Below, in pieces: positions 1 to 64,000 of a stretch of DNA of 64,000 bases; positions within the stretch are counted from its first letter, which is position 1, and the number at the start of each line of letters is the position of its first letter. Source of the stretch: Parvularculaceae bacterium (GTDB lineage Bacteria; Pseudomonadota; Alphaproteobacteria; Caulobacterales; Parvularculaceae); assembly GCA_036724105.1 (NCBI GenBank), contig DAIMGF010000008.1:56161-120160 (forward strand). Reading direction: 5' to 3'. Position numbers and translations under genes: made by a program. The notes below the pieces were generated by a model. The model had not been told where the DNA came from, ran no database searches, and worked only from the letters and a program-made list of their open reading frames with translations.

Positions 1-160
1 CTGCGTTGCCGCCAAGTTCTTCATCGAAATCGAGATAGTTGTAGCCGCCGGAAAGATAGGGGCCGGTCGTTTCTTCCGTCTCGTAATTCTGCGCAGACGC
101 CGCGCCGGCAGTGATCATAGCTGCCGCACCAGCGAACAGGAGTGTTTTTATTCGAGTCAT
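1..160 (-). CDS. outer-membrane beta-barrel (OmpA/porin-like) protein, N-terminal fragment running off the window
   Basis: Absent from the ORF track because it is truncated. A minus-strand ATG at 160 is preceded by AAGGAGG (rc of 167-173). The translation is MTRIKTLLFAGAAAMITAGAASAQNYETEETTGPYLSGGYNYLDFDEELGGNA: a Sec signal peptide (ASA-Q) followed by a Gly/Tyr-rich start typical of small beta-barrel OMPs. Confidence 0.55.
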   Translation of the reverse strand, partial: MTRIKTLLFAGAAAMITAGAASAQNYETEETTGPYLSGGYNYLDFDEELGGNA

Positions 161-329
161 CAATGACCTCCTTCATACTCAACAGGGGTGACGGGCGCGG
201 AACAGCCTCCAGCGGCGGGCGTTCCATTGTTTTTCGGAAAGGTTTTCGTGCTTTTTGAGCGGCTCTAGGCTCTATTTGATCTTCCGGACAAATTTCGCCA
301 GAGTTACCGAAAATTCAGGGAGGCACCGC

Positions 330-1952
330 ATGGCGGCTGTGGCGACGCAAAAAGGTTTTCTGGGGCTGGTTGAACGGGCGGGTAACAAACTGCCCGATCC
401 GGCCTTCATATTTTTCTATCTCATCATCGTCATGGCGGTTCTGTCGAGCGTCGCCGCCATTTTCGGGTGGTCGGTGCCGCATCCGACCCAAACGGATGAC
501 GCCGGCGCGCCCTTGATCGTTTCCGCGATCAGCGCCATCGCGCCGCAAAGCATCGAACATCTTCTGACGGAGATGCCCGAGATATTCACAAGTTTCCATC
601 CGCTCGGTTACGTACTGGTCGTGATGCTCGGCGCCGGCGTCGCCGAACGGGCTGGTCTGTTCGGAACGGCGATGCGCGCGGCCGTGCGTAAAGCGCCGCG
701 TTTCTTACTGACGCCCGCCGTCGCACTGGCCGCGATGATGGGCAATCTCGCGGCGGACGCTGCGTATGTGGTGTTGATCCCGCTTGCCGCTGTGATTTTC
801 GCCGCTGCAGGGCGTCATCCGATCGCAGGGATCACTGCGTCGTTTGCAGGCGTATCTGGCGGCTTTTCCGCAAACCTCTTGCCGGGACAGCTCGACGCCT
901 TGCTGTTCGGCATTACCGAGGCCGCCGTTGCGCCGCTCGATCCAACATGGGTCATGAACATCACCGGCAACTGGTTTTTCATCGCCGCCATGACGTTCAT
1001 CTACATGCCGGTGATCTGGTTCGTCACGGATGTCATTATCGAACGCCGGCTGGGGCCGTGGACCGGCGGCGCTGTCGCGGGGTCGGACGATCCCGGCGAC
1101 GATCCGAACGCGCCGCTGACAGACGGTCAGAAAAAGGGCTTGCGGCAGGCAGGCTACGTCGTGCTCGTCATCGCTTTCATCTGGCTGGCAATGGCCGTCG
1201 ATCTCGTGGCGCTTATTCCGTTTACGGATATTTCCATGTATGGCGGCGACGTGCCGCTTTATGACGAAACGCCTGGCCTCCTGGCCGCGCAGGCGCTGGT
1301 GCCGTTCTTTCAGTCGCTGGTCGCCGGCTTCATGATCCTGTTCATCTTTACCGGGATCGCCTATGGAAAAGCGGCTGGAACAATATCCAATCATCGCGAC
1401 ATCGTTGAGATGATGGCCGCCGCCATGCGCGACATGGGCTATTATCTCGTGCTTGCGTTTTTCGCCGCTTACTTCGTTGAGATGTTCAACATTTCAAACC
1501 TCGGCCTGATCTCCGCGGTGAACGGGGCAGACGCCATTCGCGAGTCCGGACTGCCGCTGCCCATTGTATTGTGCCTGATCGTTCTTTTTGCAGGTCTGCT
1601 GAACCTCTTTGTCGGCTCGGCGAGTGCGAAATGGGCGCTGATGGCGCCGGTGCTTGTTCCGATGCTCATGCTTTTGAACGTCAGCCCGGAAATGGCGACG
1701 GCGGCCTATCGGGTCGGCGACAGCGCCACCAACATCATCACGCCGCTGATGGTGTATTTCCCGCTTGTGCTGGTCTTTGCGCAGCGCTGGGTGCCGGGTT
1801 TCGGCCTCGGCTCGCTGACGGCGTCGATGATCCCGTATTCGATCTGGCTGTTGATCAGCGGCATCGCGCTGACGTTTATCTGGGTGACGTTCGGGCTACC
1901 GCTCGGGCCGGGCGCAGAAGTCGGATACACGCTGCCGACGGCTACGCCATAG
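330..1952 (+). CDS. abgT: AbgT family (p-aminobenzoyl-glutamate/antimetabolite) transporter
   Basis: Polytopic membrane protein from ORF 255..1952. The N-terminus GFLGLVERAGNKLPDPAFIFFYL is typical of AbgT. I prefer the ATG at 330 because of the GGGAGG just upstream; the 25 residues before it look non-coding. Confidence 0.85.
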   Translation: MAAVATQKGFLGLVERAGNKLPDPAFIFFYLIIVMAVLSSVAAIFGWSVPHPTQTDDAGAPLIVSAISAIAPQSIEHLLTEMPEIFTSFHPLGYVLVVMLGAGVAERAGLFGTAMRAAVRKAPRFLLTPAVALAAMMGNLAADAAYVVLIPLAAVIFAAAGRHPIAGITASFAGVSGGFSANLLPGQLDALLFGITEAAVAPLDPTWVMNITGNWFFIAAMTFIYMPVIWFVTDVIIERRLGPWTGGAVAGSDDPGDDPNAPLTDGQKKGLRQAGYVVLVIAFIWLAMAVDLVALIPFTDISMYGGDVPLYDETPGLLAAQALVPFFQSLVAGFMILFIFTGIAYGKAAGTISNHRDIVEMMAAAMRDMGYYLVLAFFAAYFVEMFNISNLGLISAVNGADAIRESGLPLPIVLCLIVLFAGLLNLFVGSASAKWALMAPVLVPMLMLLNVSPEMATAAYRVGDSATNIITPLMVYFPLVLVFAQRWVPGFGLGSLTASMIPYSIWLLISGIALTFIWVTFGLPLGPGAEVGYTLPTATP

Positions 1953-1964
1953 GGAAGCGGCGCG

Positions 1965-3185
1965 TCAGGATTGCAGAAGCCGGTCGACGGTTCGCGACAG
2001 AACCGCAAGACCGGCTTCTATATCCGCCGCATGCGTGCGTTCGTTCGGATTGTGGCTGACGCCGGCGATGGACGGGATGAAGATCATGGCGGTCGGACAA
2101 ATCCGCGCCATCATCTGAGCATCATGACCGGCGCCTGAAACCATGCGCTTGATGCTAAAGCCGCCGCGCCGGGCCTCCTGCTCGATGATATCTACCATGG
2201 CCGGATCAAACTCCACTGGCGCAAACCTTACGAGAGCCTCGGTATCAATTTCGGCGCCTTCTTCATGAGCGATAGCGGCGATAACGTCTTCAAGTCTTTG
2301 CTGCGCGACCCGTAAAGATGTTTCGTTAGCGTTTCGAAGATCGACAGTGAGATAGGCTTCTCCCGCGACGACGTTGATCAGGTTGGGTTTAAGATCGACC
2401 CGGCCGACAGTCGCCACCTGACCGTCGATCTCTGAGGCGATCTTCCGCGCCTCGACCGCCAGCCGCGCCGCGATATAACCGGCGTCCTTCCGCAGGCTCA
2501 TAGGCGTTGTGCCAGCGTGATTGGCCTGTCCTTTTATCGTGATGCCGGTCCAGTAAATTCCCTGAACCCCTTCGATAGCGCCAAGTGTAATATTTTCCGC
2601 CTCAAGGACTGGCCCCTGTTCGATATGGATTTCGAGAAACCAGGAAGGCGTAACCGCGCCGCAGGAGAGGTCGCCCGAATAACCAATATCGTCGAGCGCC
2701 TGCCCCAGTGACATGCGGTTTCGGTCCTTTGCTGCACGCGCCTGCTCCACCTCCATACCGCCGGCATGAACAAGTGATCCCATCATGTCCGGCTGGAACC
2801 GTACGCCCTCTTCATTTGTAAAGACGGCGATGGTTATCGGACGGGCGGGAATAAGGCTGGCGTCGCGAAAGGAAGAAATAATTTCGAGCCCGGCGATAAC
2901 GCCTAACGGGCCGTCGAGCTTGCCGCCATTGCTGACCGTATCGATATGCGAGCCCATCATGAGCGGCGGAAGCTGATTTATGCCTTCAAGGGTTCCGAAA
3001 ATATTGCCGATGCGATCGATCTCAACTTTCAGATTGAGTTCGCGCATCCATGCGACGATCTGATCGCGGCCCGCTTTATCTTCCAAAGTGGCGGCGATGC
3101 GCCTGACGCCGCCTTCCGGCGTTGCGCCAATCCGTCCGAGCGTTTCAATTCGCTCCAGCATACGATTGATATTCAGCTTGCGCAA
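1965..3185 (-). CDS. M20-family Zn amidohydrolase (N-carbamoyl-L-amino-acid / allantoate amidohydrolase-like)
   Basis: The sequence LERIETLGRIGATPEGGVRRIA...GSHIDTV...TNEEG...SGAGHDA matches the AmaB/AllC-type M20 pattern. The start is uncertain: TTG at 3185 with AGGA upstream, or ATG at 3161. The upstream gene stops at 3202, so the two probably form an operon. Confidence 0.8.
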   Translation of the reverse strand: MRKLNINRMLERIETLGRIGATPEGGVRRIAATLEDKAGRDQIVAWMRELNLKVEIDRIGNIFGTLEGINQLPPLMMGSHIDTVSNGGKLDGPLGVIAGLEIISSFRDASLIPARPITIAVFTNEEGVRFQPDMMGSLVHAGGMEVEQARAAKDRNRMSLGQALDDIGYSGDLSCGAVTPSWFLEIHIEQGPVLEAENITLGAIEGVQGIYWTGITIKGQANHAGTTPMSLRKDAGYIAARLAVEARKIASEIDGQVATVGRVDLKPNLINVVAGEAYLTVDLRNANETSLRVAQQRLEDVIAAIAHEEGAEIDTEALVRFAPVEFDPAMVDIIEQEARRGGFSIKRMVSGAGHDAQMMARICPTAMIFIPSIAGVSHNPNERTHAADIEAGLAVLSRTVDRLLQS

Positions 3186-3201
3186 TGAAACCGTCCTGAA
3201 G

Positions 3202-4344
3202 TTACAACGATGTTTCCGTTGCAAAGACAAGGCAATGTGCGGCCTCGTCAAGACCAGTCATTTGTTTTTCTTGAGGATGCGAGGCTAATTCGTTCAACGC
3301 TGCAAACCCAGCCGCGCCTGAAGGCGTTGTCGCGACACCGGCGCTTGTCAGGGTTTGTGCGGCCGCTGCCGCAGACTGGTCGCTGACGGTCACAAAGGAG
3401 TCGGCTGTTTCTTTCAGAATTTCATAGGCGAGAAGGGAAGGCTCAGCGCAATCGAGACGCCCCATATTGGTGCCGGGCGCTGGAACACGAGTCATTCGAT
3501 CGTTCCGCATGCTTTCCATCAGGCAAGCCGCATTTTCCGGCTCAACGACAATGATGGCTGGTTGTTGCAGCCAGGTAAGGCGGATGTGATTGGCGAGTGC
3601 GCCGGCAAGTCCGCCAACGCCCGCCTGCAAGAACACGTGGCTCGGCCAGTCGCCTGTTTCATTACAGGCGTTCAACACCTCATCACCGATGACGGCATAG
3701 CCCTGCATCACCATCGACGGTACATCGAGATAACCATCCCACGAACTGTCGGCGATCAGGACCCAGTTATTTTCCTGCGCCGCTTTAAGCGCGCCGGCCA
3801 TGCTATCATCGTAACCCTCGCCGCAGCGGACAACGGCGGCGCCAAATTCGCGCAGTCTTTCTGCAAACGCTTCCGGAACGGGCGCTGCGAGAAACACAGT
3901 GCATTGAGCGCCGAACAATCTGGCGCCGGCGGCGACGGATAACCCGTGGTTCCCGGCGCTCGCGCAACAGAATGTCGAACCCGCAGCGGCATCCGAAAGC
4001 GATTTAATCAGCGTATCGCTCGAAGCGTGCTGTGAATGCGGCGACTTGTTCAGCAAATAATCGAACACGGCATAGGCGCCGCCAAGCGCCTTGAAACTGC
4101 CGAGGCCCATGCGGTCTGTTTCGTCCTTTACGGACATTTTGCGAATGCCCAGCGTTGACGCAAGCTTATCAATACCGACAAGCGGAGTTGCCGTATATGC
4201 GGGGCAATGCCCGAGCGCGCGCAAGACAGCGTCAGCCGCGGCCATTTCCTGAAACCGCTCATTGGCAATACTGCGCCAGTACACTCGTGAAATTTCATTA
4301 TGAAAAATACGCATATTGGTCCGCATCTGGGATGTGGCCACCAT
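3202..4344 (-). CDS. diaminopropionate ammonia-lyase (PLP-dependent, YgeX-like)
   Basis: Carries the motif VKDETDRMGLGSFKALGGAYAV (the PLP-lysine region of DAP ammonia-lyases) and has fold-type II PLP enzyme length. The start could be any of three ATGs (4344, 4326 or 4314). Confidence 0.75.
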   Translation of the reverse strand: MVATSQMRTNMRIFHNEISRVYWRSIANERFQEMAAADAVLRALGHCPAYTATPLVGIDKLASTLGIRKMSVKDETDRMGLGSFKALGGAYAVFDYLLNKSPHSQHASSDTLIKSLSDAAAGSTFCCASAGNHGLSVAAGARLFGAQCTVFLAAPVPEAFAERLREFGAAVVRCGEGYDDSMAGALKAAQENNWVLIADSSWDGYLDVPSMVMQGYAVIGDEVLNACNETGDWPSHVFLQAGVGGLAGALANHIRLTWLQQPAIIVVEPENAACLMESMRNDRMTRVPAPGTNMGRLDCAEPSLLAYEILKETADSFVTVSDQSAAAAAQTLTSAGVATTPSGAAGFAALNELASHPQEKQMTGLDEAAHCLVFATETSL

Positions 4345-4388
4345 AGCGCGCTTTTTACAGTATATGGAAAGCGCGTTGATGCGGTCTG

Positions 4389-5378
4389 CTAGGCGACGCT
4401 CACCTGCGGCGCCGCTTCGGGCAGATCTTCGCCAAAGGCGCGCTGATAAAATTCCGCCACAGTCGGGCGTTCAAGTTCATCACATTTATTCAGGAACGTT
4501 ACGCGGAAGGCGTAACCAATATTCATAAAAATTTCTGCGTTCTGCGCCCAGGTGATCACCGTCCGTGGGCTCATGACCGTGGAGATGTCGCCGGCGATAA
4601 AGGCGTTGCGCGTCATGTCTGCGACGCGCACCATGGCGTCGATGGCGGAGCGGCCTTCTTTTGAGTCGTAGAGCGGAACCTTGGCGATGACGATCTTGGC
4701 TTCCTCGTCATGTTCGAGATAGTTCAGCGTCGTCACGATCGACCAGCGGTCCATCTGGCCCTGGTTGATCTGCTGCGTGCCGTGATAAAGCCCGGTCGTA
4801 TCGCCAAGGCCAATGGTGTTGGTCGTTGAAAACAGCCGGAACCACGGGTTCGGCGTCAGCACCTTGTTCTGGTCGAGGAGCGTGAGCCGTCCTTCGGCTT
4901 CGAGAATCCGCTGGATCACGAACATCACGTCCGGCCGGCCGGCGTCATACTCGTCAAAGACGAGTGCGACCGGGCGCTGAAACGCCCAAGGCAGCATGCC
5001 TTCCTTGAACTGGGTTATCTGAACGCCGTTCTCGACCACGATGGCGTCCTTGCCGATCAGATCGATCCGCGACACATGACTGTCGAGATTGACGCGGATG
5101 CACGGCCAGTTAAGGCGCGCCGCCACCTGTTCGATGTGGGTGGATTTGCCTGTGCCGTGATAGCCCTGGACCATGACCCGGCGATTGCGTGCGAAACCCG
5201 CAAGGATCGCCATAGTGGTTTCCGGGTTGAAGCGATAGGCGTCATCCACCGGCGGCACATATTCGTTGGGCTTTTCGAACGCCGGGACTTCGAGGTCGAG
5301 ATTGACGCCGAACACTTTCTTGGCGTCGACCGTCTTGGTCGGCTTTTCAAGGAACGTTTCGTCGGTAATCGCAGACAT
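4389..5378 (-). CDS. cobS: CobS-type AAA+ (MoxR-like) ATPase, aerobic cobaltochelatase small subunit homologue
   Basis: Near-identical in pattern to alphaproteobacterial CobS: [60 protein letters not shown]. Confidence 0.9.
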
Positions 5379-5474
5379 TGGACTAATTGCTCATGAATAG
5401 CGTTCGGTGTGAAACTCGCGCGGACCCTCGCCCGAAAGGGGCGTCAAGACAAGGGGCCATGGCGCCTCATCCCG

Positions 5475-6125
5475 TTAAAGAAACTGCGCTTTTTTGAGGA
5501 TCTGGTGGGCCTTCACCACCTCAGTCAGCTGTTCCTCGGCGCTGCGGTCGCCGCCATTCGAGTCCGGGTGGAACCGGCGCAGGAGTTCGGCGTAGCGCCG
5601 CCGGATTTCCGATGACGAGGCGGCGTAGGGCAGGGCCAGCGTATCGAAGGCGTTGACCTGAAGCTTGGTGAGACGCTTGCCCTCGCGGTGTTGACCGCGG
5701 GTCTCGGTCTGGATTTTCGCGTCCTTGCCGAAAATGCCGAAAGCATCATCCATGTCGGCGGCGCCTCGGGCGTTTGACGCGGCCCGTGCGCGGTCGTTCT
5801 TGCCCATAGACCATGTGGGGCGGTCGCCATACTGGCTCGCTTCCCGGACCTTCTTGGCCTCGTCGTCGCTGAGGCCGTCAAAGTAGTTCCAGCTTTTGTT
5901 GTGCTCCCGGGCGTGATCCATGCACAGCCAGACCCGCTCCTTGGGCTCGCGCGGCGATTTGGGCAGACTGCAGGCGGCCTTCGCCTCGCAGCCGGGAGCC
6001 ACGCAATCATGCTTCGACGGATCTTCGCCCGATTGCGCCGCTGACGCCGTTTTCTTCTTCTGCCGGCCAGGCGGCTTAACCCGGATGTCAAAGCCAAGGC
6101 GCGGTTTGTAATTTTTCTCTACCAT
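5475..6125 (-). CDS. J-domain protein with N-terminal Cys/His cluster
   Basis: C-terminal J domain (RRRYAELLRRFHPDSNGG...). The upstream motif CVAPGCEAKA...WLCMDHAREHNKSWNYF suggests metal binding. I chose the ATG at 6125 (MVEKNYK) so that the gene does not overlap the divergent bolA. Confidence 0.75.
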   Translation of the reverse strand: MVEKNYKPRLGFDIRVKPPGRQKKKTASAAQSGEDPSKHDCVAPGCEAKAACSLPKSPREPKERVWLCMDHAREHNKSWNYFDGLSDDEAKKVREASQYGDRPTWSMGKNDRARAASNARGAADMDDAFGIFGKDAKIQTETRGQHREGKRLTKLQVNAFDTLALPYAASSSEIRRRYAELLRRFHPDSNGGDRSAEEQLTEVVKAHQILKKAQFL

Positions 6126-6198
6126 GCAGTGCAATATGATGCGCCTTGCGGCTTGACACAATCTTGACGAATAGGCTTGGTACGGGTTCTCTGGCGCC

Positions 6199-6483
6199 AT
6201 GCAAGTCGCAGAAACCATCCGCAAAAAATTAGCCGCCGCCCTTGGTCCCGAAAGCCTCGAGGTCATCGATGAGTCGCACCTTCACGCGGGTCACGCCGGC
6301 GCAAGAGAAGGGGGCCAATCGCACTTCCGTTTGCTGGTCGTATCGGGCGCGTTTGAAGGGCTTTCGCGAGTTGCACGACAAAGGCTGGTGAATGACGTTC
6401 TGCGCGAGGAGCTCGCCGGGCCCATTCACGCGCTCGCCATGAAGACCATGACTCCAGACGAGGCCGCCGCGAAAGCGGACTAG
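6199..6483 (+). CDS. bolA: BolA family protein
   Basis: A 94-aa protein with the typical BolA pattern VIDESHLHAGHAG...HFRLLVVSGAFEGLSRVARQRLV...IHALAMKT. Confidence 0.9.
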   Translation: MQVAETIRKKLAAALGPESLEVIDESHLHAGHAGAREGGQSHFRLLVVSGAFEGLSRVARQRLVNDVLREELAGPIHALAMKTMTPDEAAAKAD

Positions 6484-6518
6484 AGTTTCGCTGCACAAAG
6501 GTTTACCAGAGCAAATTC

Positions 6519-7112
6519 ATGGAACTCCCCGGCGCGCCCGCCACTTACGCCCTGATCATCGCAAACCTCGTTCCGAGCATTTACGCGCTGTCATTCGACC
6601 GCGGTTTTACGGGCAGCTACGCGTTTAATGTCGGGGCGCTGATTCATCGCAAACAGCACTATCGGATTTTTACGTCGTCATTTCTGCACGGTGATTATTT
6701 TCATCTGCTGTTCAACATGATGACGCTGTGGTTCTTTGGGCCGGCCGTTGAACGGCTGCTCGGAACGGACGGGTTTCTGGTCGTTTACTTCGGCGCCATT
6801 TTCGCGAGCGGCGTCGTGTCGTTTTACGCCAACCGCGATAATCTGGCTTATACTTCGCTTGGCGCCTCGGACGGCGTATCAGGCGTCATACTTTCCTTTT
6901 GCTTATTTGCGCCGCTACATCCGATCTATTTCATGTTCGTGCCGATTCCGATTCCGGCGATTGTTTATGGCGTTTTGTTCATGCTGATATCTGCGAGCAT
7001 GATGGGCGGCGGCGGGCGGATCGCCCATGAAGGCCATCTCGGCGGCGCTGTCGCGGGGGTGATTTTGACCTTACTGATGCGGCCCGAGATTTTAGCGCAG
7101 ACATTCGGATGA
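6519..7112 (+). CDS. rhomboid family intramembrane serine protease
   Basis: A six-TM protein with HGDYFHLLFNMMTLWFFG, the catalytic GVSGV (GxSG) and the AHEGHLGGAVAG histidine motif. Confidence 0.85.
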   Translation: MELPGAPATYALIIANLVPSIYALSFDRGFTGSYAFNVGALIHRKQHYRIFTSSFLHGDYFHLLFNMMTLWFFGPAVERLLGTDGFLVVYFGAIFASGVVSFYANRDNLAYTSLGASDGVSGVILSFCLFAPLHPIYFMFVPIPIPAIVYGVLFMLISASMMGGGGRIAHEGHLGGAVAGVILTLLMRPEILAQTFG

Positions 7113-7267
7113 TTTCCCGGGAGAGTGGAATCTTCCGAGCCAGTCTTCCGCATTCGGTGTGCTGAAGTGGTTTTTGAGGGCCAGCAAATTCAAACGATTA
7201 GCATCACTCTTGCCACACCAACGGCGCAGCATGCTAGGATATTCGCGCTGTTGTTCAGGGGAGTTTG

Positions 7268-7675
7268 ATGAGCCGCATTTCATTGCCGGAAGGGATTTCT
7301 CCGACAAACGAAAAAAGCGTGTTCAGTGATGACGCCGAGTTCACGGCGCCTCAAACTGCAATTCCGGAATTTTCTAAAGCCTGTACTCCTGATCCGTCCA
7401 AAAAGCCGGAAATGGCGTCGGTGTCGCACCCGCGGTTCAAAAGTAAAATCTCCGACCGGTTTGTCCGTGAGGAGGATGATGACGAAGATGACAAGCAGAA
7501 CGATGAAGTGAATATTCTTCACGGTCCTCATACGCCCGGCCCGCTGATCATTCTGATTGCAATCGGGCTGGTGCTTGCGGCTCTCGCGGCGTTTGTCCTT
7601 GTAAGCAATCAGCAGCCTTTGCCATTATGCGCTGACCAGCCGGACTGGAACCAGTACAATTGCCGGGCTGGCTAA
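7268..7675 (+). CDS. hypothetical single-pass membrane protein with acidic tract
   Basis: GGGGAG lies 4 nt upstream of the ATG at 7268. The protein has an EEDDDEDDKQNDE tract followed by one TM helix (LIILIAIGLVLAALAAFVLV). I recognise no family. Confidence 0.4.
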   Translation: MSRISLPEGISPTNEKSVFSDDAEFTAPQTAIPEFSKACTPDPSKKPEMASVSHPRFKSKISDRFVREEDDDEDDKQNDEVNILHGPHTPGPLIILIAIGLVLAALAAFVLVSNQQPLPLCADQPDWNQYNCRAG

Positions 7676-7690
7676 CCGGGTACAGCAGGC

Positions 7691-8407
7691 TTACCGGTCG
7701 GCTTGCTCTGGCAGCGTCGCCGCCATCATTCCCTCGCGCGGCGCCCCGTAAAGAATCCTCGCTCCCTCAACATCGCCAGACTGTAACTCGCTGATATTTT
7801 CGCCATAGGTGAACGACATCAACTGTCCGCGCGGGCTTGCATGATTAAGACCAATGGCGTGTCCGATTTCGTGGGTAAGCGTGTATTTCATATCCTGCGC
7901 TTCAGGATTTTCGCCGAAACCGATCTTCCAGGACTTTGCCGGGCTGAGGCAGACGATCCCGCGTTCAATGGCGTGAATGCCGTCCGCTGTTGATGTGTAT
8001 TTTACGTCAGCGTGCGCCCATCCCCGTTCGGCGAGGTCGGCGCCGATCAGGATGTCAGCCGTCTCGGAAGACGCAGCGGGGCGAAACCTGATACCGGACA
8101 CGTTCTCCCAGGCGCGAAAGGCGTGCGTCAGCTCCCGCTCGAAAGACGCAGCGTCGATTTCGTTGGCGAAAAGTATCGGCTGGACGGGGCCGATAGCCGT
8201 ACAGTTGCGGGCGTCTGCGAAGTCATGGCGAGAATTTACGAGGCCATAGGTTACGGTCGCCTCGGCCCCAAAGACCGGTTCGCCCCATTTCATATAGGCT
8301 CCGTCGAGCTTCAATAGCCGGTATTCTGGTTGCGCCTGCGCGCTCGCAGGGAACGCAAACGCCGCCAAAGAGAAGAGAAAACAGAAAAAACGCAACGCAG
8401 GATCCAA
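7691..8407 (-). CDS. secreted matrixin-like (metzincin, M10) zinc metalloprotease
   Basis: Signal peptide FAFPASAQA-Q and the HEIGHAIGLNH (HExxHxxGxxH) zinc-binding motif. Confidence 0.8.
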   Translation of the reverse strand: MDPALRFFCFLFSLAAFAFPASAQAQPEYRLLKLDGAYMKWGEPVFGAEATVTYGLVNSRHDFADARNCTAIGPVQPILFANEIDAASFERELTHAFRAWENVSGIRFRPAASSETADILIGADLAERGWAHADVKYTSTADGIHAIERGIVCLSPAKSWKIGFGENPEAQDMKYTLTHEIGHAIGLNHASPRGQLMSFTYGENISELQSGDVEGARILYGAPREGMMAATLPEQADR

Positions 8408-8782
8408 TAGCTAAGGCGCCTTAAGTATTACAGACAGTTAATGAGCAGGGGTTAATGAAAGGTGATGTCCCGGTCAACGGAAAGAGCGAAAGCTTTTGCG
8501 CGGGTTCAACGGCGCCGCCGGCGCCAATGCGGGCGCCCGGACGATAGCGGCCGGCGGGATTCGATAGCGGCTGATTAAGTCTCGTTTCGGCAGCTAAATT
8601 ACTTAGTCATCAGTATAAGGAAAGAATATTAATAGCAGAGAAAAACCGCCATGTGTATAAACACGTCTTTACTTTTTTTAATCATGACAAGGCGTCCATG
8701 CTGTAACATCATTAACTCGAAAAGCACTTTCAAACTTCCGATAGTTGTTTCGTGAGCGGGGAAACTCGAAAGGAGATTTGAA

Positions 8783-9184
8783 ATGAGAAAATCTTTGCTA
8801 TCGGCTTCCGTCACATCGTTTGTATTTGCTCTCGGCGCCGCGTACGCGCAAGAGAAGTCAATCCACACGGAAACAGCAACGGAAGAAGCTGCATCGCCTG
8901 CAATGGAAACGGCTCAGCTTGAAGGCCAGAACGTATTTGACGCGAACGGACAACCCGTCGGCACCGTTGAAACAGTCATAACTGCGGATGACGGAAGCCA
9001 GCAGGCAATCCTGTCCGTCGGCGGCTTCCTTGGCCTTGGCGCCAAGAAAATCAGCGTTGGCGTTGATGAATTGCAGGAGAACGCGGACGGATCGGGTTAT
9101 ACGCTGTCCATGACGGCTGAAGAGGTCGAGGCTGCGCCTGCGTTTCAGGGCGAAGTTGAGGCCGAACAGCCTGTGAACGAATAA
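8783..9184 (+). CDS. PRC-barrel domain protein, secreted
   Basis: AGGAG Shine-Dalgarno sequence, signal peptide ALGAAYA-Q, and the PRC-barrel-like core LEGQNVFDANGQPVGTVETVI...ILSVGGFLGLGAKKISV. Confidence 0.75.
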   Translation: MRKSLLSASVTSFVFALGAAYAQEKSIHTETATEEAASPAMETAQLEGQNVFDANGQPVGTVETVITADDGSQQAILSVGGFLGLGAKKISVGVDELQENADGSGYTLSMTAEEVEAAPAFQGEVEAEQPVNE

Positions 9185-9211
9185 CCTTTGATCATTTGCG
9201 CTTATTTGCAG

Positions 9212-9250
9212 CAAGAACGGCGGGGCGAGTCGCAGGCCCTGCCGTTCTTG
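9212..9250. terminator. hairpin between convergent genes (possible bidirectional terminator)
   Basis: A 10-bp perfect stem (caagaacggc / gccgttcttg) with a 19-nt loop sits between the stop at 9184 (+) and the stop at 9275 (-). There is no strong T-tract. Confidence 0.4.
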
Positions 9251-9274
9251 GCATATCAGCATGTTGGCTGAGTA

Positions 9275-9817
9275 TTAAACGACGCGGTCGGCGGTTTTCG
9301 CGCCGCGCTCCTTCATGATTTTCTGATAGGCGTAATTGACTTTTTGGGTCGTTAGGATCGCAGCCTTGGTGATGTCGTCATCGAGGCCCAGCGAGGCGAG
9401 GGCGTCTGGGTGCACCGCCTTGATCCGCGCCTTGTAGGCTGCGCGAATTTCGTCGGGGCTGGCCGTCGGCTGAATACGCAGCATCTCGTAAGGGTCGAAC
9501 GATTTCTTCGAGATCGCCTCGCGAATGGTTTCCTGCGTGAAATCTTCCTCGAGCTGTTCGAGTTCTTCCTCGTCCTCTCTGGACGCATTCTGCTCGGCAA
9601 GGGATTCGATTTGCGTCTTGGCGATCAACACCGTCTCACCCGAGGGCCGGCGAACCGGAATGAAAACGCGCTCATCATTGAGTAGATCCTGAGCCCGTTC
9701 GCCAAGGCTGGCGAAGATGGTTACCGGAATCTCTTCATCAACGCCTTTAAGGCGCAGCAAGACGTCAATCTCGTTGCGGTGGCGGAAGGTGCGGTTTTTG
9801 CTGTCAAAAACGCTCAT
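9275..9817 (-). CDS. J-domain protein (C-terminal DnaJ domain, unknown N-terminal domain)
   Basis: The C-terminus DPYEMLRIQPTASPDEIRAAYKARIKAVHPD is a J domain carrying HPD. An acidic linker (EDEEELEQLEED) separates it from an N-terminal stretch of about 80 aa that I cannot assign. Confidence 0.7.
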   Translation of the reverse strand: MSVFDSKNRTFRHRNEIDVLLRLKGVDEEIPVTIFASLGERAQDLLNDERVFIPVRRPSGETVLIAKTQIESLAEQNASREDEEELEQLEEDFTQETIREAISKKSFDPYEMLRIQPTASPDEIRAAYKARIKAVHPDALASLGLDDDITKAAILTTQKVNYAYQKIMKERGAKTADRVV

Positions 9818-9880
9818 CAGGGGCCTCGTTCGACCGCGCGGGGTGCGGTTCGAACAGAGACCTGCAACGGTCTTGCCAGA

Positions 9881-10090
9881 TTAACCTTTTTTGTTCGGCT
9901 CGGCGTGCATCCACTGGATCAGGAACTTTGCCGGAAACGCCCAGGCGACGCCCGCTACAAGGAAATAGGCGGCTTTCATGAGCTGAAAGTCAGGCACGCG
10001 CTCGCCGAGCGCTGCGGCCGCGAAAAAGTAAACAATGAGCCCCGGCAGGAACAACGAGAAGCCGATCAGTTTCTTGATACGGGGCGGCAT
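9881..10090 (-). CDS. DUF2842-like small membrane protein
   Basis: The ATG at 10090 has AGGA upstream. The 69-aa, two-TM protein is MPPRIKKLIGFSLFLPGLIVYFFAAAALGERVP...AFPAKFLIQWM. This family typically sits next to ctaA in alphaproteobacteria. The longer track ORF 9881..10381 overlaps the neighbouring gene, so I trimmed it. Confidence 0.65.
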   Translation of the reverse strand: MPPRIKKLIGFSLFLPGLIVYFFAAAALGERVPDFQLMKAAYFLVAGVAWAFPAKFLIQWMHAEPNKKG

Positions 10091-10124
10091 GACGCTCGTC
10101 CTTTCGAATCTGCCGGGATTCGCG

Positions 10125-10946
10125 TCAGAACACCGGCGTCTTAACCAGGATGAATTCATAACTGTCGTTAAACATGATTTCCAGCGGTCGTTTGTGGGCG
10201 TTGCCGACAATAATAAGCATCCTGTCGCCGGGATCGACCAGCTTCTGGGTTTTTGCGAACATCCGCGCGTTCCGTCCCTGATAGCGACCGTAAAAATCAG
10301 GCCCGGCCCAATTATCGTCAACGCCGACGCTGATTTCCACCAGCAGCATACGCGCCTGTGAGTAATCTGCGTCTGCGCCATTCAGCCTGTTCATGATGTC
10401 TGCTAGCGGCGCATCCGCCATGAATGCCTGTAATTCTTTTGCGTAATCCGTGATGAGGGGAATCCAGTCCTTGTAAGCTTCATCGTCACCGCGGGATTCA
10501 GCGTAGGCGAGAAAATCCTGCCAGCCGTCATAAGCGTCGAACGACGGCGTCGGCGGGAATTCCGCATCGATACAATGAACCTGCGGTAGATCCATTTTTG
10601 CAGCAATGCGAAAGCCGAGCTGCTGGCGCTCATTACGCCCAAGGCCGTGTTCGCCGCGCCGCCATTTGTCGTAATAGCCGTTGAGTTCCGCCTCATAGTC
10701 AGCGCGGCATTCAAGGCCGATATGCGTTGGCGCGTATTCGGCGATTTTTTCAACGATCTCAACGAGCGCCTTTTGATGTTCGGGCAGGCGGATATCAGGC
10801 GTTTCCGTCTGGTGGAAATGAAATACGCCGAGCACCATGGCGTCAGCTTTATCTGCATTCTTCAATCGTTCGAGCGCAGATGTGTCTTCGGCATGCGCCG
10901 GGGCCGCAATCAAAGCCGCGCTTATGGCAAAAGTCCGCAAATTCAT
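10125..10946 (-). CDS. secreted hypothetical protein (TraB/GumN- or DUF5694-like, tentative)
   Basis: Signal peptide LIAAPAHA-E and an N-terminal MVLGVFHFH motif reminiscent of the TraB/GumN-type fold. The family assignment is tentative. Confidence 0.6.
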   Translation of the reverse strand: MNLRTFAISAALIAAPAHAEDTSALERLKNADKADAMVLGVFHFHQTETPDIRLPEHQKALVEIVEKIAEYAPTHIGLECRADYEAELNGYYDKWRRGEHGLGRNERQQLGFRIAAKMDLPQVHCIDAEFPPTPSFDAYDGWQDFLAYAESRGDDEAYKDWIPLITDYAKELQAFMADAPLADIMNRLNGADADYSQARMLLVEISVGVDDNWAGPDFYGRYQGRNARMFAKTQKLVDPGDRMLIIVGNAHKRPLEIMFNDSYEFILVKTPVF

Positions 10947-11058
10947 CGGATTTGTCCCCTTTTCTATGGAGCGCGACGCCAGGTCGCGCGATTCTTTTTT
11001 TTTATTGTCCTATATCGCCAACCAAGAAGCCCTTTGAAAAGAGATCCCGCCGCACAAT

Positions 11059-12081
11059 ATGAGCGTTTCACCTCAAAAAGGTCACCGGCAGGTCGCGCTA
11101 TGGCTGCTTGTCATGTGCGGGCTGGTAGCAGCCATGGTGATCGTCGGCGGCGCAACGCGGCTGACGGACTCTGGCCTTTCCATCACCGAATGGCGGCCCG
11201 TGACGGGCGCAATCCCACCATTGAGCGACGAGCACTGGATTGAGGAATTCGAGAAATACAAAACCATCCCGGAATATGAGGAAGTCAATTACGGGATGAG
11301 TCTTGATGAATTCAAAACAATTTACTGGTGGGAATGGGGACACCGCCTGTTGGGGCGGGTGATTGGCGCAGCTTTTTTCTTTCCCATGGTGTTCTTTATC
11401 GTGACTGGAAAAGCGCGCAGCGTGCTTGCCTATAAGCTTATCGGACTTTTTCTGCTGGGAGGCATGCAAGGCGCGCTTGGCTGGTGGATGGTGTCGTCGG
11501 GACTCGCCGATCGCGTGGATGTCAGCCAGTACCGGCTGGCGGCGCATCTTTCGCTTGCCGTCATTCTCTTTGGGCTGATGTTTTGGCTGGCGCTTGATCT
11601 TTGGCCTTCACGAAAACTGAATGCGTCAAAGGGAGTAGCGCTTGGGGCCATTGCACTTACGGCGGGCGTATTCATGCAGATGATGCTTGGCGCCTTCGTG
11701 GCGGGCCTGCGCGCCGGGCGCACTTTCAACACCTGGCCGCTTATGGATGGAAAGTTTTTTCCTGACGGTTATTTCGACGGCGCGCCGGGTCTGAATGACT
11801 TTTTCGAGACCATCGCCGCCGTGCAGTTCAATCACCGCATCGGCGCCTATCTGCTCTCGGCCGGCGCTGTGTGGTTCTATCTTTCAGCGCGCAAAACGAA
11901 ACTGGAGTCGCGGGCGCGGCTTGTGCTGGCGGCAGTGGGGTTGCAGTTGGTGCTCGGCGTCTGGACTATCCTGGCTGCAACGCCGATTTCACTCGGGCTC
12001 GTGCATCAGGCCGGTGCGCTGGGCGTGCTCGCGGCAGCGCTTTATGCGGCGCACGGAACTGCAAAAACCGATACGCCTTAA
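11059..12081 (+). CDS. ctaA: heme A synthase (COX15/CtaA)
   Basis: GGATRLTDSGLSITEWRPVTGAIPPL...FEKYKTIPEYEEVN...WWEWGHRLLGR and eight TM segments match type-2 CtaA. Confidence 0.9.
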   Translation: MSVSPQKGHRQVALWLLVMCGLVAAMVIVGGATRLTDSGLSITEWRPVTGAIPPLSDEHWIEEFEKYKTIPEYEEVNYGMSLDEFKTIYWWEWGHRLLGRVIGAAFFFPMVFFIVTGKARSVLAYKLIGLFLLGGMQGALGWWMVSSGLADRVDVSQYRLAAHLSLAVILFGLMFWLALDLWPSRKLNASKGVALGAIALTAGVFMQMMLGAFVAGLRAGRTFNTWPLMDGKFFPDGYFDGAPGLNDFFETIAAVQFNHRIGAYLLSAGAVWFYLSARKTKLESRARLVLAAVGLQLVLGVWTILAATPISLGLVHQAGALGVLAAALYAAHGTAKTDTP

Positions 12082-12141
12082 GCGTTCGCGCATTCGGCCC
12101 GGGTTCGCTATGATGTCCCGAGAATCGCGCAGGAGGCGCTG

Positions 12142-13023
12142 ATGTCCGGCATTCAAGGTCTTTTATGTCCCATCGCCATGATGACGTTCACGTCGCCGAA
12201 CCTCGATTACGTAGAGTCGAGATATGAGCAATACCTTGGATATGAAGTCCGTGCGGAAGGGATCATATCCGAAGAATTAGCGAAAAGCTGGGGCGCGCCG
12301 AATACAGAGGGCCGTCGTTATCTTCTGTTGGGACCAGAGTCGGGCGACCGGACGTACCTTCGGGTTATCGAAGCGCCAGCGACCGAGACATCCGTCAAAC
12401 CGATCCATACATATGGCTGGACTACGGCGGAGATCATCGTTCGCGATGCATATACGCTTTCGGCACGTTTAAAGAACTCGCCGTTTGAAGAAGAAACCGC
12501 GAACCGCGTCATCAGGCTCAACTTTACCGATCACATCACGAATTTCCGCGTCGTCGGACCCGATGGCGAAGCCATGTATCTGTCGCAGATTGACGGCGAG
12601 GTACCGAACCTTCCGCTGAATAAGGCCGAGTCCTTCGTCGATGAAATCATCATGACCGTGAATACCAGCAAGGATCCGTCGGCGGCGCGGGAATTTTACG
12701 AAAAGCTGTTTAACGTTCCCGCGCTGGCGCCGTTCGGGGTCGGGGAAAGAAAGCTGAATATTGTGCCGTTGCCGGAAGGGTGTCTCGTAGAGATTGATCC
12801 GCCAGCAGACGATACTGCAGAGCGGCCCGTCGCGAGGGGAGAGTTGCCGCCTGGTATGGCGATGACAACGTATTATATGGAATCGCTTGATCGCGATGAT
12901 GTTGAATTTATCAAGGCGCCCAGAATTTACGAAGAGGCGCCATATGTTCGCCGCCGGGCGGCAACAATTCGCGGCCCTTCAGGCGAACTGATTGAATTGA
13001 TCGAATTTAAGATGCAGCCGTGA
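12142..13023 (+). CDS. VOC (glyoxalase/dioxygenase) superfamily-like protein
   Basis: AGGAGG lies 5 nt upstream of the ATG. Two repeats end in GPDGEAMYLSQI and RGPSGELIELIEF, which are typical VOC beta-alpha-beta-beta-beta module endings. Confidence 0.55.
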   Translation: MSGIQGLLCPIAMMTFTSPNLDYVESRYEQYLGYEVRAEGIISEELAKSWGAPNTEGRRYLLLGPESGDRTYLRVIEAPATETSVKPIHTYGWTTAEIIVRDAYTLSARLKNSPFEEETANRVIRLNFTDHITNFRVVGPDGEAMYLSQIDGEVPNLPLNKAESFVDEIIMTVNTSKDPSAAREFYEKLFNVPALAPFGVGERKLNIVPLPEGCLVEIDPPADDTAERPVARGELPPGMAMTTYYMESLDRDDVEFIKAPRIYEEAPYVRRRAATIRGPSGELIELIEFKMQP

Positions 13024-13057
13024 TAATCGAATTTGCGGGAATAGAGAACCGTATGCG

Positions 13058-14197
13058 TCACTCAGGCTGTACGCTGAATTCCGGAATCGAAATCTGAAGC
13101 TCGCGCTCGCCGTCCTGGGTTTCACCTCTGGCCCCGACAGCGCCCCCGGCGGAAAGCGACAATGCATTATACAAACTGCTTGCCGGCGTAATGCGGACGA
13201 TCGGGCCTTCGGCGCCGACGGCGCCAAACGCAAGAATGCCGTCGCGATAAAGCGAGCCTAGATTGGCGCTCGACGCGCCCATGACATTTGCCGGTTCAGC
13301 GTTCTGCATCCGGTCAGTGCCGGCGAACTGGACGACGCCCAATGCATTGCCGGTCTCCGCATCCACGACGTGCACTGCGCCGTCGGCCTCGTCCAGCAAC
13401 AATATCCGCCTGCTAATGCTTTCGCCTTCCTCACCGGAAAGAGAAGAAATAATCACGAGATCGCCGGGCGTTTCCGCCTCAGTTTGCGCGAATGGCGCGG
13501 TGAATGCGTTATCGCCGATCAGGCGATAGATCGCGCCCTGATCGTCGGCGATAAGCACGACGCCATCGCTGTCGACTGTACAACTCACGAGGTTGTCCGG
13601 CGCATCAATCGCGGCTTCTCCGGAAGCGGTTACGCCATCTGCGTCGCCGGTCAGGTTGAAGAGCCTTAAGCGCGCATTCTGCACGACGAACAGCGTCGGC
13701 GTCAGCGCGCTTCGCGCGCGGCCCATGCAGAATCCGCGAACGGCGCCGCGAATTGAGGGGCCTGTATTCAAAGGCAAAAACGCGCGGGAGGCGTTATCGA
13801 TTCCGTAAAAGCGGAACAGACTGTCGGCTTCATCAAAAAAAGCGACAAAGCCGGGCGCGCGCGCTCCAAGCCCGACATAACTCACCGCTGCGCCTTGGGC
13901 GTTAAACCCGTCGATTCGCCCGACTTCCACGCCGTCATCCATATTGTAGGAAACGACGCCGTTTTCACTGGAAACGATCAACAAGCTGTTAAAGGGAAGC
14001 GACGGATGCTCCCAGAAGGCGACGCCGGTCGACGGCGCTGAAAGGCCGGGCAGATCGTCGCTTAATAATGCCTCAACGGGGCCTGTAGGCTGCTTGACCT
14101 CAATTTCATCTGGCGCCGCTGCCTTATCTGTCGTCTCGCTGCCACAGGCTACGACAAGCATGAAAGCGGCAAGGGCGAGGGGGGCGGCGATACGCAT
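13058..14197 (-). CDS. beta-propeller phytase (BPP)-domain lipoprotein
   Basis: The ATG at 14197 has GGAG upstream, and the lipobox is LVVAC-GS. GVAFWEHPSLPFNSLLIVSSENGVVSYNMDDG resembles the BPP motif (DDPAIW...). The function is not established. Confidence 0.55.
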   Translation of the reverse strand: MRIAAPLALAAFMLVVACGSETTDKAAAPDEIEVKQPTGPVEALLSDDLPGLSAPSTGVAFWEHPSLPFNSLLIVSSENGVVSYNMDDGVEVGRIDGFNAQGAAVSYVGLGARAPGFVAFFDEADSLFRFYGIDNASRAFLPLNTGPSIRGAVRGFCMGRARSALTPTLFVVQNARLRLFNLTGDADGVTASGEAAIDAPDNLVSCTVDSDGVVLIADDQGAIYRLIGDNAFTAPFAQTEAETPGDLVIISSLSGEEGESISRRILLLDEADGAVHVVDAETGNALGVVQFAGTDRMQNAEPANVMGASSANLGSLYRDGILAFGAVGAEGPIVRITPASSLYNALSLSAGGAVGARGETQDGERELQISIPEFSVQPE

Positions 14198-14219
14198 ACG
14201 GAACTCCGTCGTCGACTTA

Positions 14220-14819
14220 TCAGCCCTCGTCCGGGGCTGTTTCACGTTTCCACGTGTATGTCCGATTTGGCCGCCATTCGCCATCGACGATATTGTAACT
14301 TTCCGTCACATGGGTTTCTGCATCCGGGTTGTAGGCGATATGGCCCTGCAAAGTAGGCGCGCCCTGCGGCGGGTAAAACGTCTGGGCGGTTTTCGTCCTG
14401 TCGTCCTCGCGCCAGAGGACGCCGACGCCCATCGCGCCGCCAAACCCGAACTGCTCCAGCACTGCTTTTCCTTCTCCTGCATGCCAATACTGCCGAAACC
14501 GCCAGTAATCGCCCGTCTCCTTGCCGTCGACGATCCCGAAAAGACGTCCTGTCATGGAATTGGCGTAACCTTTTTTCCATTCAATGGCGTAGGCCTCCAT
14601 GGGCTCGCTCTCGCTTTGATACTCGGCGTTTGAAGTGACCCACCGGCCGCCGTCTTTCGTCAGGAATTCGATGTCGTCGAGATACCATTGCGGCGCAGGC
14701 GACGCGGTATCTGGCGGCGTCTCACGCTGAAGGGTGAGGGCGATGGAGGGGGCTGCGCTTTCTTCGGCGTAGCCGTTTGAAAAGGCAGGCAACAACGCCA
14801 GGACAATTGCTAATCGCAT
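14220..14819 (-). CDS. secreted hypothetical protein
   Basis: A signal peptide (LLPAFSNGYA-E) and coding-like composition. It lies 22 nt upstream of the BPP lipoprotein on the same strand, so the two probably form an operon. Confidence 0.55.
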   Translation of the reverse strand: MRLAIVLALLPAFSNGYAEESAAPSIALTLQRETPPDTASPAPQWYLDDIEFLTKDGGRWVTSNAEYQSESEPMEAYAIEWKKGYANSMTGRLFGIVDGKETGDYWRFRQYWHAGEGKAVLEQFGFGGAMGVGVLWREDDRTKTAQTFYPPQGAPTLQGHIAYNPDAETHVTESYNIVDGEWRPNRTYTWKRETAPDEG

Positions 14820-15118
14820 GGCTGCACCTCAATCTGCTGTTTCTGTTGCGACATCTTCGATAGTGCGCCCCTGCCAGTCGGGCGTCAATTCCGGGACCTG
14901 ATTACGCAATGCGGACCTCCGAATTCATTTTATCGAATCGCGAATCGGAAGATATTTCACATGCTTGCAGGAACCGGCGTTTCGTGGCCACGCAAGCAGA
15001 CCCACGAAAATAACGGTTTCGGCAAACAGTCGCCTGTTCGATGCAGTCGTCTGCGCCTGTCTACTTATGCCGCGGCGGTCGTTTTCTGACGGTGCGTTTT
15101 CAGTCAAGGGGGAATAAA

Positions 15119-15823
15119 ATGTTGATTTCTCGATTTCTTGCGTCGGCCATTGCGACCGCTGGAATGTTCACCGCGTCCGCTAACGCCACGACGTTCATTT
15201 TCAAATCCGGTGGCGCGTTCATAGACACGCCGACTGGCAATGTCGCCATGGATTGCGGCACCGTGGGCGCCGATCTTTGCACCGATGATGATTCGCTGGG
15301 ATTCAGCTATTCCAAGGACGGCGTGAATTTCACCGCATCGGCGTATCAATATACGGATAATACCTATGCTGATCGCGATACGACGCTGTTAATTCAGGAT
15401 ATCTCTCCGGAAAACTCCGGTCTCGGCGCTTTCTCCGAGAATGACGTCAAAAACGATCAGACGCAGTTCAACACGCTTGAATCGATTGAATTCGTTTTCG
15501 ATAGCGCCGTCTTCATGACCAACATTGAATTCAACGCCGGCGACGATCAGGATTGCTCCGGCCCGCAGGGGGAAGGCCCATGCGGCGATTTCGACCTCTG
15601 GATTGACGGGATGTTCTTCGCCACGATGACGGCGGTCGATTTCTTGACGGATGTTTTCATCGGCACGACTTTCGAATTTCGCGCCGTGACGCCGAACGCT
15701 GGATTTGCGATCGCTCAGTTTGAAGTGAGGGAAGTGCCAATCCCGGGTGCTATACCGCTGTTCCTGGCGGGTCTGGCGGGTCTCGGTTTTGCCTCTCGCC
15801 GGAGCAAAAGTAAGCAGAGCTAA
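15119..15823 (+). CDS. VPLPA-CTERM (PEP-CTERM-like) sorting-domain protein
   Basis: GGGGGA Shine-Dalgarno sequence, signal peptide FTASANA-T, and the C-terminal tripartite signal VPIPGAIPLFLAGLAGLGFASRRSKSKQS. Confidence 0.8.
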   Translation: MLISRFLASAIATAGMFTASANATTFIFKSGGAFIDTPTGNVAMDCGTVGADLCTDDDSLGFSYSKDGVNFTASAYQYTDNTYADRDTTLLIQDISPENSGLGAFSENDVKNDQTQFNTLESIEFVFDSAVFMTNIEFNAGDDQDCSGPQGEGPCGDFDLWIDGMFFATMTAVDFLTDVFIGTTFEFRAVTPNAGFAIAQFEVREVPIPGAIPLFLAGLAGLGFASRRSKSKQS

Positions 15824-15850
15824 CCGCGAACACGCTGACCAAAACAAACG

Positions 15851-15882
15851 AAACAACGGCCTCTGACTTGCGTTGTTTTTAA
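15851..15882 (+). terminator. intrinsic terminator after first VPLPA-CTERM gene
   Basis: An 8-bp stem (aaacaacg / cgttgttt) runs straight into a T-rich tail (cgttgtttttaa). Confidence 0.5.
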
Positions 15883-16017
15883 CGAAACAGATCAACGCTC
15901 AGCAGCTTCGTTGCCTGTCTATGGAGTCCGCAAAAAATCCCTTTGTTAAGGGGTTTACACAATGCTATTGTGGTAATGTGGAAAGGTGCGGTCTGGTACG
16001 GGCCGCTATGGTGTATC

Positions 16018-16662
16018 ATGAAAAACTTGGTTGCGGCGGTAGCCGCGGGCGCAACGCTTCTGGCGGCGAATGCGCATGCCGAATACTTGGATTTCGTCGC
16101 AGAGGCCGCTGGCAATGAGCGCGGAGTTGCAGACGGAACGATCATTAACTTTGGAGGTCTTGACGTTACATTCACGTCGCTAAGCGCAGGCGCGTTTTTC
16201 GCGTATTTCGACGATCTGTCGAACGGAAAACCGGCGGGCCTAGGCGTGTGCGAGATCCTTATCGCGGGACCGGGATCGGCATGCGCCAACCCGGGAGATG
16301 ACAATATTCGTCTGGGCGATGCGGTTACGCTGACGTTCGGTGAAACCGTTGCGGTCAGCTCTTTTTCGTTCACCGACGCCGATCACAACGATCTGAATTT
16401 GAACAATACCAATACGTTGTTGATCGCGATTAATGATCCGAACGCATTCGTGCAATATACCTTCGCTGAGGCGGTTGCGCTGGTCATCGCAGGGGTCGAT
16501 CTGATCCGGTTTGCTTTCGACGATGCCGGGACCGGCGTTCAGTTTTACGTAAACGGGTTTGAGGCGACGCCGGTGCCGCTTCCTGCGGCGGCTCCTTTGC
16601 TGCTCCTGGGATTGGCCGGGCTCGGGCTTACTTCACGTCGTCGCCGTAAAAAACAGGCTTGA
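16018..16662 (+). CDS. VPLPA-CTERM (PEP-CTERM-like) sorting-domain protein, paralogue
   Basis: Signal peptide LLAANAHA-E and the C-terminus ATPVPLPAAAPLLLLGLAGLGLTSRRRRKKQA, a textbook VPLPA-CTERM signal. Confidence 0.85.
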   Translation: MKNLVAAVAAGATLLAANAHAEYLDFVAEAAGNERGVADGTIINFGGLDVTFTSLSAGAFFAYFDDLSNGKPAGLGVCEILIAGPGSACANPGDDNIRLGDAVTLTFGETVAVSSFSFTDADHNDLNLNNTNTLLIAINDPNAFVQYTFAEAVALVIAGVDLIRFAFDDAGTGVQFYVNGFEATPVPLPAAAPLLLLGLAGLGLTSRRRRKKQA

Positions 16663-16708
16663 TATAGATTGCTGTTGAACTGGGCGTGATGTTATCTAAT
16701 TTAGTTAA

Positions 16709-16730
16709 ATGAGGTATCTAGATACCTCAT
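16709..16730. repeat. 22-bp perfect palindrome ATGAGGTATCTAGATACCTCAT
   Basis: Read directly from the sequence. It sits in an AT-rich spacer between the second VPLPA-CTERM gene and rplM, and could be a terminator hairpin or an operator. Confidence 0.6.
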
Positions 16731-16865
16731 AAATAATGCCCTGATTTCACACATTTTCTTGGAATAATGTTGACGAAACCGGATTCGGGCTGTACCTGCC
16801 GCGCTTCGCGTTGCGGGACAGGCCCGTTCTGGCCGGTTTCGCCTCAAGAATTCAGGATAAACGAA

Positions 16866-17339
16866 ATGAAAACCTACGCCATGAAACCGGCGGAAGCGGC
16901 GGACCAGAAAAACTGGATCGTGATCGACGCAGAGGGCCTCGTTGTGGGCCGCCTCGCGTCCGTCATCGCCACCCGCCTGCGCGGCAAACACAAGCCCGCC
17001 TATACCCCGCATGTGGACTGCGGCGATAACGTCGTCGTCGTGAATGCAGAAAAGGTCGTCTATACCGGCCGCAAAATGAGCAACAAAAAGTTCTACTGGC
17101 ACACCGGCTATCCCGGCGGCATCAAGGAACGCACCATGGAGAAGCTGCTTGGCGGCGCCCATCCTGAGCGCGTGCTGATGAAGGCGGTTGAGCGCATGAT
17201 GCCGAAGGATTCGCCGCTTGCCCGCAAGCAGATGACGAACCTCAAAATCTACGCCGGCGCGGAGCATCCGCATGAGGCGCAAAGCCCTGCGAAACTCGAC
17301 GTCGCGGCCATGAATTCCAAGAACCAGAGAGACGCCTAA
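16866..17339 (+). CDS. rplM: 50S ribosomal protein L13
   Basis: [63 protein letters not shown] is canonical L13. The ATG is at 16866. Confidence 0.95.
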
Positions 17340-17831
17340 ATGAGCACGACATCCCTAGAAGACCTGAAAGACGTCGCCGCCGAAGCTGGCGTCGTCGCCG
17401 CGCCAGAAGAAGTTGCGCCGCCGGCTGAACCGAAGATCGACGCGCTGGGCCGCGCCTACGCCACCGGCAAACGTAAAACGGCCGTCGCACGCGTATGGAT
17501 CAAGCCGGGCGCCGGTCGGATTTCCGTTAACGGCAAGGACCACACCGAATATTTCGGCCGCGCCGTGCTGCAGATGATCATCAAGCAGCCGCTGGTCGCC
17601 GCAGAGCGCAACGATCAGTTCGACGTTGTCTGCACGGTTTCGGGTTCTGGTCCTTCCGGCCAGGCCGGCGCCGTTCGCCACGGCATTGCCCGTGCGCTCA
17701 CCTTCTATGAGCCAGGCTTGCGCCCGACCCTAAAAAAGGGCGGTTTCCTGACTCGCGACTCGCGCACCGTGGAACGCAAGAAATACGGCCGTAAGAAAGC
17801 CCGCCGTTCGTTCCAGTTCTCGAAACGCTAA
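17340..17831 (+). CDS. rpsI: 30S ribosomal protein S9
   Basis: [21 protein letters not shown]...[17 protein letters not shown] is canonical S9. It starts 1 nt after the rplM stop. Confidence 0.95.
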
Positions 17832-17873
17832 TCGCGTCTCGAAGACGTTTCCAAAGGTTAATCTTTTGCGGAG

Positions 17874-17912
17874 CGCCGTAAGCCAGCTTTTAAGCGGTTT
17901 ACGGCGTTTCCT
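17874..17912 (+). terminator. candidate rplM-rpsI terminator
   Basis: An 8-bp stem (cgccgtaa / ttacggcg) with a 17-nt loop, followed by tttcctta. Confidence 0.45.
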
Positions 17913-18018
17913 TATCAGATCTGTAATGTTTGGAGCGTGTTCGTGTCCGATCGTTAATTTGAGATCGGGGGCGGTGCGATGGACTATATAGTCCTCCCAC
18001 AACACAGTTTCCCAAGAG

Positions 18019-18057
18019 CGCCGCTTCCAGTTTCAGAAGCGGCGTTCTTCATTTGTT
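18019..18057 (+). terminator. intrinsic terminator (plus strand)
   Basis: A 9-bp GC-rich stem (cgccgcttc / gaagcggcg) with an 8-nt loop, followed by ttcttcatttgtt. Confidence 0.6.
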
Positions 18058-18062
18058 GGGCG

Positions 18063-21000
18063 CTAAAAATCCTTCTTCCAGTTCGCCGAGATGGTCTGGT
18101 CGCCGGTCTGTTCAATCTCCGTTTCCACCGTGATGTTGTCGGTGATTTCGTATTTGACGCGGACGGACCCGTTCTTGCCTTCCGCGTCCTGCGGAGACGA
18201 AAAGCCCGTCGGCCACATATTTCCCGACCGTCAGCGAGCCGCCGCCGTTTTCAGGGTCTATATCGACATTGAGAAGATCGAGGCCGACGGCGTTGCGCAG
18301 ACGACCGGTAACGCCTTCGCCGCCGAACGGGCCGATCCCGCTCAAGGACGCCAGCGCTTCGGCGATTTGAATAGACTCGAAAGGCGAGAGGTCCTGCGCC
18401 GGCTTGCCGAACAGGATGAGCGCCATCACGTCCTCCTGCGGCAGAGAGGGCGTGGACTCCAGCGACACCTGCGGCTCCTGCGCACGGCCGGAAATGACAA
18501 TTGCCGCCGTGACGCCGTCGCCGGCATCATGTTCGGCGCGGATGTCGAGAACCGGATTGTTGACGGACAGAAGATCGAACCGGATTGCGCCGCGCGTCAA
18601 ATCGAAACGCCGGCCCGAAAAATCGAGCCAGCCGCGTCTCAACGACAGATCGCCGACCACCACGGGTTGCTCGCGGCCGTTGACGACTGTGGCGTTCGCC
18701 GACCACTCGCTTTCAAGGCCGCGACCGCGAATGAAAATGCGGTCGTCGGCGGAAAGCTTGATCGTGTATTTGAGCGTTGAATTGCGTTCCGGCGTCAGCG
18801 TTTGCGGCGCAGCGCGCTCATCATTGTAAGCGACCACTTCGATATCCACCAGGCCGGTGCTTTCCGGCGTCACGATTTCCGCATCCATCTCGTCGATAAC
18901 GATGTCGCCGTTGGCTTCGAGCGCGTCGAACGGGCCGGAGACTTTCAGCGTTCCATTGGCGCGGACTTTGTTGATCGGGTGCGCAGCCAGTTCCGCATTA
19001 TCAAGCGTCACATCAAGATTGACGCGCGATGCATCGCCCAGCGTCAGGTCGCCGGTGAAAGTGATCGCATCATCGCGCGACTGGTCCGCACCGCGCGCGC
19101 CGCCCGTAAATGACACGACGCTTCCCCCGCTCTGGTATGTTGCGTTTGCTTCGGCATGCAAACCGGCGAGAGAGAACCCGGAGCCGAGTTCCGTATAGGC
19201 GCTTTCGGTCAGGTTGGCGCTGCCGGAAAGGTCCGGCGCGCTGGTGTCGCCGCCAAGGTTGAAATTCGCGGCGAGCTTTCCTTCCATGGTCTGCAATGTC
19301 GGCGGCAGATAGGCGGCGAGCGCCTGAATATCGCCGTCATAGCGGATGAAGCCGTCCAGTGGTCCTTCGGTGTTGATGGCGACTTTCGGCGCGCGCGTCA
19401 GCCTTGCTGGCAGAACGATGCGCATATCGATTTTTTCATCTGCGTTATCGTCCGTCAGGGTGATGGCGCCGCCGTCCCAGACGGCGTTGCCTGAAATGGA
19501 AGCTTCTTCCCGGTTCAACAAAAGCGAGCTCAGGCTGAAATCGGCGCGCGCCGGGATTTCTGCATTTGTATCAAGATCGAGCGTCATGGAAATCTGCCCG
19601 TCGGCGTTCGGAATATTCACGTTTTGCAACACGGCGTCCGCCCGCCAGCGCGTGGCCGAGATCGCACCGTCAAGCGCGATTGTTCCGCTGTCGCCATAGG
19701 CAAGGCGCAGGTTACTGACATTCACGCCGTCTTCGAGATTGATGCGCGCCGGTTCGGTAAGCCGCGCGCGGTTGTCAGCGATCAATGCTTCGAACTGAGA
19801 GAGCATGATGCCGGGAGCGCCGCGCAGCGCGACGGTTCCTTCGGCTCTGTAGTCAAGAATGTTTTCAATATTCGGCGCGGAAAAGCTGTCACCGGTAAGG
19901 CTGACATTGACGGCGCCTGGCGGGCCCTGCGCGGTCATCGCAAAACCTGAAACCGAAATATTCCGGACGCTCAGCTCGCCAGCATTGATGCTCAGGTTGT
20001 TGAGCGCGCCGTCGCGTGAAAGAACGCCCTTGATGGTTGCGTCGCCAGTGACGATGACGCCCGGCCACGGTTCCGCATCGTCTTCGCCGTTGAACGTCAG
20101 ATCAAGATTGGCCGTCTGCGGGCCGGGATTGAAATCGCCGGTTCCTTCAAGGCGAAATCCGCGGCCAGCATAAAGCAGCCTCGGCGCGCGGATGAGACCG
20201 CTATCCGATGACCGCAACTGCGCTTCAAGCCGCCGCGGCGCGCGGTTGCGTGCGGTTGCGAGAATATCGCCGGTCGGCAGCTTCGGCAGGCCCGCAAGTT
20301 CCGCTTTCACCGCCATGGGTGGCAGCGCGCTGTCGTTCATGCGCAGTTCCGGCGTTTCGAAATTTGCTATCGCGGTGAAACGGTCGAGCGGTCCGGAAAT
20401 GTTGAGGTCACCGGCGATGGCCCCTGTCGCCACGACCGACGCCGCCAGCGCACGGATGGCGTCAGGCGTCAGCGAGAAATCACCGTCAAGGTCGATATTC
20501 TTGTTAGCTGATTCGTAAGCGCCCGCGCCGCGGAAGGTTGCGCCGTCTGCGGTTTCCACCGACAGGTGATTTGCGCGGAAATGCGTGCCGAGATCAATGT
20601 CGATAACGCCGGAACCTTGAACGCCGGATGCGAGGACGGAAGGCAGGGCGGTGTTCTCTGCAAGCGTCAATGTCAGTTCGCCTATAAGTTTGCGCGCAAG
20701 GTCCGTGCGGCCGTTTTCGATTGAGATATCGGCAACCGGTCCGTCGACTGTCGCCATCAGTGCGTAGTCATTGCGCCGCCAGTTGAGTTCTGACGTGATC
20801 GTTGCCGTTTCGCCTAGATATGTCTGGATTTCCTGACGATAGCCTTCGGCAAAGGCGGCGTTCAGCGAGGACGTAAACTGATCGACTACGCCGCGTGTCG
20901 CCCTCCAGTTGATAACGCCGTCAATGGCGCCGACGGCCGACGTAAGCGATCTAACGGTGAGTTTTCCACCGCGTTTGTCGAAATCAAGCCGCGCGTCGAG

Positions 21001-21861
21001 CGATGCCGGCGCCGCCAGTTCCATAATATGCGCGAGCCGTTCGCCAGCCATGAAAGCGATATTGAGATCGGCGCCGGTAAAGTTTTCGAGATCGCTGGCG
21101 ATCGACAATTCAATTTCGCCATAATATCCGACAACGCCCGTTAGTTCGACCGTCGCGTCTTCAATCCCGCCGGCGCCTTTCGCATCGACCCGTAGCGGCC
21201 CATGCAGATCGAGCAAAGTGGCGATGACGCCTTCGATTTCGGCGACCACCTCAGCGTCAAGAAAGAATCGGTCCTCACGCGGCGCCTTTTCGAACGTGAT
21301 GTCCGCCTGATCGAATCCGCCGCTGCTGGTGAGCGCAAGACGCGCATAGATATCCGGCCCGTCGAGACGCAGCGATCCCGCGCCGTCGATCCGTTCCATC
21401 TTTCCGTTCACTGACGCCTGAAAATCGGTGATCTCGATGGTTTCGATGGAAAGCTTCGGCGCATTGATTGACAGGTCGATTTGCGCGCCTTCATCCTCTG
21501 GCTTTTCTCCCGGCGGCGGGTCGCGATTAAGCCGCGCGCCGGTGACCAACGCTTCGTCGATGACTATGCGCTTGCGGATAAGCGCGAGCGGCCGCCAGCG
21601 CAGTTCTAGCCTGTCGGCGGTGAGCCACGGACCTTGTTGGTCCTCGAGAGAGACGTTTTCGAGGATGACCAAGCCAGGCGGCGCGCCTTTGAGGGCGCCG
21701 ATATCCGCCTTGCTGTTGAGCGCGCGCCCGAGTTCCGCCTCAACGATTTCTTCCAGGAACTCCCGTCCCGGCGGCGTGTGAAACAGCCCGACCCAGGCGA
21801 TAATGACTGCCGCCATCAGCGTCGCTGCGATCATCCCGCATATGGTGAGGATTCGTTTCAT
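18063..21861 (-). CDS. tamB: translocation and assembly module protein TamB (DUF490), apparently frameshifted near 18190
   Basis: A protein of about 1250 aa with an N-terminal anchor and long beta-rich repeats, located downstream of tamA. The track ORF ends at 18112 after about 25 Arg/His-rich residues, whereas the adjacent frame continues to a TAG at 18063-18065 and encodes QDAEGKNGSVRVKYEITDNITVETEIEQTGDQTISANWKKDF, a typical DUF490 C-terminus. Confidence 0.8.
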
Positions 21862-23672
21862 CAGAATGGCTGTCCCAACGCGATATAGATCTGAAAATCG
21901 TTGTCGCTTTCACGCTTGTCGAGCGGAAAAGCGATATCGGCGCGGATCGGCCCGATCGGGGTCAGGTATCTGACGCCGCCGCCATAGCCGATGAAAAACT
22001 CATCGTTGAAATCCGGAATGGTGTCGGCGGAAATCGATCCGGCGTCGACAAAACCGGCGATCTGCAGGTTCTTGATCACTTTGACGCGCGTTTCGAAGGA
22101 ACTCTCGATCCGTGAAAGCCCGCCGATGGGATCGTTTTCCGCATCAAGCGGGCCCGCCTCCTGAAATCCGTAACCGCGCACCGATCCGCCGCCGCCGGCG
22201 TAATACCGTTTGTTGCGCGGCAAGGCGTCGAGTGAGTTGCCGAATGTCGCGCCAAGCGCGGAACGAACGGCGAGCGTCACGCGCTCGTCGCCGCCAAAGT
22301 GAACCCGCGCCCGCGCCGCGATTTCCGACTGCGTGAAACTGTCCGAGCCTGTGTAGGGCGTTACGGTCCACGACGCGCGAAATCCGCTGGTCGGATTCAA
22401 CAGATCGTTTTCCGAGTTCCAGATGACGGCGAGGGGCGTCGAAACGAAGTAGGTGCGATCCTCCATGCCGTCGGCGCGGATGTTTGATGTTTCAAGCGCG
22501 ATGGCAGCGCGCGTTTCGAGATTGTCGCCGATCCATTTTTTCGAAAGCCCGCCGGAAGTTTTCAACGAGCGCGCCTTGAATGCATCGGTGGTTTCGTTTT
22601 CAAATGCAGCGCTTGCAAACGCTTGCCCGTCGAGCCGCGGCATGGGGCGCGTAACGGTTGCGGTAATCGATTGTTCAAGTTCGGAACCACGCAATTCGAT
22701 ACGGGAGTTTTCGCCATGGCCGAAGACATTGCGGTGCTCAAAAAAGACGCGGCCGCCGGGCCCTTCATCGGTTGAATAGGAAACGCCGGCGCCGACGGTG
22801 CGCTGTTTTCTTTCTTCGACGCGCACGATGACAGGCGTCACGCCGTTTTCGTCCGGGGTTCCGGGCGAAATATCGATGGTCGAGAAGATGTTGGTCTCGC
22901 GCAGCTTGTCGTAATAGGTCGTCAGCTTCGACCGGTCGAACTCCTCGCCTTCCTGCCAGGTCTTCATGCGGCGGATGAACGATGCATCGGTTTTATCAGC
23001 ACCTTTGACTTTCGGCGGGCCGAACTTCGCCTTCGGTCCGCTGCGAAACACAAAAACGGCGCTTGCCTCGCCGGTTTCAAAGTTGGCGATGGCGCGGCGA
23101 TTGACGATCTCGGCGGACGGGTAGCCGCTTTCCCAAAGGACGTTCAGAAACGCCTGCTGGCGTGCGCGCAAGGCGGCGCCGTCCGCCGCGCCGTTTGTTT
23201 TGATGCCCGCATCGGCGAAAGTCGCCGGCCTGCCGTTCGCTTCGTCCTGATAGAGAATTTCATATTCGGTAATGCGGAACGCCGGGCCGGTATCGATCCT
23301 GAAAATGATCCGCGGCTTGGCGCCATCTTCCGCAGGAATGAGATCAAAGTCAGCTGTTCCTGAGTAAAAGCCCGCGGCCTTGAGCGCGTCGTTGAACGCC
23401 TCCACATCTCGCCGAGCCGCGCGGCGAAGCGCCGCGGCGGTGGGATATTCCCGAACGCCTTTCATGAGCTCGGAAATCATCTGCAACTTGTCGCGCAGGC
23501 CGTTGGAGGCGCCCTCGATGGACGCGGCGTAGCTGTCGGCGGCCTGGGCGGGGGCGGATACTTCCACACAAGCCAATGCTGCCGCGCTGGCGCACGCCGC
23601 AAATTTCCCAAAAAAGTCAGAGGCTTGCCGCCTTCTACGCAACATGGGTCTCTCAAATGACGCGCTTTTCAC
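21861..23672 (-). CDS. tamA: TamA (Omp85/BamA-family outer-membrane protein)
   Basis: Signal peptide ...SAPAQA-A, POTRA-like repeats and a C-terminal Omp85 barrel ending ...FQIYIALGQPF. The stop codon overlaps the tamB start by 1 nt. The GTG at 23672 has GGAG upstream; an alternative ATG lies at 23645. Confidence 0.85.
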   Translation of the reverse strand: MKSASFERPMLRRRRQASDFFGKFAACASAAALACVEVSAPAQAADSYAASIEGASNGLRDKLQMISELMKGVREYPTAAALRRAARRDVEAFNDALKAAGFYSGTADFDLIPAEDGAKPRIIFRIDTGPAFRITEYEILYQDEANGRPATFADAGIKTNGAADGAALRARQQAFLNVLWESGYPSAEIVNRRAIANFETGEASAVFVFRSGPKAKFGPPKVKGADKTDASFIRRMKTWQEGEEFDRSKLTTYYDKLRETNIFSTIDISPGTPDENGVTPVIVRVEERKQRTVGAGVSYSTDEGPGGRVFFEHRNVFGHGENSRIELRGSELEQSITATVTRPMPRLDGQAFASAAFENETTDAFKARSLKTSGGLSKKWIGDNLETRAAIALETSNIRADGMEDRTYFVSTPLAVIWNSENDLLNPTSGFRASWTVTPYTGSDSFTQSEIAARARVHFGGDERVTLAVRSALGATFGNSLDALPRNKRYYAGGGGSVRGYGFQEAGPLDAENDPIGGLSRIESSFETRVKVIKNLQIAGFVDAGSISADTIPDFNDEFFIGYGGGVRYLTPIGPIRADIAFPLDKRESDNDFQIYIALGQPF

Positions 23673-23913
23673 CGGACGCTCCGGCAGTGGCGATGATCTA
23701 CTCTAGATATGTTTCGCAGCACCCTGTCACGGCATGGTTAACCTTGTGCTGCGAAATGGCCGTTTTAAGGTTGTTTTAAAGCCCGCAACGCCTTATTCCA
23801 TCGGGATTTTCGGCGATTTTACCATCGCCAGTTCTGGCCGTTTTTCTAGTCGTAACGCCCAGACTGCGCTATGCCCCTCGTTCGGGTAAACAGGGCAAAG
23901 GGCGAATAATTCC

Positions 23914-25044
23914 ATGGCGCATCCGTTAAGCGGCGCAAATCTCGGTACGCTGGCGACCGTCGCAGGGCGTTCCGGCGCGCCGAGCCATGCCTTGCAAGGG
24001 GCGGCCATTGGCCTTGCCGCGCTCGGGCGCTGGCCGTTTTCGACAGTCGAAAAAATCGTCATGGAAAGCAAATTGCCGACGATTGAGGATATGCCGCCGC
24101 CTGTCTTCATCCTGGGCCATTGGCGGTCCGGCACCACCCATCTTTACAACATCATGTGCGAAAGCGGCGAGTGGGGGTACGTGCCGCCGGTCGCGACGGG
24201 CCTGCCCTGGGATCTGTTCGGCATCGCGAAAGTGTTCAGCCCGCTGCTTGAAAAGGCGCTGCCGGAACACCGCTTTATCGACAATATTCCGGTGACGCCC
24301 ACGAGCCCGCAGGAAGATGAGATCGCTATCGCGAATATGTCGGAAGTCTCGTTCTATCACGGGATTTATTTTCCGAAGGCGTTCGCGGAAAACGTAAAGC
24401 GCGGGCTTTTCTTCGACGGCTGTTCGACGGGCGACATCAGGAACTGGCGCAAGCAATTCACTTACTTTTTGCGCAAGCTTTACCTGCATCAGGGTGAAAA
24501 GCCGCTGTTGATCAAGAACCCGGTCTATACAGGCCGCTTCGCCATGCTGCGGGAAATGTTTCCGAACGCGAAATTCATCCACATTCACCGCAATCCATAC
24601 GACGTTTTCGTTTCCATGCGGAATTTCTATACGAAACTGTTGAAAGAGTTCGCGCTGCAAAGCTACGACCATGTAGATATCGATGAGGCGATCTTGAGTG
24701 TTTACGACCGGATGATGCGCGATTATGAGCGCGATGCGGCGGCGGTTCCCGCTGACCAGCTGGTGGAATTACGCTACGACGACCTCGACGCCGAGCCCAT
24801 TGCGGCGGTCCAGAAGGTATATGACGCGCTTGACCTGCCGGGGTTTGATGCGGCGAAAGATAAATTCGAGCGCTATCTTGCCTCGGTTTCCACATTCAAG
24901 AAGAATAAGTTCGACTATTCCGATGAAGCGGCCGCCAAAGTAGAGGCGCGTCTCGGCCATTTCATTGAAAAATGGGGATATCAGCGGCCCGGAAGAGGCG
25001 CTGACGACGATAGAGGGGCGCGTCATGGGGAAAACGCAGCTTAG
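23914..25044 (+). CDS. sulfotransferase family protein
   Basis: FILGHWRSGTTHLYN (5'-phosphosulfate-binding loop) and IHIHRNPYDVFVS (3'-phosphate-binding motif). Confidence 0.8.
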   Translation: MAHPLSGANLGTLATVAGRSGAPSHALQGAAIGLAALGRWPFSTVEKIVMESKLPTIEDMPPPVFILGHWRSGTTHLYNIMCESGEWGYVPPVATGLPWDLFGIAKVFSPLLEKALPEHRFIDNIPVTPTSPQEDEIAIANMSEVSFYHGIYFPKAFAENVKRGLFFDGCSTGDIRNWRKQFTYFLRKLYLHQGEKPLLIKNPVYTGRFAMLREMFPNAKFIHIHRNPYDVFVSMRNFYTKLLKEFALQSYDHVDIDEAILSVYDRMMRDYERDAAAVPADQLVELRYDDLDAEPIAAVQKVYDALDLPGFDAAKDKFERYLASVSTFKKNKFDYSDEAAAKVEARLGHFIEKWGYQRPGRGADDDRGARHGENAA

Positions 25045-26095
25045 GTTGGCGGCGGTGCTGGCGTTTGCAGGTCTTGCCGCCTGCAGCGCACGCGACGTCG
25101 GGCCGGCTAAATACGGAGCAAATCTGTGCCGGCATGTCAGCCTTCTGGATGATGTGACGCTCAAACCCATTCGCGGCGCAGAGGATCTGGCGCTCGATCA
25201 GGCGAACGGGCGCCTGTTTGTATCCGCCTATGACCGGCGCGCGGTTGAGAAAGCCGCCAGAAGCAGAAAACAAACGCCGCCGAGCGGCGGTGTTTACGCC
25301 ATTTCACTTGAAACGCTTTTTGATCCCGACACCGAAGAACTTTATGTCGGTTCTCTCGCGGCGCCGGGCGAGTTCGCCGGAGGGTTGCGGCCGCACGGCA
25401 TACATTACGACGCCGCCAATCACGAACTTATTTTTATCAACCGGACATATGCGCGCGAGGGCAGTAACTGGCGCATGACGCCAAAGCTTCAGCGCATCGG
25501 CGCCAATGGCGAAGCGTTTGTCGGCGTGCCGCAGGACTCGCCATGCGCGGCCAATGACGTAACCGTTGTCGATGGCGGCGTACTGACGACGTTCGATCAT
25601 GCATCATGCGGCATCGGCGGCGGTCTTGAGGATATCTTTCGCCTGAAGCGGAGTGGTTTTACTGATGAGAACGGCGCCGTATTCAACAAGGCGGCGTTTG
25701 CGAACGGGATCGCCAGTCTGCCAACCGGCGATATTGTTCTTGCAGCGACACGTGAGAACATGCTGCTTGTCATGGACAAGGACAGTCATGCGCCGACACA
25801 GCGCATCGAATTACCGGGCGGCCCAGATAACATCTCTGTTTCGTGGAACGGCACCATCATCGCCGCCGTTCACCCGAAGATGATGAAGCTTGCCTTGAAC
25901 CGGAAGCTTGGCTGGGGCCGGGCGCCATCGCGTATTGTGAAAGCCAACCCTGAAACCGGCATGATCGATATTCTGTTCAACGATTCAGAAGGCGAATTGT
26001 TCAGTGCGGCGACAGCAGCGATTGAAACGCCGCAGGGACTTGTCGCCGGATCGGTAACGGACGAGGGGCTGCTGGTTTGCCGGGCGCCGGCATGA
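25025..26095 (+). CDS. lipoprotein, six-bladed beta-propeller arylesterase/lactonase (PON/SMP-30-like)
   Basis: The ATG at 25025 overlaps the previous gene by 20 nt. The lipobox is FAGLAAC-S. IRGAEDLALDQANGRLFVSAYD resembles the PON N-terminal blade (GSEDL...G.AF.S). Confidence 0.65.
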   Translation: MGKTQLRLAAVLAFAGLAACSARDVGPAKYGANLCRHVSLLDDVTLKPIRGAEDLALDQANGRLFVSAYDRRAVEKAARSRKQTPPSGGVYAISLETLFDPDTEELYVGSLAAPGEFAGGLRPHGIHYDAANHELIFINRTYAREGSNWRMTPKLQRIGANGEAFVGVPQDSPCAANDVTVVDGGVLTTFDHASCGIGGGLEDIFRLKRSGFTDENGAVFNKAAFANGIASLPTGDIVLAATRENMLLVMDKDSHAPTQRIELPGGPDNISVSWNGTIIAAVHPKMMKLALNRKLGWGRAPSRIVKANPETGMIDILFNDSEGELFSAATAAIETPQGLVAGSVTDEGLLVCRAPA

Positions 26096-27081
26096 GCGAA
26101 CGCACGCTTGTCACTGGCGGCGCCGGATTTGTCGGCAGGCATCTCGTGGCGAAACTGCGTGCGCAAGGCGAGCGGGTGAGATCATTCGATCTCGCCAAGC
26201 CCGCCCATGAAGACGACATGCAAGGCTCTATCACGGACATGGACGCGGTTGTGGGCGCAATGGAAGGCGTTTCCACCGTGTTCCATCTCGCGGGAGACGC
26301 GCAGCTCTGGTCCCGCGACAACGCGCATTTCGACAGGGTCAATCGATACGGAACCAAATGCATTGTCGAAGGCGCCTTGAATGCGGACATTCGCAGGTTC
26401 GTTCACTGTTCGAGTTTGACAACGCTGGTCGGCAAATCGACGCCAATTGGCGTTTCGACTGCTGATGAAGACATCGTTCTCATTGGCAACGAAATGCTCG
26501 GCGCTTACCCGCATTCGAAACGCATCGCTGAGAAGGAAGTCGAAGACGGCGTCAAACAGGGGCTTGATGCTGTCATCGCCATTCCAACCGAGCCTTTGGG
26601 CGCCGGCGATGACAGCTTGACCCCGCCGACGCAGATGATTCTCGATTTCGCCAACGGGAGAACGCCCGCTTATATCGACTGCATGTTGAATTTCGTGCCT
26701 GTTGAAAGTCTGGCGGACGGTTTGATCGCCGCACGGGAGCGTGGCCGCCGCGGCAATCGTTACATACTCGGCGGCGAAAACATTCCCATGCAAAAATTGT
26801 TCGCCATGATTGAACAGGCGACCGGCCGTCCGGCGCCGAAGATGAAAATGCCATACTGGGCGGCGCTCGCCGCCGGTATTGTGGACACGAAACTTGTCGC
26901 CGCGCTCACGGGCAAGCCGCCGAAAGCGCCGCTGACGGGCGTGCGCCTCGCCGGGCGGCAGGTGTCGTTTTCTTCCGAAAAGGCGGCGCGCGAACTTGGC
27001 TGGCGAGCGGGCCCCGCCGAACCGGCGCTGAAAGAGATGCTCGACTGGGCGAAGGGTAAGGGACTGCTGAAAGCAGTTTAA
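26092..27081 (+). CDS. hpnA: NAD-dependent epimerase/dehydratase, hopanoid-associated HpnA-like
   Basis: ATGA overlap with the upstream stop. Carries TGGAGFVGRHL (Rossmann), YPHSK (the catalytic YxxxK) and GVRLAGRQVSFSSEKAARELGW, as in HpnA. It sits next to hpnB and hpnCDE. Confidence 0.7.
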   Translation: MSERTLVTGGAGFVGRHLVAKLRAQGERVRSFDLAKPAHEDDMQGSITDMDAVVGAMEGVSTVFHLAGDAQLWSRDNAHFDRVNRYGTKCIVEGALNADIRRFVHCSSLTTLVGKSTPIGVSTADEDIVLIGNEMLGAYPHSKRIAEKEVEDGVKQGLDAVIAIPTEPLGAGDDSLTPPTQMILDFANGRTPAYIDCMLNFVPVESLADGLIAARERGRRGNRYILGGENIPMQKLFAMIEQATGRPAPKMKMPYWAALAAGIVDTKLVAALTGKPPKAPLTGVRLAGRQVSFSSEKAARELGWRAGPAEPALKEMLDWAKGKGLLKAV

Positions 27082-27124
27082 GAGAACGTCATACCGCGGC
27101 ATCATATGCAAAAAGGATGCGCTT

Positions 27125-27985
27125 ATGAGTGTCGCAGAAGCATCGCCGGAAATTGATCAATGGCTTGGCGGCCGGCCTTTCGAGGACTGGCGCGCGCAGT
27201 TCGATCGCGACGGCTATCTGATTTTTGAAAACGTGTTGAGCGAAGCGCAGCTGACTGAAATCAGATCGGCGCTGGCGCCCTATCTCGATCAGAACATAAA
27301 GGGCCGAAACGAATTCGAGGGACACGATTCAAACCGTGTCTACGCCATGCTGGCGAAATCGCCGGTATTCGCTGATCTGGTGACGAATCCTTTGGCGCTG
27401 AAATTCGTTGAGGCGGATTTAGGCCCGGACTGCCTGCTCTCCGCCTGCCTCGCGATTAAGCTTCATCCCGGGGAGACGGCGCAACCCTGGCATTATGACG
27501 ACAGCCATTATCGCTGGCCGCGGCCCCGGCCATCGCTCGGTGTTTCAACCTTCTGGGCTATCGACGCAATGACTGAGACAAACGGCGCCACGGAAATCCT
27601 GCCCGGCAGCCATCTGTGGGTGGATGAATCTTTCGAAGGCGCGATCGCAACGGAAGACTTTAGCAGAGATAGCCGCCGCGAGGGCGATCCGGGCGCACGG
27701 CCTGACGCCATGAAAGCCGTTATGCCGGCAGGGTCGCTGATGCTCGCCAAAGGCACGCTCTGGCATCGCGGCGGCGCGAATGTCTCCGACGCGCCGCGGC
27801 TGATCATTACGCCGCAATATTGCCCGGCCTGGACGCGCCAGTTGGAAAATATGTTGCTTGCGGTGCCGCCGGAGGTCGTGAAAACCCTGCCGCCGCGCGT
27901 GCAGGAACTTATTGGCTATTCGATCTGTTCGCCGTTCATGGGGTATGTGGATGGACGCCACCCCAAGCGCCTGCTTGAGCGTTAA
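27125..27985 (+). CDS. phytanoyl-CoA dioxygenase (PhyH) family Fe(II)/2-oxoglutarate oxygenase
   Basis: The N-terminus FDRDGYLIFENVLSEAQL is typical of PhyH. WHYDD (an HxD-type iron site) and a later LWHRGGAN His/Arg motif are also present. Confidence 0.8.
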   Translation: MSVAEASPEIDQWLGGRPFEDWRAQFDRDGYLIFENVLSEAQLTEIRSALAPYLDQNIKGRNEFEGHDSNRVYAMLAKSPVFADLVTNPLALKFVEADLGPDCLLSACLAIKLHPGETAQPWHYDDSHYRWPRPRPSLGVSTFWAIDAMTETNGATEILPGSHLWVDESFEGAIATEDFSRDSRREGDPGARPDAMKAVMPAGSLMLAKGTLWHRGGANVSDAPRLIITPQYCPAWTRQLENMLLAVPPEVVKTLPPRVQELIGYSICSPFMGYVDGRHPKRLLER

Positions 27986-28085
27986 AAATCGCTCATTTAT
28001 ATGCGCTTTTTCGTGCGGTTTGCCGCATTCGTAATGCGGGTTTCAGTACTTATATACCTATGTGAAGCAGAGCGGAGACTGACCA

Positions 28086-28568
28086 ATGAAGTTTACAAAC
28101 ATCATTGCTGCTGTTTCGGTTGACGATGACCTATCGGACGGCGTTATCCGCGCCGCGCGATCTCTGGCGGAGCGCGATGGCGCGACATTACAGATCGTCA
28201 GCGCATGGCCGCTATTGAGCTCGACAATCCCTGCGTTCAGCGGCGAAGCGGCGGCCAATTCCGCCGTGGCGGCGGAAGCCATTACCCAGCGCAACCGCGA
28301 AGGCCGCAAAGCCAGCGAGCAGCGCCTGACGGAAATGACCAAACGGCTGGCCCCGGAGGCCAAAGCGGTTCTGGTGGATGGCGACCCTGCCGATGAAATT
28401 ACGCACTATGCGAAAGAGCAGGGCGCCGACCTGATCGTTACCGGTTCGCATCAGCGCGGGTTCTGGGAGACGCTTTTTCAGGGGAGTGCATCGCGCGACC
28501 TCGTTCGCGAAGCGCCGTGCGCGGTGTTTCTGGTGACGAAAGCCTTCGCTGAAACGATGCAGTCTTAA
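28086..28568 (+). CDS. universal stress protein (UspA family)
   Basis: NIIAAVSVDDD...GADLIVTGSHQRGFWETLFQGSASRDLVREAPCAVFLV is the Usp ATP-binding motif G-x2-G-x9-G(S/T). Confidence 0.85.
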   Translation: MKFTNIIAAVSVDDDLSDGVIRAARSLAERDGATLQIVSAWPLLSSTIPAFSGEAAANSAVAAEAITQRNREGRKASEQRLTEMTKRLAPEAKAVLVDGDPADEITHYAKEQGADLIVTGSHQRGFWETLFQGSASRDLVREAPCAVFLVTKAFAETMQS

Positions 28569-29716
28569 GAGTACGTCCGGCCTTTCCATTGTCCGCCTTG
28601 TCCTTGCCAATGTCTCAAGGCTGATGAAACTGTCATGGCGGTATAGAGCGCTGCAGCGACGGGTAGGAGCGCTGCCTCCCATGGTGCGCGATCATATAAT
28701 TTCAGCGTCGGCCAGTAGGTGTACGCCATCAGCGCGCAGGCAATGACGGCGTAAAACAGCGCCGCGAAATTCCAGCAAGCAAAGAATGTGAGGATAATCA
28801 GCGGCGCCGCAAGATAGATGAGCGCCATGCCGGCGACAGTCCCGGCGAGCAGAAGCGGCGAATAGTGAAGCTGCGCATAAGCCGTGCGCGCCACCATGTT
28901 CCAGATCGACGATAATTCCTGATTGTCGCGCTGGCTGACGGCCTCATCATCCGTGAGCCCCAGCCATATTTTTGTGGACGGCGTTGTATCCTTGATCGCT
29001 TTCGCGAGGGCGCAATCATCAATCAACGCGCCTTTGATGGTTTCCATTCCGCCGATTGCGTCAAGAGCGTTGCGACGCACGAGCATACATCCGCCCGCCG
29101 CCGCGGCGAGGTTGTCATCAGCATCGTTCGCCCGCGGGAACGGATAAAGCTTCTGAAAGAAATAGATGAACGCGGGAATCAGAAACGACGCCCATGGCCC
29201 GCGCGCATCGAGTTTCGCCATCAGGGATGTGAGGGCGAGATTTTCGTTCTCCGCCTTTGCGACCAGGCGCGCAAGCGTATCCGGGGCCAGCCGTATGTCT
29301 GCGTCGGTCAGCAATATATATTTGGCGCCGGGCGCCGCCTCGCGCGCGCGGGCAAGCCCGTTATGCACGGCCCATAACTTGCCGCTCCATCCTTCCGGCA
29401 GTTCTGGCACGGAAATACTTTCGAATGAATGGACGCCCTGCGCTGCGGCGGTCGCAATCTCTGCCGTCCCGTCCGTCGACCCGTCATCAGCGAGGATGAC
29501 GGAGAACTTGCCCGGATAATCCGCCGCCATGTGCGCGGCGATCACCTCGCCGATGGTTTCGGCTTCATCCCGGGCGGGGATGATAGCGACGATTTCGGGC
29601 CAGCTTTCGGGCGCCGGCGCATCTTTCAGACGCTCGGTGGCGCGCCAGAAGCGCCCATGGAGAAAAGTCAGCCAGCCCCAGGCTGCAAGCGATAAAAAGG
29701 CGATAAAAGTCAGCAT
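28565..29716 (-). CDS. hpnB: hopene-associated glycosyltransferase HpnB (GT2)
   Basis: An N-terminal TM segment followed by VAIIPARDEAETIGEVI...ILADDGSTDGT...LLTDADI. Both the architecture and the position next to hpnC fit HpnB. Confidence 0.8.
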   Translation of the reverse strand: MLTFIAFLSLAAWGWLTFLHGRFWRATERLKDAPAPESWPEIVAIIPARDEAETIGEVIAAHMAADYPGKFSVILADDGSTDGTAEIATAAAQGVHSFESISVPELPEGWSGKLWAVHNGLARAREAAPGAKYILLTDADIRLAPDTLARLVAKAENENLALTSLMAKLDARGPWASFLIPAFIYFFQKLYPFPRANDADDNLAAAAGGCMLVRRNALDAIGGMETIKGALIDDCALAKAIKDTTPSTKIWLGLTDDEAVSQRDNQELSSIWNMVARTAYAQLHYSPLLLAGTVAGMALIYLAAPLIILTFFACWNFAALFYAVIACALMAYTYWPTLKLYDRAPWEAALLPVAAALYTAMTVSSALRHWQGQGGQWKGRTYS

Positions 29717-29804
29717 ATAGCGAGCGGCTTAGCGCGCTTGTGCGGTTTGTGCAAAACCGGCGCGAACCGCTTGGAAAACCCCGCGAAATCCGTAAGGTGC
29801 CGCC

Positions 29805-30695
29805 ATGTCAACGACCGAAGATATGGCTGTAACGACCGGCCCGGCGGCGGAAACGCCCTCGGGCAAAGGCGCGAAGGATGAAAACTTTCCCGTCGGCTCG
29901 TTCCTGTTGCCAAAACGTCTGCGCCCCCATGTGGCGAAATATTACGCCTTTGCGCGAGCCATCGACGACATCGCTGACAATGGCGAATTGACGCCAGAAG
30001 AAAAAATCAAACGGCTCACGGCGTTTGACGCCGCGCTGAAGGGCGAGCCGGGTTACGGGGAAGAATACGAAAAAGCACATCACCTGCGCGAAAGCATGCG
30101 TGAAACTGAGGTGACGACCAAGCACGGCTCGGATCTCGTCGCCGCCTTTATCCTCGACGCAGAGAAAAACCGCTACGCAAACTGGAACGAGCTTCTCGGC
30201 TATTGCGAGCTTTCCGCCAACCCGGTCGGGCGTTACCTGCTCGATCTGCATGGCGAAGATAAATCCGGCTACCGCTATTCCGACGCGCTCTGTACCGTGC
30301 TGCAAATCGTCAATCATTTGCAGGATTGCGCCGACGACAAGCGCGAGCTTGACCGCGTTTATATCCTCACCGACTGGCTGGCGGAGGAAAACGCCGAGCT
30401 GCAAGACATCGACGGGCCCGCGCTTTCGGAAGGGCTGCGATGTGTTATCGACCGGATGCTCGATGGTTGTGAAGACCTGATGACGGATGCGCGCAAACTG
30501 CCTGCGGCGCTGAAGTCAAAATCACTTGCCATGGAATCGGCGGTGATCGTGCGCCTTGCCGAACGCTTAATCCGGCTTTTGCGTAAGGGCGATCCGCTGG
30601 CGTCGCGCGTCGCGCTTTCGAAAGTCGATTTCGCTTCTGCGGGCATTCGCGGCGCCGTTTCGGGATTTTTCGAGGCTGGCAGAGGCGTTGATTGA
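29805..30695 (+). CDS. hpnC: hydroxysqualene synthase HpnC (squalene/phytoene synthase family)
   Basis: ENFPVGSFLLPKRLRPHVAKYYAFARAIDDIAD and LQDCADD are the two Asp-rich SQS/PSY motifs. It is the first gene of the hpnCDE triad. Confidence 0.9.
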   Translation: MSTTEDMAVTTGPAAETPSGKGAKDENFPVGSFLLPKRLRPHVAKYYAFARAIDDIADNGELTPEEKIKRLTAFDAALKGEPGYGEEYEKAHHLRESMRETEVTTKHGSDLVAAFILDAEKNRYANWNELLGYCELSANPVGRYLLDLHGEDKSGYRYSDALCTVLQIVNHLQDCADDKRELDRVYILTDWLAEENAELQDIDGPALSEGLRCVIDRMLDGCEDLMTDARKLPAALKSKSLAMESAVIVRLAERLIRLLRKGDPLASRVALSKVDFASAGIRGAVSGFFEAGRGVD

Positions 30696-31585
30696 TGACT
30701 GCCGCACTTTCAATCTCGCCGGAGGAGGCGCGCCGTCACGCCTTTGAAACGGTGAAGCGTTCCAAAACGTCCTTCGGACCCGGTATGCGGATTCTGTCGA
30801 AGCCGCGCCGTGACGCGATGTACGCTGTCTACGCCTTTTGCCGCGAGGTGGACGACATCGCCGATGAAGGCGGAACGCGCGACGAAAAAATGGCGGCGCT
30901 GAAGGGCTGGCGCGAGGAAATCGGCCGGCTTTACGAGGGCAAGCCGGAATATCCGACAGGCGTTGCGCTCACCGAACCGGTTCGCGCCTTCAATCTCTCC
31001 AAAGATGAATTCATTTTGATGATCGAGGGGATGGAGTTGGATGCGGCTGGTCCCGTCATCGCACCGCCGCTCGAAACGCTTTTCGCTTATACGCGCCGGG
31101 TGGCCGGCGCGGTCGGCCAGCTTTCCATGCCGATCTTCGGCGCGCCGGCGGGAAAGGCGTCCGACGACTTTGCGATTTCACTTGGCGATGCACTGCAGTT
31201 CACGAATATTCTGCGCGATATTGAACAGGATGCAGACGAAGGCCGTCTTTATCTTCCCAAAGAGTTCCTTGAAAAGCATGGTTGTCCAATGACGCCCGCG
31301 GGTATTGTTAATGCGCCAGGCTTGCCAGGCGTGCGTGCAGAAATAGCGGCGATTGCGCGGGAAAAATTCGCCCGCGCCCGCGCGGCGCTCAAGCATCTGG
31401 ACTGGAAGGTGTTGCGCCCGGCATTGTTGATGATGGGCGTTTATGAGCGTTATCTCGACAAGATGACGGCGCGCGGATGGGACAACGGCCAGCCGCGCGT
31501 CATGATCCCCAAACACGAAAAGGCGATGATCGCCATGCGCTGGCTCGCCGCGCCGAAACTGACGAGAGCTGAGGCGCAACAATGA
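30692..31585 (+). CDS. hpnD: presqualene diphosphate synthase HpnD
   Basis: SFGPGMRILSKPRRDAMYAVYAFCREVDDIADE and NILRDIEQDADEGRLYLP. The start overlaps the hpnC stop (TGATG; the ATG is at 30695). Confidence 0.9.
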   Translation: MMTAALSISPEEARRHAFETVKRSKTSFGPGMRILSKPRRDAMYAVYAFCREVDDIADEGGTRDEKMAALKGWREEIGRLYEGKPEYPTGVALTEPVRAFNLSKDEFILMIEGMELDAAGPVIAPPLETLFAYTRRVAGAVGQLSMPIFGAPAGKASDDFAISLGDALQFTNILRDIEQDADEGRLYLPKEFLEKHGCPMTPAGIVNAPGLPGVRAEIAAIAREKFARARAALKHLDWKVLRPALLMMGVYERYLDKMTARGWDNGQPRVMIPKHEKAMIAMRWLAAPKLTRAEAQQ

Positions 31586-32862
31586 GCCGTATTCATATTA
31601 TCGGCGCCGGGCTTTCCGGTCTTGCAGCAGCGGTGCGCCTTATTGAAAACGACGTGAAGGTCACCGTCTATGAAGGCGCGGGGCAAGCGGGCGGGCGTTG
31701 CCGCACGTTTTATGACAAGCATCTCGAGCGTGAGATCGACAACGGCAACCACCTGATCATGTCTGGCAACAAGTCGGCGTTGTCTTATTTGAAACGCATT
31801 GGCGCCGAAGACCCGCTCACCGGCCCGCAATTCGCGATCTATCCGTTTGTCGATGTGCAATCTGGCAAGCGCTGGACCGTGCGCATCAATGAGGGGCCGA
31901 TCCCGTTCTGGGTGTTCGACAAACAATGGCGGGTGCCGGATACCGGCGTCATGGACTACGTCAAGGCGGCGGGGATTGCGTTCGCGGGTAATGACAAAAC
32001 AGTTGAGGACGTGGTCGACACAAAGAGCCCGCTTTATGAGCGCTTCTGGGAGCCGCTGACGCTGGCGGTGCTCAATACGACGCCGGCGAAGGGGCAGGCG
32101 AAACTGTTATGGCGGGTTATCCGCGAAACATTCCTGCTCGGCGGTCAGGCTTGCATCCCGCTGACCGCGCGCTCGGGGCTCGGCCATGCGTTTATCGACC
32201 CGGCAGTGAAATTCATTGAGCAAAATGGCGGCGTTGTACGTCTGGGCGCGCGGGTGCGCGGCGTCTGGATGGAGGGCGGCGAGGCCACGAGCCTCAACTT
32301 CGCTGACGAAACCGTCACGCTTGAAGAAGGCGACATGGTGATCTTCGCCATTCCGCCGACCCGGCTGAAAGATTTGTTGCCCGATATCGATCCGCCCGGC
32401 GACGACGCCAGTATTTTGAACATTCACTACCGGATGGCGAAGCCGGTCCCGACAAAGGCGCTCGGCGACGGGCCGTTCATCGGCATGATCGGATCGGACG
32501 GTCAGTGGGCGTTTGTTCGTGACGATGTCATAAGCCTGACGACGTCGGCGTCGAACGCGATTGGTACGGACGACCGGCCCAATGACGATGTGGTCGCAAA
32601 AATCTGGCGTGAAACGCAAGTGGCGCTGGACCTTGGCGATGAGGAATATGAGCGCGTACGCGTCATCCGTGAAAAGCGCGCAACGCCCGACCAGTCGCCG
32701 GAGGGCGCACGCAAGCGCCTCAAACCCGAGACGCAATGGCGCAACGTCTTCCTTGCCGGCGATCACATTGACACCGGCGTTCCCGCGACAATTGAAGGCT
32801 CGATAAGGTCGGGGGAGAAGGCGGCTGAGTTGGCGCTATCTTCTACAGCCAAAAGGTCATAG
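31582..32862 (+). CDS. hpnE: hydroxysqualene dehydroxylase HpnE (FAD amine-oxidase fold)
   Basis: IHIIGAGLSGLAAAVRL...VYEGAGQAGGRCRTF is the FAD dinucleotide-binding motif. ATGA overlap with hpnD. Confidence 0.9.
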   Translation: MSRIHIIGAGLSGLAAAVRLIENDVKVTVYEGAGQAGGRCRTFYDKHLEREIDNGNHLIMSGNKSALSYLKRIGAEDPLTGPQFAIYPFVDVQSGKRWTVRINEGPIPFWVFDKQWRVPDTGVMDYVKAAGIAFAGNDKTVEDVVDTKSPLYERFWEPLTLAVLNTTPAKGQAKLLWRVIRETFLLGGQACIPLTARSGLGHAFIDPAVKFIEQNGGVVRLGARVRGVWMEGGEATSLNFADETVTLEEGDMVIFAIPPTRLKDLLPDIDPPGDDASILNIHYRMAKPVPTKALGDGPFIGMIGSDGQWAFVRDDVISLTTSASNAIGTDDRPNDDVVAKIWRETQVALDLGDEEYERVRVIREKRATPDQSPEGARKRLKPETQWRNVFLAGDHIDTGVPATIEGSIRSGEKAAELALSSTAKRS

Positions 32863-32864
32863 CC

Positions 32865-32981
32865 ATGGATGCTTGGATCGGCATTGTTTTGATGCTTGCT
32901 ATAGCCATAGCAATCTTAGGACCTTTGTTCTGGTCATTAAAATCTGCTGAAAAGACTCCTGCGCCAGACGCGGATGGGTGA
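32865..32981 (+). CDS. candidate 38-aa single-TM peptide
   Basis: Absent from the track because it is shorter than 60 aa. The ATG lies 2 nt after the hpnE stop. The sequence is MDAWIGIVLMLAIAIAILGPLFWSLKSAEKTPAPDADG. It is AT-rich and I see no Shine-Dalgarno sequence. Confidence 0.3.
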   Translation: MDAWIGIVLMLAIAIAILGPLFWSLKSAEKTPAPDADG

Positions 32982-32987
32982 GTAAAA

Positions 32988-33443
32988 TTGAAAGGGACTG
33001 TGGCGCATCATATATTTGGTGCGCTTTCTTTTATTCTTGGGATAGGATTCATAATTTTCGCCATTCTGGCAATGATAGGAGGTGTTCTGGATAAAGGATG
33101 GTATGCCCAAATTTTTGTGATTCTTATGATAGGGATGGGTGTTCTGTTTTTGTGGAATTTTAACTTCACTCATCTTGCACGATTTCGGTATCGTTCTGAT
33201 CGTTTTGAGTATTCTGCTCCATTTAGAAAGATTTCAGTGGCATGGAACGAAGTTTCTGAAATTAAAATGGGTACAAACGGACCGCAGATTATTACAGTCG
33301 AAGGCAAGGTAACATTCTCAAATTTACTACAAGGTTTTTATGGGTTGTTAGCTACAGCTCGCGAAAATGACATCAAGGTTCAAAATAGCCCTTATCTTAT
33401 GCAGCCCGGATCATTCACGCTTTTTGGAAAACGAATAAAGTGA
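32988..33443 (+). CDS. hypothetical membrane protein (2 TM + soluble C-terminal domain), AT-rich
   Basis: TTG start 6 nt after the small ORF. Two TM helices are followed by FRYRSDRFEYSAPFRKISVAWNEVSEIKMG..., which looks like a bacterial PH domain. Its stop overlaps the hpnG GTG (GTGA). Confidence 0.5.
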   Translation: MKGTVAHHIFGALSFILGIGFIIFAILAMIGGVLDKGWYAQIFVILMIGMGVLFLWNFNFTHLARFRYRSDRFEYSAPFRKISVAWNEVSEIKMGTNGPQIITVEGKVTFSNLLQGFYGLLATARENDIKVQNSPYLMQPGSFTLFGKRIK

Positions 33444-34192
33444 GTTTCATAGCTGTCATCTGCGGCCTGAAATCCGAGGCGGCTGCTGTTCGGGCAAGCG
33501 TCGATCAATCAAAAATCCGCATCGGTGTCTCCGGCGCCAACGCCGCGCGCGCTGAGGAGATTGCACGGGATTTTTGTGAGCAGGGCGCGAGCGCCATCAT
33601 TTCCGTGGGCGTTTCCGGCGGGCTCGATCCGGCGCTGAGGCCGGGCGATCTCGTGATAGGCGATATGGTAATTGCCGATGACGGCTCGGTTTATACGAGC
33701 GACCGGTATTTGCTTGCGACCATTCAATCCGCTCACCCCGGCGGAAGCCGGGGTCCAGAAAAAACTGGCAAGATGGATCCCGGCTTCCGCCGGGATGACC
33801 GGGATGGGTACAGATTTGTGAAACTCTTCGGCGCGGACGAAATTATCGACAGCACAATGAAAAAATCGGCGCTTTTTCATAATCACGGATGCGTCGCCGT
33901 CGATATGGAAAGCCATGGCGCGGCGCGGGCCGCGGCAAGGGCCGGCGCGCCATTCGCGGCCATTCGCGCCATCGCCGACCCCGCCGATCGCGCGCTGCCC
34001 GCCGCAGCGCTCAATGCTGTGGCGCCGGACGGCTCGACGCGCGTCTTCAAAACATTAGGGGCCGCATTGCGCGACCCCAGACAGTTTCCGGAATTGATGA
34101 AGCTCGGCGCCGACAGCGCCGCGGCGACGAAAGCCTTACGCCGCGACCTCGGCACGCTCTTTGGCGGCCTTTTTCTCAGCCTCGATCTTTGA
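33440..34192 (+). CDS. hpnG: hopanoid-associated nucleosidase/phosphorylase HpnG, carrying an in-frame repeat insertion
   Basis: VICGLKSEAAA...VGVSGGLDPALRPGDLV...VAVDMESHGAARAA...FAAIRAIADPADRALP matches HpnG (PNP/MTAN fold). Residues ~98-121 (AHPGGSRGPEKTGKMDPGFRRDDR) are encoded by a palindromic element. Confidence 0.85.
   Translation: MSFIAVICGLKSEAAAVRASVDQSKIRIGVSGANAARAEEIARDFCEQGASAIISVGVSGGLDPALRPGDLVIGDMVIADDGSVYTSDRYLLATIQSAHPGGSRGPEKTGKMDPGFRRDDRDGYRFVKLFGADEIIDSTMKKSALFHNHGCVAVDMESHGAARAAARAGAPFAAIRAIADPADRALPAAALNAVAPDGSTRVFKTLGAALRDPRQFPELMKLGADSAAATKALRRDLGTLFGGLFLSLDL
33731..33800. repeat. palindromic (REP/MITE-like) element inside hpnG
   Basis: Arms gctcaccccggcggaagccggggtccag (33731-33758) and tggatcccggcttccgccgggatgacc (33774-33800) form an inverted repeat. 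It belongs to the same family as the element at 37291-37370. Confidence 0.75.
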
Positions 34193-35290
34193 CATTTCGG
34201 TGGCGACGAGTTCTTCGTGCATGTCCTCAGCAGGACGTGCATTCGAAAGATCGATTTCCGGCGCCATCGGGCCTTCGGTTTTGATTTTGAACATGTCCGG
34301 GATGCGGAACATCTTGAGCGGGTTCTTGACCGCATCCATGGCCGCTGTCGGCTCGTAGCCGCAATGGGCCATGCAGTTCGAGCATTTCTGGTATTTACCC
34401 GTGCCGTATTTTTCCCACTCGGTGGTTTCCATAAGCTCGTTGAAGCTTGAGACATAGCCTTCGCCGAGGAGGTAGCAGGGTTTCTGCCAGCCGAAGACGT
34501 TGCGCGTCGGCGAGCCCCATGGCGTGCAGAGATATTCTTCATTGCCGGCGAGGAAGTTCAGGAACAGCGATGAGTGCGAGAGATTCCACTTGCGTCCGCG
34601 TTCCTTGCCGATCTTGAATATGTCGCGGAAGAGATTTTTCGTTTTCTCGCGCGAGAGGAAATGATCCTTGTCTTCAGCGCGCTCATAGGCGTAGCCCGGC
34701 GAGATCGAAATGCCGACGCCGAGATCCGTCGCGAAATCAAGATAGTCGGCGACCTGTTCCGCCGTCATGTTGTCAAAGATCGTCGCGTTGACGTTGACGT
34801 TGAAGCCCGCGTCCTGCGCCGCCTTGATCGCTTGTATGGCGATCTTGAACGTGCCTTTCTGATCGACCGCGTGATCGTGTTCTTCTTCGAGGCCATCGAG
34901 GTGCACAGAGAAGAACAGGAACGGCGACGGCTTGAACAGGTGCAGTTTCTTTTCGAGCAGCAGCGCATTGGTGCAAAGCGAGACGAATTTCTTGCGCTTG
35001 ACGATGCCTTCGACGATCTCGCCGATTTCCTTGTGGATCAGCGGTTCGCCACCCGGCACAGCCACAACCGGCGCGCCGCATTCGTCAACAGCGTCGAGGC
35101 ATTCCTGAACTGAAAGGCGCTTGTTGAGGATCGGCGCCGGATAATCGATCTTGCCGCAGCCGGGGCAGGCGAGATTGCAGCGGAACAGCGGCTCCAGAAA
35201 CAGCACCAGCGGATATTTCTCGCGGCCCATAAGGGTCTGCTTCGCCACATAGGCGCCGACGCGGATTTGCTGGTGAAGCGATACTGACAT
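34136..35290 (-). CDS. hpnH: adenosylhopane synthase HpnH (radical SAM)
   Basis: LFLEPLFRCNLACPGCGKIDYP is the CxxxCxxC radical-SAM cluster in the HpnH context, and the ~384-aa length fits. Confidence 0.92.
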   Translation of the reverse strand: MSVSLHQQIRVGAYVAKQTLMGREKYPLVLFLEPLFRCNLACPGCGKIDYPAPILNKRLSVQECLDAVDECGAPVVAVPGGEPLIHKEIGEIVEGIVKRKKFVSLCTNALLLEKKLHLFKPSPFLFFSVHLDGLEEEHDHAVDQKGTFKIAIQAIKAAQDAGFNVNVNATIFDNMTAEQVADYLDFATDLGVGISISPGYAYERAEDKDHFLSREKTKNLFRDIFKIGKERGRKWNLSHSSLFLNFLAGNEEYLCTPWGSPTRNVFGWQKPCYLLGEGYVSSFNELMETTEWEKYGTGKYQKCSNCMAHCGYEPTAAMDAVKNPLKMFRIPDMFKIKTEGPMAPEIDLSNARPAEDMHEELVATEMSKIEAEKKAAKERAEVAA

Positions 35291-35333
35291 TGCTGTTCTC
35301 CGGACGATTACGGTTGTTTCGGTCTTCTTGTGA

Positions 35334-36341
35334 TTAAGCGGTGCTGACGGCCCAGGCTTCCATGGCGTCTTTCGGACGCTCGACGTCTGAAAGTTCCTTG
35401 GGCAGTTTGAAGTGAATGTTTTCCTGAACGCCGTCGAGGGATTCGACGGTCACGTTTCTGTAATTCCGAAGACGCGCAATGGTTTCCTGCACCAGCGTTT
35501 CGGGGGCGGACGCACCAGCGGTCAGCCCGACCGTTTTAACACCGTCGAGCCAGGCCGGATCGAACATGGTGGCGTCTTCGATCAGGTAACTCGGAATACC
35601 GAAATTCTCGCCGATCTCGCGAAGCCGATTAGAATTGGAGCTGTTATGCGCGCCGACAACCAGCAGCAAGTCCACCTGTTTCGCCATGGCGATGACAGCA
35701 GTCTGACGGTTCTGCGTCGCATAGCAGATATCGCGCGTGTCCGGGCCGATGATGTTCGGGAAACGTCCTTTCAGCGCTGCGATGACGTCCTTGGTGTCGT
35801 TCACGGACAGGGTCGTCTGTGTAACGAAAGCGACGCGCTCCGGGTCAGCGACCTGCAATCCGGCGACATCTTCCGGTTCGGAAATCACATGCACCGTACC
35901 CGGAATTTGCCCGAGCGTGCCTTCGACTTCCGGATGACCGATATGGCCGATCAGGACGATGTCGTAACCCTTTTCCGCGTAACGCCGGCCCTCCTTGTGG
36001 ACTTTTGTCACCAGCGGGCAGGTAGCGTCGATAACGTCGAGTTCGCGCACAAGGGCGCCGTTTTCGACCTTTTTCGCGACGCCATGAGCCGAAAAAACCG
36101 TAACGGCGCCGGTTGGGATTTCATCGACCTCCTCGACAAAAATCGCCCCGCGCTCGCGCAGCGTATCGACGACGAATTTGTTATGGACGATCTCGTGACG
36201 GACATAGACGGGCGCGCCGTATTTCTTGAGCGCCCGTTCGACGATATCAATGGCCCTCTCAACCCCGGCGCAGAAGCCGCGCGGCTGGGCGAGAACCACC
36301 TTTATTTCTTCATGATTTGACGTCTTCGCCCGATCGGACAT
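35334..36341 (-). CDS. ispH: 4-hydroxy-3-methylbut-2-enyl diphosphate reductase
   Basis: [21 protein letters not shown]...[14 protein letters not shown]...[10 protein letters not shown]...[13 protein letters not shown] is canonical IspH/LytB. Confidence 0.95.
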
Positions 36342-36587
36342 GGAAACGCCCCCTCGCCAATACTTAAGAATCTACCTGAACGCGCGTTATTTCACGGGCG
36401 CGCTGCGGCTACAACCGCGATTTGGAACTTTCGAGCCAGCTATATCGCGTCTTGCGCTGCAGTGCAAAATAACTCGGCCCGCCCGGCCGGGTTTTCAAGA
36501 CTTGTGACCGGATTGTAACGCCCTTGGCGGCCCGGCGGCCGTCGTGTAGCCTCGCCAATCGGGGTTTTGTTTGAAGGGGTTGGGGCG

Positions 36588-37244
36588 ATGTTTTCCAGAT
36601 TTACCGGTGGCGGGGCCGAGACGGCGTGGCCGCTAGCCAAGGTCATGTCAGCGCTTGAGGGCCAGTTCGGCGCGCTCGAAACGCTGGGCGAGGACGGGCC
36701 GCTAAAGGTTTTCGGGGTGCAAGATAACGGCGTAAACTTCGTGGTGGCGCTGATGCAGACAGGGCCGGCAACGGGCAAAATCGCCGAGATGGGGTTCCTG
36801 GCGCGGTTCGTGGGCTTTCCTGTCGACATGCGGCTGATCGAATCGCTGAACCGGAATCTCCATATCTCCATGGTTTCGCTCGAAGGCAGCGATCTTTTCC
36901 TGATGGCCGGGCTTGCGGTCACCGGCGCATTCGACGCCGGGCAGTTCAAGCTGATCATGGAACAGTGGCGGCGCGACCTGATGCTGACGCTGCACGGCCT
37001 GTCGGGCGAGGGCTCTTCGTTGACCGCGGCGTTCCCGGCAGCGCGCATGGAGGCGGCGCGCAACTTCGCCATGAATGTCGCGCCGGCGCCGGCGGATGAC
37101 CAGCCTGTCGATATGCTCGCGAGTTTTCTGGGCGGTAACGCGAAGAAAGCGATCTGCGCCGATTGCGGCGGGCGCGGCAAGCGCGGGTTCATCGCGCGGA
37201 TGTGCGGCGAGTGCGACGGCTCGGGATTCGTGACGCGGCGGTGA
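36588..37244 (+). CDS. YbjN-like domain protein with C-terminal DnaJ-type zinc finger
   Basis: The N-terminal ~150 aa resemble the YbjN/T3SS-chaperone-like fold (tentative). The C-terminus CADCGGRGKRGF...CGECDGSGFV is two CxxCxGxG repeats. I prefer the ATG at 36588 to the TTG at 36567. Confidence 0.6.
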   Translation: MFSRFTGGGAETAWPLAKVMSALEGQFGALETLGEDGPLKVFGVQDNGVNFVVALMQTGPATGKIAEMGFLARFVGFPVDMRLIESLNRNLHISMVSLEGSDLFLMAGLAVTGAFDAGQFKLIMEQWRRDLMLTLHGLSGEGSSLTAAFPAARMEAARNFAMNVAPAPADDQPVDMLASFLGGNAKKAICADCGGRGKRGFIARMCGECDGSGFVTRR

Positions 37245-37290
37245 CTTTTTCCGGCAGGGTGGCGTTTTTTTTCATTGCGGCCTATCCACC

Positions 37291-37370
37291 GGTCATTCCG
37301 GCGAAAGCCGGAATCCAGAATTTAAATTCGTGTCTTTAGTTACTGGATCCCGGCTTTCGCCGGGATGAGC
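37291..37370. repeat. palindromic (REP/MITE-like) element, intergenic copy
   Basis: Arms ggtcattccggcgaaagccggaatccag and ctggatcccggctttcgccgggatgagc form an inverted repeat around a 24-nt AT-rich spacer. Each arm contains its own ccggc-GAAA-gccgg hairpin. Confidence 0.75.
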
Positions 37371-37391
37371 GGGGAAGAGAGCTTCGGGTAA

Positions 37392-38279
37392 ATGTCTGCA
37401 TTCGAAAGCACAATAAAAGAAACTGCAGCCCTGATCGAAACGGCGCTGGATGAGTTTTTACTGCAAAGCGAAGGCCCGCTCGGCCGGGTCGTTGACGCCA
37501 TGCGATGGGGCGCGCTCGACGGCGGCAAGCGCCTCAGGCCCTTTCTGGTCATCGCCGCGGCGGACATGTTCGGCGCGCCGCGCGCGCGGTCGATCCGCGT
37601 CGGCTGCGCCGTTGAGATGATCCACTGCTATAGCCTCGTGCATGACGATCTGCCGGCCATGGATGATAGCGACCTGCGCCGCGGACGGCCTTCGGTACAC
37701 AAAAAGTTTGATGATGCGACGGCGATCCTCGCCGGGGATGCGCTGCTGACGCAGGCGTTTGAAATTCTCGCCGAGCCGGAAACCCACCCGGACGGGAATG
37801 TGCGCTGCGCGGTTGCGCTGGAGCTTGCCCGCGCCTCCGGCAAGGTAGGCATGGTCGGCGGCCAGATGATCGACATCTATGCGGAGCAGAAGGATTTCGA
37901 TCTCGAAGGCGTCACGCAGTTACAGCGGCTCAAGACCGGCGCGCTGATCCGCTTCGGCGCGGTCGGCGGCGGTCTGATCGCGGAAGCCTCAAGCGACGAA
38001 GTGGCGGCGCTCGCCGCCTATGCCGAGGATCTCGGGCTCGCGTTTCAGATCGTCGATGACATTCTCGATGCGACGCAGGACGCCGAAACCCTCGGCAAGC
38101 CCGCGGGGCAGGATGCGGAAATGGACAAGGCGACATTCATCAAGCTGCTCGGCATGGACGGCGCCAAGTCAAAGGCGGCGGAACTCGTCGAGCGCTGCAA
38201 ATCGCATCTCGACCGTTTTGGCAACGCCGCCGCGCCGCTCAAAGGCGCTGCGGATTTTGTGTTTGAACGGAAGAGTTAG
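37392..38279 (+). CDS. ispA: farnesyl diphosphate synthase (polyprenyl synthetase family)
   Basis: The FARM motif LVHDDLPAMDDSDLRRGRPSVH and the SARM motif FQIVDDILD. Confidence 0.9.
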   Translation: MSAFESTIKETAALIETALDEFLLQSEGPLGRVVDAMRWGALDGGKRLRPFLVIAAADMFGAPRARSIRVGCAVEMIHCYSLVHDDLPAMDDSDLRRGRPSVHKKFDDATAILAGDALLTQAFEILAEPETHPDGNVRCAVALELARASGKVGMVGGQMIDIYAEQKDFDLEGVTQLQRLKTGALIRFGAVGGGLIAEASSDEVAALAAYAEDLGLAFQIVDDILDATQDAETLGKPAGQDAEMDKATFIKLLGMDGAKSKAAELVERCKSHLDRFGNAAAPLKGAADFVFERKS

Positions 38280-38293
38280 TTTCTAATTTCAGT

Positions 38294-38668
38294 ATGCGAA
38301 AATTCGACAACGATATCCTTCCGCATTTGAATCAGGAATGCAAAGGCGAAGCTATCCACTTCGTGGGTCTAGGCGCTTATGACTTTCAACTTTCGTTTGG
38401 CGGTCTTGTTCGCATTCAAACAATGGAAAAAGCGGCATTTTCTTTAAATAACCGCCAGTTTACTTGGGAAGAAGGCCCTAACGAAATTCCCGTTTGGCTG
38501 CTGATTGGTCAAACGCCTGAATCGTTTGAATTGCCAACGTTACTCACGCTCCGTATGAATTTAAGGTCTGGTGACTATGTAGATTTTTTCACAGACGAAA
38601 GCCCATACGAAGCTGTAATCATCGAGTTTACTCCTCAGGGAGATTCTAGAGTGATGGAAATCTATTGA
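38294..38668 (+). CDS. hypothetical cytoplasmic protein, AT-rich orphan ORF
   Basis: A 124-aa ORF starting 14 nt after the ispA stop. Its composition is clearly more AT-rich than the flanks. I recognise no motif beyond a vague resemblance to small immunity-type proteins (...DESPYEAVIIEF...). Confidence 0.45.
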   Translation: MRKFDNDILPHLNQECKGEAIHFVGLGAYDFQLSFGGLVRIQTMEKAAFSLNNRQFTWEEGPNEIPVWLLIGQTPESFELPTLLTLRMNLRSGDYVDFFTDESPYEAVIIEFTPQGDSRVMEIY

Positions 38669-38704
38669 GCTGATTCTATTTCAGCTAGCCAACTCTTGAA
38701 TCGT

Positions 38705-39334
38705 TTAAGCCGCTTCGCTTTCCAGCCTGTCCATCAGCGCATCGACGCCATTGGCGGCGACGAAGGATGAAAACTCCTCGCGCTTGACCAGCATGATCGA
38801 CACGCCCTGAACGATAATGTCGATGGCCTTGCGCTCGCCGGATTTCAGTTTCCGCACGCGCCAGTCAACCATGATGGGCCCGCCATCCTTGCGGTCGAAC
38901 TTCGTTCTGACGATCACGTCGCGCGAACCGTATTCCTTCGCCTCGACCACTTCCAGCGGCTTGCCGACTATGTCCTTGAACTGTTCGGCGTAGAGTTTGG
39001 TGAGGTATTGCGGGAAGATGGCGTCATAGCGCGCGATTTGTTCGTCGTTCATGGATTTGCGCGTTTCGCTGATCATGAATTTGCCGATGACGTCGAGCGC
39101 CATGCCGTCGGCCAGCACCTGACGGAAATCTTCGAGCTGCTCGGCTTCGGGCTTGTCGGCGTTCAGCGCCGCTGTCGCGTCGGCGGTCAGCTTTTTTGCA
39201 AACTCGGTCGCGCCGTCGATGGCGCTCACCTCCGCTTCGGCCTCGGCTGTGGCGCCGGCTTCCTGCGCGATCGCGGGCGTCGCGGCGGAGGCGGCGATCA
39301 GTGCGGCGAGAATGCGAAAACGGGACATGAACAT
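38705..39334 (-). CDS. hpnM: MlaC/Ttg2D-family lipid-binding periplasmic protein, HpnM-like
   Basis: Signal peptide AATPAIA-Q, and DVIGKFMISETRKSMNDEQIARYDAIFPQYLTKLYAEQF is typical of the toluene-tolerance Ttg2D/MlaC family. It lies downstream of hpnN. Confidence 0.75.
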   Translation of the reverse strand: MFMSRFRILAALIAASAATPAIAQEAGATAEAEAEVSAIDGATEFAKKLTADATAALNADKPEAEQLEDFRQVLADGMALDVIGKFMISETRKSMNDEQIARYDAIFPQYLTKLYAEQFKDIVGKPLEVVEAKEYGSRDVIVRTKFDRKDGGPIMVDWRVRKLKSGERKAIDIIVQGVSIMLVKREEFSSFVAANGVDALMDRLESEAA

Positions 39335-39475
39335 GACGGCTACCCTCTTGAATGCGTGCTGCCGGGTGCGCCCCGGCCGGTACAGGTTTTGGTCAATATG
39401 GGACGATTGCGGCGGAAATCCAGCAGTCAGGCGTCAAACCGGCGGCGGCCCATGAATTCCCGGTCACGTATCGGC

Positions 39476-39570
39476 GTCCTTCGAGACGCCCCCAATCCCC
39501 TCATCCTGAGGGCGTTCACGAAGTGAACGCGTCTCGAAGGACGGGATTGGGGGCTCCTCAGGATGAAGGC
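39476..39570. repeat. composite inverted-repeat element (modules A-B-C, hairpin, A'-B'-C')
   Basis: gtccttcgagac|gcccccaatccc|ctcatcctgagg|gcgttcac-gaa-gtgaacgc|gtctcgaaggac|gggattgggggc|tcctcaggatgaagg. Each module on the right is the reverse complement of the module with the same rank on the left. Confidence 0.65.
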
Positions 39571-39676
39571 CCTCTATACGGGAGGTCGTTCAGCTGCACT
39601 TTTTGAAGGTTCTGGTTAATTTTGCTCACTAGAGCGCTGAAATCATTTTAAGAAGCGGGTTTGCTCTAACCCTGCT

Positions 39677-42247
39677 TCAAAACCGTTTTTCCTCGTAGCG
39701 GAAGGCCGCTGGCAGCACGATGAGGGTGCAGATCAGCGTGAACAGTATCGCGATGGATAAAAGCTCGCCCATGGATGCGGTGCCGCGATGGGGCGAGAGC
39801 ATCAGGCTGCCGAAAGACGCCACCGTGGTCAGCGCCGCGAACAGGACCGCGCGCGGCGTCGATGTGCCGTATATGCCTTCGCCCGCCTCGATCTGGCGCT
39901 GGCGCATGACGAGGTGGATGCCGCTATCGACGCCGATGCCGATGAGGAGCGGGAGCACGATCACGTTGGCGTAGTTGAACGGGATGTTGAGAATGACCCC
40001 GGTTGCCGCGGTCAGCACCGCCGCTAGCGCCAGCGGAAACAGCATCAACAATACCGTTCGCGGGCGGCGCACCAGAATGAGCAGGAACACTGAAATGATG
40101 CCGAACGCGATGCCGGTCGCCTGTAGCATTGCCTGTGAAATCGTTTCGCCCGCCTTGCGCGCCTGATAGGCGCCGCCGGCGAGATCGGGAATGACCGCTT
40201 CAACTTCATCAACAAAATCATCGAGCGCTTTGAAATCACGCACGTCGGCTTTGGGCATGATATCGACGCGCCATTGGCCGTCTTCGCTCAAATAGCGCGA
40301 ACGCAACGCTTCCGGCAGCGTTTCAATTTCAATGTAATCGGGACTCATCTGCGCGCGTAAAAGAGACACAAGCTGCGGCCAGAACGCGAAACTGTTTTCT
40401 TCCAGCAGTGCGAGTTGCGCTTCGTTATTCGTATCGATTTGTGCAAGCAGTCCGGCGAGGCGTGCGCCGGCACCGTCGGAATAGGCGTCGCTTAGCCGCT
40501 CTTCTAATGCTTCGACGCCTGCAGCTGCGGGCGGGCCTTCGACCGAACCGGGCTCGGCGTCGAGCGCAAAGACCAGCGTGCCGGCGCCGAAATCAATGAG
40601 TTCGAGCTTTTCATCCTGCGCGTCCGGCACAAAGTCGGGGAGGGAGCGCACGGCGTCCACCGTTTCGAGGGCGCTGGCGGCTTCCGTTGTCGCTACGGCC
40701 TGTTCCTCGGAGTCAACAAGCCGGCTGAGGCGATAGGGCAGCGTTTGCGCGTCCTCGAACAACAGGTTGAAGCCCTGAACCGACGGCGCGTTCGGATTTC
40801 TAAGCGCCATCTGATCGGCGTCGAACCGGACCTGCGGCATCAGGAAGAGCGCAGCAACGCCGAGAAGGATTGTAATGATCGCAATCGGGCCTGACACTTT
40901 TGAAATGGAGTCAAACAGCTTTCGTACCTGACCGTCCGAGGTCTGGCGCGGCCGGCCCTTGAACAGCGCAAGCGCCGCAGGGCCGAATGTTATGGTCACC
41001 AGGAGTGCGATGATGACGCCGACGGCGGCGATCACGCCAAGCTGGGCGATGCCGTCGAACTTCGTCGGCACGAAGGAGAGAAAGGCGAGGGCGGTCGTTG
41101 GTCCGGCAAGCGCCAGCGCCGGGCCGACTTCATGCAGAGCGCCTTTCAGTGCTTCGGAATTATCCTGTCCGGCGGCGCGGCGCTCCTGAATGTGCAGGAA
41201 CAGGTGGATCGCAAAATCCAATCCCAAACCGACCAGCAACACCGTAAATGCGACTGAAACAAGATTGAGTTCGCCCATGAACGCCGCCGCAAAGGCCGAT
41301 GTGAGTGTGAGCGTGATGATCAGCCCGACAAGCGTCAGTGCCGCCATGGCGACGGAGCGATAGCAAAGCAGCAACAACAACGTAACGAGAATGAACGATA
41401 ACAGGAACGAATAGCCTATGCCGGTGGTGACGGCTTCGAGTTCTTCAAGCCGCAACGCCGGGTCGCCGGTGATGTAGGTCTCAACGCGTCCGCCGAATTC
41501 TTCGTTGAGCCGCTGCGTTTCGGCGCGCAGCGCGTTGATCGCGCCCTTCGCCGGCTGCAGACGCGTATAGTCGAGAACGGGCGTGGCGTAGATCAGCCTC
41601 GTATGCGCGTCCTTGGCGGACATTTCCTCATCAATCGCGCCAAGCCATGAAAACGGACGGCGTTCTGCGGCGAGGCTTGCTTCGGTGACGTCGGCAAGTT
41701 CAGCATATATCCGCTGCAGTGTTTCCTGTCCGAGATCGGAACGCTCTGCGAGTTCATCGTTCTCCGCCATGGTGGTGAAGAGCGTGCCGACGGTCGGACT
41801 TTTGATCAGCGTTTCGATCAGTCCTGACGCCTGTGACATTTGCGTCAGGCGTCCTTCAAGTTCGCTCTCGCTTAAATAAAGAAGACCGTTCTCGCGGAAG
41901 AACGGCTCCTGCGCCGGGGCGAAAACGGCGGTGAAATGATCATGGCTTAAGAGTGTTTCGCGCAAACGCGCCGCATAGGCGTCCGCTTCGTCAAGGCTTG
42001 GCGCCCGGACGACGATAATCACGTCTTCCTTGATTTGCGGGAAGGCGTCACGCAATTCCGCGGCGCGTGTCTGAAACGGCAGTGCCGGGTCCAGCATGGC
42101 GCTGGTGTCGGTGTTCACCTTGAGATTGGTCGCCGCGTAGAACCCGGCGAGGATCGCGAGAAACAGGACCGACGCCGCCAGCGCAGTCCCAGCCCGCCGC
42201 GCGCCCTCCGCCCAGGTGGCGAGCAGGGTTTCAATGAATTTCAACAT
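39677..42247 (-). CDS. hpnN: RND/MMPL-type hopanoid transporter HpnN
   Basis: An 856-aa protein with two 6-TM bundles separated by large periplasmic domains. The size, the architecture and the position beside hpnM and the hpn genes fit HpnN. Confidence 0.85.
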   Translation of the reverse strand: MLKFIETLLATWAEGARRAGTALAASVLFLAILAGFYAATNLKVNTDTSAMLDPALPFQTRAAELRDAFPQIKEDVIIVVRAPSLDEADAYAARLRETLLSHDHFTAVFAPAQEPFFRENGLLYLSESELEGRLTQMSQASGLIETLIKSPTVGTLFTTMAENDELAERSDLGQETLQRIYAELADVTEASLAAERRPFSWLGAIDEEMSAKDAHTRLIYATPVLDYTRLQPAKGAINALRAETQRLNEEFGGRVETYITGDPALRLEELEAVTTGIGYSFLLSFILVTLLLLLCYRSVAMAALTLVGLIITLTLTSAFAAAFMGELNLVSVAFTVLLVGLGLDFAIHLFLHIQERRAAGQDNSEALKGALHEVGPALALAGPTTALAFLSFVPTKFDGIAQLGVIAAVGVIIALLVTITFGPAALALFKGRPRQTSDGQVRKLFDSISKVSGPIAIITILLGVAALFLMPQVRFDADQMALRNPNAPSVQGFNLLFEDAQTLPYRLSRLVDSEEQAVATTEAASALETVDAVRSLPDFVPDAQDEKLELIDFGAGTLVFALDAEPGSVEGPPAAAGVEALEERLSDAYSDGAGARLAGLLAQIDTNNEAQLALLEENSFAFWPQLVSLLRAQMSPDYIEIETLPEALRSRYLSEDGQWRVDIMPKADVRDFKALDDFVDEVEAVIPDLAGGAYQARKAGETISQAMLQATGIAFGIISVFLLILVRRPRTVLLMLFPLALAAVLTAATGVILNIPFNYANVIVLPLLIGIGVDSGIHLVMRQRQIEAGEGIYGTSTPRAVLFAALTTVASFGSLMLSPHRGTASMGELLSIAILFTLICTLIVLPAAFRYEEKRF

Positions 42248-42401
42248 GCCGCTACAACTATGCCCGTCTTAACCGTCTCTGATTTTGTCTGAGAACTATA
42301 GGGCGCTTCGCCCCGAGAAGAAACGACGTGTTGGTAAAGGATTCGCGCCCGGTGAAAGCCTCCCTTGCGGGGATTCGCGGCCTTCGCTAGTGCTTTGGAC
42401 G

Positions 42402-43643
42402 ATGAGCAGCAATCACGATTATAAAGCCGACCTCGCCTTTCTGGATGATAAGCGCGGTCCAATGACCGAGCGCCTTCGGGCGTGGTGCGCGATTAATTCC
42501 GGGAGCGGCAACCTCAACGGTCTCGCCGCCATGCATGGCGCGCTTGCCGAAGCGTTCGGTGAGCTGAAAGCCGATATCGAGACGGTTACTTCCAGAACCC
42601 AGGAAATCGTCACCCGCGAAGGCGAGACCGTCAATCAGCCCGTGGGCGACATGCTGCGTCTCGTCAAACGGCCACAGGCGCCAGTGCGCGTGCTTCTGTC
42701 CGGTCACATGGATACGGTGTTCGCCAAGGATCATCCGTTTCAGGGCGAGACGTTTCTTGACGAGGACACGCTGAACGCGCCGGGCGCCGCCGACATGAAG
42801 GGCGGGCTCTTGGTGATGCTCTACGCGCTGCAGACGATTGAGCGATCATCGCTGGCCGATCGCATCGGATACGAAGTGCTGGTCAACGCCGATGAAGAGA
42901 TCGGCTCGCATGGCTCTGCCCACATGCTGACAGAGGCCGCAAAGCGCGCGCAGTTCGCCTGTGTATACGAACCAGCGCTGGCGGATGGTACGCTTGCCGG
43001 CGCGCGCAAGGGCAGCGGGAATTTTGCGGCGGTGATACGCGGAAAAAGCGCTCACGCCGGGCGCGAACATCACCTGGGGCGCAATGCGCTTGCGGCCGCG
43101 GCTGATTTCATTTCGGGCGTCGATAACCTTTCTGGCAAGCGCGACGGCTTGACCGTAAACGTGGCGCGCGTTGATGGCGGCGGGCCGAACAATGTGGTGC
43201 CTGATCTTGCCATTGTGCGGTTCAATGTGCGCGTCGAACAGCCCGAAGACTCCGGCTGGCTGCTCGAACAGGCAGAAGCGATCATCAATGAGATTGATGG
43301 CCGCGAAGGTTACAGCGCGGAACTGAACGGTGGTTTTACCCGTCCCCCTAAGCCGATGACCCCACAACTTGAAAAGTTCTTTCATGCCCTTCGCGCCGCG
43401 GGAGAGGACCTGGGGCTTGCTATCGACTGGAAACCGACCGGCGGGTGCTGCGACGGCAACAATATCGCCGCTGCAGGCATTCCGGTGATTGATACGCTGG
43501 GCGTCAGGGGCGCCAACATTCATTCAGCGCAGGAATATGCGAAGCTCGATAGTCTCGTTGAGCGCGCAAAACTATCCGCGTTATTACTTTTGAAGATTGC
43601 CGGCGGCGCTATCGCCAATCCGGGCGCGACGGAGACGCATTGA
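42402..43643 (+). CDS. M20-family peptidase (carboxypeptidase G2/DapE-like), first gene of AST cluster
   Basis: LLSGHMDTVF, NADEEIGSHGS and a dimerisation-domain pattern. I chose the ATG at 42402 (MSSNHDY). Its stop overlaps the astA start. Confidence 0.8.
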   Translation: MSSNHDYKADLAFLDDKRGPMTERLRAWCAINSGSGNLNGLAAMHGALAEAFGELKADIETVTSRTQEIVTREGETVNQPVGDMLRLVKRPQAPVRVLLSGHMDTVFAKDHPFQGETFLDEDTLNAPGAADMKGGLLVMLYALQTIERSSLADRIGYEVLVNADEEIGSHGSAHMLTEAAKRAQFACVYEPALADGTLAGARKGSGNFAAVIRGKSAHAGREHHLGRNALAAAADFISGVDNLSGKRDGLTVNVARVDGGGPNNVVPDLAIVRFNVRVEQPEDSGWLLEQAEAIINEIDGREGYSAELNGGFTRPPKPMTPQLEKFFHALRAAGEDLGLAIDWKPTGGCCDGNNIAAAGIPVIDTLGVRGANIHSAQEYAKLDSLVERAKLSALLLLKIAGGAIANPGATETH

Positions 43644-44668
43644 TGACTTCGGCTGTGATGCGCCCGGTGCGGCGCGAAGATTTCGATCAGGTGCTGGAGC
43701 TCGCCAAACAGTCCGGCGGCGGCATGACCAATCTGCCATCCGATCCGGATACGCTGCGCGCGCGAATTGATTTTTCCATCGACAGCTATGAGGCGAACGC
43801 CGACTCGCCATCAGGCGAAGTCTACATGCTGGTGCTGGAAGATCAGGGTAAAATTCTCGGCACGGCCGCTATTTTTTCCGCCATCGGCCTTGACTACGGC
43901 TTCGTCAATTATCGCATCAACAAGACTGTACACGTATCGAAACAGCTGAAGAAACGCGTCGAGCGGCGGTTGCTGGTGCCGACCCATGACTTTACCGGTT
44001 GCGGTGAAGTGGGCTCGCTGTTTCTCTCACCGGAAGCGCGCGGCGGCGGGTTCGGTAAGCTGCTCGCAAAGACCCGATACCTGTTTATTGCGCAACATCG
44101 CAAACTGGTCGCCGATCCGGTCTGCGCGGAACTGCGCGGCTGGCGTGACAAGAAAGGCGTGCAGCCTTTCTGGGAGTCGCTCGGCAAACTCTTTTTTGAC
44201 ATGGATTTTGAAGACGCTGACATGACGAACTCTGCGCTCGGCAACCAGTTTATTTCCGACCTGCTGCCGCGCCATCCGATCTATGTGGCGTTGCTGCCGA
44301 AGGCGGCGCGCGACGTGCTTGGCAAGCCCCATGATGACGCCCTGCCGGCCTTCAATATGCTTTTGCGCGAAGGCTTTGCGTTTCGCGGCTATATTGATGT
44401 GTTCGACGGCGGGCCGCTGGTGGATGCGCATATCGATGACATTGCAACGATCCGGAACAGCAAGGTTTATAAAGCCGTTATCGCCGATCCGGGCCCAACG
44501 GACGAAAAAGGCGCGCCCGTTCATCTGATGGCGGCGGGGTTTCTGAAAAATTTCCGTTCGGCGCGCGGTCCTGCAAAGGCGGACGGCGACGGGCTGACTG
44601 TCACGAAGGAAACCGCCGATGCGCTGGGCGTCAAGGCGGGCGATGAAGTGCGCGCGGTAAAGTGGTGA
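43643..44668 (+). CDS. astA: arginine N-succinyltransferase
   Basis: MRPVRREDFDQVLELAKQSGGGMTNLPSDPDTLRARIDFSIDSY and the length match AstA/AruF. TGATG overlap with the upstream gene. Confidence 0.9.
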   Translation: MTSAVMRPVRREDFDQVLELAKQSGGGMTNLPSDPDTLRARIDFSIDSYEANADSPSGEVYMLVLEDQGKILGTAAIFSAIGLDYGFVNYRINKTVHVSKQLKKRVERRLLVPTHDFTGCGEVGSLFLSPEARGGGFGKLLAKTRYLFIAQHRKLVADPVCAELRGWRDKKGVQPFWESLGKLFFDMDFEDADMTNSALGNQFISDLLPRHPIYVALLPKAARDVLGKPHDDALPAFNMLLREGFAFRGYIDVFDGGPLVDAHIDDIATIRNSKVYKAVIADPGPTDEKGAPVHLMAAGFLKNFRSARGPAKADGDGLTVTKETADALGVKAGDEVRAVKW

Positions 44669-44672
44669 GCTT

Positions 44673-46133
44673 ATGACCAACAAAATCCTGATCAACGGTG
44701 AATGGCGCGACGGCGCTGGCGCAGAGTTTTCGAGTTTCGACCCGTCAACGGGCGAGAGCGTATGGTCCGGCAAGGCTGCAACGAAATCCGATGTCGCCGA
44801 TGCGGCCAGTGCGGCGCGAAAGGCGTTTGAAAAATGGGCGCTGACGCCGCTCGGCGCGCGTATCGAAATTATGGAGCGTTATCGTGACTTGATCAAACGC
44901 GATGCTGACGATCTGGCGCGATTGATCTCCCGCGAGACCGGCAAGCCGTATTGGGAAACGAAAACCGAAGCGGCGACCGTTTCCGGCAAGGTCGATATTT
45001 CCATCAAGGCCTATCACGAACGCACCGGCGAGCGCGCGAGCAACTCCGGCGCGACTCATGCGGTGCTGCGCCACAAACCGCATGGCGTCATGGCGGTGCT
45101 CGGGCCTTACAATTTTCCCGCGCATTTGCCCAACGGTCACATCGTGCCGGCGCTGATTGCGGGCAACACGGTCGTATTCAAACCTTCCGAAATGACGCCG
45201 GGGCCGGGCGCGTTCATCGTCGAACGGATGGTCGAGGCGGGCGTGCCCGACGGCGTCGTGAATCTCATTCAGGGCGCGCGCGAGACCGGCGCGGCGCTGA
45301 CCGGCGCTGAAGTCGACGGCGTGCTCTTCACCGGCGGCGCAAAGACCGGCCTCGTCATTCACAAACAGTTCGTCGACCGGCTGGACGTTATTCTTGCGCT
45401 CGAACTCGGCGGCAACAATCCGCTGATCTGGTGGGATACGAAAGACGTGGAGGCGGCGGCGCTGGCGGTCGTGCAGTCGGCGTTCCTGACCAGTGGCCAG
45501 CGCTGTACCTGCGCGCGCCGCCTGATCGTGCCTGAAGGCGCGGCCGGCGACAAGGCGATTGAAGCGTTGGCGAAACTCACCGACCGGTTGATCATCGGCG
45601 CGCCGTTTGACGAACCGCAGCCTTTCATGGGGCCGGTAATTACGCCGAAGGTCGCCGAAGGACTGGAGCGCGCTTTCGATCAGCTACTTGATGGGGACGG
45701 CGAGGCGATCCGCAATCTTTCCGTGCGCGACGAGGGCGCGGCGTTCGTGACGGCCGGCATCGTCGATGTAACGCGCGCCGACGCCGTGCCGGACGAAGAA
45801 CATTTTGGCCCGCTGTTGAAGGTCTGGCGCGTCGCCGATTTTGACGAAGCCATCGCCCGCGCCAACAAGACCAAGTTCGGTTTGTCGGCAGGGCTCTTGT
45901 CCGACGACCGCGCGAAATGGGACCGGTTTCTGGCGCTGTCACGCGCCGGCATTGTCAACTGGAACCGCCAGACCACCGGCGCGTCGGGCGCGGCGCCTTT
46001 TGGCGGGATCGGCGACAGCGGCAATCACCGCCCCTCCGCCTATTACGCCGCCGACTATTGCGGCTATCCGGTCGCTTCGATGGAAGCCGAGACGCTTGTT
46101 CCGCTGACGGAAGATCAGGTCGGGGTGAGGTGA
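44673..46133 (+). CDS. astD: succinylglutamate-semialdehyde dehydrogenase
   Basis: Aldehyde dehydrogenase motifs (FTGGAKTG, ELGGNNP, QRCTCARR) with the typical AstD N-terminus ILINGEWRDGAG, located between astA and astB. Confidence 0.9.
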   Translation: MTNKILINGEWRDGAGAEFSSFDPSTGESVWSGKAATKSDVADAASAARKAFEKWALTPLGARIEIMERYRDLIKRDADDLARLISRETGKPYWETKTEAATVSGKVDISIKAYHERTGERASNSGATHAVLRHKPHGVMAVLGPYNFPAHLPNGHIVPALIAGNTVVFKPSEMTPGPGAFIVERMVEAGVPDGVVNLIQGARETGAALTGAEVDGVLFTGGAKTGLVIHKQFVDRLDVILALELGGNNPLIWWDTKDVEAAALAVVQSAFLTSGQRCTCARRLIVPEGAAGDKAIEALAKLTDRLIIGAPFDEPQPFMGPVITPKVAEGLERAFDQLLDGDGEAIRNLSVRDEGAAFVTAGIVDVTRADAVPDEEHFGPLLKVWRVADFDEAIARANKTKFGLSAGLLSDDRAKWDRFLALSRAGIVNWNRQTTGASGAAPFGGIGDSGNHRPSAYYAADYCGYPVASMEAETLVPLTEDQVGVR

Positions 46134-46360
46134 TGCTTCGCAAGTTCATTTGGATATATCTAATTATTCTGCTTGCGATGTTGTTGGTTGGTTTATTTCA
46201 ATTTCTGGCGACAACTGACAGCATTCCGTTAGGCCAAGCACTCGATAATATCAGAGCAAGGCTAGGAATTTTTTTGCTGGTTGTGTTTGGAGGGTCCGCT
46301 GTTGCCGCGCTTGTCATGCTCTTTTTCCAAGAGTTGCTTTCTAGGTTTCAAAATAAGTAG
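46133..46360 (+). CDS. hypothetical 75-aa two-TM protein, AT-rich
   Basis: The ATG overlaps the astD stop (TGATG). The sequence is MLRKFIWIYLIILLAMLLVGLFQFLATTDS...LGIFLLVVFGGSAVAALVMLFF. This is the in-frame C-terminal part of track ORF 45917..46360. Confidence 0.45.
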   Translation: MLRKFIWIYLIILLAMLLVGLFQFLATTDSIPLGQALDNIRARLGIFLLVVFGGSAVAALVMLFFQELLSRFQNK

Positions 46361-46391
46361 CCGAATTAATTAAGTCTATTCTGTCGAAACC

Positions 46392-46859
46392 TTACTCACC
46401 ACCAAATACCTGAATCCGATTGCCATCAGGATCGAGAATAATCACTGAATGAAGCTGTAAGGCCTCATCCAGAAACACCTCGCCATTGCCGAAAAATTCA
46501 ACGCCGTCTTCGCGCCATTGCGCCACGCGCACATCGAAGTCGTCAAGAATAAACCCCGCCTTGAATAACCCGATGGTCCGCTCTGTATTCTCGGGCGCAG
46601 ACGGAATGAATTCGATAATTTCAACGATGCCCGCATCGCCTCTAAGGAGATGGATTTTGTAGGCATCGCCGGATAGCTCGCGCTGCAACTCAAGCTCGAA
46701 AGTTCGCTGATACCATTTGCTGCTTTCCTCGGCGCTGGAGGCGACAATGGCGATAAATCCGCCGGCCAAGCGTTCCCGTTCGGCGGGCGCCTCACTCGCA
46801 CATGCGCCAACGCCAAAAAAAATGAATAAAAAGGTCAAGACTGACAAAACTTTTGGCAT
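46392..46859 (-). CDS. VOC/glyoxalase-fold lipoprotein
   Basis: ATG at 46859, lipobox FFGVGAC-A, and the C-terminus HSVIILDPDGNRIQVFG, a typical VOC ending. Confidence 0.7.
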   Translation of the reverse strand: MPKVLSVLTFLFIFFGVGACASEAPAERERLAGGFIAIVASSAEESSKWYQRTFELELQRELSGDAYKIHLLRGDAGIVEIIEFIPSAPENTERTIGLFKAGFILDDFDVRVAQWREDGVEFFGNGEVFLDEALQLHSVIILDPDGNRIQVFGGE

Positions 46860-46977
46860 GGCGGGGCTCCGGTTCGGTATTTTCTGAATTACGAACGCAC
46901 GATAGCGCGGGGCGCCTTGCATGTCCCGCCTATAGGGATAAGACGGGCGTAAGAAACGGCGAAACGGGTAGCCCCGC

Positions 46978-48285
46978 ATGACCTATAACGAATACAACTT
47001 CGACGGCTTGATCGGTCCGACGCATAATTATGCGGGGCTTTCCTTCGGCAATATCGCATCCGTGACCAACAAGGGTGCGGCGTCGAACCCACGCGAGGCG
47101 GCGCTGCAGGGCCTTCAGAAAATGCGCGCGGCCATGGAATTAGGATTGAAGCAGGGGTTCCTGCCGCCGCAGGATCGCCCGCATCTGAAAACCTTGCGCG
47201 CGCTGGGGTTTTCAGGTTCCGACAAACAGGTCGTTGAAAAGGCGGCGAAGACAGAGCCGCAACTGCTCGCCAACTGCTTCGCCGCATCTTCCATGTGGAC
47301 GGCGAATGCCGGAACCGTCGCGCCGTCGCCCGACACGGGAGACGGCAAGGTGCATTTCACGGCAGCGAACCTGGCGGCGAATTTCCATCGGTCCATCGAG
47401 GCCGATACGACGTCGCGTGTTCTCAAACATGTTTTCAAAGACGATAGATTTTTCGTCCACCATCCGCCGCTGCCGGGCGCCATCCATTTCGGCGATGAGG
47501 GTGCGGCGAACCACGGACGGCTTTGTGAAAGCCACGGCGATACGGGTGTTCATTTGTTCGTTTACGGCGAAGACGGCGAGAAGTTTCCCGCGCGCCAGAA
47601 AAAACGCGCTAGCGAAGCGGTCTCCCGCAATCACCTGCTCGATCCCGCGCAAACCGTATTCGTTCAACAATCGGCAACCGCGCTCGATGCGGGCGCGTTC
47701 CACAACGATGTGGTCGGGGTCGCCAACGGGACCGTGCTGTTCCTGCATGAGCAAAGTTTTGCCGACCGCGAAGGCGCCTACGCCGCGATCCGCGAGAAGG
47801 CGCCGTTTGTTGAAATCGTCGAGGCGCCGGCATCCGCCGTTTCGCTCGACGACTGCATCAAATCCTATCTATTCAACTCACAGCTTTTTACACTACCAGG
47901 CGGTGAGATGGCATTGCTCCTGCCGCAGGAGTCGGAAGAAAACGAACGCGTCAAAGCCTTCGTCGATGAAACGCTTTCAAAAAACAACCCGATCAACCGC
48001 GTCATCTACAAGAACGTGCGCGAGTCCATGCGCAATGGCGGCGGCCCGGCATGTCTGCGCCTGCGTGTCGTTCTGTCGGAACAGGAAGCGGCGGCGGCGG
48101 ATCAGCAATTCATTCTCGATGACGCTAAAATATCGGCGCTAGAAACTCTTGTAAAAGCGCACTACCGCGACCGCATATTGCCGGAAGATCTCGCCGACCC
48201 GGCGCTGATGGATGAGAGCTTCGCCGTCATGCAGGCCCTCACGGACCTCCTCGGTATGGGCGATTTTTACGATTGCCAGCGGTAG
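46978..48285 (+). CDS. astB: N-succinylarginine dihydrolase
   Basis: MTYNEYNFDGLIGPTHNYAGLSFGNIAS...GGGPACLRLRVVL is canonical AstB. Confidence 0.95.
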   Translation: MTYNEYNFDGLIGPTHNYAGLSFGNIASVTNKGAASNPREAALQGLQKMRAAMELGLKQGFLPPQDRPHLKTLRALGFSGSDKQVVEKAAKTEPQLLANCFAASSMWTANAGTVAPSPDTGDGKVHFTAANLAANFHRSIEADTTSRVLKHVFKDDRFFVHHPPLPGAIHFGDEGAANHGRLCESHGDTGVHLFVYGEDGEKFPARQKKRASEAVSRNHLLDPAQTVFVQQSATALDAGAFHNDVVGVANGTVLFLHEQSFADREGAYAAIREKAPFVEIVEAPASAVSLDDCIKSYLFNSQLFTLPGGEMALLLPQESEENERVKAFVDETLSKNNPINRVIYKNVRESMRNGGGPACLRLRVVLSEQEAAAADQQFILDDAKISALETLVKAHYRDRILPEDLADPALMDESFAVMQALTDLLGMGDFYDCQR

Positions 48286-48392
48286 CATTTTGAAAATGTG
48301 CCGAATTGATACGGTTCAACGCCCTTCAGGTAGGCAGGCGTTAAGAACTCCCTTCTAGGTTCTGTCCAAAGCGTATTGTCGGGAGCTGCGCA

Positions 48393-50222
48393 ATGGATAA
48401 CGCCATGCCCGGGGGTGAGCGGGCCGGCCATGCCCTCGAACCTTCGGTTCTTTCGGGGTTGATCGCTACCGCGCAAACGCGGCGGCATCAGCTTGCGACG
48501 CGTTTCATTATTGCGGGCGTCGGGGCCTGCATTCTCTGGGCGGCTGTCAGTCCGGTTCTTTCCTGCGCGTGGTTTTTTGCGGTGAGCGTCAGCCAAATGG
48601 TCGACAATCACTTCTGGAAACCATTCCGCGACCCAATGCGGGTAAAGCCGGCGACCAAGTCTGAATGGATTGCCTTATGCGCAAACGGCGCGCAGGCCTC
48701 ATTCATCTACTCATTTTTTCCGGTGCTGCTTTGGTGTCTGTGGGGCAATGCGGGAAAAATGTTCGCCATATTATGGCTCGCCGGCGCGCTATTGCATGTC
48801 ACAATGCATATGCACCACGAAAAGCGCACGTTCTTCTCGTCCATTATCCCGCACTCAATCTATTTCTTTGGATTGCCGCTTTATTCCGTAGCGACGAACG
48901 CCGAGCCGGGGCGCGTTGGCGCGTCTGCATTGATTGTGGCCGGGCTATTGTACGTTTCGCATCTGGCTGTCGCCTTTAAGGAGTATCAGTCAGCAAGCGC
49001 CGGCATGCGTCAGTCGCGTGAAGAAGCACTGAAACGGCAGGCGGTTGCAGAACAGGCGAGCGAAGCGAAGTCAGCGTTTCTCGCCAATATGAGCCACGAA
49101 ATCAGAACGCCTATGAACGGCATTCTCGGTATGGCGGATGCTCTCGATAAAGATGAGCTGACGCCCGCGCAGCGAGACAAGCTTCGCGCCATTCGCGATT
49201 CCGGCGACCTGATGCTGATGCTGCTCAATGATTTGCTTGATCTTTCGAAAATCGAAGCCAACCGAATTGAGCTTGAAAAAGCGCCGTTCACTTTCGGCGA
49301 TATTGCGCGCAAAGTTGAAAACCTTCACAGCGCGAACGCACAAGGCAAAGGCCTTTCTTTCTCAATCAAGTGCGAATGTGATCCGCAAAAATCACGGCTG
49401 GGCGACGGCCATCGTCTTTTACAGGTTCTGCACAACCTTGTCGCAAATGCCATCAAGTTTACTGAACAGGGATCTGTTCGAGTCACCATTTCAACGCATC
49501 CGCTAACCAAAGACAAAGCGAGGATTGAAGTCATCGACACGGGTATTGGCATTACAAAAAAACAGGCCGTGCGAATTTTTGAACCGTTCACGCAGGCGGA
49601 TGCTTCAACCACGCGCAAGTTTGGCGGCACAGGCTTAGGGCTCTCGATCGCCAAAGGGCTTGTAGAGGCTATGGGGGGAGAGATAACCGTGCGCTCGAAG
49701 CCCGGTGAAGGCTCACGCTTTATCGTCGAGTTTCCGGCGCCACGGATTGAAGGCGCGAATAATAGCGATGGGGCCCGGAACAGCGCTGGCGACGCTGTCG
49801 AGACGACATCAGGGCTGCGCATACTCGCCGGCGAAGACAATGCGGTGAACCAGGCTGTGCTCGGCGCGTTTCTTAAAGAGCGAAATCATGACGTGTATTT
49901 TGCCGCTGACGGACTCGCCGTAGTCGAAGCATTCAAGAACAGCGCCTTTGATTTTGTTTTAATGGACATTTCGATGCCGGTGCTCGACGGGCCGGAAGCA
50001 TTGCGTCAAATCCGGTTTCTTGAAAGAGAGCGTGGCGCAAAGTCCGCGACGCCGGTAATTGCGGTCTCGGCGCACGCCATGCCGCAACAGATCGAAGAAT
50101 ATCTGGCCATGGGCTTCGACGGTTACGTCACAAAGCCGCTTCGTTCTGAACATCTGCACGGTGAAATCGAACGCGTACTTTCAGACCGAAGAGAAAAACC
50201 GGAACAGTTTAAGGTCGCTTAG
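48393..50222 (+). CDS. hybrid sensor histidine kinase/response regulator with polytopic N-terminal domain
   Basis: About 6 TM helices, then the H-box [14 protein letters not shown], the N/G boxes ([25 protein letters not shown]) and a C-terminal receiver domain ([14 protein letters not shown]). Confidence 0.9.
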
Positions 50223-50695
50223 CGGATCAGTGACTGCGGGAGCGGCGTGACGACTTTGCGCGTCACCTCGCGAAGCGTAAAGCTGGACTCGACGGTTGCA
50301 ATATTCGGCATACGGAGCATAGTTTCCGACAGAAATGTTTCATATGTCGCCAGTGACGGCACGACGACGCGAATGAAATAGTCGAACTTGCCGGTGACCA
50401 GATAGCACTCCATTACCTCTTCACGGTCCTTGATCGCCGCTTCGAATTCGCGAAGCGTTTTATCATCTTCACGTTCAAGCTTGACGAGAATGATCACCGT
50501 CACATTGACGCCGAGCGCCTCGCGATTGATCTCAGTACGGTAGCCCTTGATGATCCCTTCGGTTTCGAGCCGCCTCAGTCGTCTGAGGCATGGCGTCGGC
50601 GACAGACCGACACGCTCGGCGAGCTCCGCATTGGTGATGCGCGCATTTTCCTGCAGGTGCTTCAGGATCTTGTGGTCGATATGGTCGAGTTTCAT
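50219..50695 (-). CDS. Lrp/AsnC family transcriptional regulator
   Basis: [49 protein letters not shown] is the HTH followed by a RAM domain. It is divergent from the leucine dehydrogenase gene (a BkdR-like arrangement). Confidence 0.9.
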
Positions 50696-50871
50696 AGGTC
50701 CGGTTCCGCTAATATAACCTGTATTTAGCATTATATGCTAAGCGTCAAGCGTAAAAGCCCCATCTTTGACCGGAAGCGCTCGGCGGTTTGCGCTAGGAGA
50801 GGGCGGCGTGGAACGTCCCCGCACGCCTGTGAACCTTTAAAAATTGAATACATCAAGGAAGGATCGCCCGG

Positions 50872-51921
50872 ATGGAGTCTCGAGTTCTGGACGTCGATGG
50901 CTGGCAAAAAGTCGTGCATTTTGAAGACGAAACGTCGGGGCTGAAGGCGATTATCGCGGTTCATGACGCGACGCTGGGGCCGGGATGCGGCGGCTGCCGG
51001 ATTTTTCCTTATGCGAGTTTCGAGGCGGGTCTTGAGGACGTCAAAAATCTTTCCCGCGGCATGACTTACAAAAACGCGCTGGGCGGGATTCCGTTCGGCG
51101 GGGGCAAGGCGGTGATCTTCGCCGATCCGAAAACCGACAAGACCCCTGAAATGCTGAAAGCCTTTGGCAAGGCGGTCGATAGTCTCGCCGGGCTTTACTA
51201 CACGGCCGAAGATTCGGGCGTTACGGAGGCTGACTTGGCGCTGGTGCGGTCCGTCACGAAATACGCGGCCGGCATGGAAGACAAGGGCATCGGCGGAAAC
51301 CCTTCGCCATTTACGGCGCGTGGCGTGTGGCGCGGCATGCAGGCGGCGGCGAGGGCAAAGCTCGGCGCAGAGTCCTTGGAAGGCCTTTCTGTTTCAATCC
51401 TCGGGGTCGGTGCCGTCGGCATGGAGCTGGCGCGGCTCGTCCACGAAGAAGACGGCAAACTGGTGGTGGCGGACGTCAACCCGACCGCCATGAAGGAAGC
51501 AGTGGAGCGCTTTGGCGCGGAAACGGCCACGCCGGAGGAGGCGATCGCCCTAGATGTCGATATCTTTGCGCCCTGCGCGCTGGGCGGTTCAATCAACGCC
51601 GGTACGATTGAGCGGCTGAAAGCGAAAATCGTCGCCGGCGCGGCGAATAACCAGCTCAAAACGCCGGATATGGATCAGGCGTTGTTGAATAAAGGCATCC
51701 TTTATTGCCCGGATTACGTCATCAATGCCGCCGGCGTGATCAGCGTTGGCCTTGAAATCCTCGGTAAGTGGACCACAGATGAAATGAACCGGCGTATCGA
51801 CAAGATCGGCGATACGCTAAAGGACATCTTCGACCGCTCCGAGGCGGAAGGCGCGCCGACAGGCGCAGTTGCGGACCGTATGGCGATGGAAGTTATAACA
51901 AAGGCTAGGAAAGCTGCATGA
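50872..51921 (+). CDS. leucine (Leu/Val/Phe) dehydrogenase
   Basis: LGPGCGGCRIFPY...MTYKNALGGIPFGGGKAVI is the Glu/Leu/Phe/Val dehydrogenase active-site region, and GVGAVG is the Rossmann motif. Confidence 0.88.
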   Translation: MESRVLDVDGWQKVVHFEDETSGLKAIIAVHDATLGPGCGGCRIFPYASFEAGLEDVKNLSRGMTYKNALGGIPFGGGKAVIFADPKTDKTPEMLKAFGKAVDSLAGLYYTAEDSGVTEADLALVRSVTKYAAGMEDKGIGGNPSPFTARGVWRGMQAAARAKLGAESLEGLSVSILGVGAVGMELARLVHEEDGKLVVADVNPTAMKEAVERFGAETATPEEAIALDVDIFAPCALGGSINAGTIERLKAKIVAGAANNQLKTPDMDQALLNKGILYCPDYVINAAGVISVGLEILGKWTTDEMNRRIDKIGDTLKDIFDRSEAEGAPTGAVADRMAMEVITKARKAA

Positions 51922-52226
51922 CAATATTGCGCGAATGGCGCGGACGGGCGGAACCGGAAAAGGAGGGAGCGGTTCTCGAGCACTACAGAAAAAACCTGAA
52001 ACCGTTCATGACGTCTGCGCCGGGCTTTCTCGGCGCGTCGCTGGGCAGCCGCAGCCTTGGCGGGCTGGTTGAGTTCGTCCTGATCACCGAGTGGCGCGAT
52101 ATGGAATCGGTCAAGGCCTTTGCGGGACCCGCCCCGGAAAAAGCCGTCCTGCCCGATGGAACCAAAGATGTGATTGGAGATTCCGACAGCTTCGTTCGGC
52201 TCTACGAAATTATCGATCAAAGCTGA
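51918..52226 (+). CDS. ABM/Dabb-fold (antibiotic biosynthesis monooxygenase-like) protein
   Basis: A 102-aa protein with an ATGA overlap with the upstream gene. EFVLITEWRDMESVKAF fits the ferredoxin-like ABM pattern. Confidence 0.65.
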   Translation: MTILREWRGRAEPEKEGAVLEHYRKNLKPFMTSAPGFLGASLGSRSLGGLVEFVLITEWRDMESVKAFAGPAPEKAVLPDGTKDVIGDSDSFVRLYEIIDQS

Positions 52227-52306
52227 TCGCGCCGCGCCGCCGCCCGGCTTGCATCGTGCTTCCGGTACGCGCACATAATACCGCCTGAATTCAAAGGAGA
52301 CATCCA

Positions 52307-53494
52307 ATGACCCAAGCTGATCCCATCGTCATCGCCGGCATGGCGAGGACGCCCATTGGCAATTTCCTCGGCGCCTTTGCGAGCGTGAAGGCGACAGAGC
52401 TCGGAACCAACGCGATCAAGGCGGCGCTGGAGCGCGGGCAGGTTAAAGCTGACGACGTGGATGAAGTCCTCATGGGTTGCGTCCTGCCGGCGGGTCTCGG
52501 CCAGGCGCCGGCGCGTCAGGCGTCCCTCGGCGCAGGCATCCCGCAATCGGCCGGCTGCGTCACCATCAATAAGGTCTGCGGGTCGGGCATGAAAACCGTG
52601 ATGATGGCGCATGATGCGATCCTTGCCGGTTCAGCGGAAGTGGTCGTTGCAGGCGGCATGGAGTCCATGACCGGCGCGCCGCATCTACTTCCCACAGGCC
52701 GTAGCGGTATCAAGTTCGGCGCGGGTCAGGTGTTTGACCACATGGCCTATGACGGGCTTGAAGACCCCTACACCAACCACACCGCCATGGGCGTCTTCGC
52801 CGAAAAATGCGCGCGCGAGTGGCAATTTTCGCGTGAGGAACAAGACGAATACTCCATGCGTTCGGTGACCCGCGCACAGGACGCTATCAAGACTGGCAAG
52901 TTCAAGGACGAAATCGTCTCTGTAGAAGTGGCGGGCCGGAAAGGTTCTGTTACGGTCTCCGACGATGAAAAACCGGGCCTGGTTGACGCGTCGAAAATTC
53001 CGGGCCTGCGCCCGGCTTTCGAAAAAGACGGCACGGTGACAGCAGGTTCTTCGTCCGCAATTTCCGACGGCGCCGCGGCGCTGGTCGTGATGCGCCAGTC
53101 CGAGGCGGAAAAGCGCGGCGCCAAGCCGATTGCGCGGATCGTCGGGCATTCGACCCAAAGCCAGGAACCGGAATGGTTCACGACAGCGCCGGTGGGCTCG
53201 ATCAAGACGCTGCTCGACAAGGTCGGCTGGTCAGCCGCTGACGTCGATCTATACGAAGTCAACGAAGCCTTCGCCGTCGTGCCTATGGCGGTGATGCGCG
53301 AGCATAAAATCCCGGCTGAAAAAATGAACATTCACGGCGGCGGCATCGCGCTCGGCCACCCGATCGGCGCTTCCGGCGCGCGCATCATCGTGACGCTTAT
53401 AAATGCTTTGCAACAGACTGGCGGCAAAAAGGGCGTTGCCTCGCTCTGCATTGGCGGCGGCGAAGCGACCAGCGTTGCGGTTGAACTTTTCTAA
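52307..53494 (+). CDS. acetyl-CoA C-acetyltransferase (thiolase II)
   Basis: INKVCGSGMK (active-site Cys), NIHGGGIALGHPIGASGARI, and LCIGGGEA near the C-terminus. Confidence 0.95.
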   Translation: MTQADPIVIAGMARTPIGNFLGAFASVKATELGTNAIKAALERGQVKADDVDEVLMGCVLPAGLGQAPARQASLGAGIPQSAGCVTINKVCGSGMKTVMMAHDAILAGSAEVVVAGGMESMTGAPHLLPTGRSGIKFGAGQVFDHMAYDGLEDPYTNHTAMGVFAEKCAREWQFSREEQDEYSMRSVTRAQDAIKTGKFKDEIVSVEVAGRKGSVTVSDDEKPGLVDASKIPGLRPAFEKDGTVTAGSSSAISDGAAALVVMRQSEAEKRGAKPIARIVGHSTQSQEPEWFTTAPVGSIKTLLDKVGWSAADVDLYEVNEAFAVVPMAVMREHKIPAEKMNIHGGGIALGHPIGASGARIIVTLINALQQTGGKKGVASLCIGGGEATSVAVELF

Positions 53495-54450
53495 TGCAGA
53501 AAGTTCAACGGCATTGGCTGCTGCTTGGCATGCTGGGGTTGCTTCTGACTGCGGTTGCTGCCTGCTCTAATGACGCGCGCAGTGAAAGCGGCGCAGCGAT
53601 AAATGCCGTAACCCAGTCGGTATCGGAAACGCCGTTTCGTTTCATCAAAAACCAGGTTCTCGTGGAAGTGATGATCAACGACGAGGGGCCATTCACGTTT
53701 CTGGTCGATACGGGCGTGACGCCGTCGGTGATCGATATAGACCTCGCACGTCAGTTAGATTTTCCGATCGACGATGAGAACGCCGGGCTTGCGGCGGGCG
53801 CGGGTTCGAACGATGTGCAAATTTTTCCGACGACGATGACGGGCCTGGTGGTCGCCGGGGAGACTCTCGAAGAGCTTCCTGCCGTCGCAGCGCCCATCAC
53901 AGCGGGCCTTAGCAGCAAGATCGGCGAACCGCTGCACGGTATTCTCGGTTACGCCTTTCTCAGGTCCCGCGCAGTTCGTTTTGACTATGTCGATCATCGC
54001 CTATCCTTCGCGCCGTCGGCGTCGTCTTTTGAGCAGGAAATAAGTGATGCCGATTTTGTCATGCCGCTGCGTTTCGGCGAGGGTGACATCATGCCGATCG
54101 CCGATGTGACGATCGCCGGCGAGACTTTTGTCGCCTCCATCGACACGGGCTCGTCGCTTGGCCTCGAAGTGTTTGCTGATGCGGTCGATCGGCTGGGCCT
54201 TGCTGAAACGGTAAGCGGCTGGGAGCGCGGCCAGATCACCGGGGCGCGTGGCGCCGCCGAGATTTTCAACGGTTCGCTTCAGCAAGCGACGATCGGTCCG
54301 CTGGTCTTTCACGATATTTCGGCTAGCGTCGGTCCGCGCAGGGGCGGCGATTACCGGGACGGTAACATCGGCAACGAGATGTGGGACGGCTACGTCGTGA
54401 TCTTTGACTACGTCGATGAGCGGGTCGCTTTTATAAAATCGGTTGAATAG
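53494..54450 (+). CDS. retropepsin-like aspartic protease lipoprotein
   Basis: Lipobox AVAAC-S and two DTG motifs (FLVDTGVTPS, SIDTGSSLG). The start overlaps the thiolase stop (TAATG). Confidence 0.7.
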   Translation: MQKVQRHWLLLGMLGLLLTAVAACSNDARSESGAAINAVTQSVSETPFRFIKNQVLVEVMINDEGPFTFLVDTGVTPSVIDIDLARQLDFPIDDENAGLAAGAGSNDVQIFPTTMTGLVVAGETLEELPAVAAPITAGLSSKIGEPLHGILGYAFLRSRAVRFDYVDHRLSFAPSASSFEQEISDADFVMPLRFGEGDIMPIADVTIAGETFVASIDTGSSLGLEVFADAVDRLGLAETVSGWERGQITGARGAAEIFNGSLQQATIGPLVFHDISASVGPRRGGDYRDGNIGNEMWDGYVVIFDYVDERVAFIKSVE

Positions 54451-54474
54451 GTCCGCACCCGAGGAGCAACAGGA

Positions 54475-55653
54475 ATGACCTCTAAACAAACCTACGACTG
54501 GCAGGACCCGCTTCTGCTGGAAACGCAACTCACTGACGAAGAGAAAATGATCCGCGATGCTGCGCGCGGTTATGCGCAGGACAAGCTGATGCCGCGCGTT
54601 ATCTCCGCCAATCGCGAGGAGCGTTTTGACCGCGAGATCATGACCGAGATGGGCGCGCAGGGGCTGATCGGCGCGACCGTGGCCGAAGAATATGGCGGCG
54701 GCGGCGGTTCCCACGTCGCCTATGGCCTCATCGCGCGAGAGATCGAGCGTGTAGATTCAGGCTACCGTTCCGCCATGTCGGTGCAGTCCTCGCTGGTGAT
54801 GTATCCGATTGAGGCGTTTGGCACGGAGGAACAGAAGAAAAAATACCTGCCCAAGCTTGCGACAGGCGAGTGGGTGGGTTGTTTCGGCCTGACCGAAAGC
54901 GACGGCGGCTCCGACCCCGGCGCCATGCGCACCAAGGCCGAGAAAGTTTCGGATGGTTACAAGCTCAACGGTTCGAAAATGTGGATCACCAATTCCCCCA
55001 TCGCTGACCTGGCGGTCGTGTGGGCGAAGCTCGATGGCGAAATTCGGGGTTTCATCGTTGAGCGGGGCACGGACGGTTTTAAAACGCCGAAAATCGAAGG
55101 AAAACTTTCCCTGCGCACATCGATCACCGGCGAGATCGCACTCGATGATGCTGTCATACCGGAAGAAAATCTGTTGCCGAATGTGAAGGGGCTCAAGGGC
55201 CCTTTCTCATGCCTCAACAAGGCGCGTTACGGCATCGCATGGGGCTCTATGGGCGCAGCGGAATTCTGTTGGATCGCTTCGCGCGACTACGCCATGGATC
55301 GCGTGGTGTTCGGCAAACCTATCGCGGGAACGCAGCTCGTTCAGAAAAAACTGGCGGACATGGCGACGGACATAACGCTCGGGCTTCAGGGCGCGCTACA
55401 ACTCGGCCGCCTGCTCGACAGCGGCGCCTATGTGCCGGAGGCCATCTCCATGATGAAGCGCAACAACTGCGGTAAGGCGCTCGAAATTGCACGCATCGCC
55501 CGCGACATCCATGGCGGCAATGGCATTTCGGACGAATATCATGTCCTGCGTCACGCCATGAATCTCGAGACCGTCAATACGTATGAAGGCACGCACGATA
55601 TTCACGCGCTCATCCTCGGGCGCGCCATGACCGGCCTTCAGGCGTTTGCGTAA
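54475..55653 (+). CDS. gcdH: glutaryl-CoA dehydrogenase
   Basis: The acyl-CoA dehydrogenase fold with the GCDH-type N-terminus [22 protein letters not shown] and [14 protein letters not shown]. Confidence 0.88.
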
Positions 55654-55674
55654 AATTCAGCAACCAGACAAAGT

Positions 55675-55769
55675 CAGCGCCGGCCGCTCAAACTGATGTC
55701 GGGCGTACCGGCGCTGGCGCCGTCCAAAGGCCGTTTCCTCCACGGGGGCGTTTCCTCCGAGGACGGCGC
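55675..55769 (+). other. two abutting GC-rich hairpins with duplicated UUUCCUCC motif (candidate structured RNA; strand uncertain)
   Basis: Stem 1 is cagcgccgg (55675-83) paired with ccggcgctg (55708-16). Stem 2 is gcgccgtcc (55717-25) paired with ggacggcgc (55761-69), enclosing cgtttcctcc twice. Confidence 0.3.
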
Positions 55770-55884
55770 AAACGCTTCTGGCTCTCCCCAAGCGCTTTCT
55801 CTCGTCCCCTTGTGGAAATTAACATCGGGTGCAAAAGAGTCACGCTGCAGGCGCGAAAAACGGCGCGGCTTCAAGGCAACACTT

Positions 55885-56946
55885 TCATGATTTTCCGCCA
55901 ATCTGGGCCTGCAAATCCTTTGCAGATGTCGTGTGCTGGAACTTCAGCTTTTTGTCCGGGAAAACGTAGTGAAATGCGCCATGGGACATGAGCGCGGATT
56001 CATGAAAGCCCGACAGGATCAGTTTCAGCTTGCCCGGATAATAGGCCATATCGCCGATGCAGAAGATGCCGGGTACGGAGGTTTCAAACTTCTCCGTATC
56101 AACCTCGACCCGGTTTTCCGCGAAATTTAAACCGAAATCCGCGATAGGTCCGAGCTTCATTGTAAGGCCGTAAAAGGCGAGCAGCGTGTTGCAGGGCAGG
56201 TCGTGTTCGCCGTCTTCTTTTGATTCCACGGAAACGGACTCAATCTGGCCGCCGTCGCCGTTAAGGCCCTTGATCTGCGACACATGAAAATCGATTCTGC
56301 CGGCGTCGACCAGCGCCTTCATTTTGTCGACGCTGTCGGGCGCGGCGCGAAAGTCAGGGCGCCGGTGAATGAGCGTGATCTTTTCCGCAATGGGTTCGAG
56401 GTTCAGCGTCCAGTCAAGCGCGGAGTCCCCGCCGCCGGCGATGATGATATTCTTGCCCTTGAACGCATCGCGCTGACGCACGGCGTAGAACACTGACTGG
56501 CCTTCGAAATCTTCGACGCCGGGGATCGGCGGTTTTTTCGGCTGGAACGAACCGCCGCCCGCGGCGATGCAGATGACCGGCGCGGTAATCGTTGTGCCGA
56601 GATCGGTTTCGATTTTCCATTTGCCGTCCGGCGACTTGCCGAGCCCTGTCGCCATTTCATTCAAATGGAACGTCGCGCCGAAGGGCTTAATTTGGTCGAT
56701 CAGCTGTTTCGTCAGTTGCTCGCCGGTGATGGTCTTGATCGCCGGAATATCGAGGATCGGTTTTTCCGGATAAAGCTCGGTGCATTGCCCGCCGGGTTTG
56801 TCGAGAATGTCGATTACATGGGCCTTGATGTTCAAAAGCCCGAGTTCGAAGACGGCGAAGAGGCCGCAGGGCCCGGCGCCGATAATGATAACATCGGTCT
56901 CGTGCGCCCCGCCGGGCGGCGCGCTTTCAACGAGATTAGCGGCCAT
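55885..56946 (-). CDS. ferredoxin-NADP+ reductase, thioredoxin-reductase-like type
   Basis: The ATG at 56946 has GGGAGGG upstream. Carries DVIIIGAGPCGLFAVFELG, GGQCTELYPEKPILDIP and a second GGGDSALD dinucleotide motif. The upstream 116 codons of the track ORF look non-coding. Confidence 0.88.
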   Translation of the reverse strand: MAANLVESAPPGGAHETDVIIIGAGPCGLFAVFELGLLNIKAHVIDILDKPGGQCTELYPEKPILDIPAIKTITGEQLTKQLIDQIKPFGATFHLNEMATGLGKSPDGKWKIETDLGTTITAPVICIAAGGGSFQPKKPPIPGVEDFEGQSVFYAVRQRDAFKGKNIIIAGGGDSALDWTLNLEPIAEKITLIHRRPDFRAAPDSVDKMKALVDAGRIDFHVSQIKGLNGDGGQIESVSVESKEDGEHDLPCNTLLAFYGLTMKLGPIADFGLNFAENRVEVDTEKFETSVPGIFCIGDMAYYPGKLKLILSGFHESALMSHGAFHYVFPDKKLKFQHTTSAKDLQAQIGGKS

Positions 56947-57061
56947 TCGGACGATCCCTCCCGATTTTTTAAAGGAGGCTAACCGAGTTTGGCGGCGTGA
57001 GGAAAGGGGGGCGGGGAAGCGTTGACGTACGGCGCGCGATCGCTTCAACTTGGGAGCGAAT

Positions 57062-57331
57062 ATGAGGAAAGGCGGGTCGTTGAGAACATTCAGGCAAATC
57101 CTGTCGGTGCTGGCCGGGCTTTTCAGCCTGTTTTTGCTGGCGGGCGGCGTGGCGCTCACCAACGCCATCGGCGACGTCATGGCCGCTGAGCAGGAGTTTT
57201 TGAATTTTCTGGCCGCCTTCATTCCGGTCGCTGACGTAACGGCGCTCGCTGACCGAGGCGCCGCGATCCTGTTCCTGTCGGGCGTGATCGGCATCGGCCT
57301 CGCCTGGGTCCTGTGGCCGCGGCGGAGTTGA
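57062..57331 (+). CDS. hypothetical small membrane protein
   Basis: GGGAG upstream of the ATG at 57062, with two hydrophobic helices (ILSVLAGLFSLFLLAGGVAL; AILFLSGVIGIGLAWVLW). Confidence 0.45.
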   Translation: MRKGGSLRTFRQILSVLAGLFSLFLLAGGVALTNAIGDVMAAEQEFLNFLAAFIPVADVTALADRGAAILFLSGVIGIGLAWVLWPRRS

Positions 57332-58327
57332 TCAGTCTACGGTCAGCACAACCTTTCCCGTCGCTTTTCTAGTCTCCAATAGGTCGAGCGCCTTTGCCGC
57401 GTCCTCCAGCGGGAAGCTGGCGGTGACGCGCGGCTTTATCTTACCCTGCTCGTAGAATTCAAAAAGCTCGGCCACATACTCCGCGTTCAGCTTCGGATTG
57501 CGCATGGTGAATGCGCCCCAGAACACGCCGACGATCTGGCAGGATTTGAGGAGTGTCAGGTTGAGCGGAATTTTCGGAATCCCCGCGGGAAAACCAACGA
57601 CGAGAAACCGTCCCTCCCACGCTAGCGCGCGCACGGCCGGTTCGGCGTAATCCCCGCCGACGGCGTCATAAACGACATTCGCGCCTTCGCCGCCGCACAG
57701 TTTCTTGATTTCGCCGGAAAGCGCCTTTTGCCCGTCGCGGTCGAGTTCGCGCGGATAGACAAGCGTTTCGTCCGCGCCGAGTTCACGACAGAAGGCGGCT
57801 TTTTCTTGTGAGGAGACACCAGCGACAACTTTCGCGCCGAACGCTTTGCCGAGTTCGATGGCCGCGGCGCCGACGCCGCCGGCGGCGCCGAGTATGAAGA
57901 GCGATTCGCCGGGCTGCAGTTTCGCACGGTCCTTGAGCGCATAATGCGACGTGCCATAGGTGAGCATGAACGCGGCGGCTTCATCGAACGGCATGGCGTC
58001 AGGAATTTTGTTTGCGCGCGCAGCGTCAGCGATGAAATGCGTTGCAAAGCCGCCATTGATCCCGCCGGCGATCACGCGGTCGCCGATGTTGAACCCGCTC
58101 ACGCCGTCGCCGAGCGCCTCAATGACGCCGGCGACCTCGCCGCCGGGCGCGAAGGGGCGGGGCGGCTTGAACTGATAGAGATCGCGAATGATCAGCGTAT
58201 CGGGAAAATTGACGCCCGCCGCCTTGACAGCGATCCGGATTTGTCCGGGGCCCGGCTCAGGCGTTTCAACCTCGGTCAGCTTCAGGCTTTCCGCGCCGCC
58301 GGGTTCATGGCTCATCATTGCTTTCAT
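57332..58327 (-). CDS. NADPH:quinone oxidoreductase (MDR/zeta-crystallin family)
   Basis: PGPGQIRIAVKAAGVNFPD..., GAAGGVGAAAIELGK, and the C-terminus GKVVLTV. Confidence 0.88.
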   Translation of the reverse strand: MKAMMSHEPGGAESLKLTEVETPEPGPGQIRIAVKAAGVNFPDTLIIRDLYQFKPPRPFAPGGEVAGVIEALGDGVSGFNIGDRVIAGGINGGFATHFIADAARANKIPDAMPFDEAAAFMLTYGTSHYALKDRAKLQPGESLFILGAAGGVGAAAIELGKAFGAKVVAGVSSQEKAAFCRELGADETLVYPRELDRDGQKALSGEIKKLCGGEGANVVYDAVGGDYAEPAVRALAWEGRFLVVGFPAGIPKIPLNLTLLKSCQIVGVFWGAFTMRNPKLNAEYVAELFEFYEQGKIKPRVTASFPLEDAAKALDLLETRKATGKVVLTVD

Positions 58328-58436
58328 CGGGTTTTCCTTGTGCCGTTAATTCTTGCGCTTGGCGCGCATCTTACGCATGGTGCCACAGCGCATAAACGAT
58401 GAATGACAGATAGCGCGGCAGGGAGACAATAGACAA

Positions 58437-58748
58437 ATGCATCGATTCATTTTGGCGGCGTGCGCCGTCATGTTGCTGGCGGGATGCGCCACGGCGGCAA
58501 AATATACGCTTCAGGACCGTTTTCGCGCCATTGGCATCCCTGAAGGCACAGCCGACTGCATGGTCGATGAACTCGACGAGCGTTTGACAAATGAAGATCT
58601 GCAGGATCTTGCACAATACACGCTAAGGCTTTCACGCGCAGACTCGACGCTTGCCGCGATCCGGGCCCTGATGACCATAGACAATCCGCGCGCTGTTACT
58701 GCTATCGGCGCATCTGGCGTTTCGTGCGTGACAGGCTTGCGCCTGTGA
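58437..58748 (+). CDS. hypothetical lipoprotein
   Basis: GGGAGA Shine-Dalgarno sequence and lipobox MLLAGC-A. The protein is 103 aa, and I recognise no family. Confidence 0.55.
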   Translation: MHRFILAACAVMLLAGCATAAKYTLQDRFRAIGIPEGTADCMVDELDERLTNEDLQDLAQYTLRLSRADSTLAAIRALMTIDNPRAVTAIGASGVSCVTGLRL

Positions 58749-60184
58749 GCGATACAACAGCGCCTGCCGCACCCGCATCGCCCGCTACAACAAGCGCCGC
58801 TTACAGAACCTATGTTCTGTTGTTGCTGACCGGCGTTTACACATTCAACTTCATCGACCGGCAAATCATCGGCATTCTATCACCGGCGATCAAAGAAGAT
58901 CTGGGTCTCGCCGACTGGCAGCTTGGCATCCTTAAAGGGTTTGCATTTGCCGTTCTTTATACGACTCTCGGCATTCCGATTGCACGCTTTGCAGATCGCT
59001 CCAACCGGGTGACGATAATTTCAATTGCGCTGGCGCTCTGGTCCGGTTTTACGGCGATTTCAGGCGCCTGCCAAAACTTTGCTCAACTCGCACTGGCACG
59101 TGTGGGTGTCGGCATCGGCGAGGCGGGCGGATCACCCCCGGCACACTCGTTGATTTCTGACTATTTCCCAAAAGAAAAACGGGCCGGCGCGCTTGCTGTC
59201 TACGCCATGGGAATCCCTATCGGCATCGCATTTGCTTACCTGGCGGGCGGGTGGATAACGGAAACATTTTCCTGGCGCGTCGCGTTTGTCGTTGTCGGTC
59301 TGCCCGGCGTTGCTGTTGCAATACTGTTAAAGTTCACAGTACGCGAACCCAGACGCGGCGAAACTGAAGCCAGCGCTAAAGAAACCGATGCATTTCACGG
59401 CTTACATATTATAGAACCAGCGAGTGGCTTTGAGAAAGTTATTTTTTCTTTTTGCAAGTTGTTACCGGCATCGTGGCGCGCAGAGGGTTTCAGTGAGATA
59501 GCGACCGTTTGGAGGGCGGCAAAGCACTTAATGTCCATCCCCACGTATCGTGCTGTAGTTTTCGGCGCCACGGCGATTTCGTTCTCGACTTATGCGAACG
59601 GTACATGGCTGATTGACTTTTACTCGCGCTCGCACGCAGATTTCAGCTTGCTGACGGTACTGTTTACGCTTGGCCTTATATCCGGAACGGCCTACGCCCT
59701 CGGCACATTCCTTGGCGGCAGCCTCGTCGACTTCTTTGCGAAAAAGAACAAGCGCATGTACGGCTACGTGCCGGCTATTGCATTAATTGCGAATGTGCCG
59801 TTGTTCCTAGTTGCTTTGTGGCATCCGAGCCCTGTCGTGTCGTTGATCTTTCAGGTGCCGGTTCATCTAGCTATCGGGTTTTATCTGGGTCCATCGTTTG
59901 CGCTGGCCCAAACATTAGCGCCTTTATCGGTCCGCGCATTATCAACGGCGGTGTTTTTCTTTATCCTGAATATGATTGCGCTGGGCTTCGGCCCGACATT
60001 GGCCGGCGTATTGTCAAGCTTGCTGACTGGCGTGTTTACCGAAGAACTAGCATTGAGGTGGTCATTGGCAGTTGTTTCTTTGTCCGGCATTGTGGGCGCC
60101 TGGTATTACTATCAGGTTGGTCAGCGCATTCCTGCCGATTGGGAAAAAGCCACTGGAGAGAAGATCGATGGTGGTAAAGCGTAA
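58745..60184 (+). CDS. MFS transporter (Spinster-like)
   Basis: YTFNFIDRQIIGILSPAIKEDLGL and ARVGVGIGEAGGSPPAHSLISDYFP, with 12 TM segments. The GTG at 58745 overlaps the upstream stop (GTGA); the track start is 58724. Confidence 0.88.
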   Translation: MSDTTAPAAPASPATTSAAYRTYVLLLLTGVYTFNFIDRQIIGILSPAIKEDLGLADWQLGILKGFAFAVLYTTLGIPIARFADRSNRVTIISIALALWSGFTAISGACQNFAQLALARVGVGIGEAGGSPPAHSLISDYFPKEKRAGALAVYAMGIPIGIAFAYLAGGWITETFSWRVAFVVVGLPGVAVAILLKFTVREPRRGETEASAKETDAFHGLHIIEPASGFEKVIFSFCKLLPASWRAEGFSEIATVWRAAKHLMSIPTYRAVVFGATAISFSTYANGTWLIDFYSRSHADFSLLTVLFTLGLISGTAYALGTFLGGSLVDFFAKKNKRMYGYVPAIALIANVPLFLVALWHPSPVVSLIFQVPVHLAIGFYLGPSFALAQTLAPLSVRALSTAVFFFILNMIALGFGPTLAGVLSSLLTGVFTEELALRWSLAVVSLSGIVGAWYYYQVGQRIPADWEKATGEKIDGGKA

Positions 60185-60638
60185 GGCGCCGGCAAAGAAG
60201 ACTGCAAAAAAGGCGTCGAAAAAGACCGATCTTAGAACCCGGCCTACCGCTGCAAGCGTTACGGCGTTCATTAACGCCGTTGAAAACGAAACGCGCCGCA
60301 AGGATGCGAAAACCCTGCTCGCCATGATGAAGAAAGTCACCGGCGAAAAACCGAAAATGTGGGGTCCTTCCATCATCGGTTTCGGCGAATATCACTATAA
60401 ATACGAAAGCGGGCGCGAAGGGGACATGCTCGCCGTCGGGTTCAGTCCGCGCAAGGCGAGCATGGTGCTCTATGTCTTGGGCTCGCTCGGCGAAGACGAG
60501 CCGCTCCTGAAAAAGCTAGGCCCCTACACGCACGGGAAAAGCTGTCTATACGTAAAAAGTCTCGACAAGGTCGATGTCAGCGTTCTCGAAAGGATTGTGG
60601 CGAAATCCTACAAGGCGACCAAGAAGAAGTGGCGTTGA
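60168..60638 (+). CDS. DUF1801 (YdhG-like) domain protein with Lys-rich N-terminus
   Basis: The ATG at 60168 lies inside the end of the MFS gene. VTAFINAVENETRRKDAKTLLAMMKKVTGEKPKMWGPSIIGFG is the typical DUF1801 core. Confidence 0.75.
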   Translation: MVVKRKAPAKKTAKKASKKTDLRTRPTAASVTAFINAVENETRRKDAKTLLAMMKKVTGEKPKMWGPSIIGFGEYHYKYESGREGDMLAVGFSPRKASMVLYVLGSLGEDEPLLKKLGPYTHGKSCLYVKSLDKVDVSVLERIVAKSYKATKKKWR

Positions 60639-60644
60639 CAAAGG

Positions 60645-60671
60645 AAAGGCCGGCGAAGCGCCGGCCTTTTT
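60645..60671. terminator. bidirectional intrinsic terminator
   Basis: An 11-bp perfect stem (aaaggccggcg-aag-cgccggccttt) flanked by A/T runs, between convergent genes. Confidence 0.75.
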
Positions 60672-60689
60672 ACTGACTGGTCGCAATGG

Positions 60690-61451
60690 TTACATCGCCG
60701 GTTTCACATATTTGTGCACCATGCGGTTGGTCTTGCCGCGCAGGCCCGTTTCGAACCAGGTGTTCTTCATGTCGTCATCGGGATTGACGTGAATATCCGC
60801 GCCGCCGCCGAATTCAAATCCGGCGCTCGTGACGTCCGCTTTGATGATGGCTTCCGGTGCGCGATGCCAGCCGGCGCTTTCTGCGCGGCTTGAACCGGGC
60901 GCGGCCGTATGTTCAATAACGGCGAAGATACCGCCGGGCTTCAGAACGCGCTTGATGTCGGCGTAAATCTCGCCGGAGCGCGCCGGCATTTCCTCGCCAG
61001 AATCATCAGCGTAATGAAGGTGGTGAATGATTAGCGACAACAACACCATGTTGAGAGAGTTGTCCTCATAAGGTAGTGGTTCGCCCTGTTCGGTAATGTC
61101 GAGCGTTATGTTGCCGAACTGGTCATAATGCGCGGTAAGTTCGTCAATCCGGTCATTGATCCGCGGTCCTGCCGTGTTCTGTGCGTGAACCTGTCCGGTC
61201 GGACCGACGGCGCCGGAGAGAACTTCGCTGAAATAACCGCCGCCGGATGCGAGATCGGCAACGACCCAGCCTTCTTCAACGCCGTAAAACGCGAGCACCT
61301 CGCCCGGTTTGCGGTCACCGTCGCGCGCGCGGTTTTCTTCCGTTCGATTTGGATTATCGATTCCGGCCTGAATGTTGGCCGGGATGTCGCTTGCGGCGGC
61401 GACAGATGAAAACGCCAATACGCCCGCAGCGATAATGCCTGTTACTTTCAT
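60690..61451 (-). CDS. class I SAM-dependent methyltransferase with N-terminal signal peptide
   Basis: ATG at 61451, signal peptide VLAFSSVAAA-S, and VVADLASGGGYFSEVL, which is SAM-binding motif I. Confidence 0.78.
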   Translation of the reverse strand: MKVTGIIAAGVLAFSSVAAASDIPANIQAGIDNPNRTEENRARDGDRKPGEVLAFYGVEEGWVVADLASGGGYFSEVLSGAVGPTGQVHAQNTAGPRINDRIDELTAHYDQFGNITLDITEQGEPLPYEDNSLNMVLLSLIIHHLHYADDSGEEMPARSGEIYADIKRVLKPGGIFAVIEHTAAPGSSRAESAGWHRAPEAIIKADVTSAGFEFGGGADIHVNPDDDMKNTWFETGLRGKTNRMVHKYVKPAM

Positions 61452-61676
61452 AATGAGCCCCTTTTTTTGCTGAAAAAGCAAGACAGGGCAGGCTTGCCTG
61501 TTTTCCGGAGTGATGCACATCACATGCGCTGATGCGAAAAGAATCTAGGATGAACCGTATCGCGCGATCACAAACGCGTGCGCCCATCTTCGGCCCCAAT
61601 TCGGCCACCCGGGACGCGCTTTTTCGAGCGAAGGTTACAAATCGGATAGTTGGACGACAATCGGGGAGATTTGATC

Positions 61677-62144
61677 ATGGCTATCGCATTAGGAGGCGCG
61701 GGATCGCGCTACGACGTCAAGCCAACCAAGGAAAGCCGCGGAATTTTCGGCGGACCGCTCGGCGGATTTTCAGGCATCTGCAAAGATACAAGCCAGGGCG
61801 CATGCGCCGGGTTTTTGTCGCTCATCGGCGCCACGCATCTGACTGGCGGCGCCAGCGCTTTCGGCGCCAGCGGCAGCAATATCGGTTTTATCGACAACAT
61901 CTGGACGTCGCTGTCCGCAAACGGCATGGCCGGACCGGTCGAGCTGCTTGGCGGGATTGCGCTCTTTCTCGCTGCGCGCCGCACCATCTCGCGGACGGTT
62001 GGACTCCTTGCGTTTATCGTCTTCGCTGTCGCGATCGCTAACGGTTACACGCTCGCTGACATGCTGGGCATGCTTTCAAGCTTTCTTGAAAGCGCTGCAG
62101 GCGTTGTCGAGTCGATCCCGGTAGGCGAAAGCGCAAGCGTTTAA
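61677..62144 (+). CDS. hypothetical Gly-rich protein with C-terminal hydrophobic helices
   Basis: GGGGAG Shine-Dalgarno sequence. The N-terminal half is Gly/Ser-rich with two Cys (GGPLGGFSGICKDTSQGACAGF). The C-terminal half has two TM-like helices. Confidence 0.5.
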   Translation: MAIALGGAGSRYDVKPTKESRGIFGGPLGGFSGICKDTSQGACAGFLSLIGATHLTGGASAFGASGSNIGFIDNIWTSLSANGMAGPVELLGGIALFLAARRTISRTVGLLAFIVFAVAIANGYTLADMLGMLSSFLESAAGVVESIPVGESASV

Positions 62145-62156
62145 TCCGTAACAGGA

Positions 62157-62780
62157 TCAGGCGAACGCAAGCACAGGATAGGCAAGAAGATTGCCTACTG
62201 CGTGAATGAACCATCCGGGCGCGATGGAGCCGTTTGCAACACGTTCATTCAGCCACGCCACAATCCATGCCATGCCGCCAGTCACGCCGAGAAATGCGCC
62301 GGCGACTCCCCATGAAAACTCCGGCCCACCAGGCACGATGAAAATCAGCATGTGAATACCGGCGAAAAGCAGCGCGTGAGTGGTGTTGCCTGCGAAGAAC
62401 CCCATCCATTTTATGAAGCGTTTTGCGACGACGCCGCGAAAGAAGATTTCTTCCGTAAATGATGTTTTGAAAACGGCGACCAGAAAAATGACGGCGAGTG
62501 TTTCTGCGCTCCAGCCGTAATCGCGTATGTGTCCGGCGACCGTATTGCCTCCTGCAGCAGCCTCTCGCATGGGGCCGGTCATAAAGAGCGCCAGCATGGC
62601 GGGAACAATGACAAGCGTCAGCAGAACAGCCCAGACCATTACCTTCCTTGACGGCGCATAAAGACCGATAAACCGGAAATAGTTTCCGCGCGCTTTCCCG
62701 GCGAAAAGATAAAATACACCGGCGATGATAAATACGACTGTCGCTTGAGCAGCGGTGTTGATGAGTTCTTGCGTGAGCAT
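62157..62780 (-). CDS. CPBP (CAAX/Abi) family intramembrane glutamic endopeptidase
   Basis: ATG at 62780. Carries the three CPBP motifs: EEIFFRGV, FAGIH and HAVGN. The rest of track ORF 62157..63320 overlaps the GNAT gene, so I discarded it. Confidence 0.8.
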   Translation of the reverse strand: MLTQELINTAAQATVVFIIAGVFYLFAGKARGNYFRFIGLYAPSRKVMVWAVLLTLVIVPAMLALFMTGPMREAAAGGNTVAGHIRDYGWSAETLAVIFLVAVFKTSFTEEIFFRGVVAKRFIKWMGFFAGNTTHALLFAGIHMLIFIVPGGPEFSWGVAGAFLGVTGGMAWIVAWLNERVANGSIAPGWFIHAVGNLLAYPVLAFA

Positions 62781-62876
62781 GGGCCCGCCCCCAGTTGGGT
62801 ATCCATAAATTATGCGGTTTATAACACCTGTGCAAATAGACTTGCTGCTGCTCATGCGAGGGGCGACAATAGCGTT

Positions 62877-63380
62877 ATGACATTCACCGTAAGCGAACAA
62901 ACCGATGCAGACTGGCCCGAAGTCTGGCGCGTGCTGGAGCCTGCTTTTCGGGCTGGCGAGTCCTACCCTTTGCCGCTTAACGTCAGCGAAGAAGACGCCA
63001 AACTTTATTGGATCAAACGAGACGGGCTTAATGCAGTTGCCCGCGATCAGTCGGGCGCAGTCGTAGGCGTTTACTATCTGCGTCCGGATCAGGGTGGCCC
63101 GGGAAGCCACATCTGCAACGCCGGATATGTCATTGCGGAAAGTGCGCGCGGAAAGGGCTACGCCGTTGAACTCTGCAAACAGTCGCAGGATCAGGCGCGC
63201 GCCATGGGCTTTCGGGGAATGAAATTCAATCTGGTTGTTTCGAACAATACGGCGGCGGTGACAGCCTGGAAGCGCGCTGGAATGGACATTCTCGGAACCG
63301 TGCCGGGCGCCTTTCGTCATCCTGTTGACGGTTTTGTTGATGCGTACATCATGTATCGTGCTCTGGAAGCAGCTGAGTGA
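62877..63380 (+). CDS. GNAT family N-acetyltransferase
   Basis: ATG at 62877. GYVIAESARGKGYAVELCKQSQDQARAMGFRGMKFNLV is the acetyl-CoA-binding motif A (R/Q-x-x-G-x-G/A). Confidence 0.82.
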   Translation: MTFTVSEQTDADWPEVWRVLEPAFRAGESYPLPLNVSEEDAKLYWIKRDGLNAVARDQSGAVVGVYYLRPDQGGPGSHICNAGYVIAESARGKGYAVELCKQSQDQARAMGFRGMKFNLVVSNNTAAVTAWKRAGMDILGTVPGAFRHPVDGFVDAYIMYRALEAAE

Positions 63381-63430
63381 AAACCGCGCGTCAAGATCAT
63401 GGCGCAGAGCGGATAGCGGGTAGGGAGTGA

Positions 63431-63721
63431 ATGGGCGTCCGTGTGTTTCGCGCGATTTTCAAAGCGCTGGTAACGTTGTTCGCATTGCTTCTGATCGCCA
63501 TCGGCATTCTGGTGACGCCTTCGCCGATCCCTTTCGGCATAGTCTTTATCGCGATTGGCTTTCTTCTACTGGTCGCCGTCGCGCCGGACATGGTGCGCTG
63601 GCTGCGCCGCCGATGGCGCTGGTTCGACCGGCAAATGAAGAAGCTCGAGAAAAAGCTGCCTGAATGGATTGCAAAACAGCTTCGCAAATCTGACGTCGAA
63701 AGAAACGATGACGACAATTAA
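63431..63721 (+). CDS. small two-TM membrane protein (PGPGW-like, tentative)
   Basis: GGGAG Shine-Dalgarno sequence, two hydrophobic helices, then a basic and then acidic tail (RRRWRWFDRQMKKLEKK...ERNDDDN). Confidence 0.55.
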   Translation: MGVRVFRAIFKALVTLFALLLIAIGILVTPSPIPFGIVFIAIGFLLLVAVAPDMVRWLRRRWRWFDRQMKKLEKKLPEWIAKQLRKSDVERNDDDN

Positions 63722-63814
63722 GGCCGGCAGAGGCTTCAGCTCAGGATCATGCGCGCCTTGTAGAATCTCCCCCCGAGCCGCTATAGACCGCTTTCACCTA
63801 TTGAAAGTCCCTCC

Positions 63815-64000
63815 ATGGCCCGCATCCTGATCACGTCCGCCCTGCCATATATTAATGGAATCAAGCATTTGGGGAACCTTGTGGGCTCCATGCTGCCGGC
63901 TGACGTCTATGCGCGTTTTCAGCGCCAGCGAGGCAAAGAGGTCCTCTATATCTGCGCCACGGACGAGCACGGTACGCCTGCGGAGCTTGCCGCCGCGGCG
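63815..64000 (+). CDS. metG: methionyl-tRNA synthetase, N-terminal fragment
   Basis: [55 protein letters not shown] is the class I HIGH-region variant typical of MetRS. The gene runs off the window. Confidence 0.9.

Follow-up and report, generated by a model that had tools for sequence, protein, structure and literature searches.

The hopanoid-associated proteins HpnA and HpnB are without an assigned function in the 2025 literature (PMC12583986), so that the statement of a first-pass annotation that neither has a proven biochemical role still holds; in the same published genome survey, hpnA is missing wherever hpnH is missing. Hopanoid intermediates of the ribonolactone type are on record, and no enzyme has been assigned to the step that acts on ribosylhopane (PMC4263297, PMC5462960). 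The mycobacterial Stf family sulfates lipids and, in the cyp128-stf3 sulfomenaquinone pathway, Stf3 sulfates an isoprenoid chain that a dedicated hydroxylase has already hydroxylated. Lactol dehydrogenases are paired with β-propeller lactonases in xylose dehydrogenase/xylonolactonase systems and in those of the SMP30/gluconolactonase type. In the locus described here, an HpnA-like SDR is, unlike classical HpnA, translationally coupled to a sulfotransferase (ST) and a lipoprotein (LIPO) with a paraoxonase (PON) fold. The hopanoid genomic surveys PMC12583986 and bioRxiv 10.1101/2025.07.29.667474 make no mention of such coupling, and we found no description of this operon and no report of sulfated hopanoids in the literature searched. 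The operon probably tailors a membrane lipid, and its product is possibly a previously undescribed sulfated hopanoid.

The window, a stretch of 64,000 nucleotides from a marine Hyphococcus-like bacterium, contains four genes on one strand at 23914–27985, with the following surroundings.

18112–21861, minus strand: tamB, outer-membrane translocation and assembly module
21861–23672, minus strand: tamA, same module, divergent from the operon
23673–23913, no strand assigned: divergent tamA/ST intergenic region, sequence read
23914–25044, plus strand: ORF1, PAPS-dependent sulfotransferase (ST), 376 residues
25025–26095, plus strand: ORF2, exported lipoprotein (LIPO), 356 residues, ATG at 25025
26092–27081, plus strand: ORF3, HpnA-like extended SDR, 329 residues
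27125–27985, plus strand: ORF4, PhyH-family Fe(II)/2-oxoglutarate (2OG) oxygenase, 286 residues
27976–27995, plus strand: weak hairpin resembling a terminator, at the stop codon of PhyH
28086–28568, plus strand: universal stress protein (Usp), Pfam Usp 79 bits
28565–29716, minus strand: hpnB, hopene-associated GT2 glycosyltransferase, convergent with the operon (NCBIfam HpnB 494 bits, cutoff 379)
29805–32862, plus strand: hpnC-hpnD-hpnE, squalene synthesis from FPP (NCBIfam HpnC 269 bits, cutoff 250; HpnD 272, cutoff 279; HpnE 351, cutoff 283)
33440–34192, plus strand: hpnG, C35 side chain (HpnG 178 bits, cutoff 187)
34136–35290, minus strand: hpnH, C35 side chain (HpnH 522 bits, cutoff 225)
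38705–39334, minus strand: MlaC/HpnM-like gene
39677–42247, minus strand: hpnN, RND hopanoid transporter

The close packing of the four genes proposed in the first-pass annotation is exact in its coordinates. The start of ORF2, preceded by GAGGGG, overlaps the end of the ST gene by 20 nt; the ATG of ORF3 lies inside an ATGA (26092–26095) that overlaps the ORF2 stop codon; and ORF3 and ORF4 are separated by 43 nt that include AAGGA. The operon promoter is presumably located in the tamA/ST intergenic region, in which no σ70 consensus was found. The operon may end at the hairpin that lies on the stop codon of PhyH, but this is a weak indication, as terminator-like sites in the region are no more numerous than in shuffles.

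Orthologues of ORF1–3 are present in the same order in the 34 other genomes compared, all Parvularculaceae/Caulobacterales, and the three are therefore real genes and not chance ORFs. Amino acid identity among orthologues is 63–88% for ORF1, 42–68% for ORF2, and 55–76% for ORF3. Wherever the two gene ends could be located, ORF1 and ORF2 overlap or are at most 35 nt apart; the ATGA overlap of ORF2 and ORF3 recurs in at least 13 of the orthologous loci. The operon is a genuine and conserved arrangement, but the conserved unit is a triad (PAPS-type sulfotransferase, lipoprotein, and HpnA-like SDR) and not the four genes first proposed. The triad was found in one family only, the Parvularculaceae, and each genome has a single copy of it, at a fixed position next to core envelope genes. 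PhyH is clade-specific: it is present in loci L001–L014 (except L006), L031, and L039 and absent from L015–L030, L033, and L038. Usp co-varies with it, both are limited to the Hyphococcus clade, and the two genes are accessory to the conserved core. Their presence shows that the region tolerates insertions, as would be expected if the neighboring genes were functionally unrelated and had no common pathway. That explanation is very improbable, because the three-gene order and the overlapping stop and start codons are kept despite the divergence of ORF2 to 42% identity and the triad is intact, with its order unchanged, through at least five rearrangements of its flanks.

ORF1 matches Pfam Sulfotransfer_3 (114 bits, 1.3e-32) and Sulfotransfer_1 (44.5 bits) and contains both PAPS motifs, HWRSGTTH at residues 69–76 and RNPYDVFVS at residues 226–234, in agreement with its original assignment as a PAPS-type sulfotransferase; these motifs and those quoted for ORF3 (TGGAGFVG, YPHSK, and FSSEKAARELGW) were all found as quoted. 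The 5′-PSB motif HWRSGTTH and the 3′-PB core (Arg226, Asn227, Pro228, Val231, Phe232, and Ser234) are invariant among orthologues. The protein is predicted to be cytoplasmic, lacks a transmembrane segment, and has a conserved N-terminal extension (MAHPLSGA..GTL); its gene is the best conserved of the three, with about one-third of positions invariant. Its nearest folds, from a model of moderate quality (pLDDT 68), are mycobacterial Stf1/Stf9, the ST domains of CurM and OLS, and TPSTs, at an identity to the best matches of only 14–17%, which places it remote from any characterized enzyme. Stf1 and Stf9 (2zq5 and 2z6v; 14–16% identity) are the nearest relatives in both fold and sequence. Two ST homologues were named after Stf3 by JGI, an automated assignment; this naming, together with the sulfation of an isoprenoid lipid by Stf3, argues by analogy for lipid tailoring. 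The PhyH and ST genes of the operon parallel the hydroxylase and sulfotransferase of the Stf3 pathway, but the operon encodes a 2OG oxygenase in place of a P450 hydroxylase, and that oxygenase is absent from most of the Parvularculaceae.

The activating sulfotransferases, namely the ST domains of CurM and OLS, retinol dehydratase, and LGS1 (4gox, 4gbm, 1x8k, and 22ga), are comparable remote matches to ORF1 and share its PAPS-binding motifs. The ST could accordingly be an activating enzyme that installs a transient sulfate leaving group, so that the lipid side chain can undergo elimination, ring closure, or substitution. Its closest relatives in sequence and fold include the CurM and olefin-synthase domains (4gox, 1.8e-5; 4gbm, 4e-7), the title of the LGS1 entry refers to sulfation-assisted ring formation, and the downstream hydrolase of the operon might process the product. 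We nevertheless regard such a role as improbable: Stf1 and Stf9, members of a family that forms stable sulfolipids, are matches of equal or higher quality; all of the similarities are remote and the ST model is moderate; and ORF1, unlike the CurM and OLS domains, is a stand-alone protein without PKS, thioesterase, or other CurM-typical partner and with no sign of an elimination step.

ORF2 has a signal peptide and a lipobox, LAAC, with Cys20; it matches no Pfam family, even at E ≤ 10, and its homologues are confined to the Parvularculaceae. The AF2 model (pLDDT 87.4, pTM 0.86) is a six-bladed β-propeller of the PON type. The top ten Foldseek matches are all serum paraoxonase-1 (PON1), with E about 1e-15 (best 2e-15), TM 0.70–0.75, and E values roughly 1e5 better than those of the next fold group, so that the arylesterase-like character first suggested for ORF2 is borne out by structure. 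PON1 residues Glu53, Asp54, His115, Asp183, and Asn224 correspond to Glu53, Asp54, His124, Asp191, and Asn227 of LIPO, and Asp269, Asn270, His285, and Cys353 to Asp268, Asn269, His283, and Cys352, all invariant or nearly so among orthologues. Most calcium-site and active-site positions of PON1 are kept in this alignment, but the counterpart of PON1 His184, His192, is unconserved, and that of His134 is an invariant arginine, Arg140. Judged from the model, ORF2 is probably a Ca2+-dependent lactonase/esterase on the membrane surface. Its identity with PON1 is only 19%, with no Pfam Arylesterase match and an hhalign probability of only 23%, and it differs from PON1 in being bacterial, exported by a Sec/lipobox route, and encoded inside a biosynthetic-looking operon. 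Both are lipid-surface proteins, PON1 being held on HDL by an N-terminal helix and ORF2 by its lipoprotein anchor; the combination of a fold used by an interfacial lipophilic lactonase with this anchor suggests a membrane-lipid substrate. The adjoining genes for an NAD(P) oxidoreductase and a Ca2+/metal β-propeller hydrolase recall the lactol dehydrogenase/lactonase pairs, but the propeller here is exported and lipid-anchored. Because the SDR and ST are cytoplasmic, a simple pair of this kind does not fit unless there is an intervening export step.

ORF3 belongs to the Epimerase/3Beta_HSD group in Pfam (3Beta_HSD, 7.5e-21), is predicted to be of the NAD(P)-dependent type, and has TGGAGFVG and YPHSK, the catalytic motifs being conserved in 33 orthologues; its best PDB match is 3wj7 (3e-50). 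The best NCBIfam model is HpnA (TIGR03466), matched over the full length at 303 bits, followed by SdmB at 140 bits, with GalE and others below 40 bits. The earlier description of ORF3 as HpnA-like, and not a generic DFR-like protein, stands in that HpnA is the best model by 2-fold, but the score is under the curated cutoff of 367.65, as are those of all orthologues (269–322 bits) and of the ten nearest outgroup clusters. HpnD and HpnG of the same lineage are also slightly under their cutoffs (272/279 and 178/187 bits), and such shortfalls in this deep-branching lineage favor the HpnA-like assignment. ORF3 mostly adjoins a bona fide hpnB (494 bits), the classical hpnA-hpnB position. Where the hpn cluster is remote it has no other hpnA, and the triad SDR is therefore the only HpnA-like gene in the loci examined.

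The identification of ORF4 as a PhyH enzyme is supported by Pfam (PhyH, 102 bits, 7.5e-29) and by an intact HxD...H...R site (His123-x-Asp125, His214, and Arg225) that is invariant in 15 orthologues. Its PDB relatives, DhiD, SptF, KanJ, PrhA, and AusE (about 1e-15), act on terpenoid and steroid scaffolds, the SDR also matches sterol enzymes of the 3β-HSD/NSDHL type (6jkg, 6.7e-13, in addition to 3Beta_HSD), and bacterial PON homologues are reportedly homoserine lactonases. These similarities would suit a catabolic, detoxifying, or signal-quenching unit for exogenous molecules, unrelated to the lipids of the cell itself, in which, for example, a periplasmic PON-like hydrolase of acyl-homoserine lactones or lipophilic lactones is combined with a steroid- or terpenoid-modifying SDR and a sulfotransferase. 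This is distinctly unlikely in view of the very high conservation of the ST; the fixed single-copy locus beside core envelope genes fits housekeeping biosynthesis better, and the operon is not accompanied by genes for transport, regulation, or catabolism.

The hpn genes are downstream of the operon, as first described, but do not follow directly or as one unit, since Usp lies between ORF4 and hpnB; hpnB and hpnH are on the minus strand and therefore do not form a simple single transcription unit with the operon. Downstream sequence is sufficient in 31 loci, and in 27 of these hpn genes lie next to the triad. In four genomes it is followed by housekeeping genes, and there is at least one hpn cluster without an adjoining triad. 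On one complete chromosome the hpn cluster is about 380 kb away, and the two therefore co-occur there. Of the 32 loci whose upstream sequence is long enough, 31 keep the divergent tamA/ST pair, including the four without adjoining hpn genes; one locus, L025, has lost tamA beside the triad and kept the hpn genes. The proposed attachment to the hopanoid locus is thus frequent, but the link to tamAB is about as strong and a separation of about 380 kb is possible. No shc or SHC-like sequence was found in the window, including the hpnE-hpnG interval, or in 40 related loci. Because of this and the listing of Hyphococcus, Marinicaulis, and Amphiplicatus without shc in a 2025 survey, hopanoid production by these organisms is putative.

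An alternative is that the triad tailors an envelope component other than a hopanoid, for instance LPS/lipid A, a sulfated glycolipid, or a different lipid of the outer membrane. Its adjacency to hpn would then be only inherited family synteny, and its functional partner may be outer-membrane biogenesis (tamAB). Rhizobia sulfate LPS and Nod factors through LpsS, NodH, and NoeE, a precedent for sulfation of envelope glycoconjugates in alphaproteobacteria, and a very weak match to NoeE was obtained (E 0.0045). The persistence of the tamA/ST pair, the location of every rearrangement breakpoint between the SDR and the hpn genes, the sub-cutoff SDR score, and the lack of shc in these loci are in keeping with this explanation. 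We consider it possible but somewhat unlikely. To our knowledge TamAB is near-universal in Proteobacteria, yet the triad is restricted to one family; L025 retains hpn genes and not tamA; the SDR is nearest to HpnA and not to a nucleotide-sugar enzyme; and no glycan-assembly or lipid A genes were found in the triad neighborhood.

We therefore favor, tentatively, a Parvularculaceae-restricted lipid-tailoring operon that most likely acts on a bacteriohopanepolyol (BHP), at its polar C35 end; put more broadly, the best reading is that it acts on the polar end of a BHP or on another envelope lipid. BHP sulfation, hydroxylation, or lactone opening is plausible. The target could be the ribosyl/polyol side chain that HpnH and HpnG produce or a sugar that the neighboring HpnB attaches. 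In the cytoplasm, the HpnA-like SDR would carry out NAD(P)-dependent redox chemistry on the ribosyl lactol/polyol or sugar, possibly converting a lactol to a lactone as in ribonolactone-type BHPs, and the ST would transfer sulfate from PAPS to a hydroxyl group. Members of the Hyphococcus clade may then add a hydroxyl by means of the PhyH oxygenase. After export, for which hpnN is nearby, the PON-fold Ca2+ hydrolase would cleave a lipid lactone or ester at the membrane surface on the periplasmic side. Weighing against lipid tailoring of this kind are the tamAB synteny, given which hpn adjacency may be inherited family synteny, together with the sub-cutoff SDR, the missing shc, the His134-to-Arg replacement, and the remote relatives of the ST.

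The slot between the SDR gene and hpnB is variable. Its occupants in other clades are different enzymes of sugar or polyol tailoring, namely a dehydrogenase of the GFO/IDH/MocA type, a PIG-L deacetylase together with an esterase, or a second sulfotransferase. These contents resemble a biosynthetic cluster, which argues for lipid tailoring. In L017 and L018, the GFO/IDH/MocA sugar dehydrogenase gene joins the operon. On the other side of the triad, a lipocalin gene is located upstream of the ST gene in L038.

The four open reading frames of the operon (23914–27985, plus strand) are positioned exactly as in the first-pass annotation, and all of the motifs quoted there were found. The genes around them are listed below.

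Genes of the operon and its surroundings in the window
18112–23672, minus strand: tamB and tamA
23914–25044, plus strand: ORF1, predicted sulfotransferase (ST)
25025 (ATG)–26095, plus strand: ORF2, lipoprotein with a predicted PON fold (LIPO), overlapping ORF1 by 20 nt
26092 (ATG within ATGA)–27081, plus strand: ORF3, HpnA-like SDR
27125–27985, plus strand: ORF4, predicted PhyH oxygenase, after a 43-nt gap with an AAGGA ribosome-binding site
28086–28568: universal-stress-protein gene (usp), between ORF4 and hpnB
28565–29716, minus strand: hpnB
29805–32862: hpnC, hpnD, and hpnE
32988–33443, plus strand: small membrane ORF in the hpnE-hpnG gap
34136–35290, minus strand: hpnH

From 5' to 3', the order is tamB/tamA, the operon, usp, hpnB, hpnCDE, the small membrane ORF, hpnG, hpnH, and ispH, followed by an ORF with no assigned function, the FPP synthase gene, an MlaC/HpnM-like gene, hpnN, and the ast genes. 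The hpn genes had been described as following the operon directly; instead, usp intervenes, and hpnB and hpnH are on the minus strand. No sigma-70 site was detected in a promoter scan, terminator-like sites were not commoner than in shuffled sequence, and no Rfam family matched the window. Elsewhere in the window, neither sulfate-activation genes (cysDNC type) nor sulfatase genes were detected with Pfam and NCBIfam.

The source organism is a relative of Hyphococcus. When the ORF2 alignment was scanned against one genome per GTDB species, 32 loci were obtained, all from Parvularculaceae or from unclassified Caulobacterales, Alphaproteobacteria, or Pseudomonadota MAGs apart from one distant outlier (L032); additional loci were collected through individual protein look-ups, and genes were mapped by local tblastn. 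The order ST-LIPO-SDR is present in 34 of 34 other genomes, as far as their contigs extend, and the junctions within this triad are overlaps or gaps of 35 nt or less. Conservation of this three-gene operon is strong, and its genes are translationally coupled. Of the four-gene block proposed originally, the operon layout is retained, but the conserved core has three genes and PhyH is clade-specific, PhyH and usp being found only in the Hyphococcus-like clade. That the genes of the triad are simply neighbors is highly improbable, as their overlaps are conserved through several rearrangements of the flanking regions.

Among loci with enough flanking sequence to judge, a divergent tamA is upstream of the triad in 31 of 32 (the exception is L025), and hpn genes adjoin the triad in 27 of 31. 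The hpn block is inverted in three loci (L023, L024, and L030), and housekeeping genes are located 3' of the triad in four (L026, L027, L029, and L033). The last of these, a complete 3.3-Mb chromosome, is the sole non-adjacent case that can be checked; the triad and the hpn cluster are on the same chromosome, about 380 kb apart, and the cluster contains hpnB and lacks hpnA and shc. An hpn cluster without an adjoining triad is present on a 3.72-Mb contig of another genome. The operon is physically linked to, and co-occurs with, the hpn genes.

ORF1 is classified by its sequence as a PAPS-type sulfotransferase. It scores 114.3 bits against Pfam Sulfotransfer_3 (PF13469; gathering cutoff 27) and 44.5 bits against Sulfotransfer_1 (cutoff 22). 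In alignments of 17 and 34 sequences, the 5'-phosphosulfate loop GHWRSGTTH (residues 68–76) is invariant, as are six of the nine residues of the 3'-phosphate motif RNPYDVFVS (residues 226–234), namely Arg226, Asn227, Pro228, Val231, Phe232, and Ser234. The structure model is only moderate (pLDDT 67.9), and the best 50 Foldseek matches to it are all sulfotransferases, including Stf1 (1.5e-7) and the CurM ST (4e-7). The remote relatives in sequence and fold are mycobacterial Stf1/Stf9, the ST domains of CurM and olefin synthases, and the tyrosylprotein sulfotransferases (TPSTs). ORF1 has no transmembrane segment, its N-terminal extension is conserved, and it is the most conserved of the triad proteins (63–88% identity). 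An activating sulfotransferase of the kind represented by CurM, itself among these matches, by retinol dehydratase, and by LGS1 would be a mechanistic variant, and we regard it as improbable. Because TPSTs occur among the fold matches, sulfation of a tyrosine in the lipoprotein was also considered; it is judged unlikely because the ST is predicted to be cytoplasmic, the lipoprotein is Sec-exported, and we know of no precedent for a cytoplasmic sulfotransferase with a substrate of this kind.

A signal peptide and a lipobox (Cys20) mark ORF2 as a lipoprotein. Its fold was identified by structure prediction alone, sequence searches having given nothing: none of 18 family members has a Pfam match, including Arylesterase, even at E ≤ 10, a PDB sequence search gave no match, and hhalign with PON1 gave a probability of 23% (E = 9e-4) for the C-terminal half only. 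The AlphaFold (AF2) model has a pLDDT of 87.4 and a pTM of 0.86; its best ten PDB fold matches are all serum paraoxonase-1 (E ~1e-15, TM 0.68–0.75), and the next group comprises strictosidine synthase and Drp35 lactonase (~1e-10). Human PON1 was added to the family alignment with MAFFT. In this alignment, PON1 residues Glu53, Asp54, Asn224, Asp269, and Asn270 appear to align with the invariant Glu53, Asp54, Asn227, Asp268, and Asn269 of ORF2, and His115 aligns with His124, which is kept in at least 90% of sequences; Asp183, His285, and Cys353 also align with invariant or near-invariant residues, His184 aligns with a non-conserved His, and Asn168/Asp169 are misaligned by MAFFT, the invariant Asn177 followed by Asp178 being a plausible equivalent. 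We take the calcium ligands of PON1 to be Glu53, Asn168, Asn224, Asp269, and Asn270, with Asp54 and Asp169 as structural residues. The His115-His134 catalytic dyad of PON1 is not matched, as the position of His134 is occupied by an invariant Arg140.

According to its model, ORF2 is a divergent six-bladed PON-fold protein, and it is probably a Ca2+-dependent hydrolase tethered to the periplasmic side of the membrane. With PON1 as the best fold match and most aligned calcium and active-site residues conserved, the earlier assignment of an arylesterase/lactonase-like propeller, made from sequence only, was therefore right. A simple cytoplasmic pair of dehydrogenase and lactonase was rejected because ORF2 is exported. 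It is also improbable that the operon is a catabolic or quorum-quenching unit: the conservation of the ST is housekeeping-like, and the unit is without transport or regulatory genes. Homologues of ORF2 are confined to Parvularculaceae, the sole relative outside the family being that in L032 (382–3082; 26% identity), which overlaps the 3' end of an MsbA-like ABC exporter gene. This overlap hints that distant PON-like proteins may likewise act on exported lipids. The native bacterial roles of the paraoxonase fold are poorly known, and ORF2 would add to it a bacterial, lipid-anchored member linked to biosynthesis; a literature search for bacterial PON lactonases gave nothing usable.

ORF3, an extended SDR, had been described as HpnA-like. 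HpnA (NCBIfam TIGR03466) is indeed its best family, and the match is full length (residues 4–324 of 329 with profile positions 2–325 of 327), but the score of 303 bits misses the curated cutoff of 367.65. The second family is SdmB (sterol demethylase reductase), with 140 bits. Scores below the HpnA cutoff were also obtained for five ORF3 orthologues of other clades (269–322 bits) and for the ten nearest outgroup clusters (272–343 bits), the outgroups coming from a search of 1.8 billion cluster representatives followed by a neighbor-joining tree. Within the window, HpnC (269 bits), HpnE (351), HpnH (522), HpnN (781), and HpnB (494) are above their cutoffs, and HpnD (272; cutoff 279) and HpnG (178; cutoff 187) are just under; ORF3 is further below its own. 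Such scores would fit a deep-branching lineage, the shortfall of ORF3 being larger. ORF4 is assigned to the PhyH family of Fe(II)/2OG oxygenases (PF05721; 102 bits, cutoff 22) with an intact iron and 2OG site, in which the residues of the HxD...H iron triad and the 2OG-binding Arg (His123, Asp125, His214, and Arg225) are invariant in 15 orthologues. The substrates of its PDB relatives are terpenoid, steroid-like, and aminoglycoside scaffolds.

The hpn clusters of the family comprise hpnB, hpnCDE, hpnG, hpnH, ispH, the FPP synthase gene, the MlaC/HpnM-like gene, and hpnN (28565–42247 in the window). In every cluster examined, in the window and in the comparison loci L001–L040, shc is absent. 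The window has no ORF of at least 600 residues with the features of SHC (shc/hpnF), tblastn with the A. acidocaldarius SHC produced nothing above noise (E > 6) across the window plus 38 loci (~0.7 Mb), and the called genes of two further loci include no SHC Pfam domain. The missing shc, a result for the window and the loci compared with it, is the main caveat on the label "hopanoid locus". In many other bacteria shc is located between hpnE and hpnG. Here that gap is filled by a predicted membrane protein of 151 residues (32988–33443, plus strand) that has no family match and is poorly conserved, with a homologue only in L011 (47% identity). No hidden cyclase was found in the cluster: this ORF and that at 36567–37244 both lack a family match and are not cyclase-like. 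In L025, the 652-residue ORF that precedes the ST is likewise not an SHC. A 2025 PSI-BLAST survey places Hyphococcus, Marinicaulis, and Amphiplicatus among the genera without shc; these shc-negative genera encode HpnH, which is annotated in NCBI for Amphiplicatus metriothermophilus. A 2026 preprint has an SHC tree with the Parvularculaceae enzymes at its root. For the shc status of Hyphococcus, a text search of the PMC12583986 supplements returned no match.

The absence of shc, the failure of ORF3 to reach the HpnA cutoff, and a linkage to tamAB as strong as that to hpn all favor a target that is a non-hopanoid envelope component; this is somewhat unlikely. If SHC is truly absent, the enzymes of the operon, together with HpnH and HpnG, would act on a squalene-derived lipid that is not a hopanoid, an even stranger outcome. 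The absence of shc from all hpn clusters of the family also bears on the use of hpn genes as predictors of hopanoid production.

Several other features of the clusters were observed. The ORF at 36567–37244 (plus strand), between ispH and the FPP synthase gene, has a terminal DnaJ-like CxxCxGxG zinc-finger motif and no Pfam match, and Pfam-less genes are at the equivalent position in L035, L037, and L040; it is the likely gene here, and the longer minus-strand ORF at 36440–37192 was dismissed as spurious. On the 3.3-Mb chromosome of L035, hpnC and hpnD are fused into one SQS_PSY gene of 607 codons (13186–15009, minus strand); in L036, a related contig, the gene calls are two pieces of 450 and 105 residues.

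The slot between the SDR gene and hpnB, occupied in the window by PhyH with usp, is variable, and other tailoring-type genes were found in or near the unit.

Genes of the variable slot and the unit in other loci
L017/L018, 12017–13042, plus strand: GFO/IDH/MocA sugar-type dehydrogenase, within the operon
L028, 12064–13867, minus strand: PIG-L de-N-acetylase and esterase
L011, 12961–14163, minus strand: second sulfotransferase
L003, 8558–9052, minus strand: AHSA1-like protein
L038, 19493–20101, minus strand: Lipocalin_2 gene, upstream of the ST

The second sulfotransferase of L011 is a distant paralogue (22% identity) and not a duplicate of ORF1. The slot is reminiscent of the variable tailoring genes in a biosynthetic cluster whose target is a lipid head group made of sugar or polyol.

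The hopanoid link of the operon is circumstantial. We tentatively favor, as a possibility short of an even chance, that the operon tailors a C35 hopanoid, its presumed substrate, at the polar end. The ST (PAPS) and the SDR (NAD(P)) are predicted to be cytoplasmic and the third protein to be an exported, lipid-anchored PON-fold hydrolase. The SDR would act on a ribosyl lactol, polyol, or sugar, the ST would then add a sulfate ester, and, in Hyphococcus only, PhyH would add a hydroxyl; after export of the lipid by HpnN, the PON-like lipoprotein would hydrolyze a lactone or ester. The narrower proposal, that the product is a sulfate ester of a C35 bacteriohopanepolyol (BHP) or of its ribosyl or glycosyl head group, remodelled after export by the periplasmic PON-fold lipoprotein, is unlikely as it stands. 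If true, sulfated BHPs would be an unreported lipid class, one that the standard BHP methods (positive-ion or acetylation) readily overlook.

Hopanoids are a major class of membrane lipids in bacteria and serve as geological biomarkers. Neither hpnA nor hpnB has an assigned function, and hpnA is missing from genomes without hpnH (PMC12583986); HpnA is suspected to act on ribosylhopane, yet Burkholderia seems able to make BHT without it (PMC5462960), and ribonolactone-type intermediates have been discussed (PMC4263297). What HpnA and HpnB do, and which enzymes act after ribosylhopane, are open questions (PMC12583986, PMC5462960), and these are gaps that the proposed model would fill. HpnA-type enzymes gain testable partners in the sulfotransferase and the PON-fold lipoprotein, and the operon would, through its predicted chemistry, specify a testable product, a BHP that is sulfated or derived from a lactone, where hopanoid biochemistry is still open.

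All four proteins are from known superfamilies, the hpn context is known, and an HpnA-like gene beside hpnB is classical. What is new is the fixed coupling of an HpnA-like SDR with a sulfotransferase and a PON-fold lipoprotein, the restriction of this triad to one marine alphaproteobacterial family, and the variable tailoring slot. Two recent genomic surveys of hopanoid loci do not mention such triad genes, and literature searches found no paper on sulfated hopanoids and nothing usable on the polar lipids of Hyphococcus.

Further from the operon, a small protein (15943–16662, plus strand) reaches 19.4 bits for a PEP-CTERM sorting motif, a borderline score (cutoff 20.7), and several ORFs near it (12142–14819 and 15041–15823) have no Pfam family. 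On the metagenomic contig L039, a cytochrome P450 gene (2842–4059, minus strand) is located immediately past tamB. At the other end, hpnN is directly followed by genes for an M20 hydrolase, astA, astD, a glyoxalase-like protein, and astB of the arginine succinyltransferase pathway (42285–48285), and the M20-astA pair beside hpnN recurs in L037.
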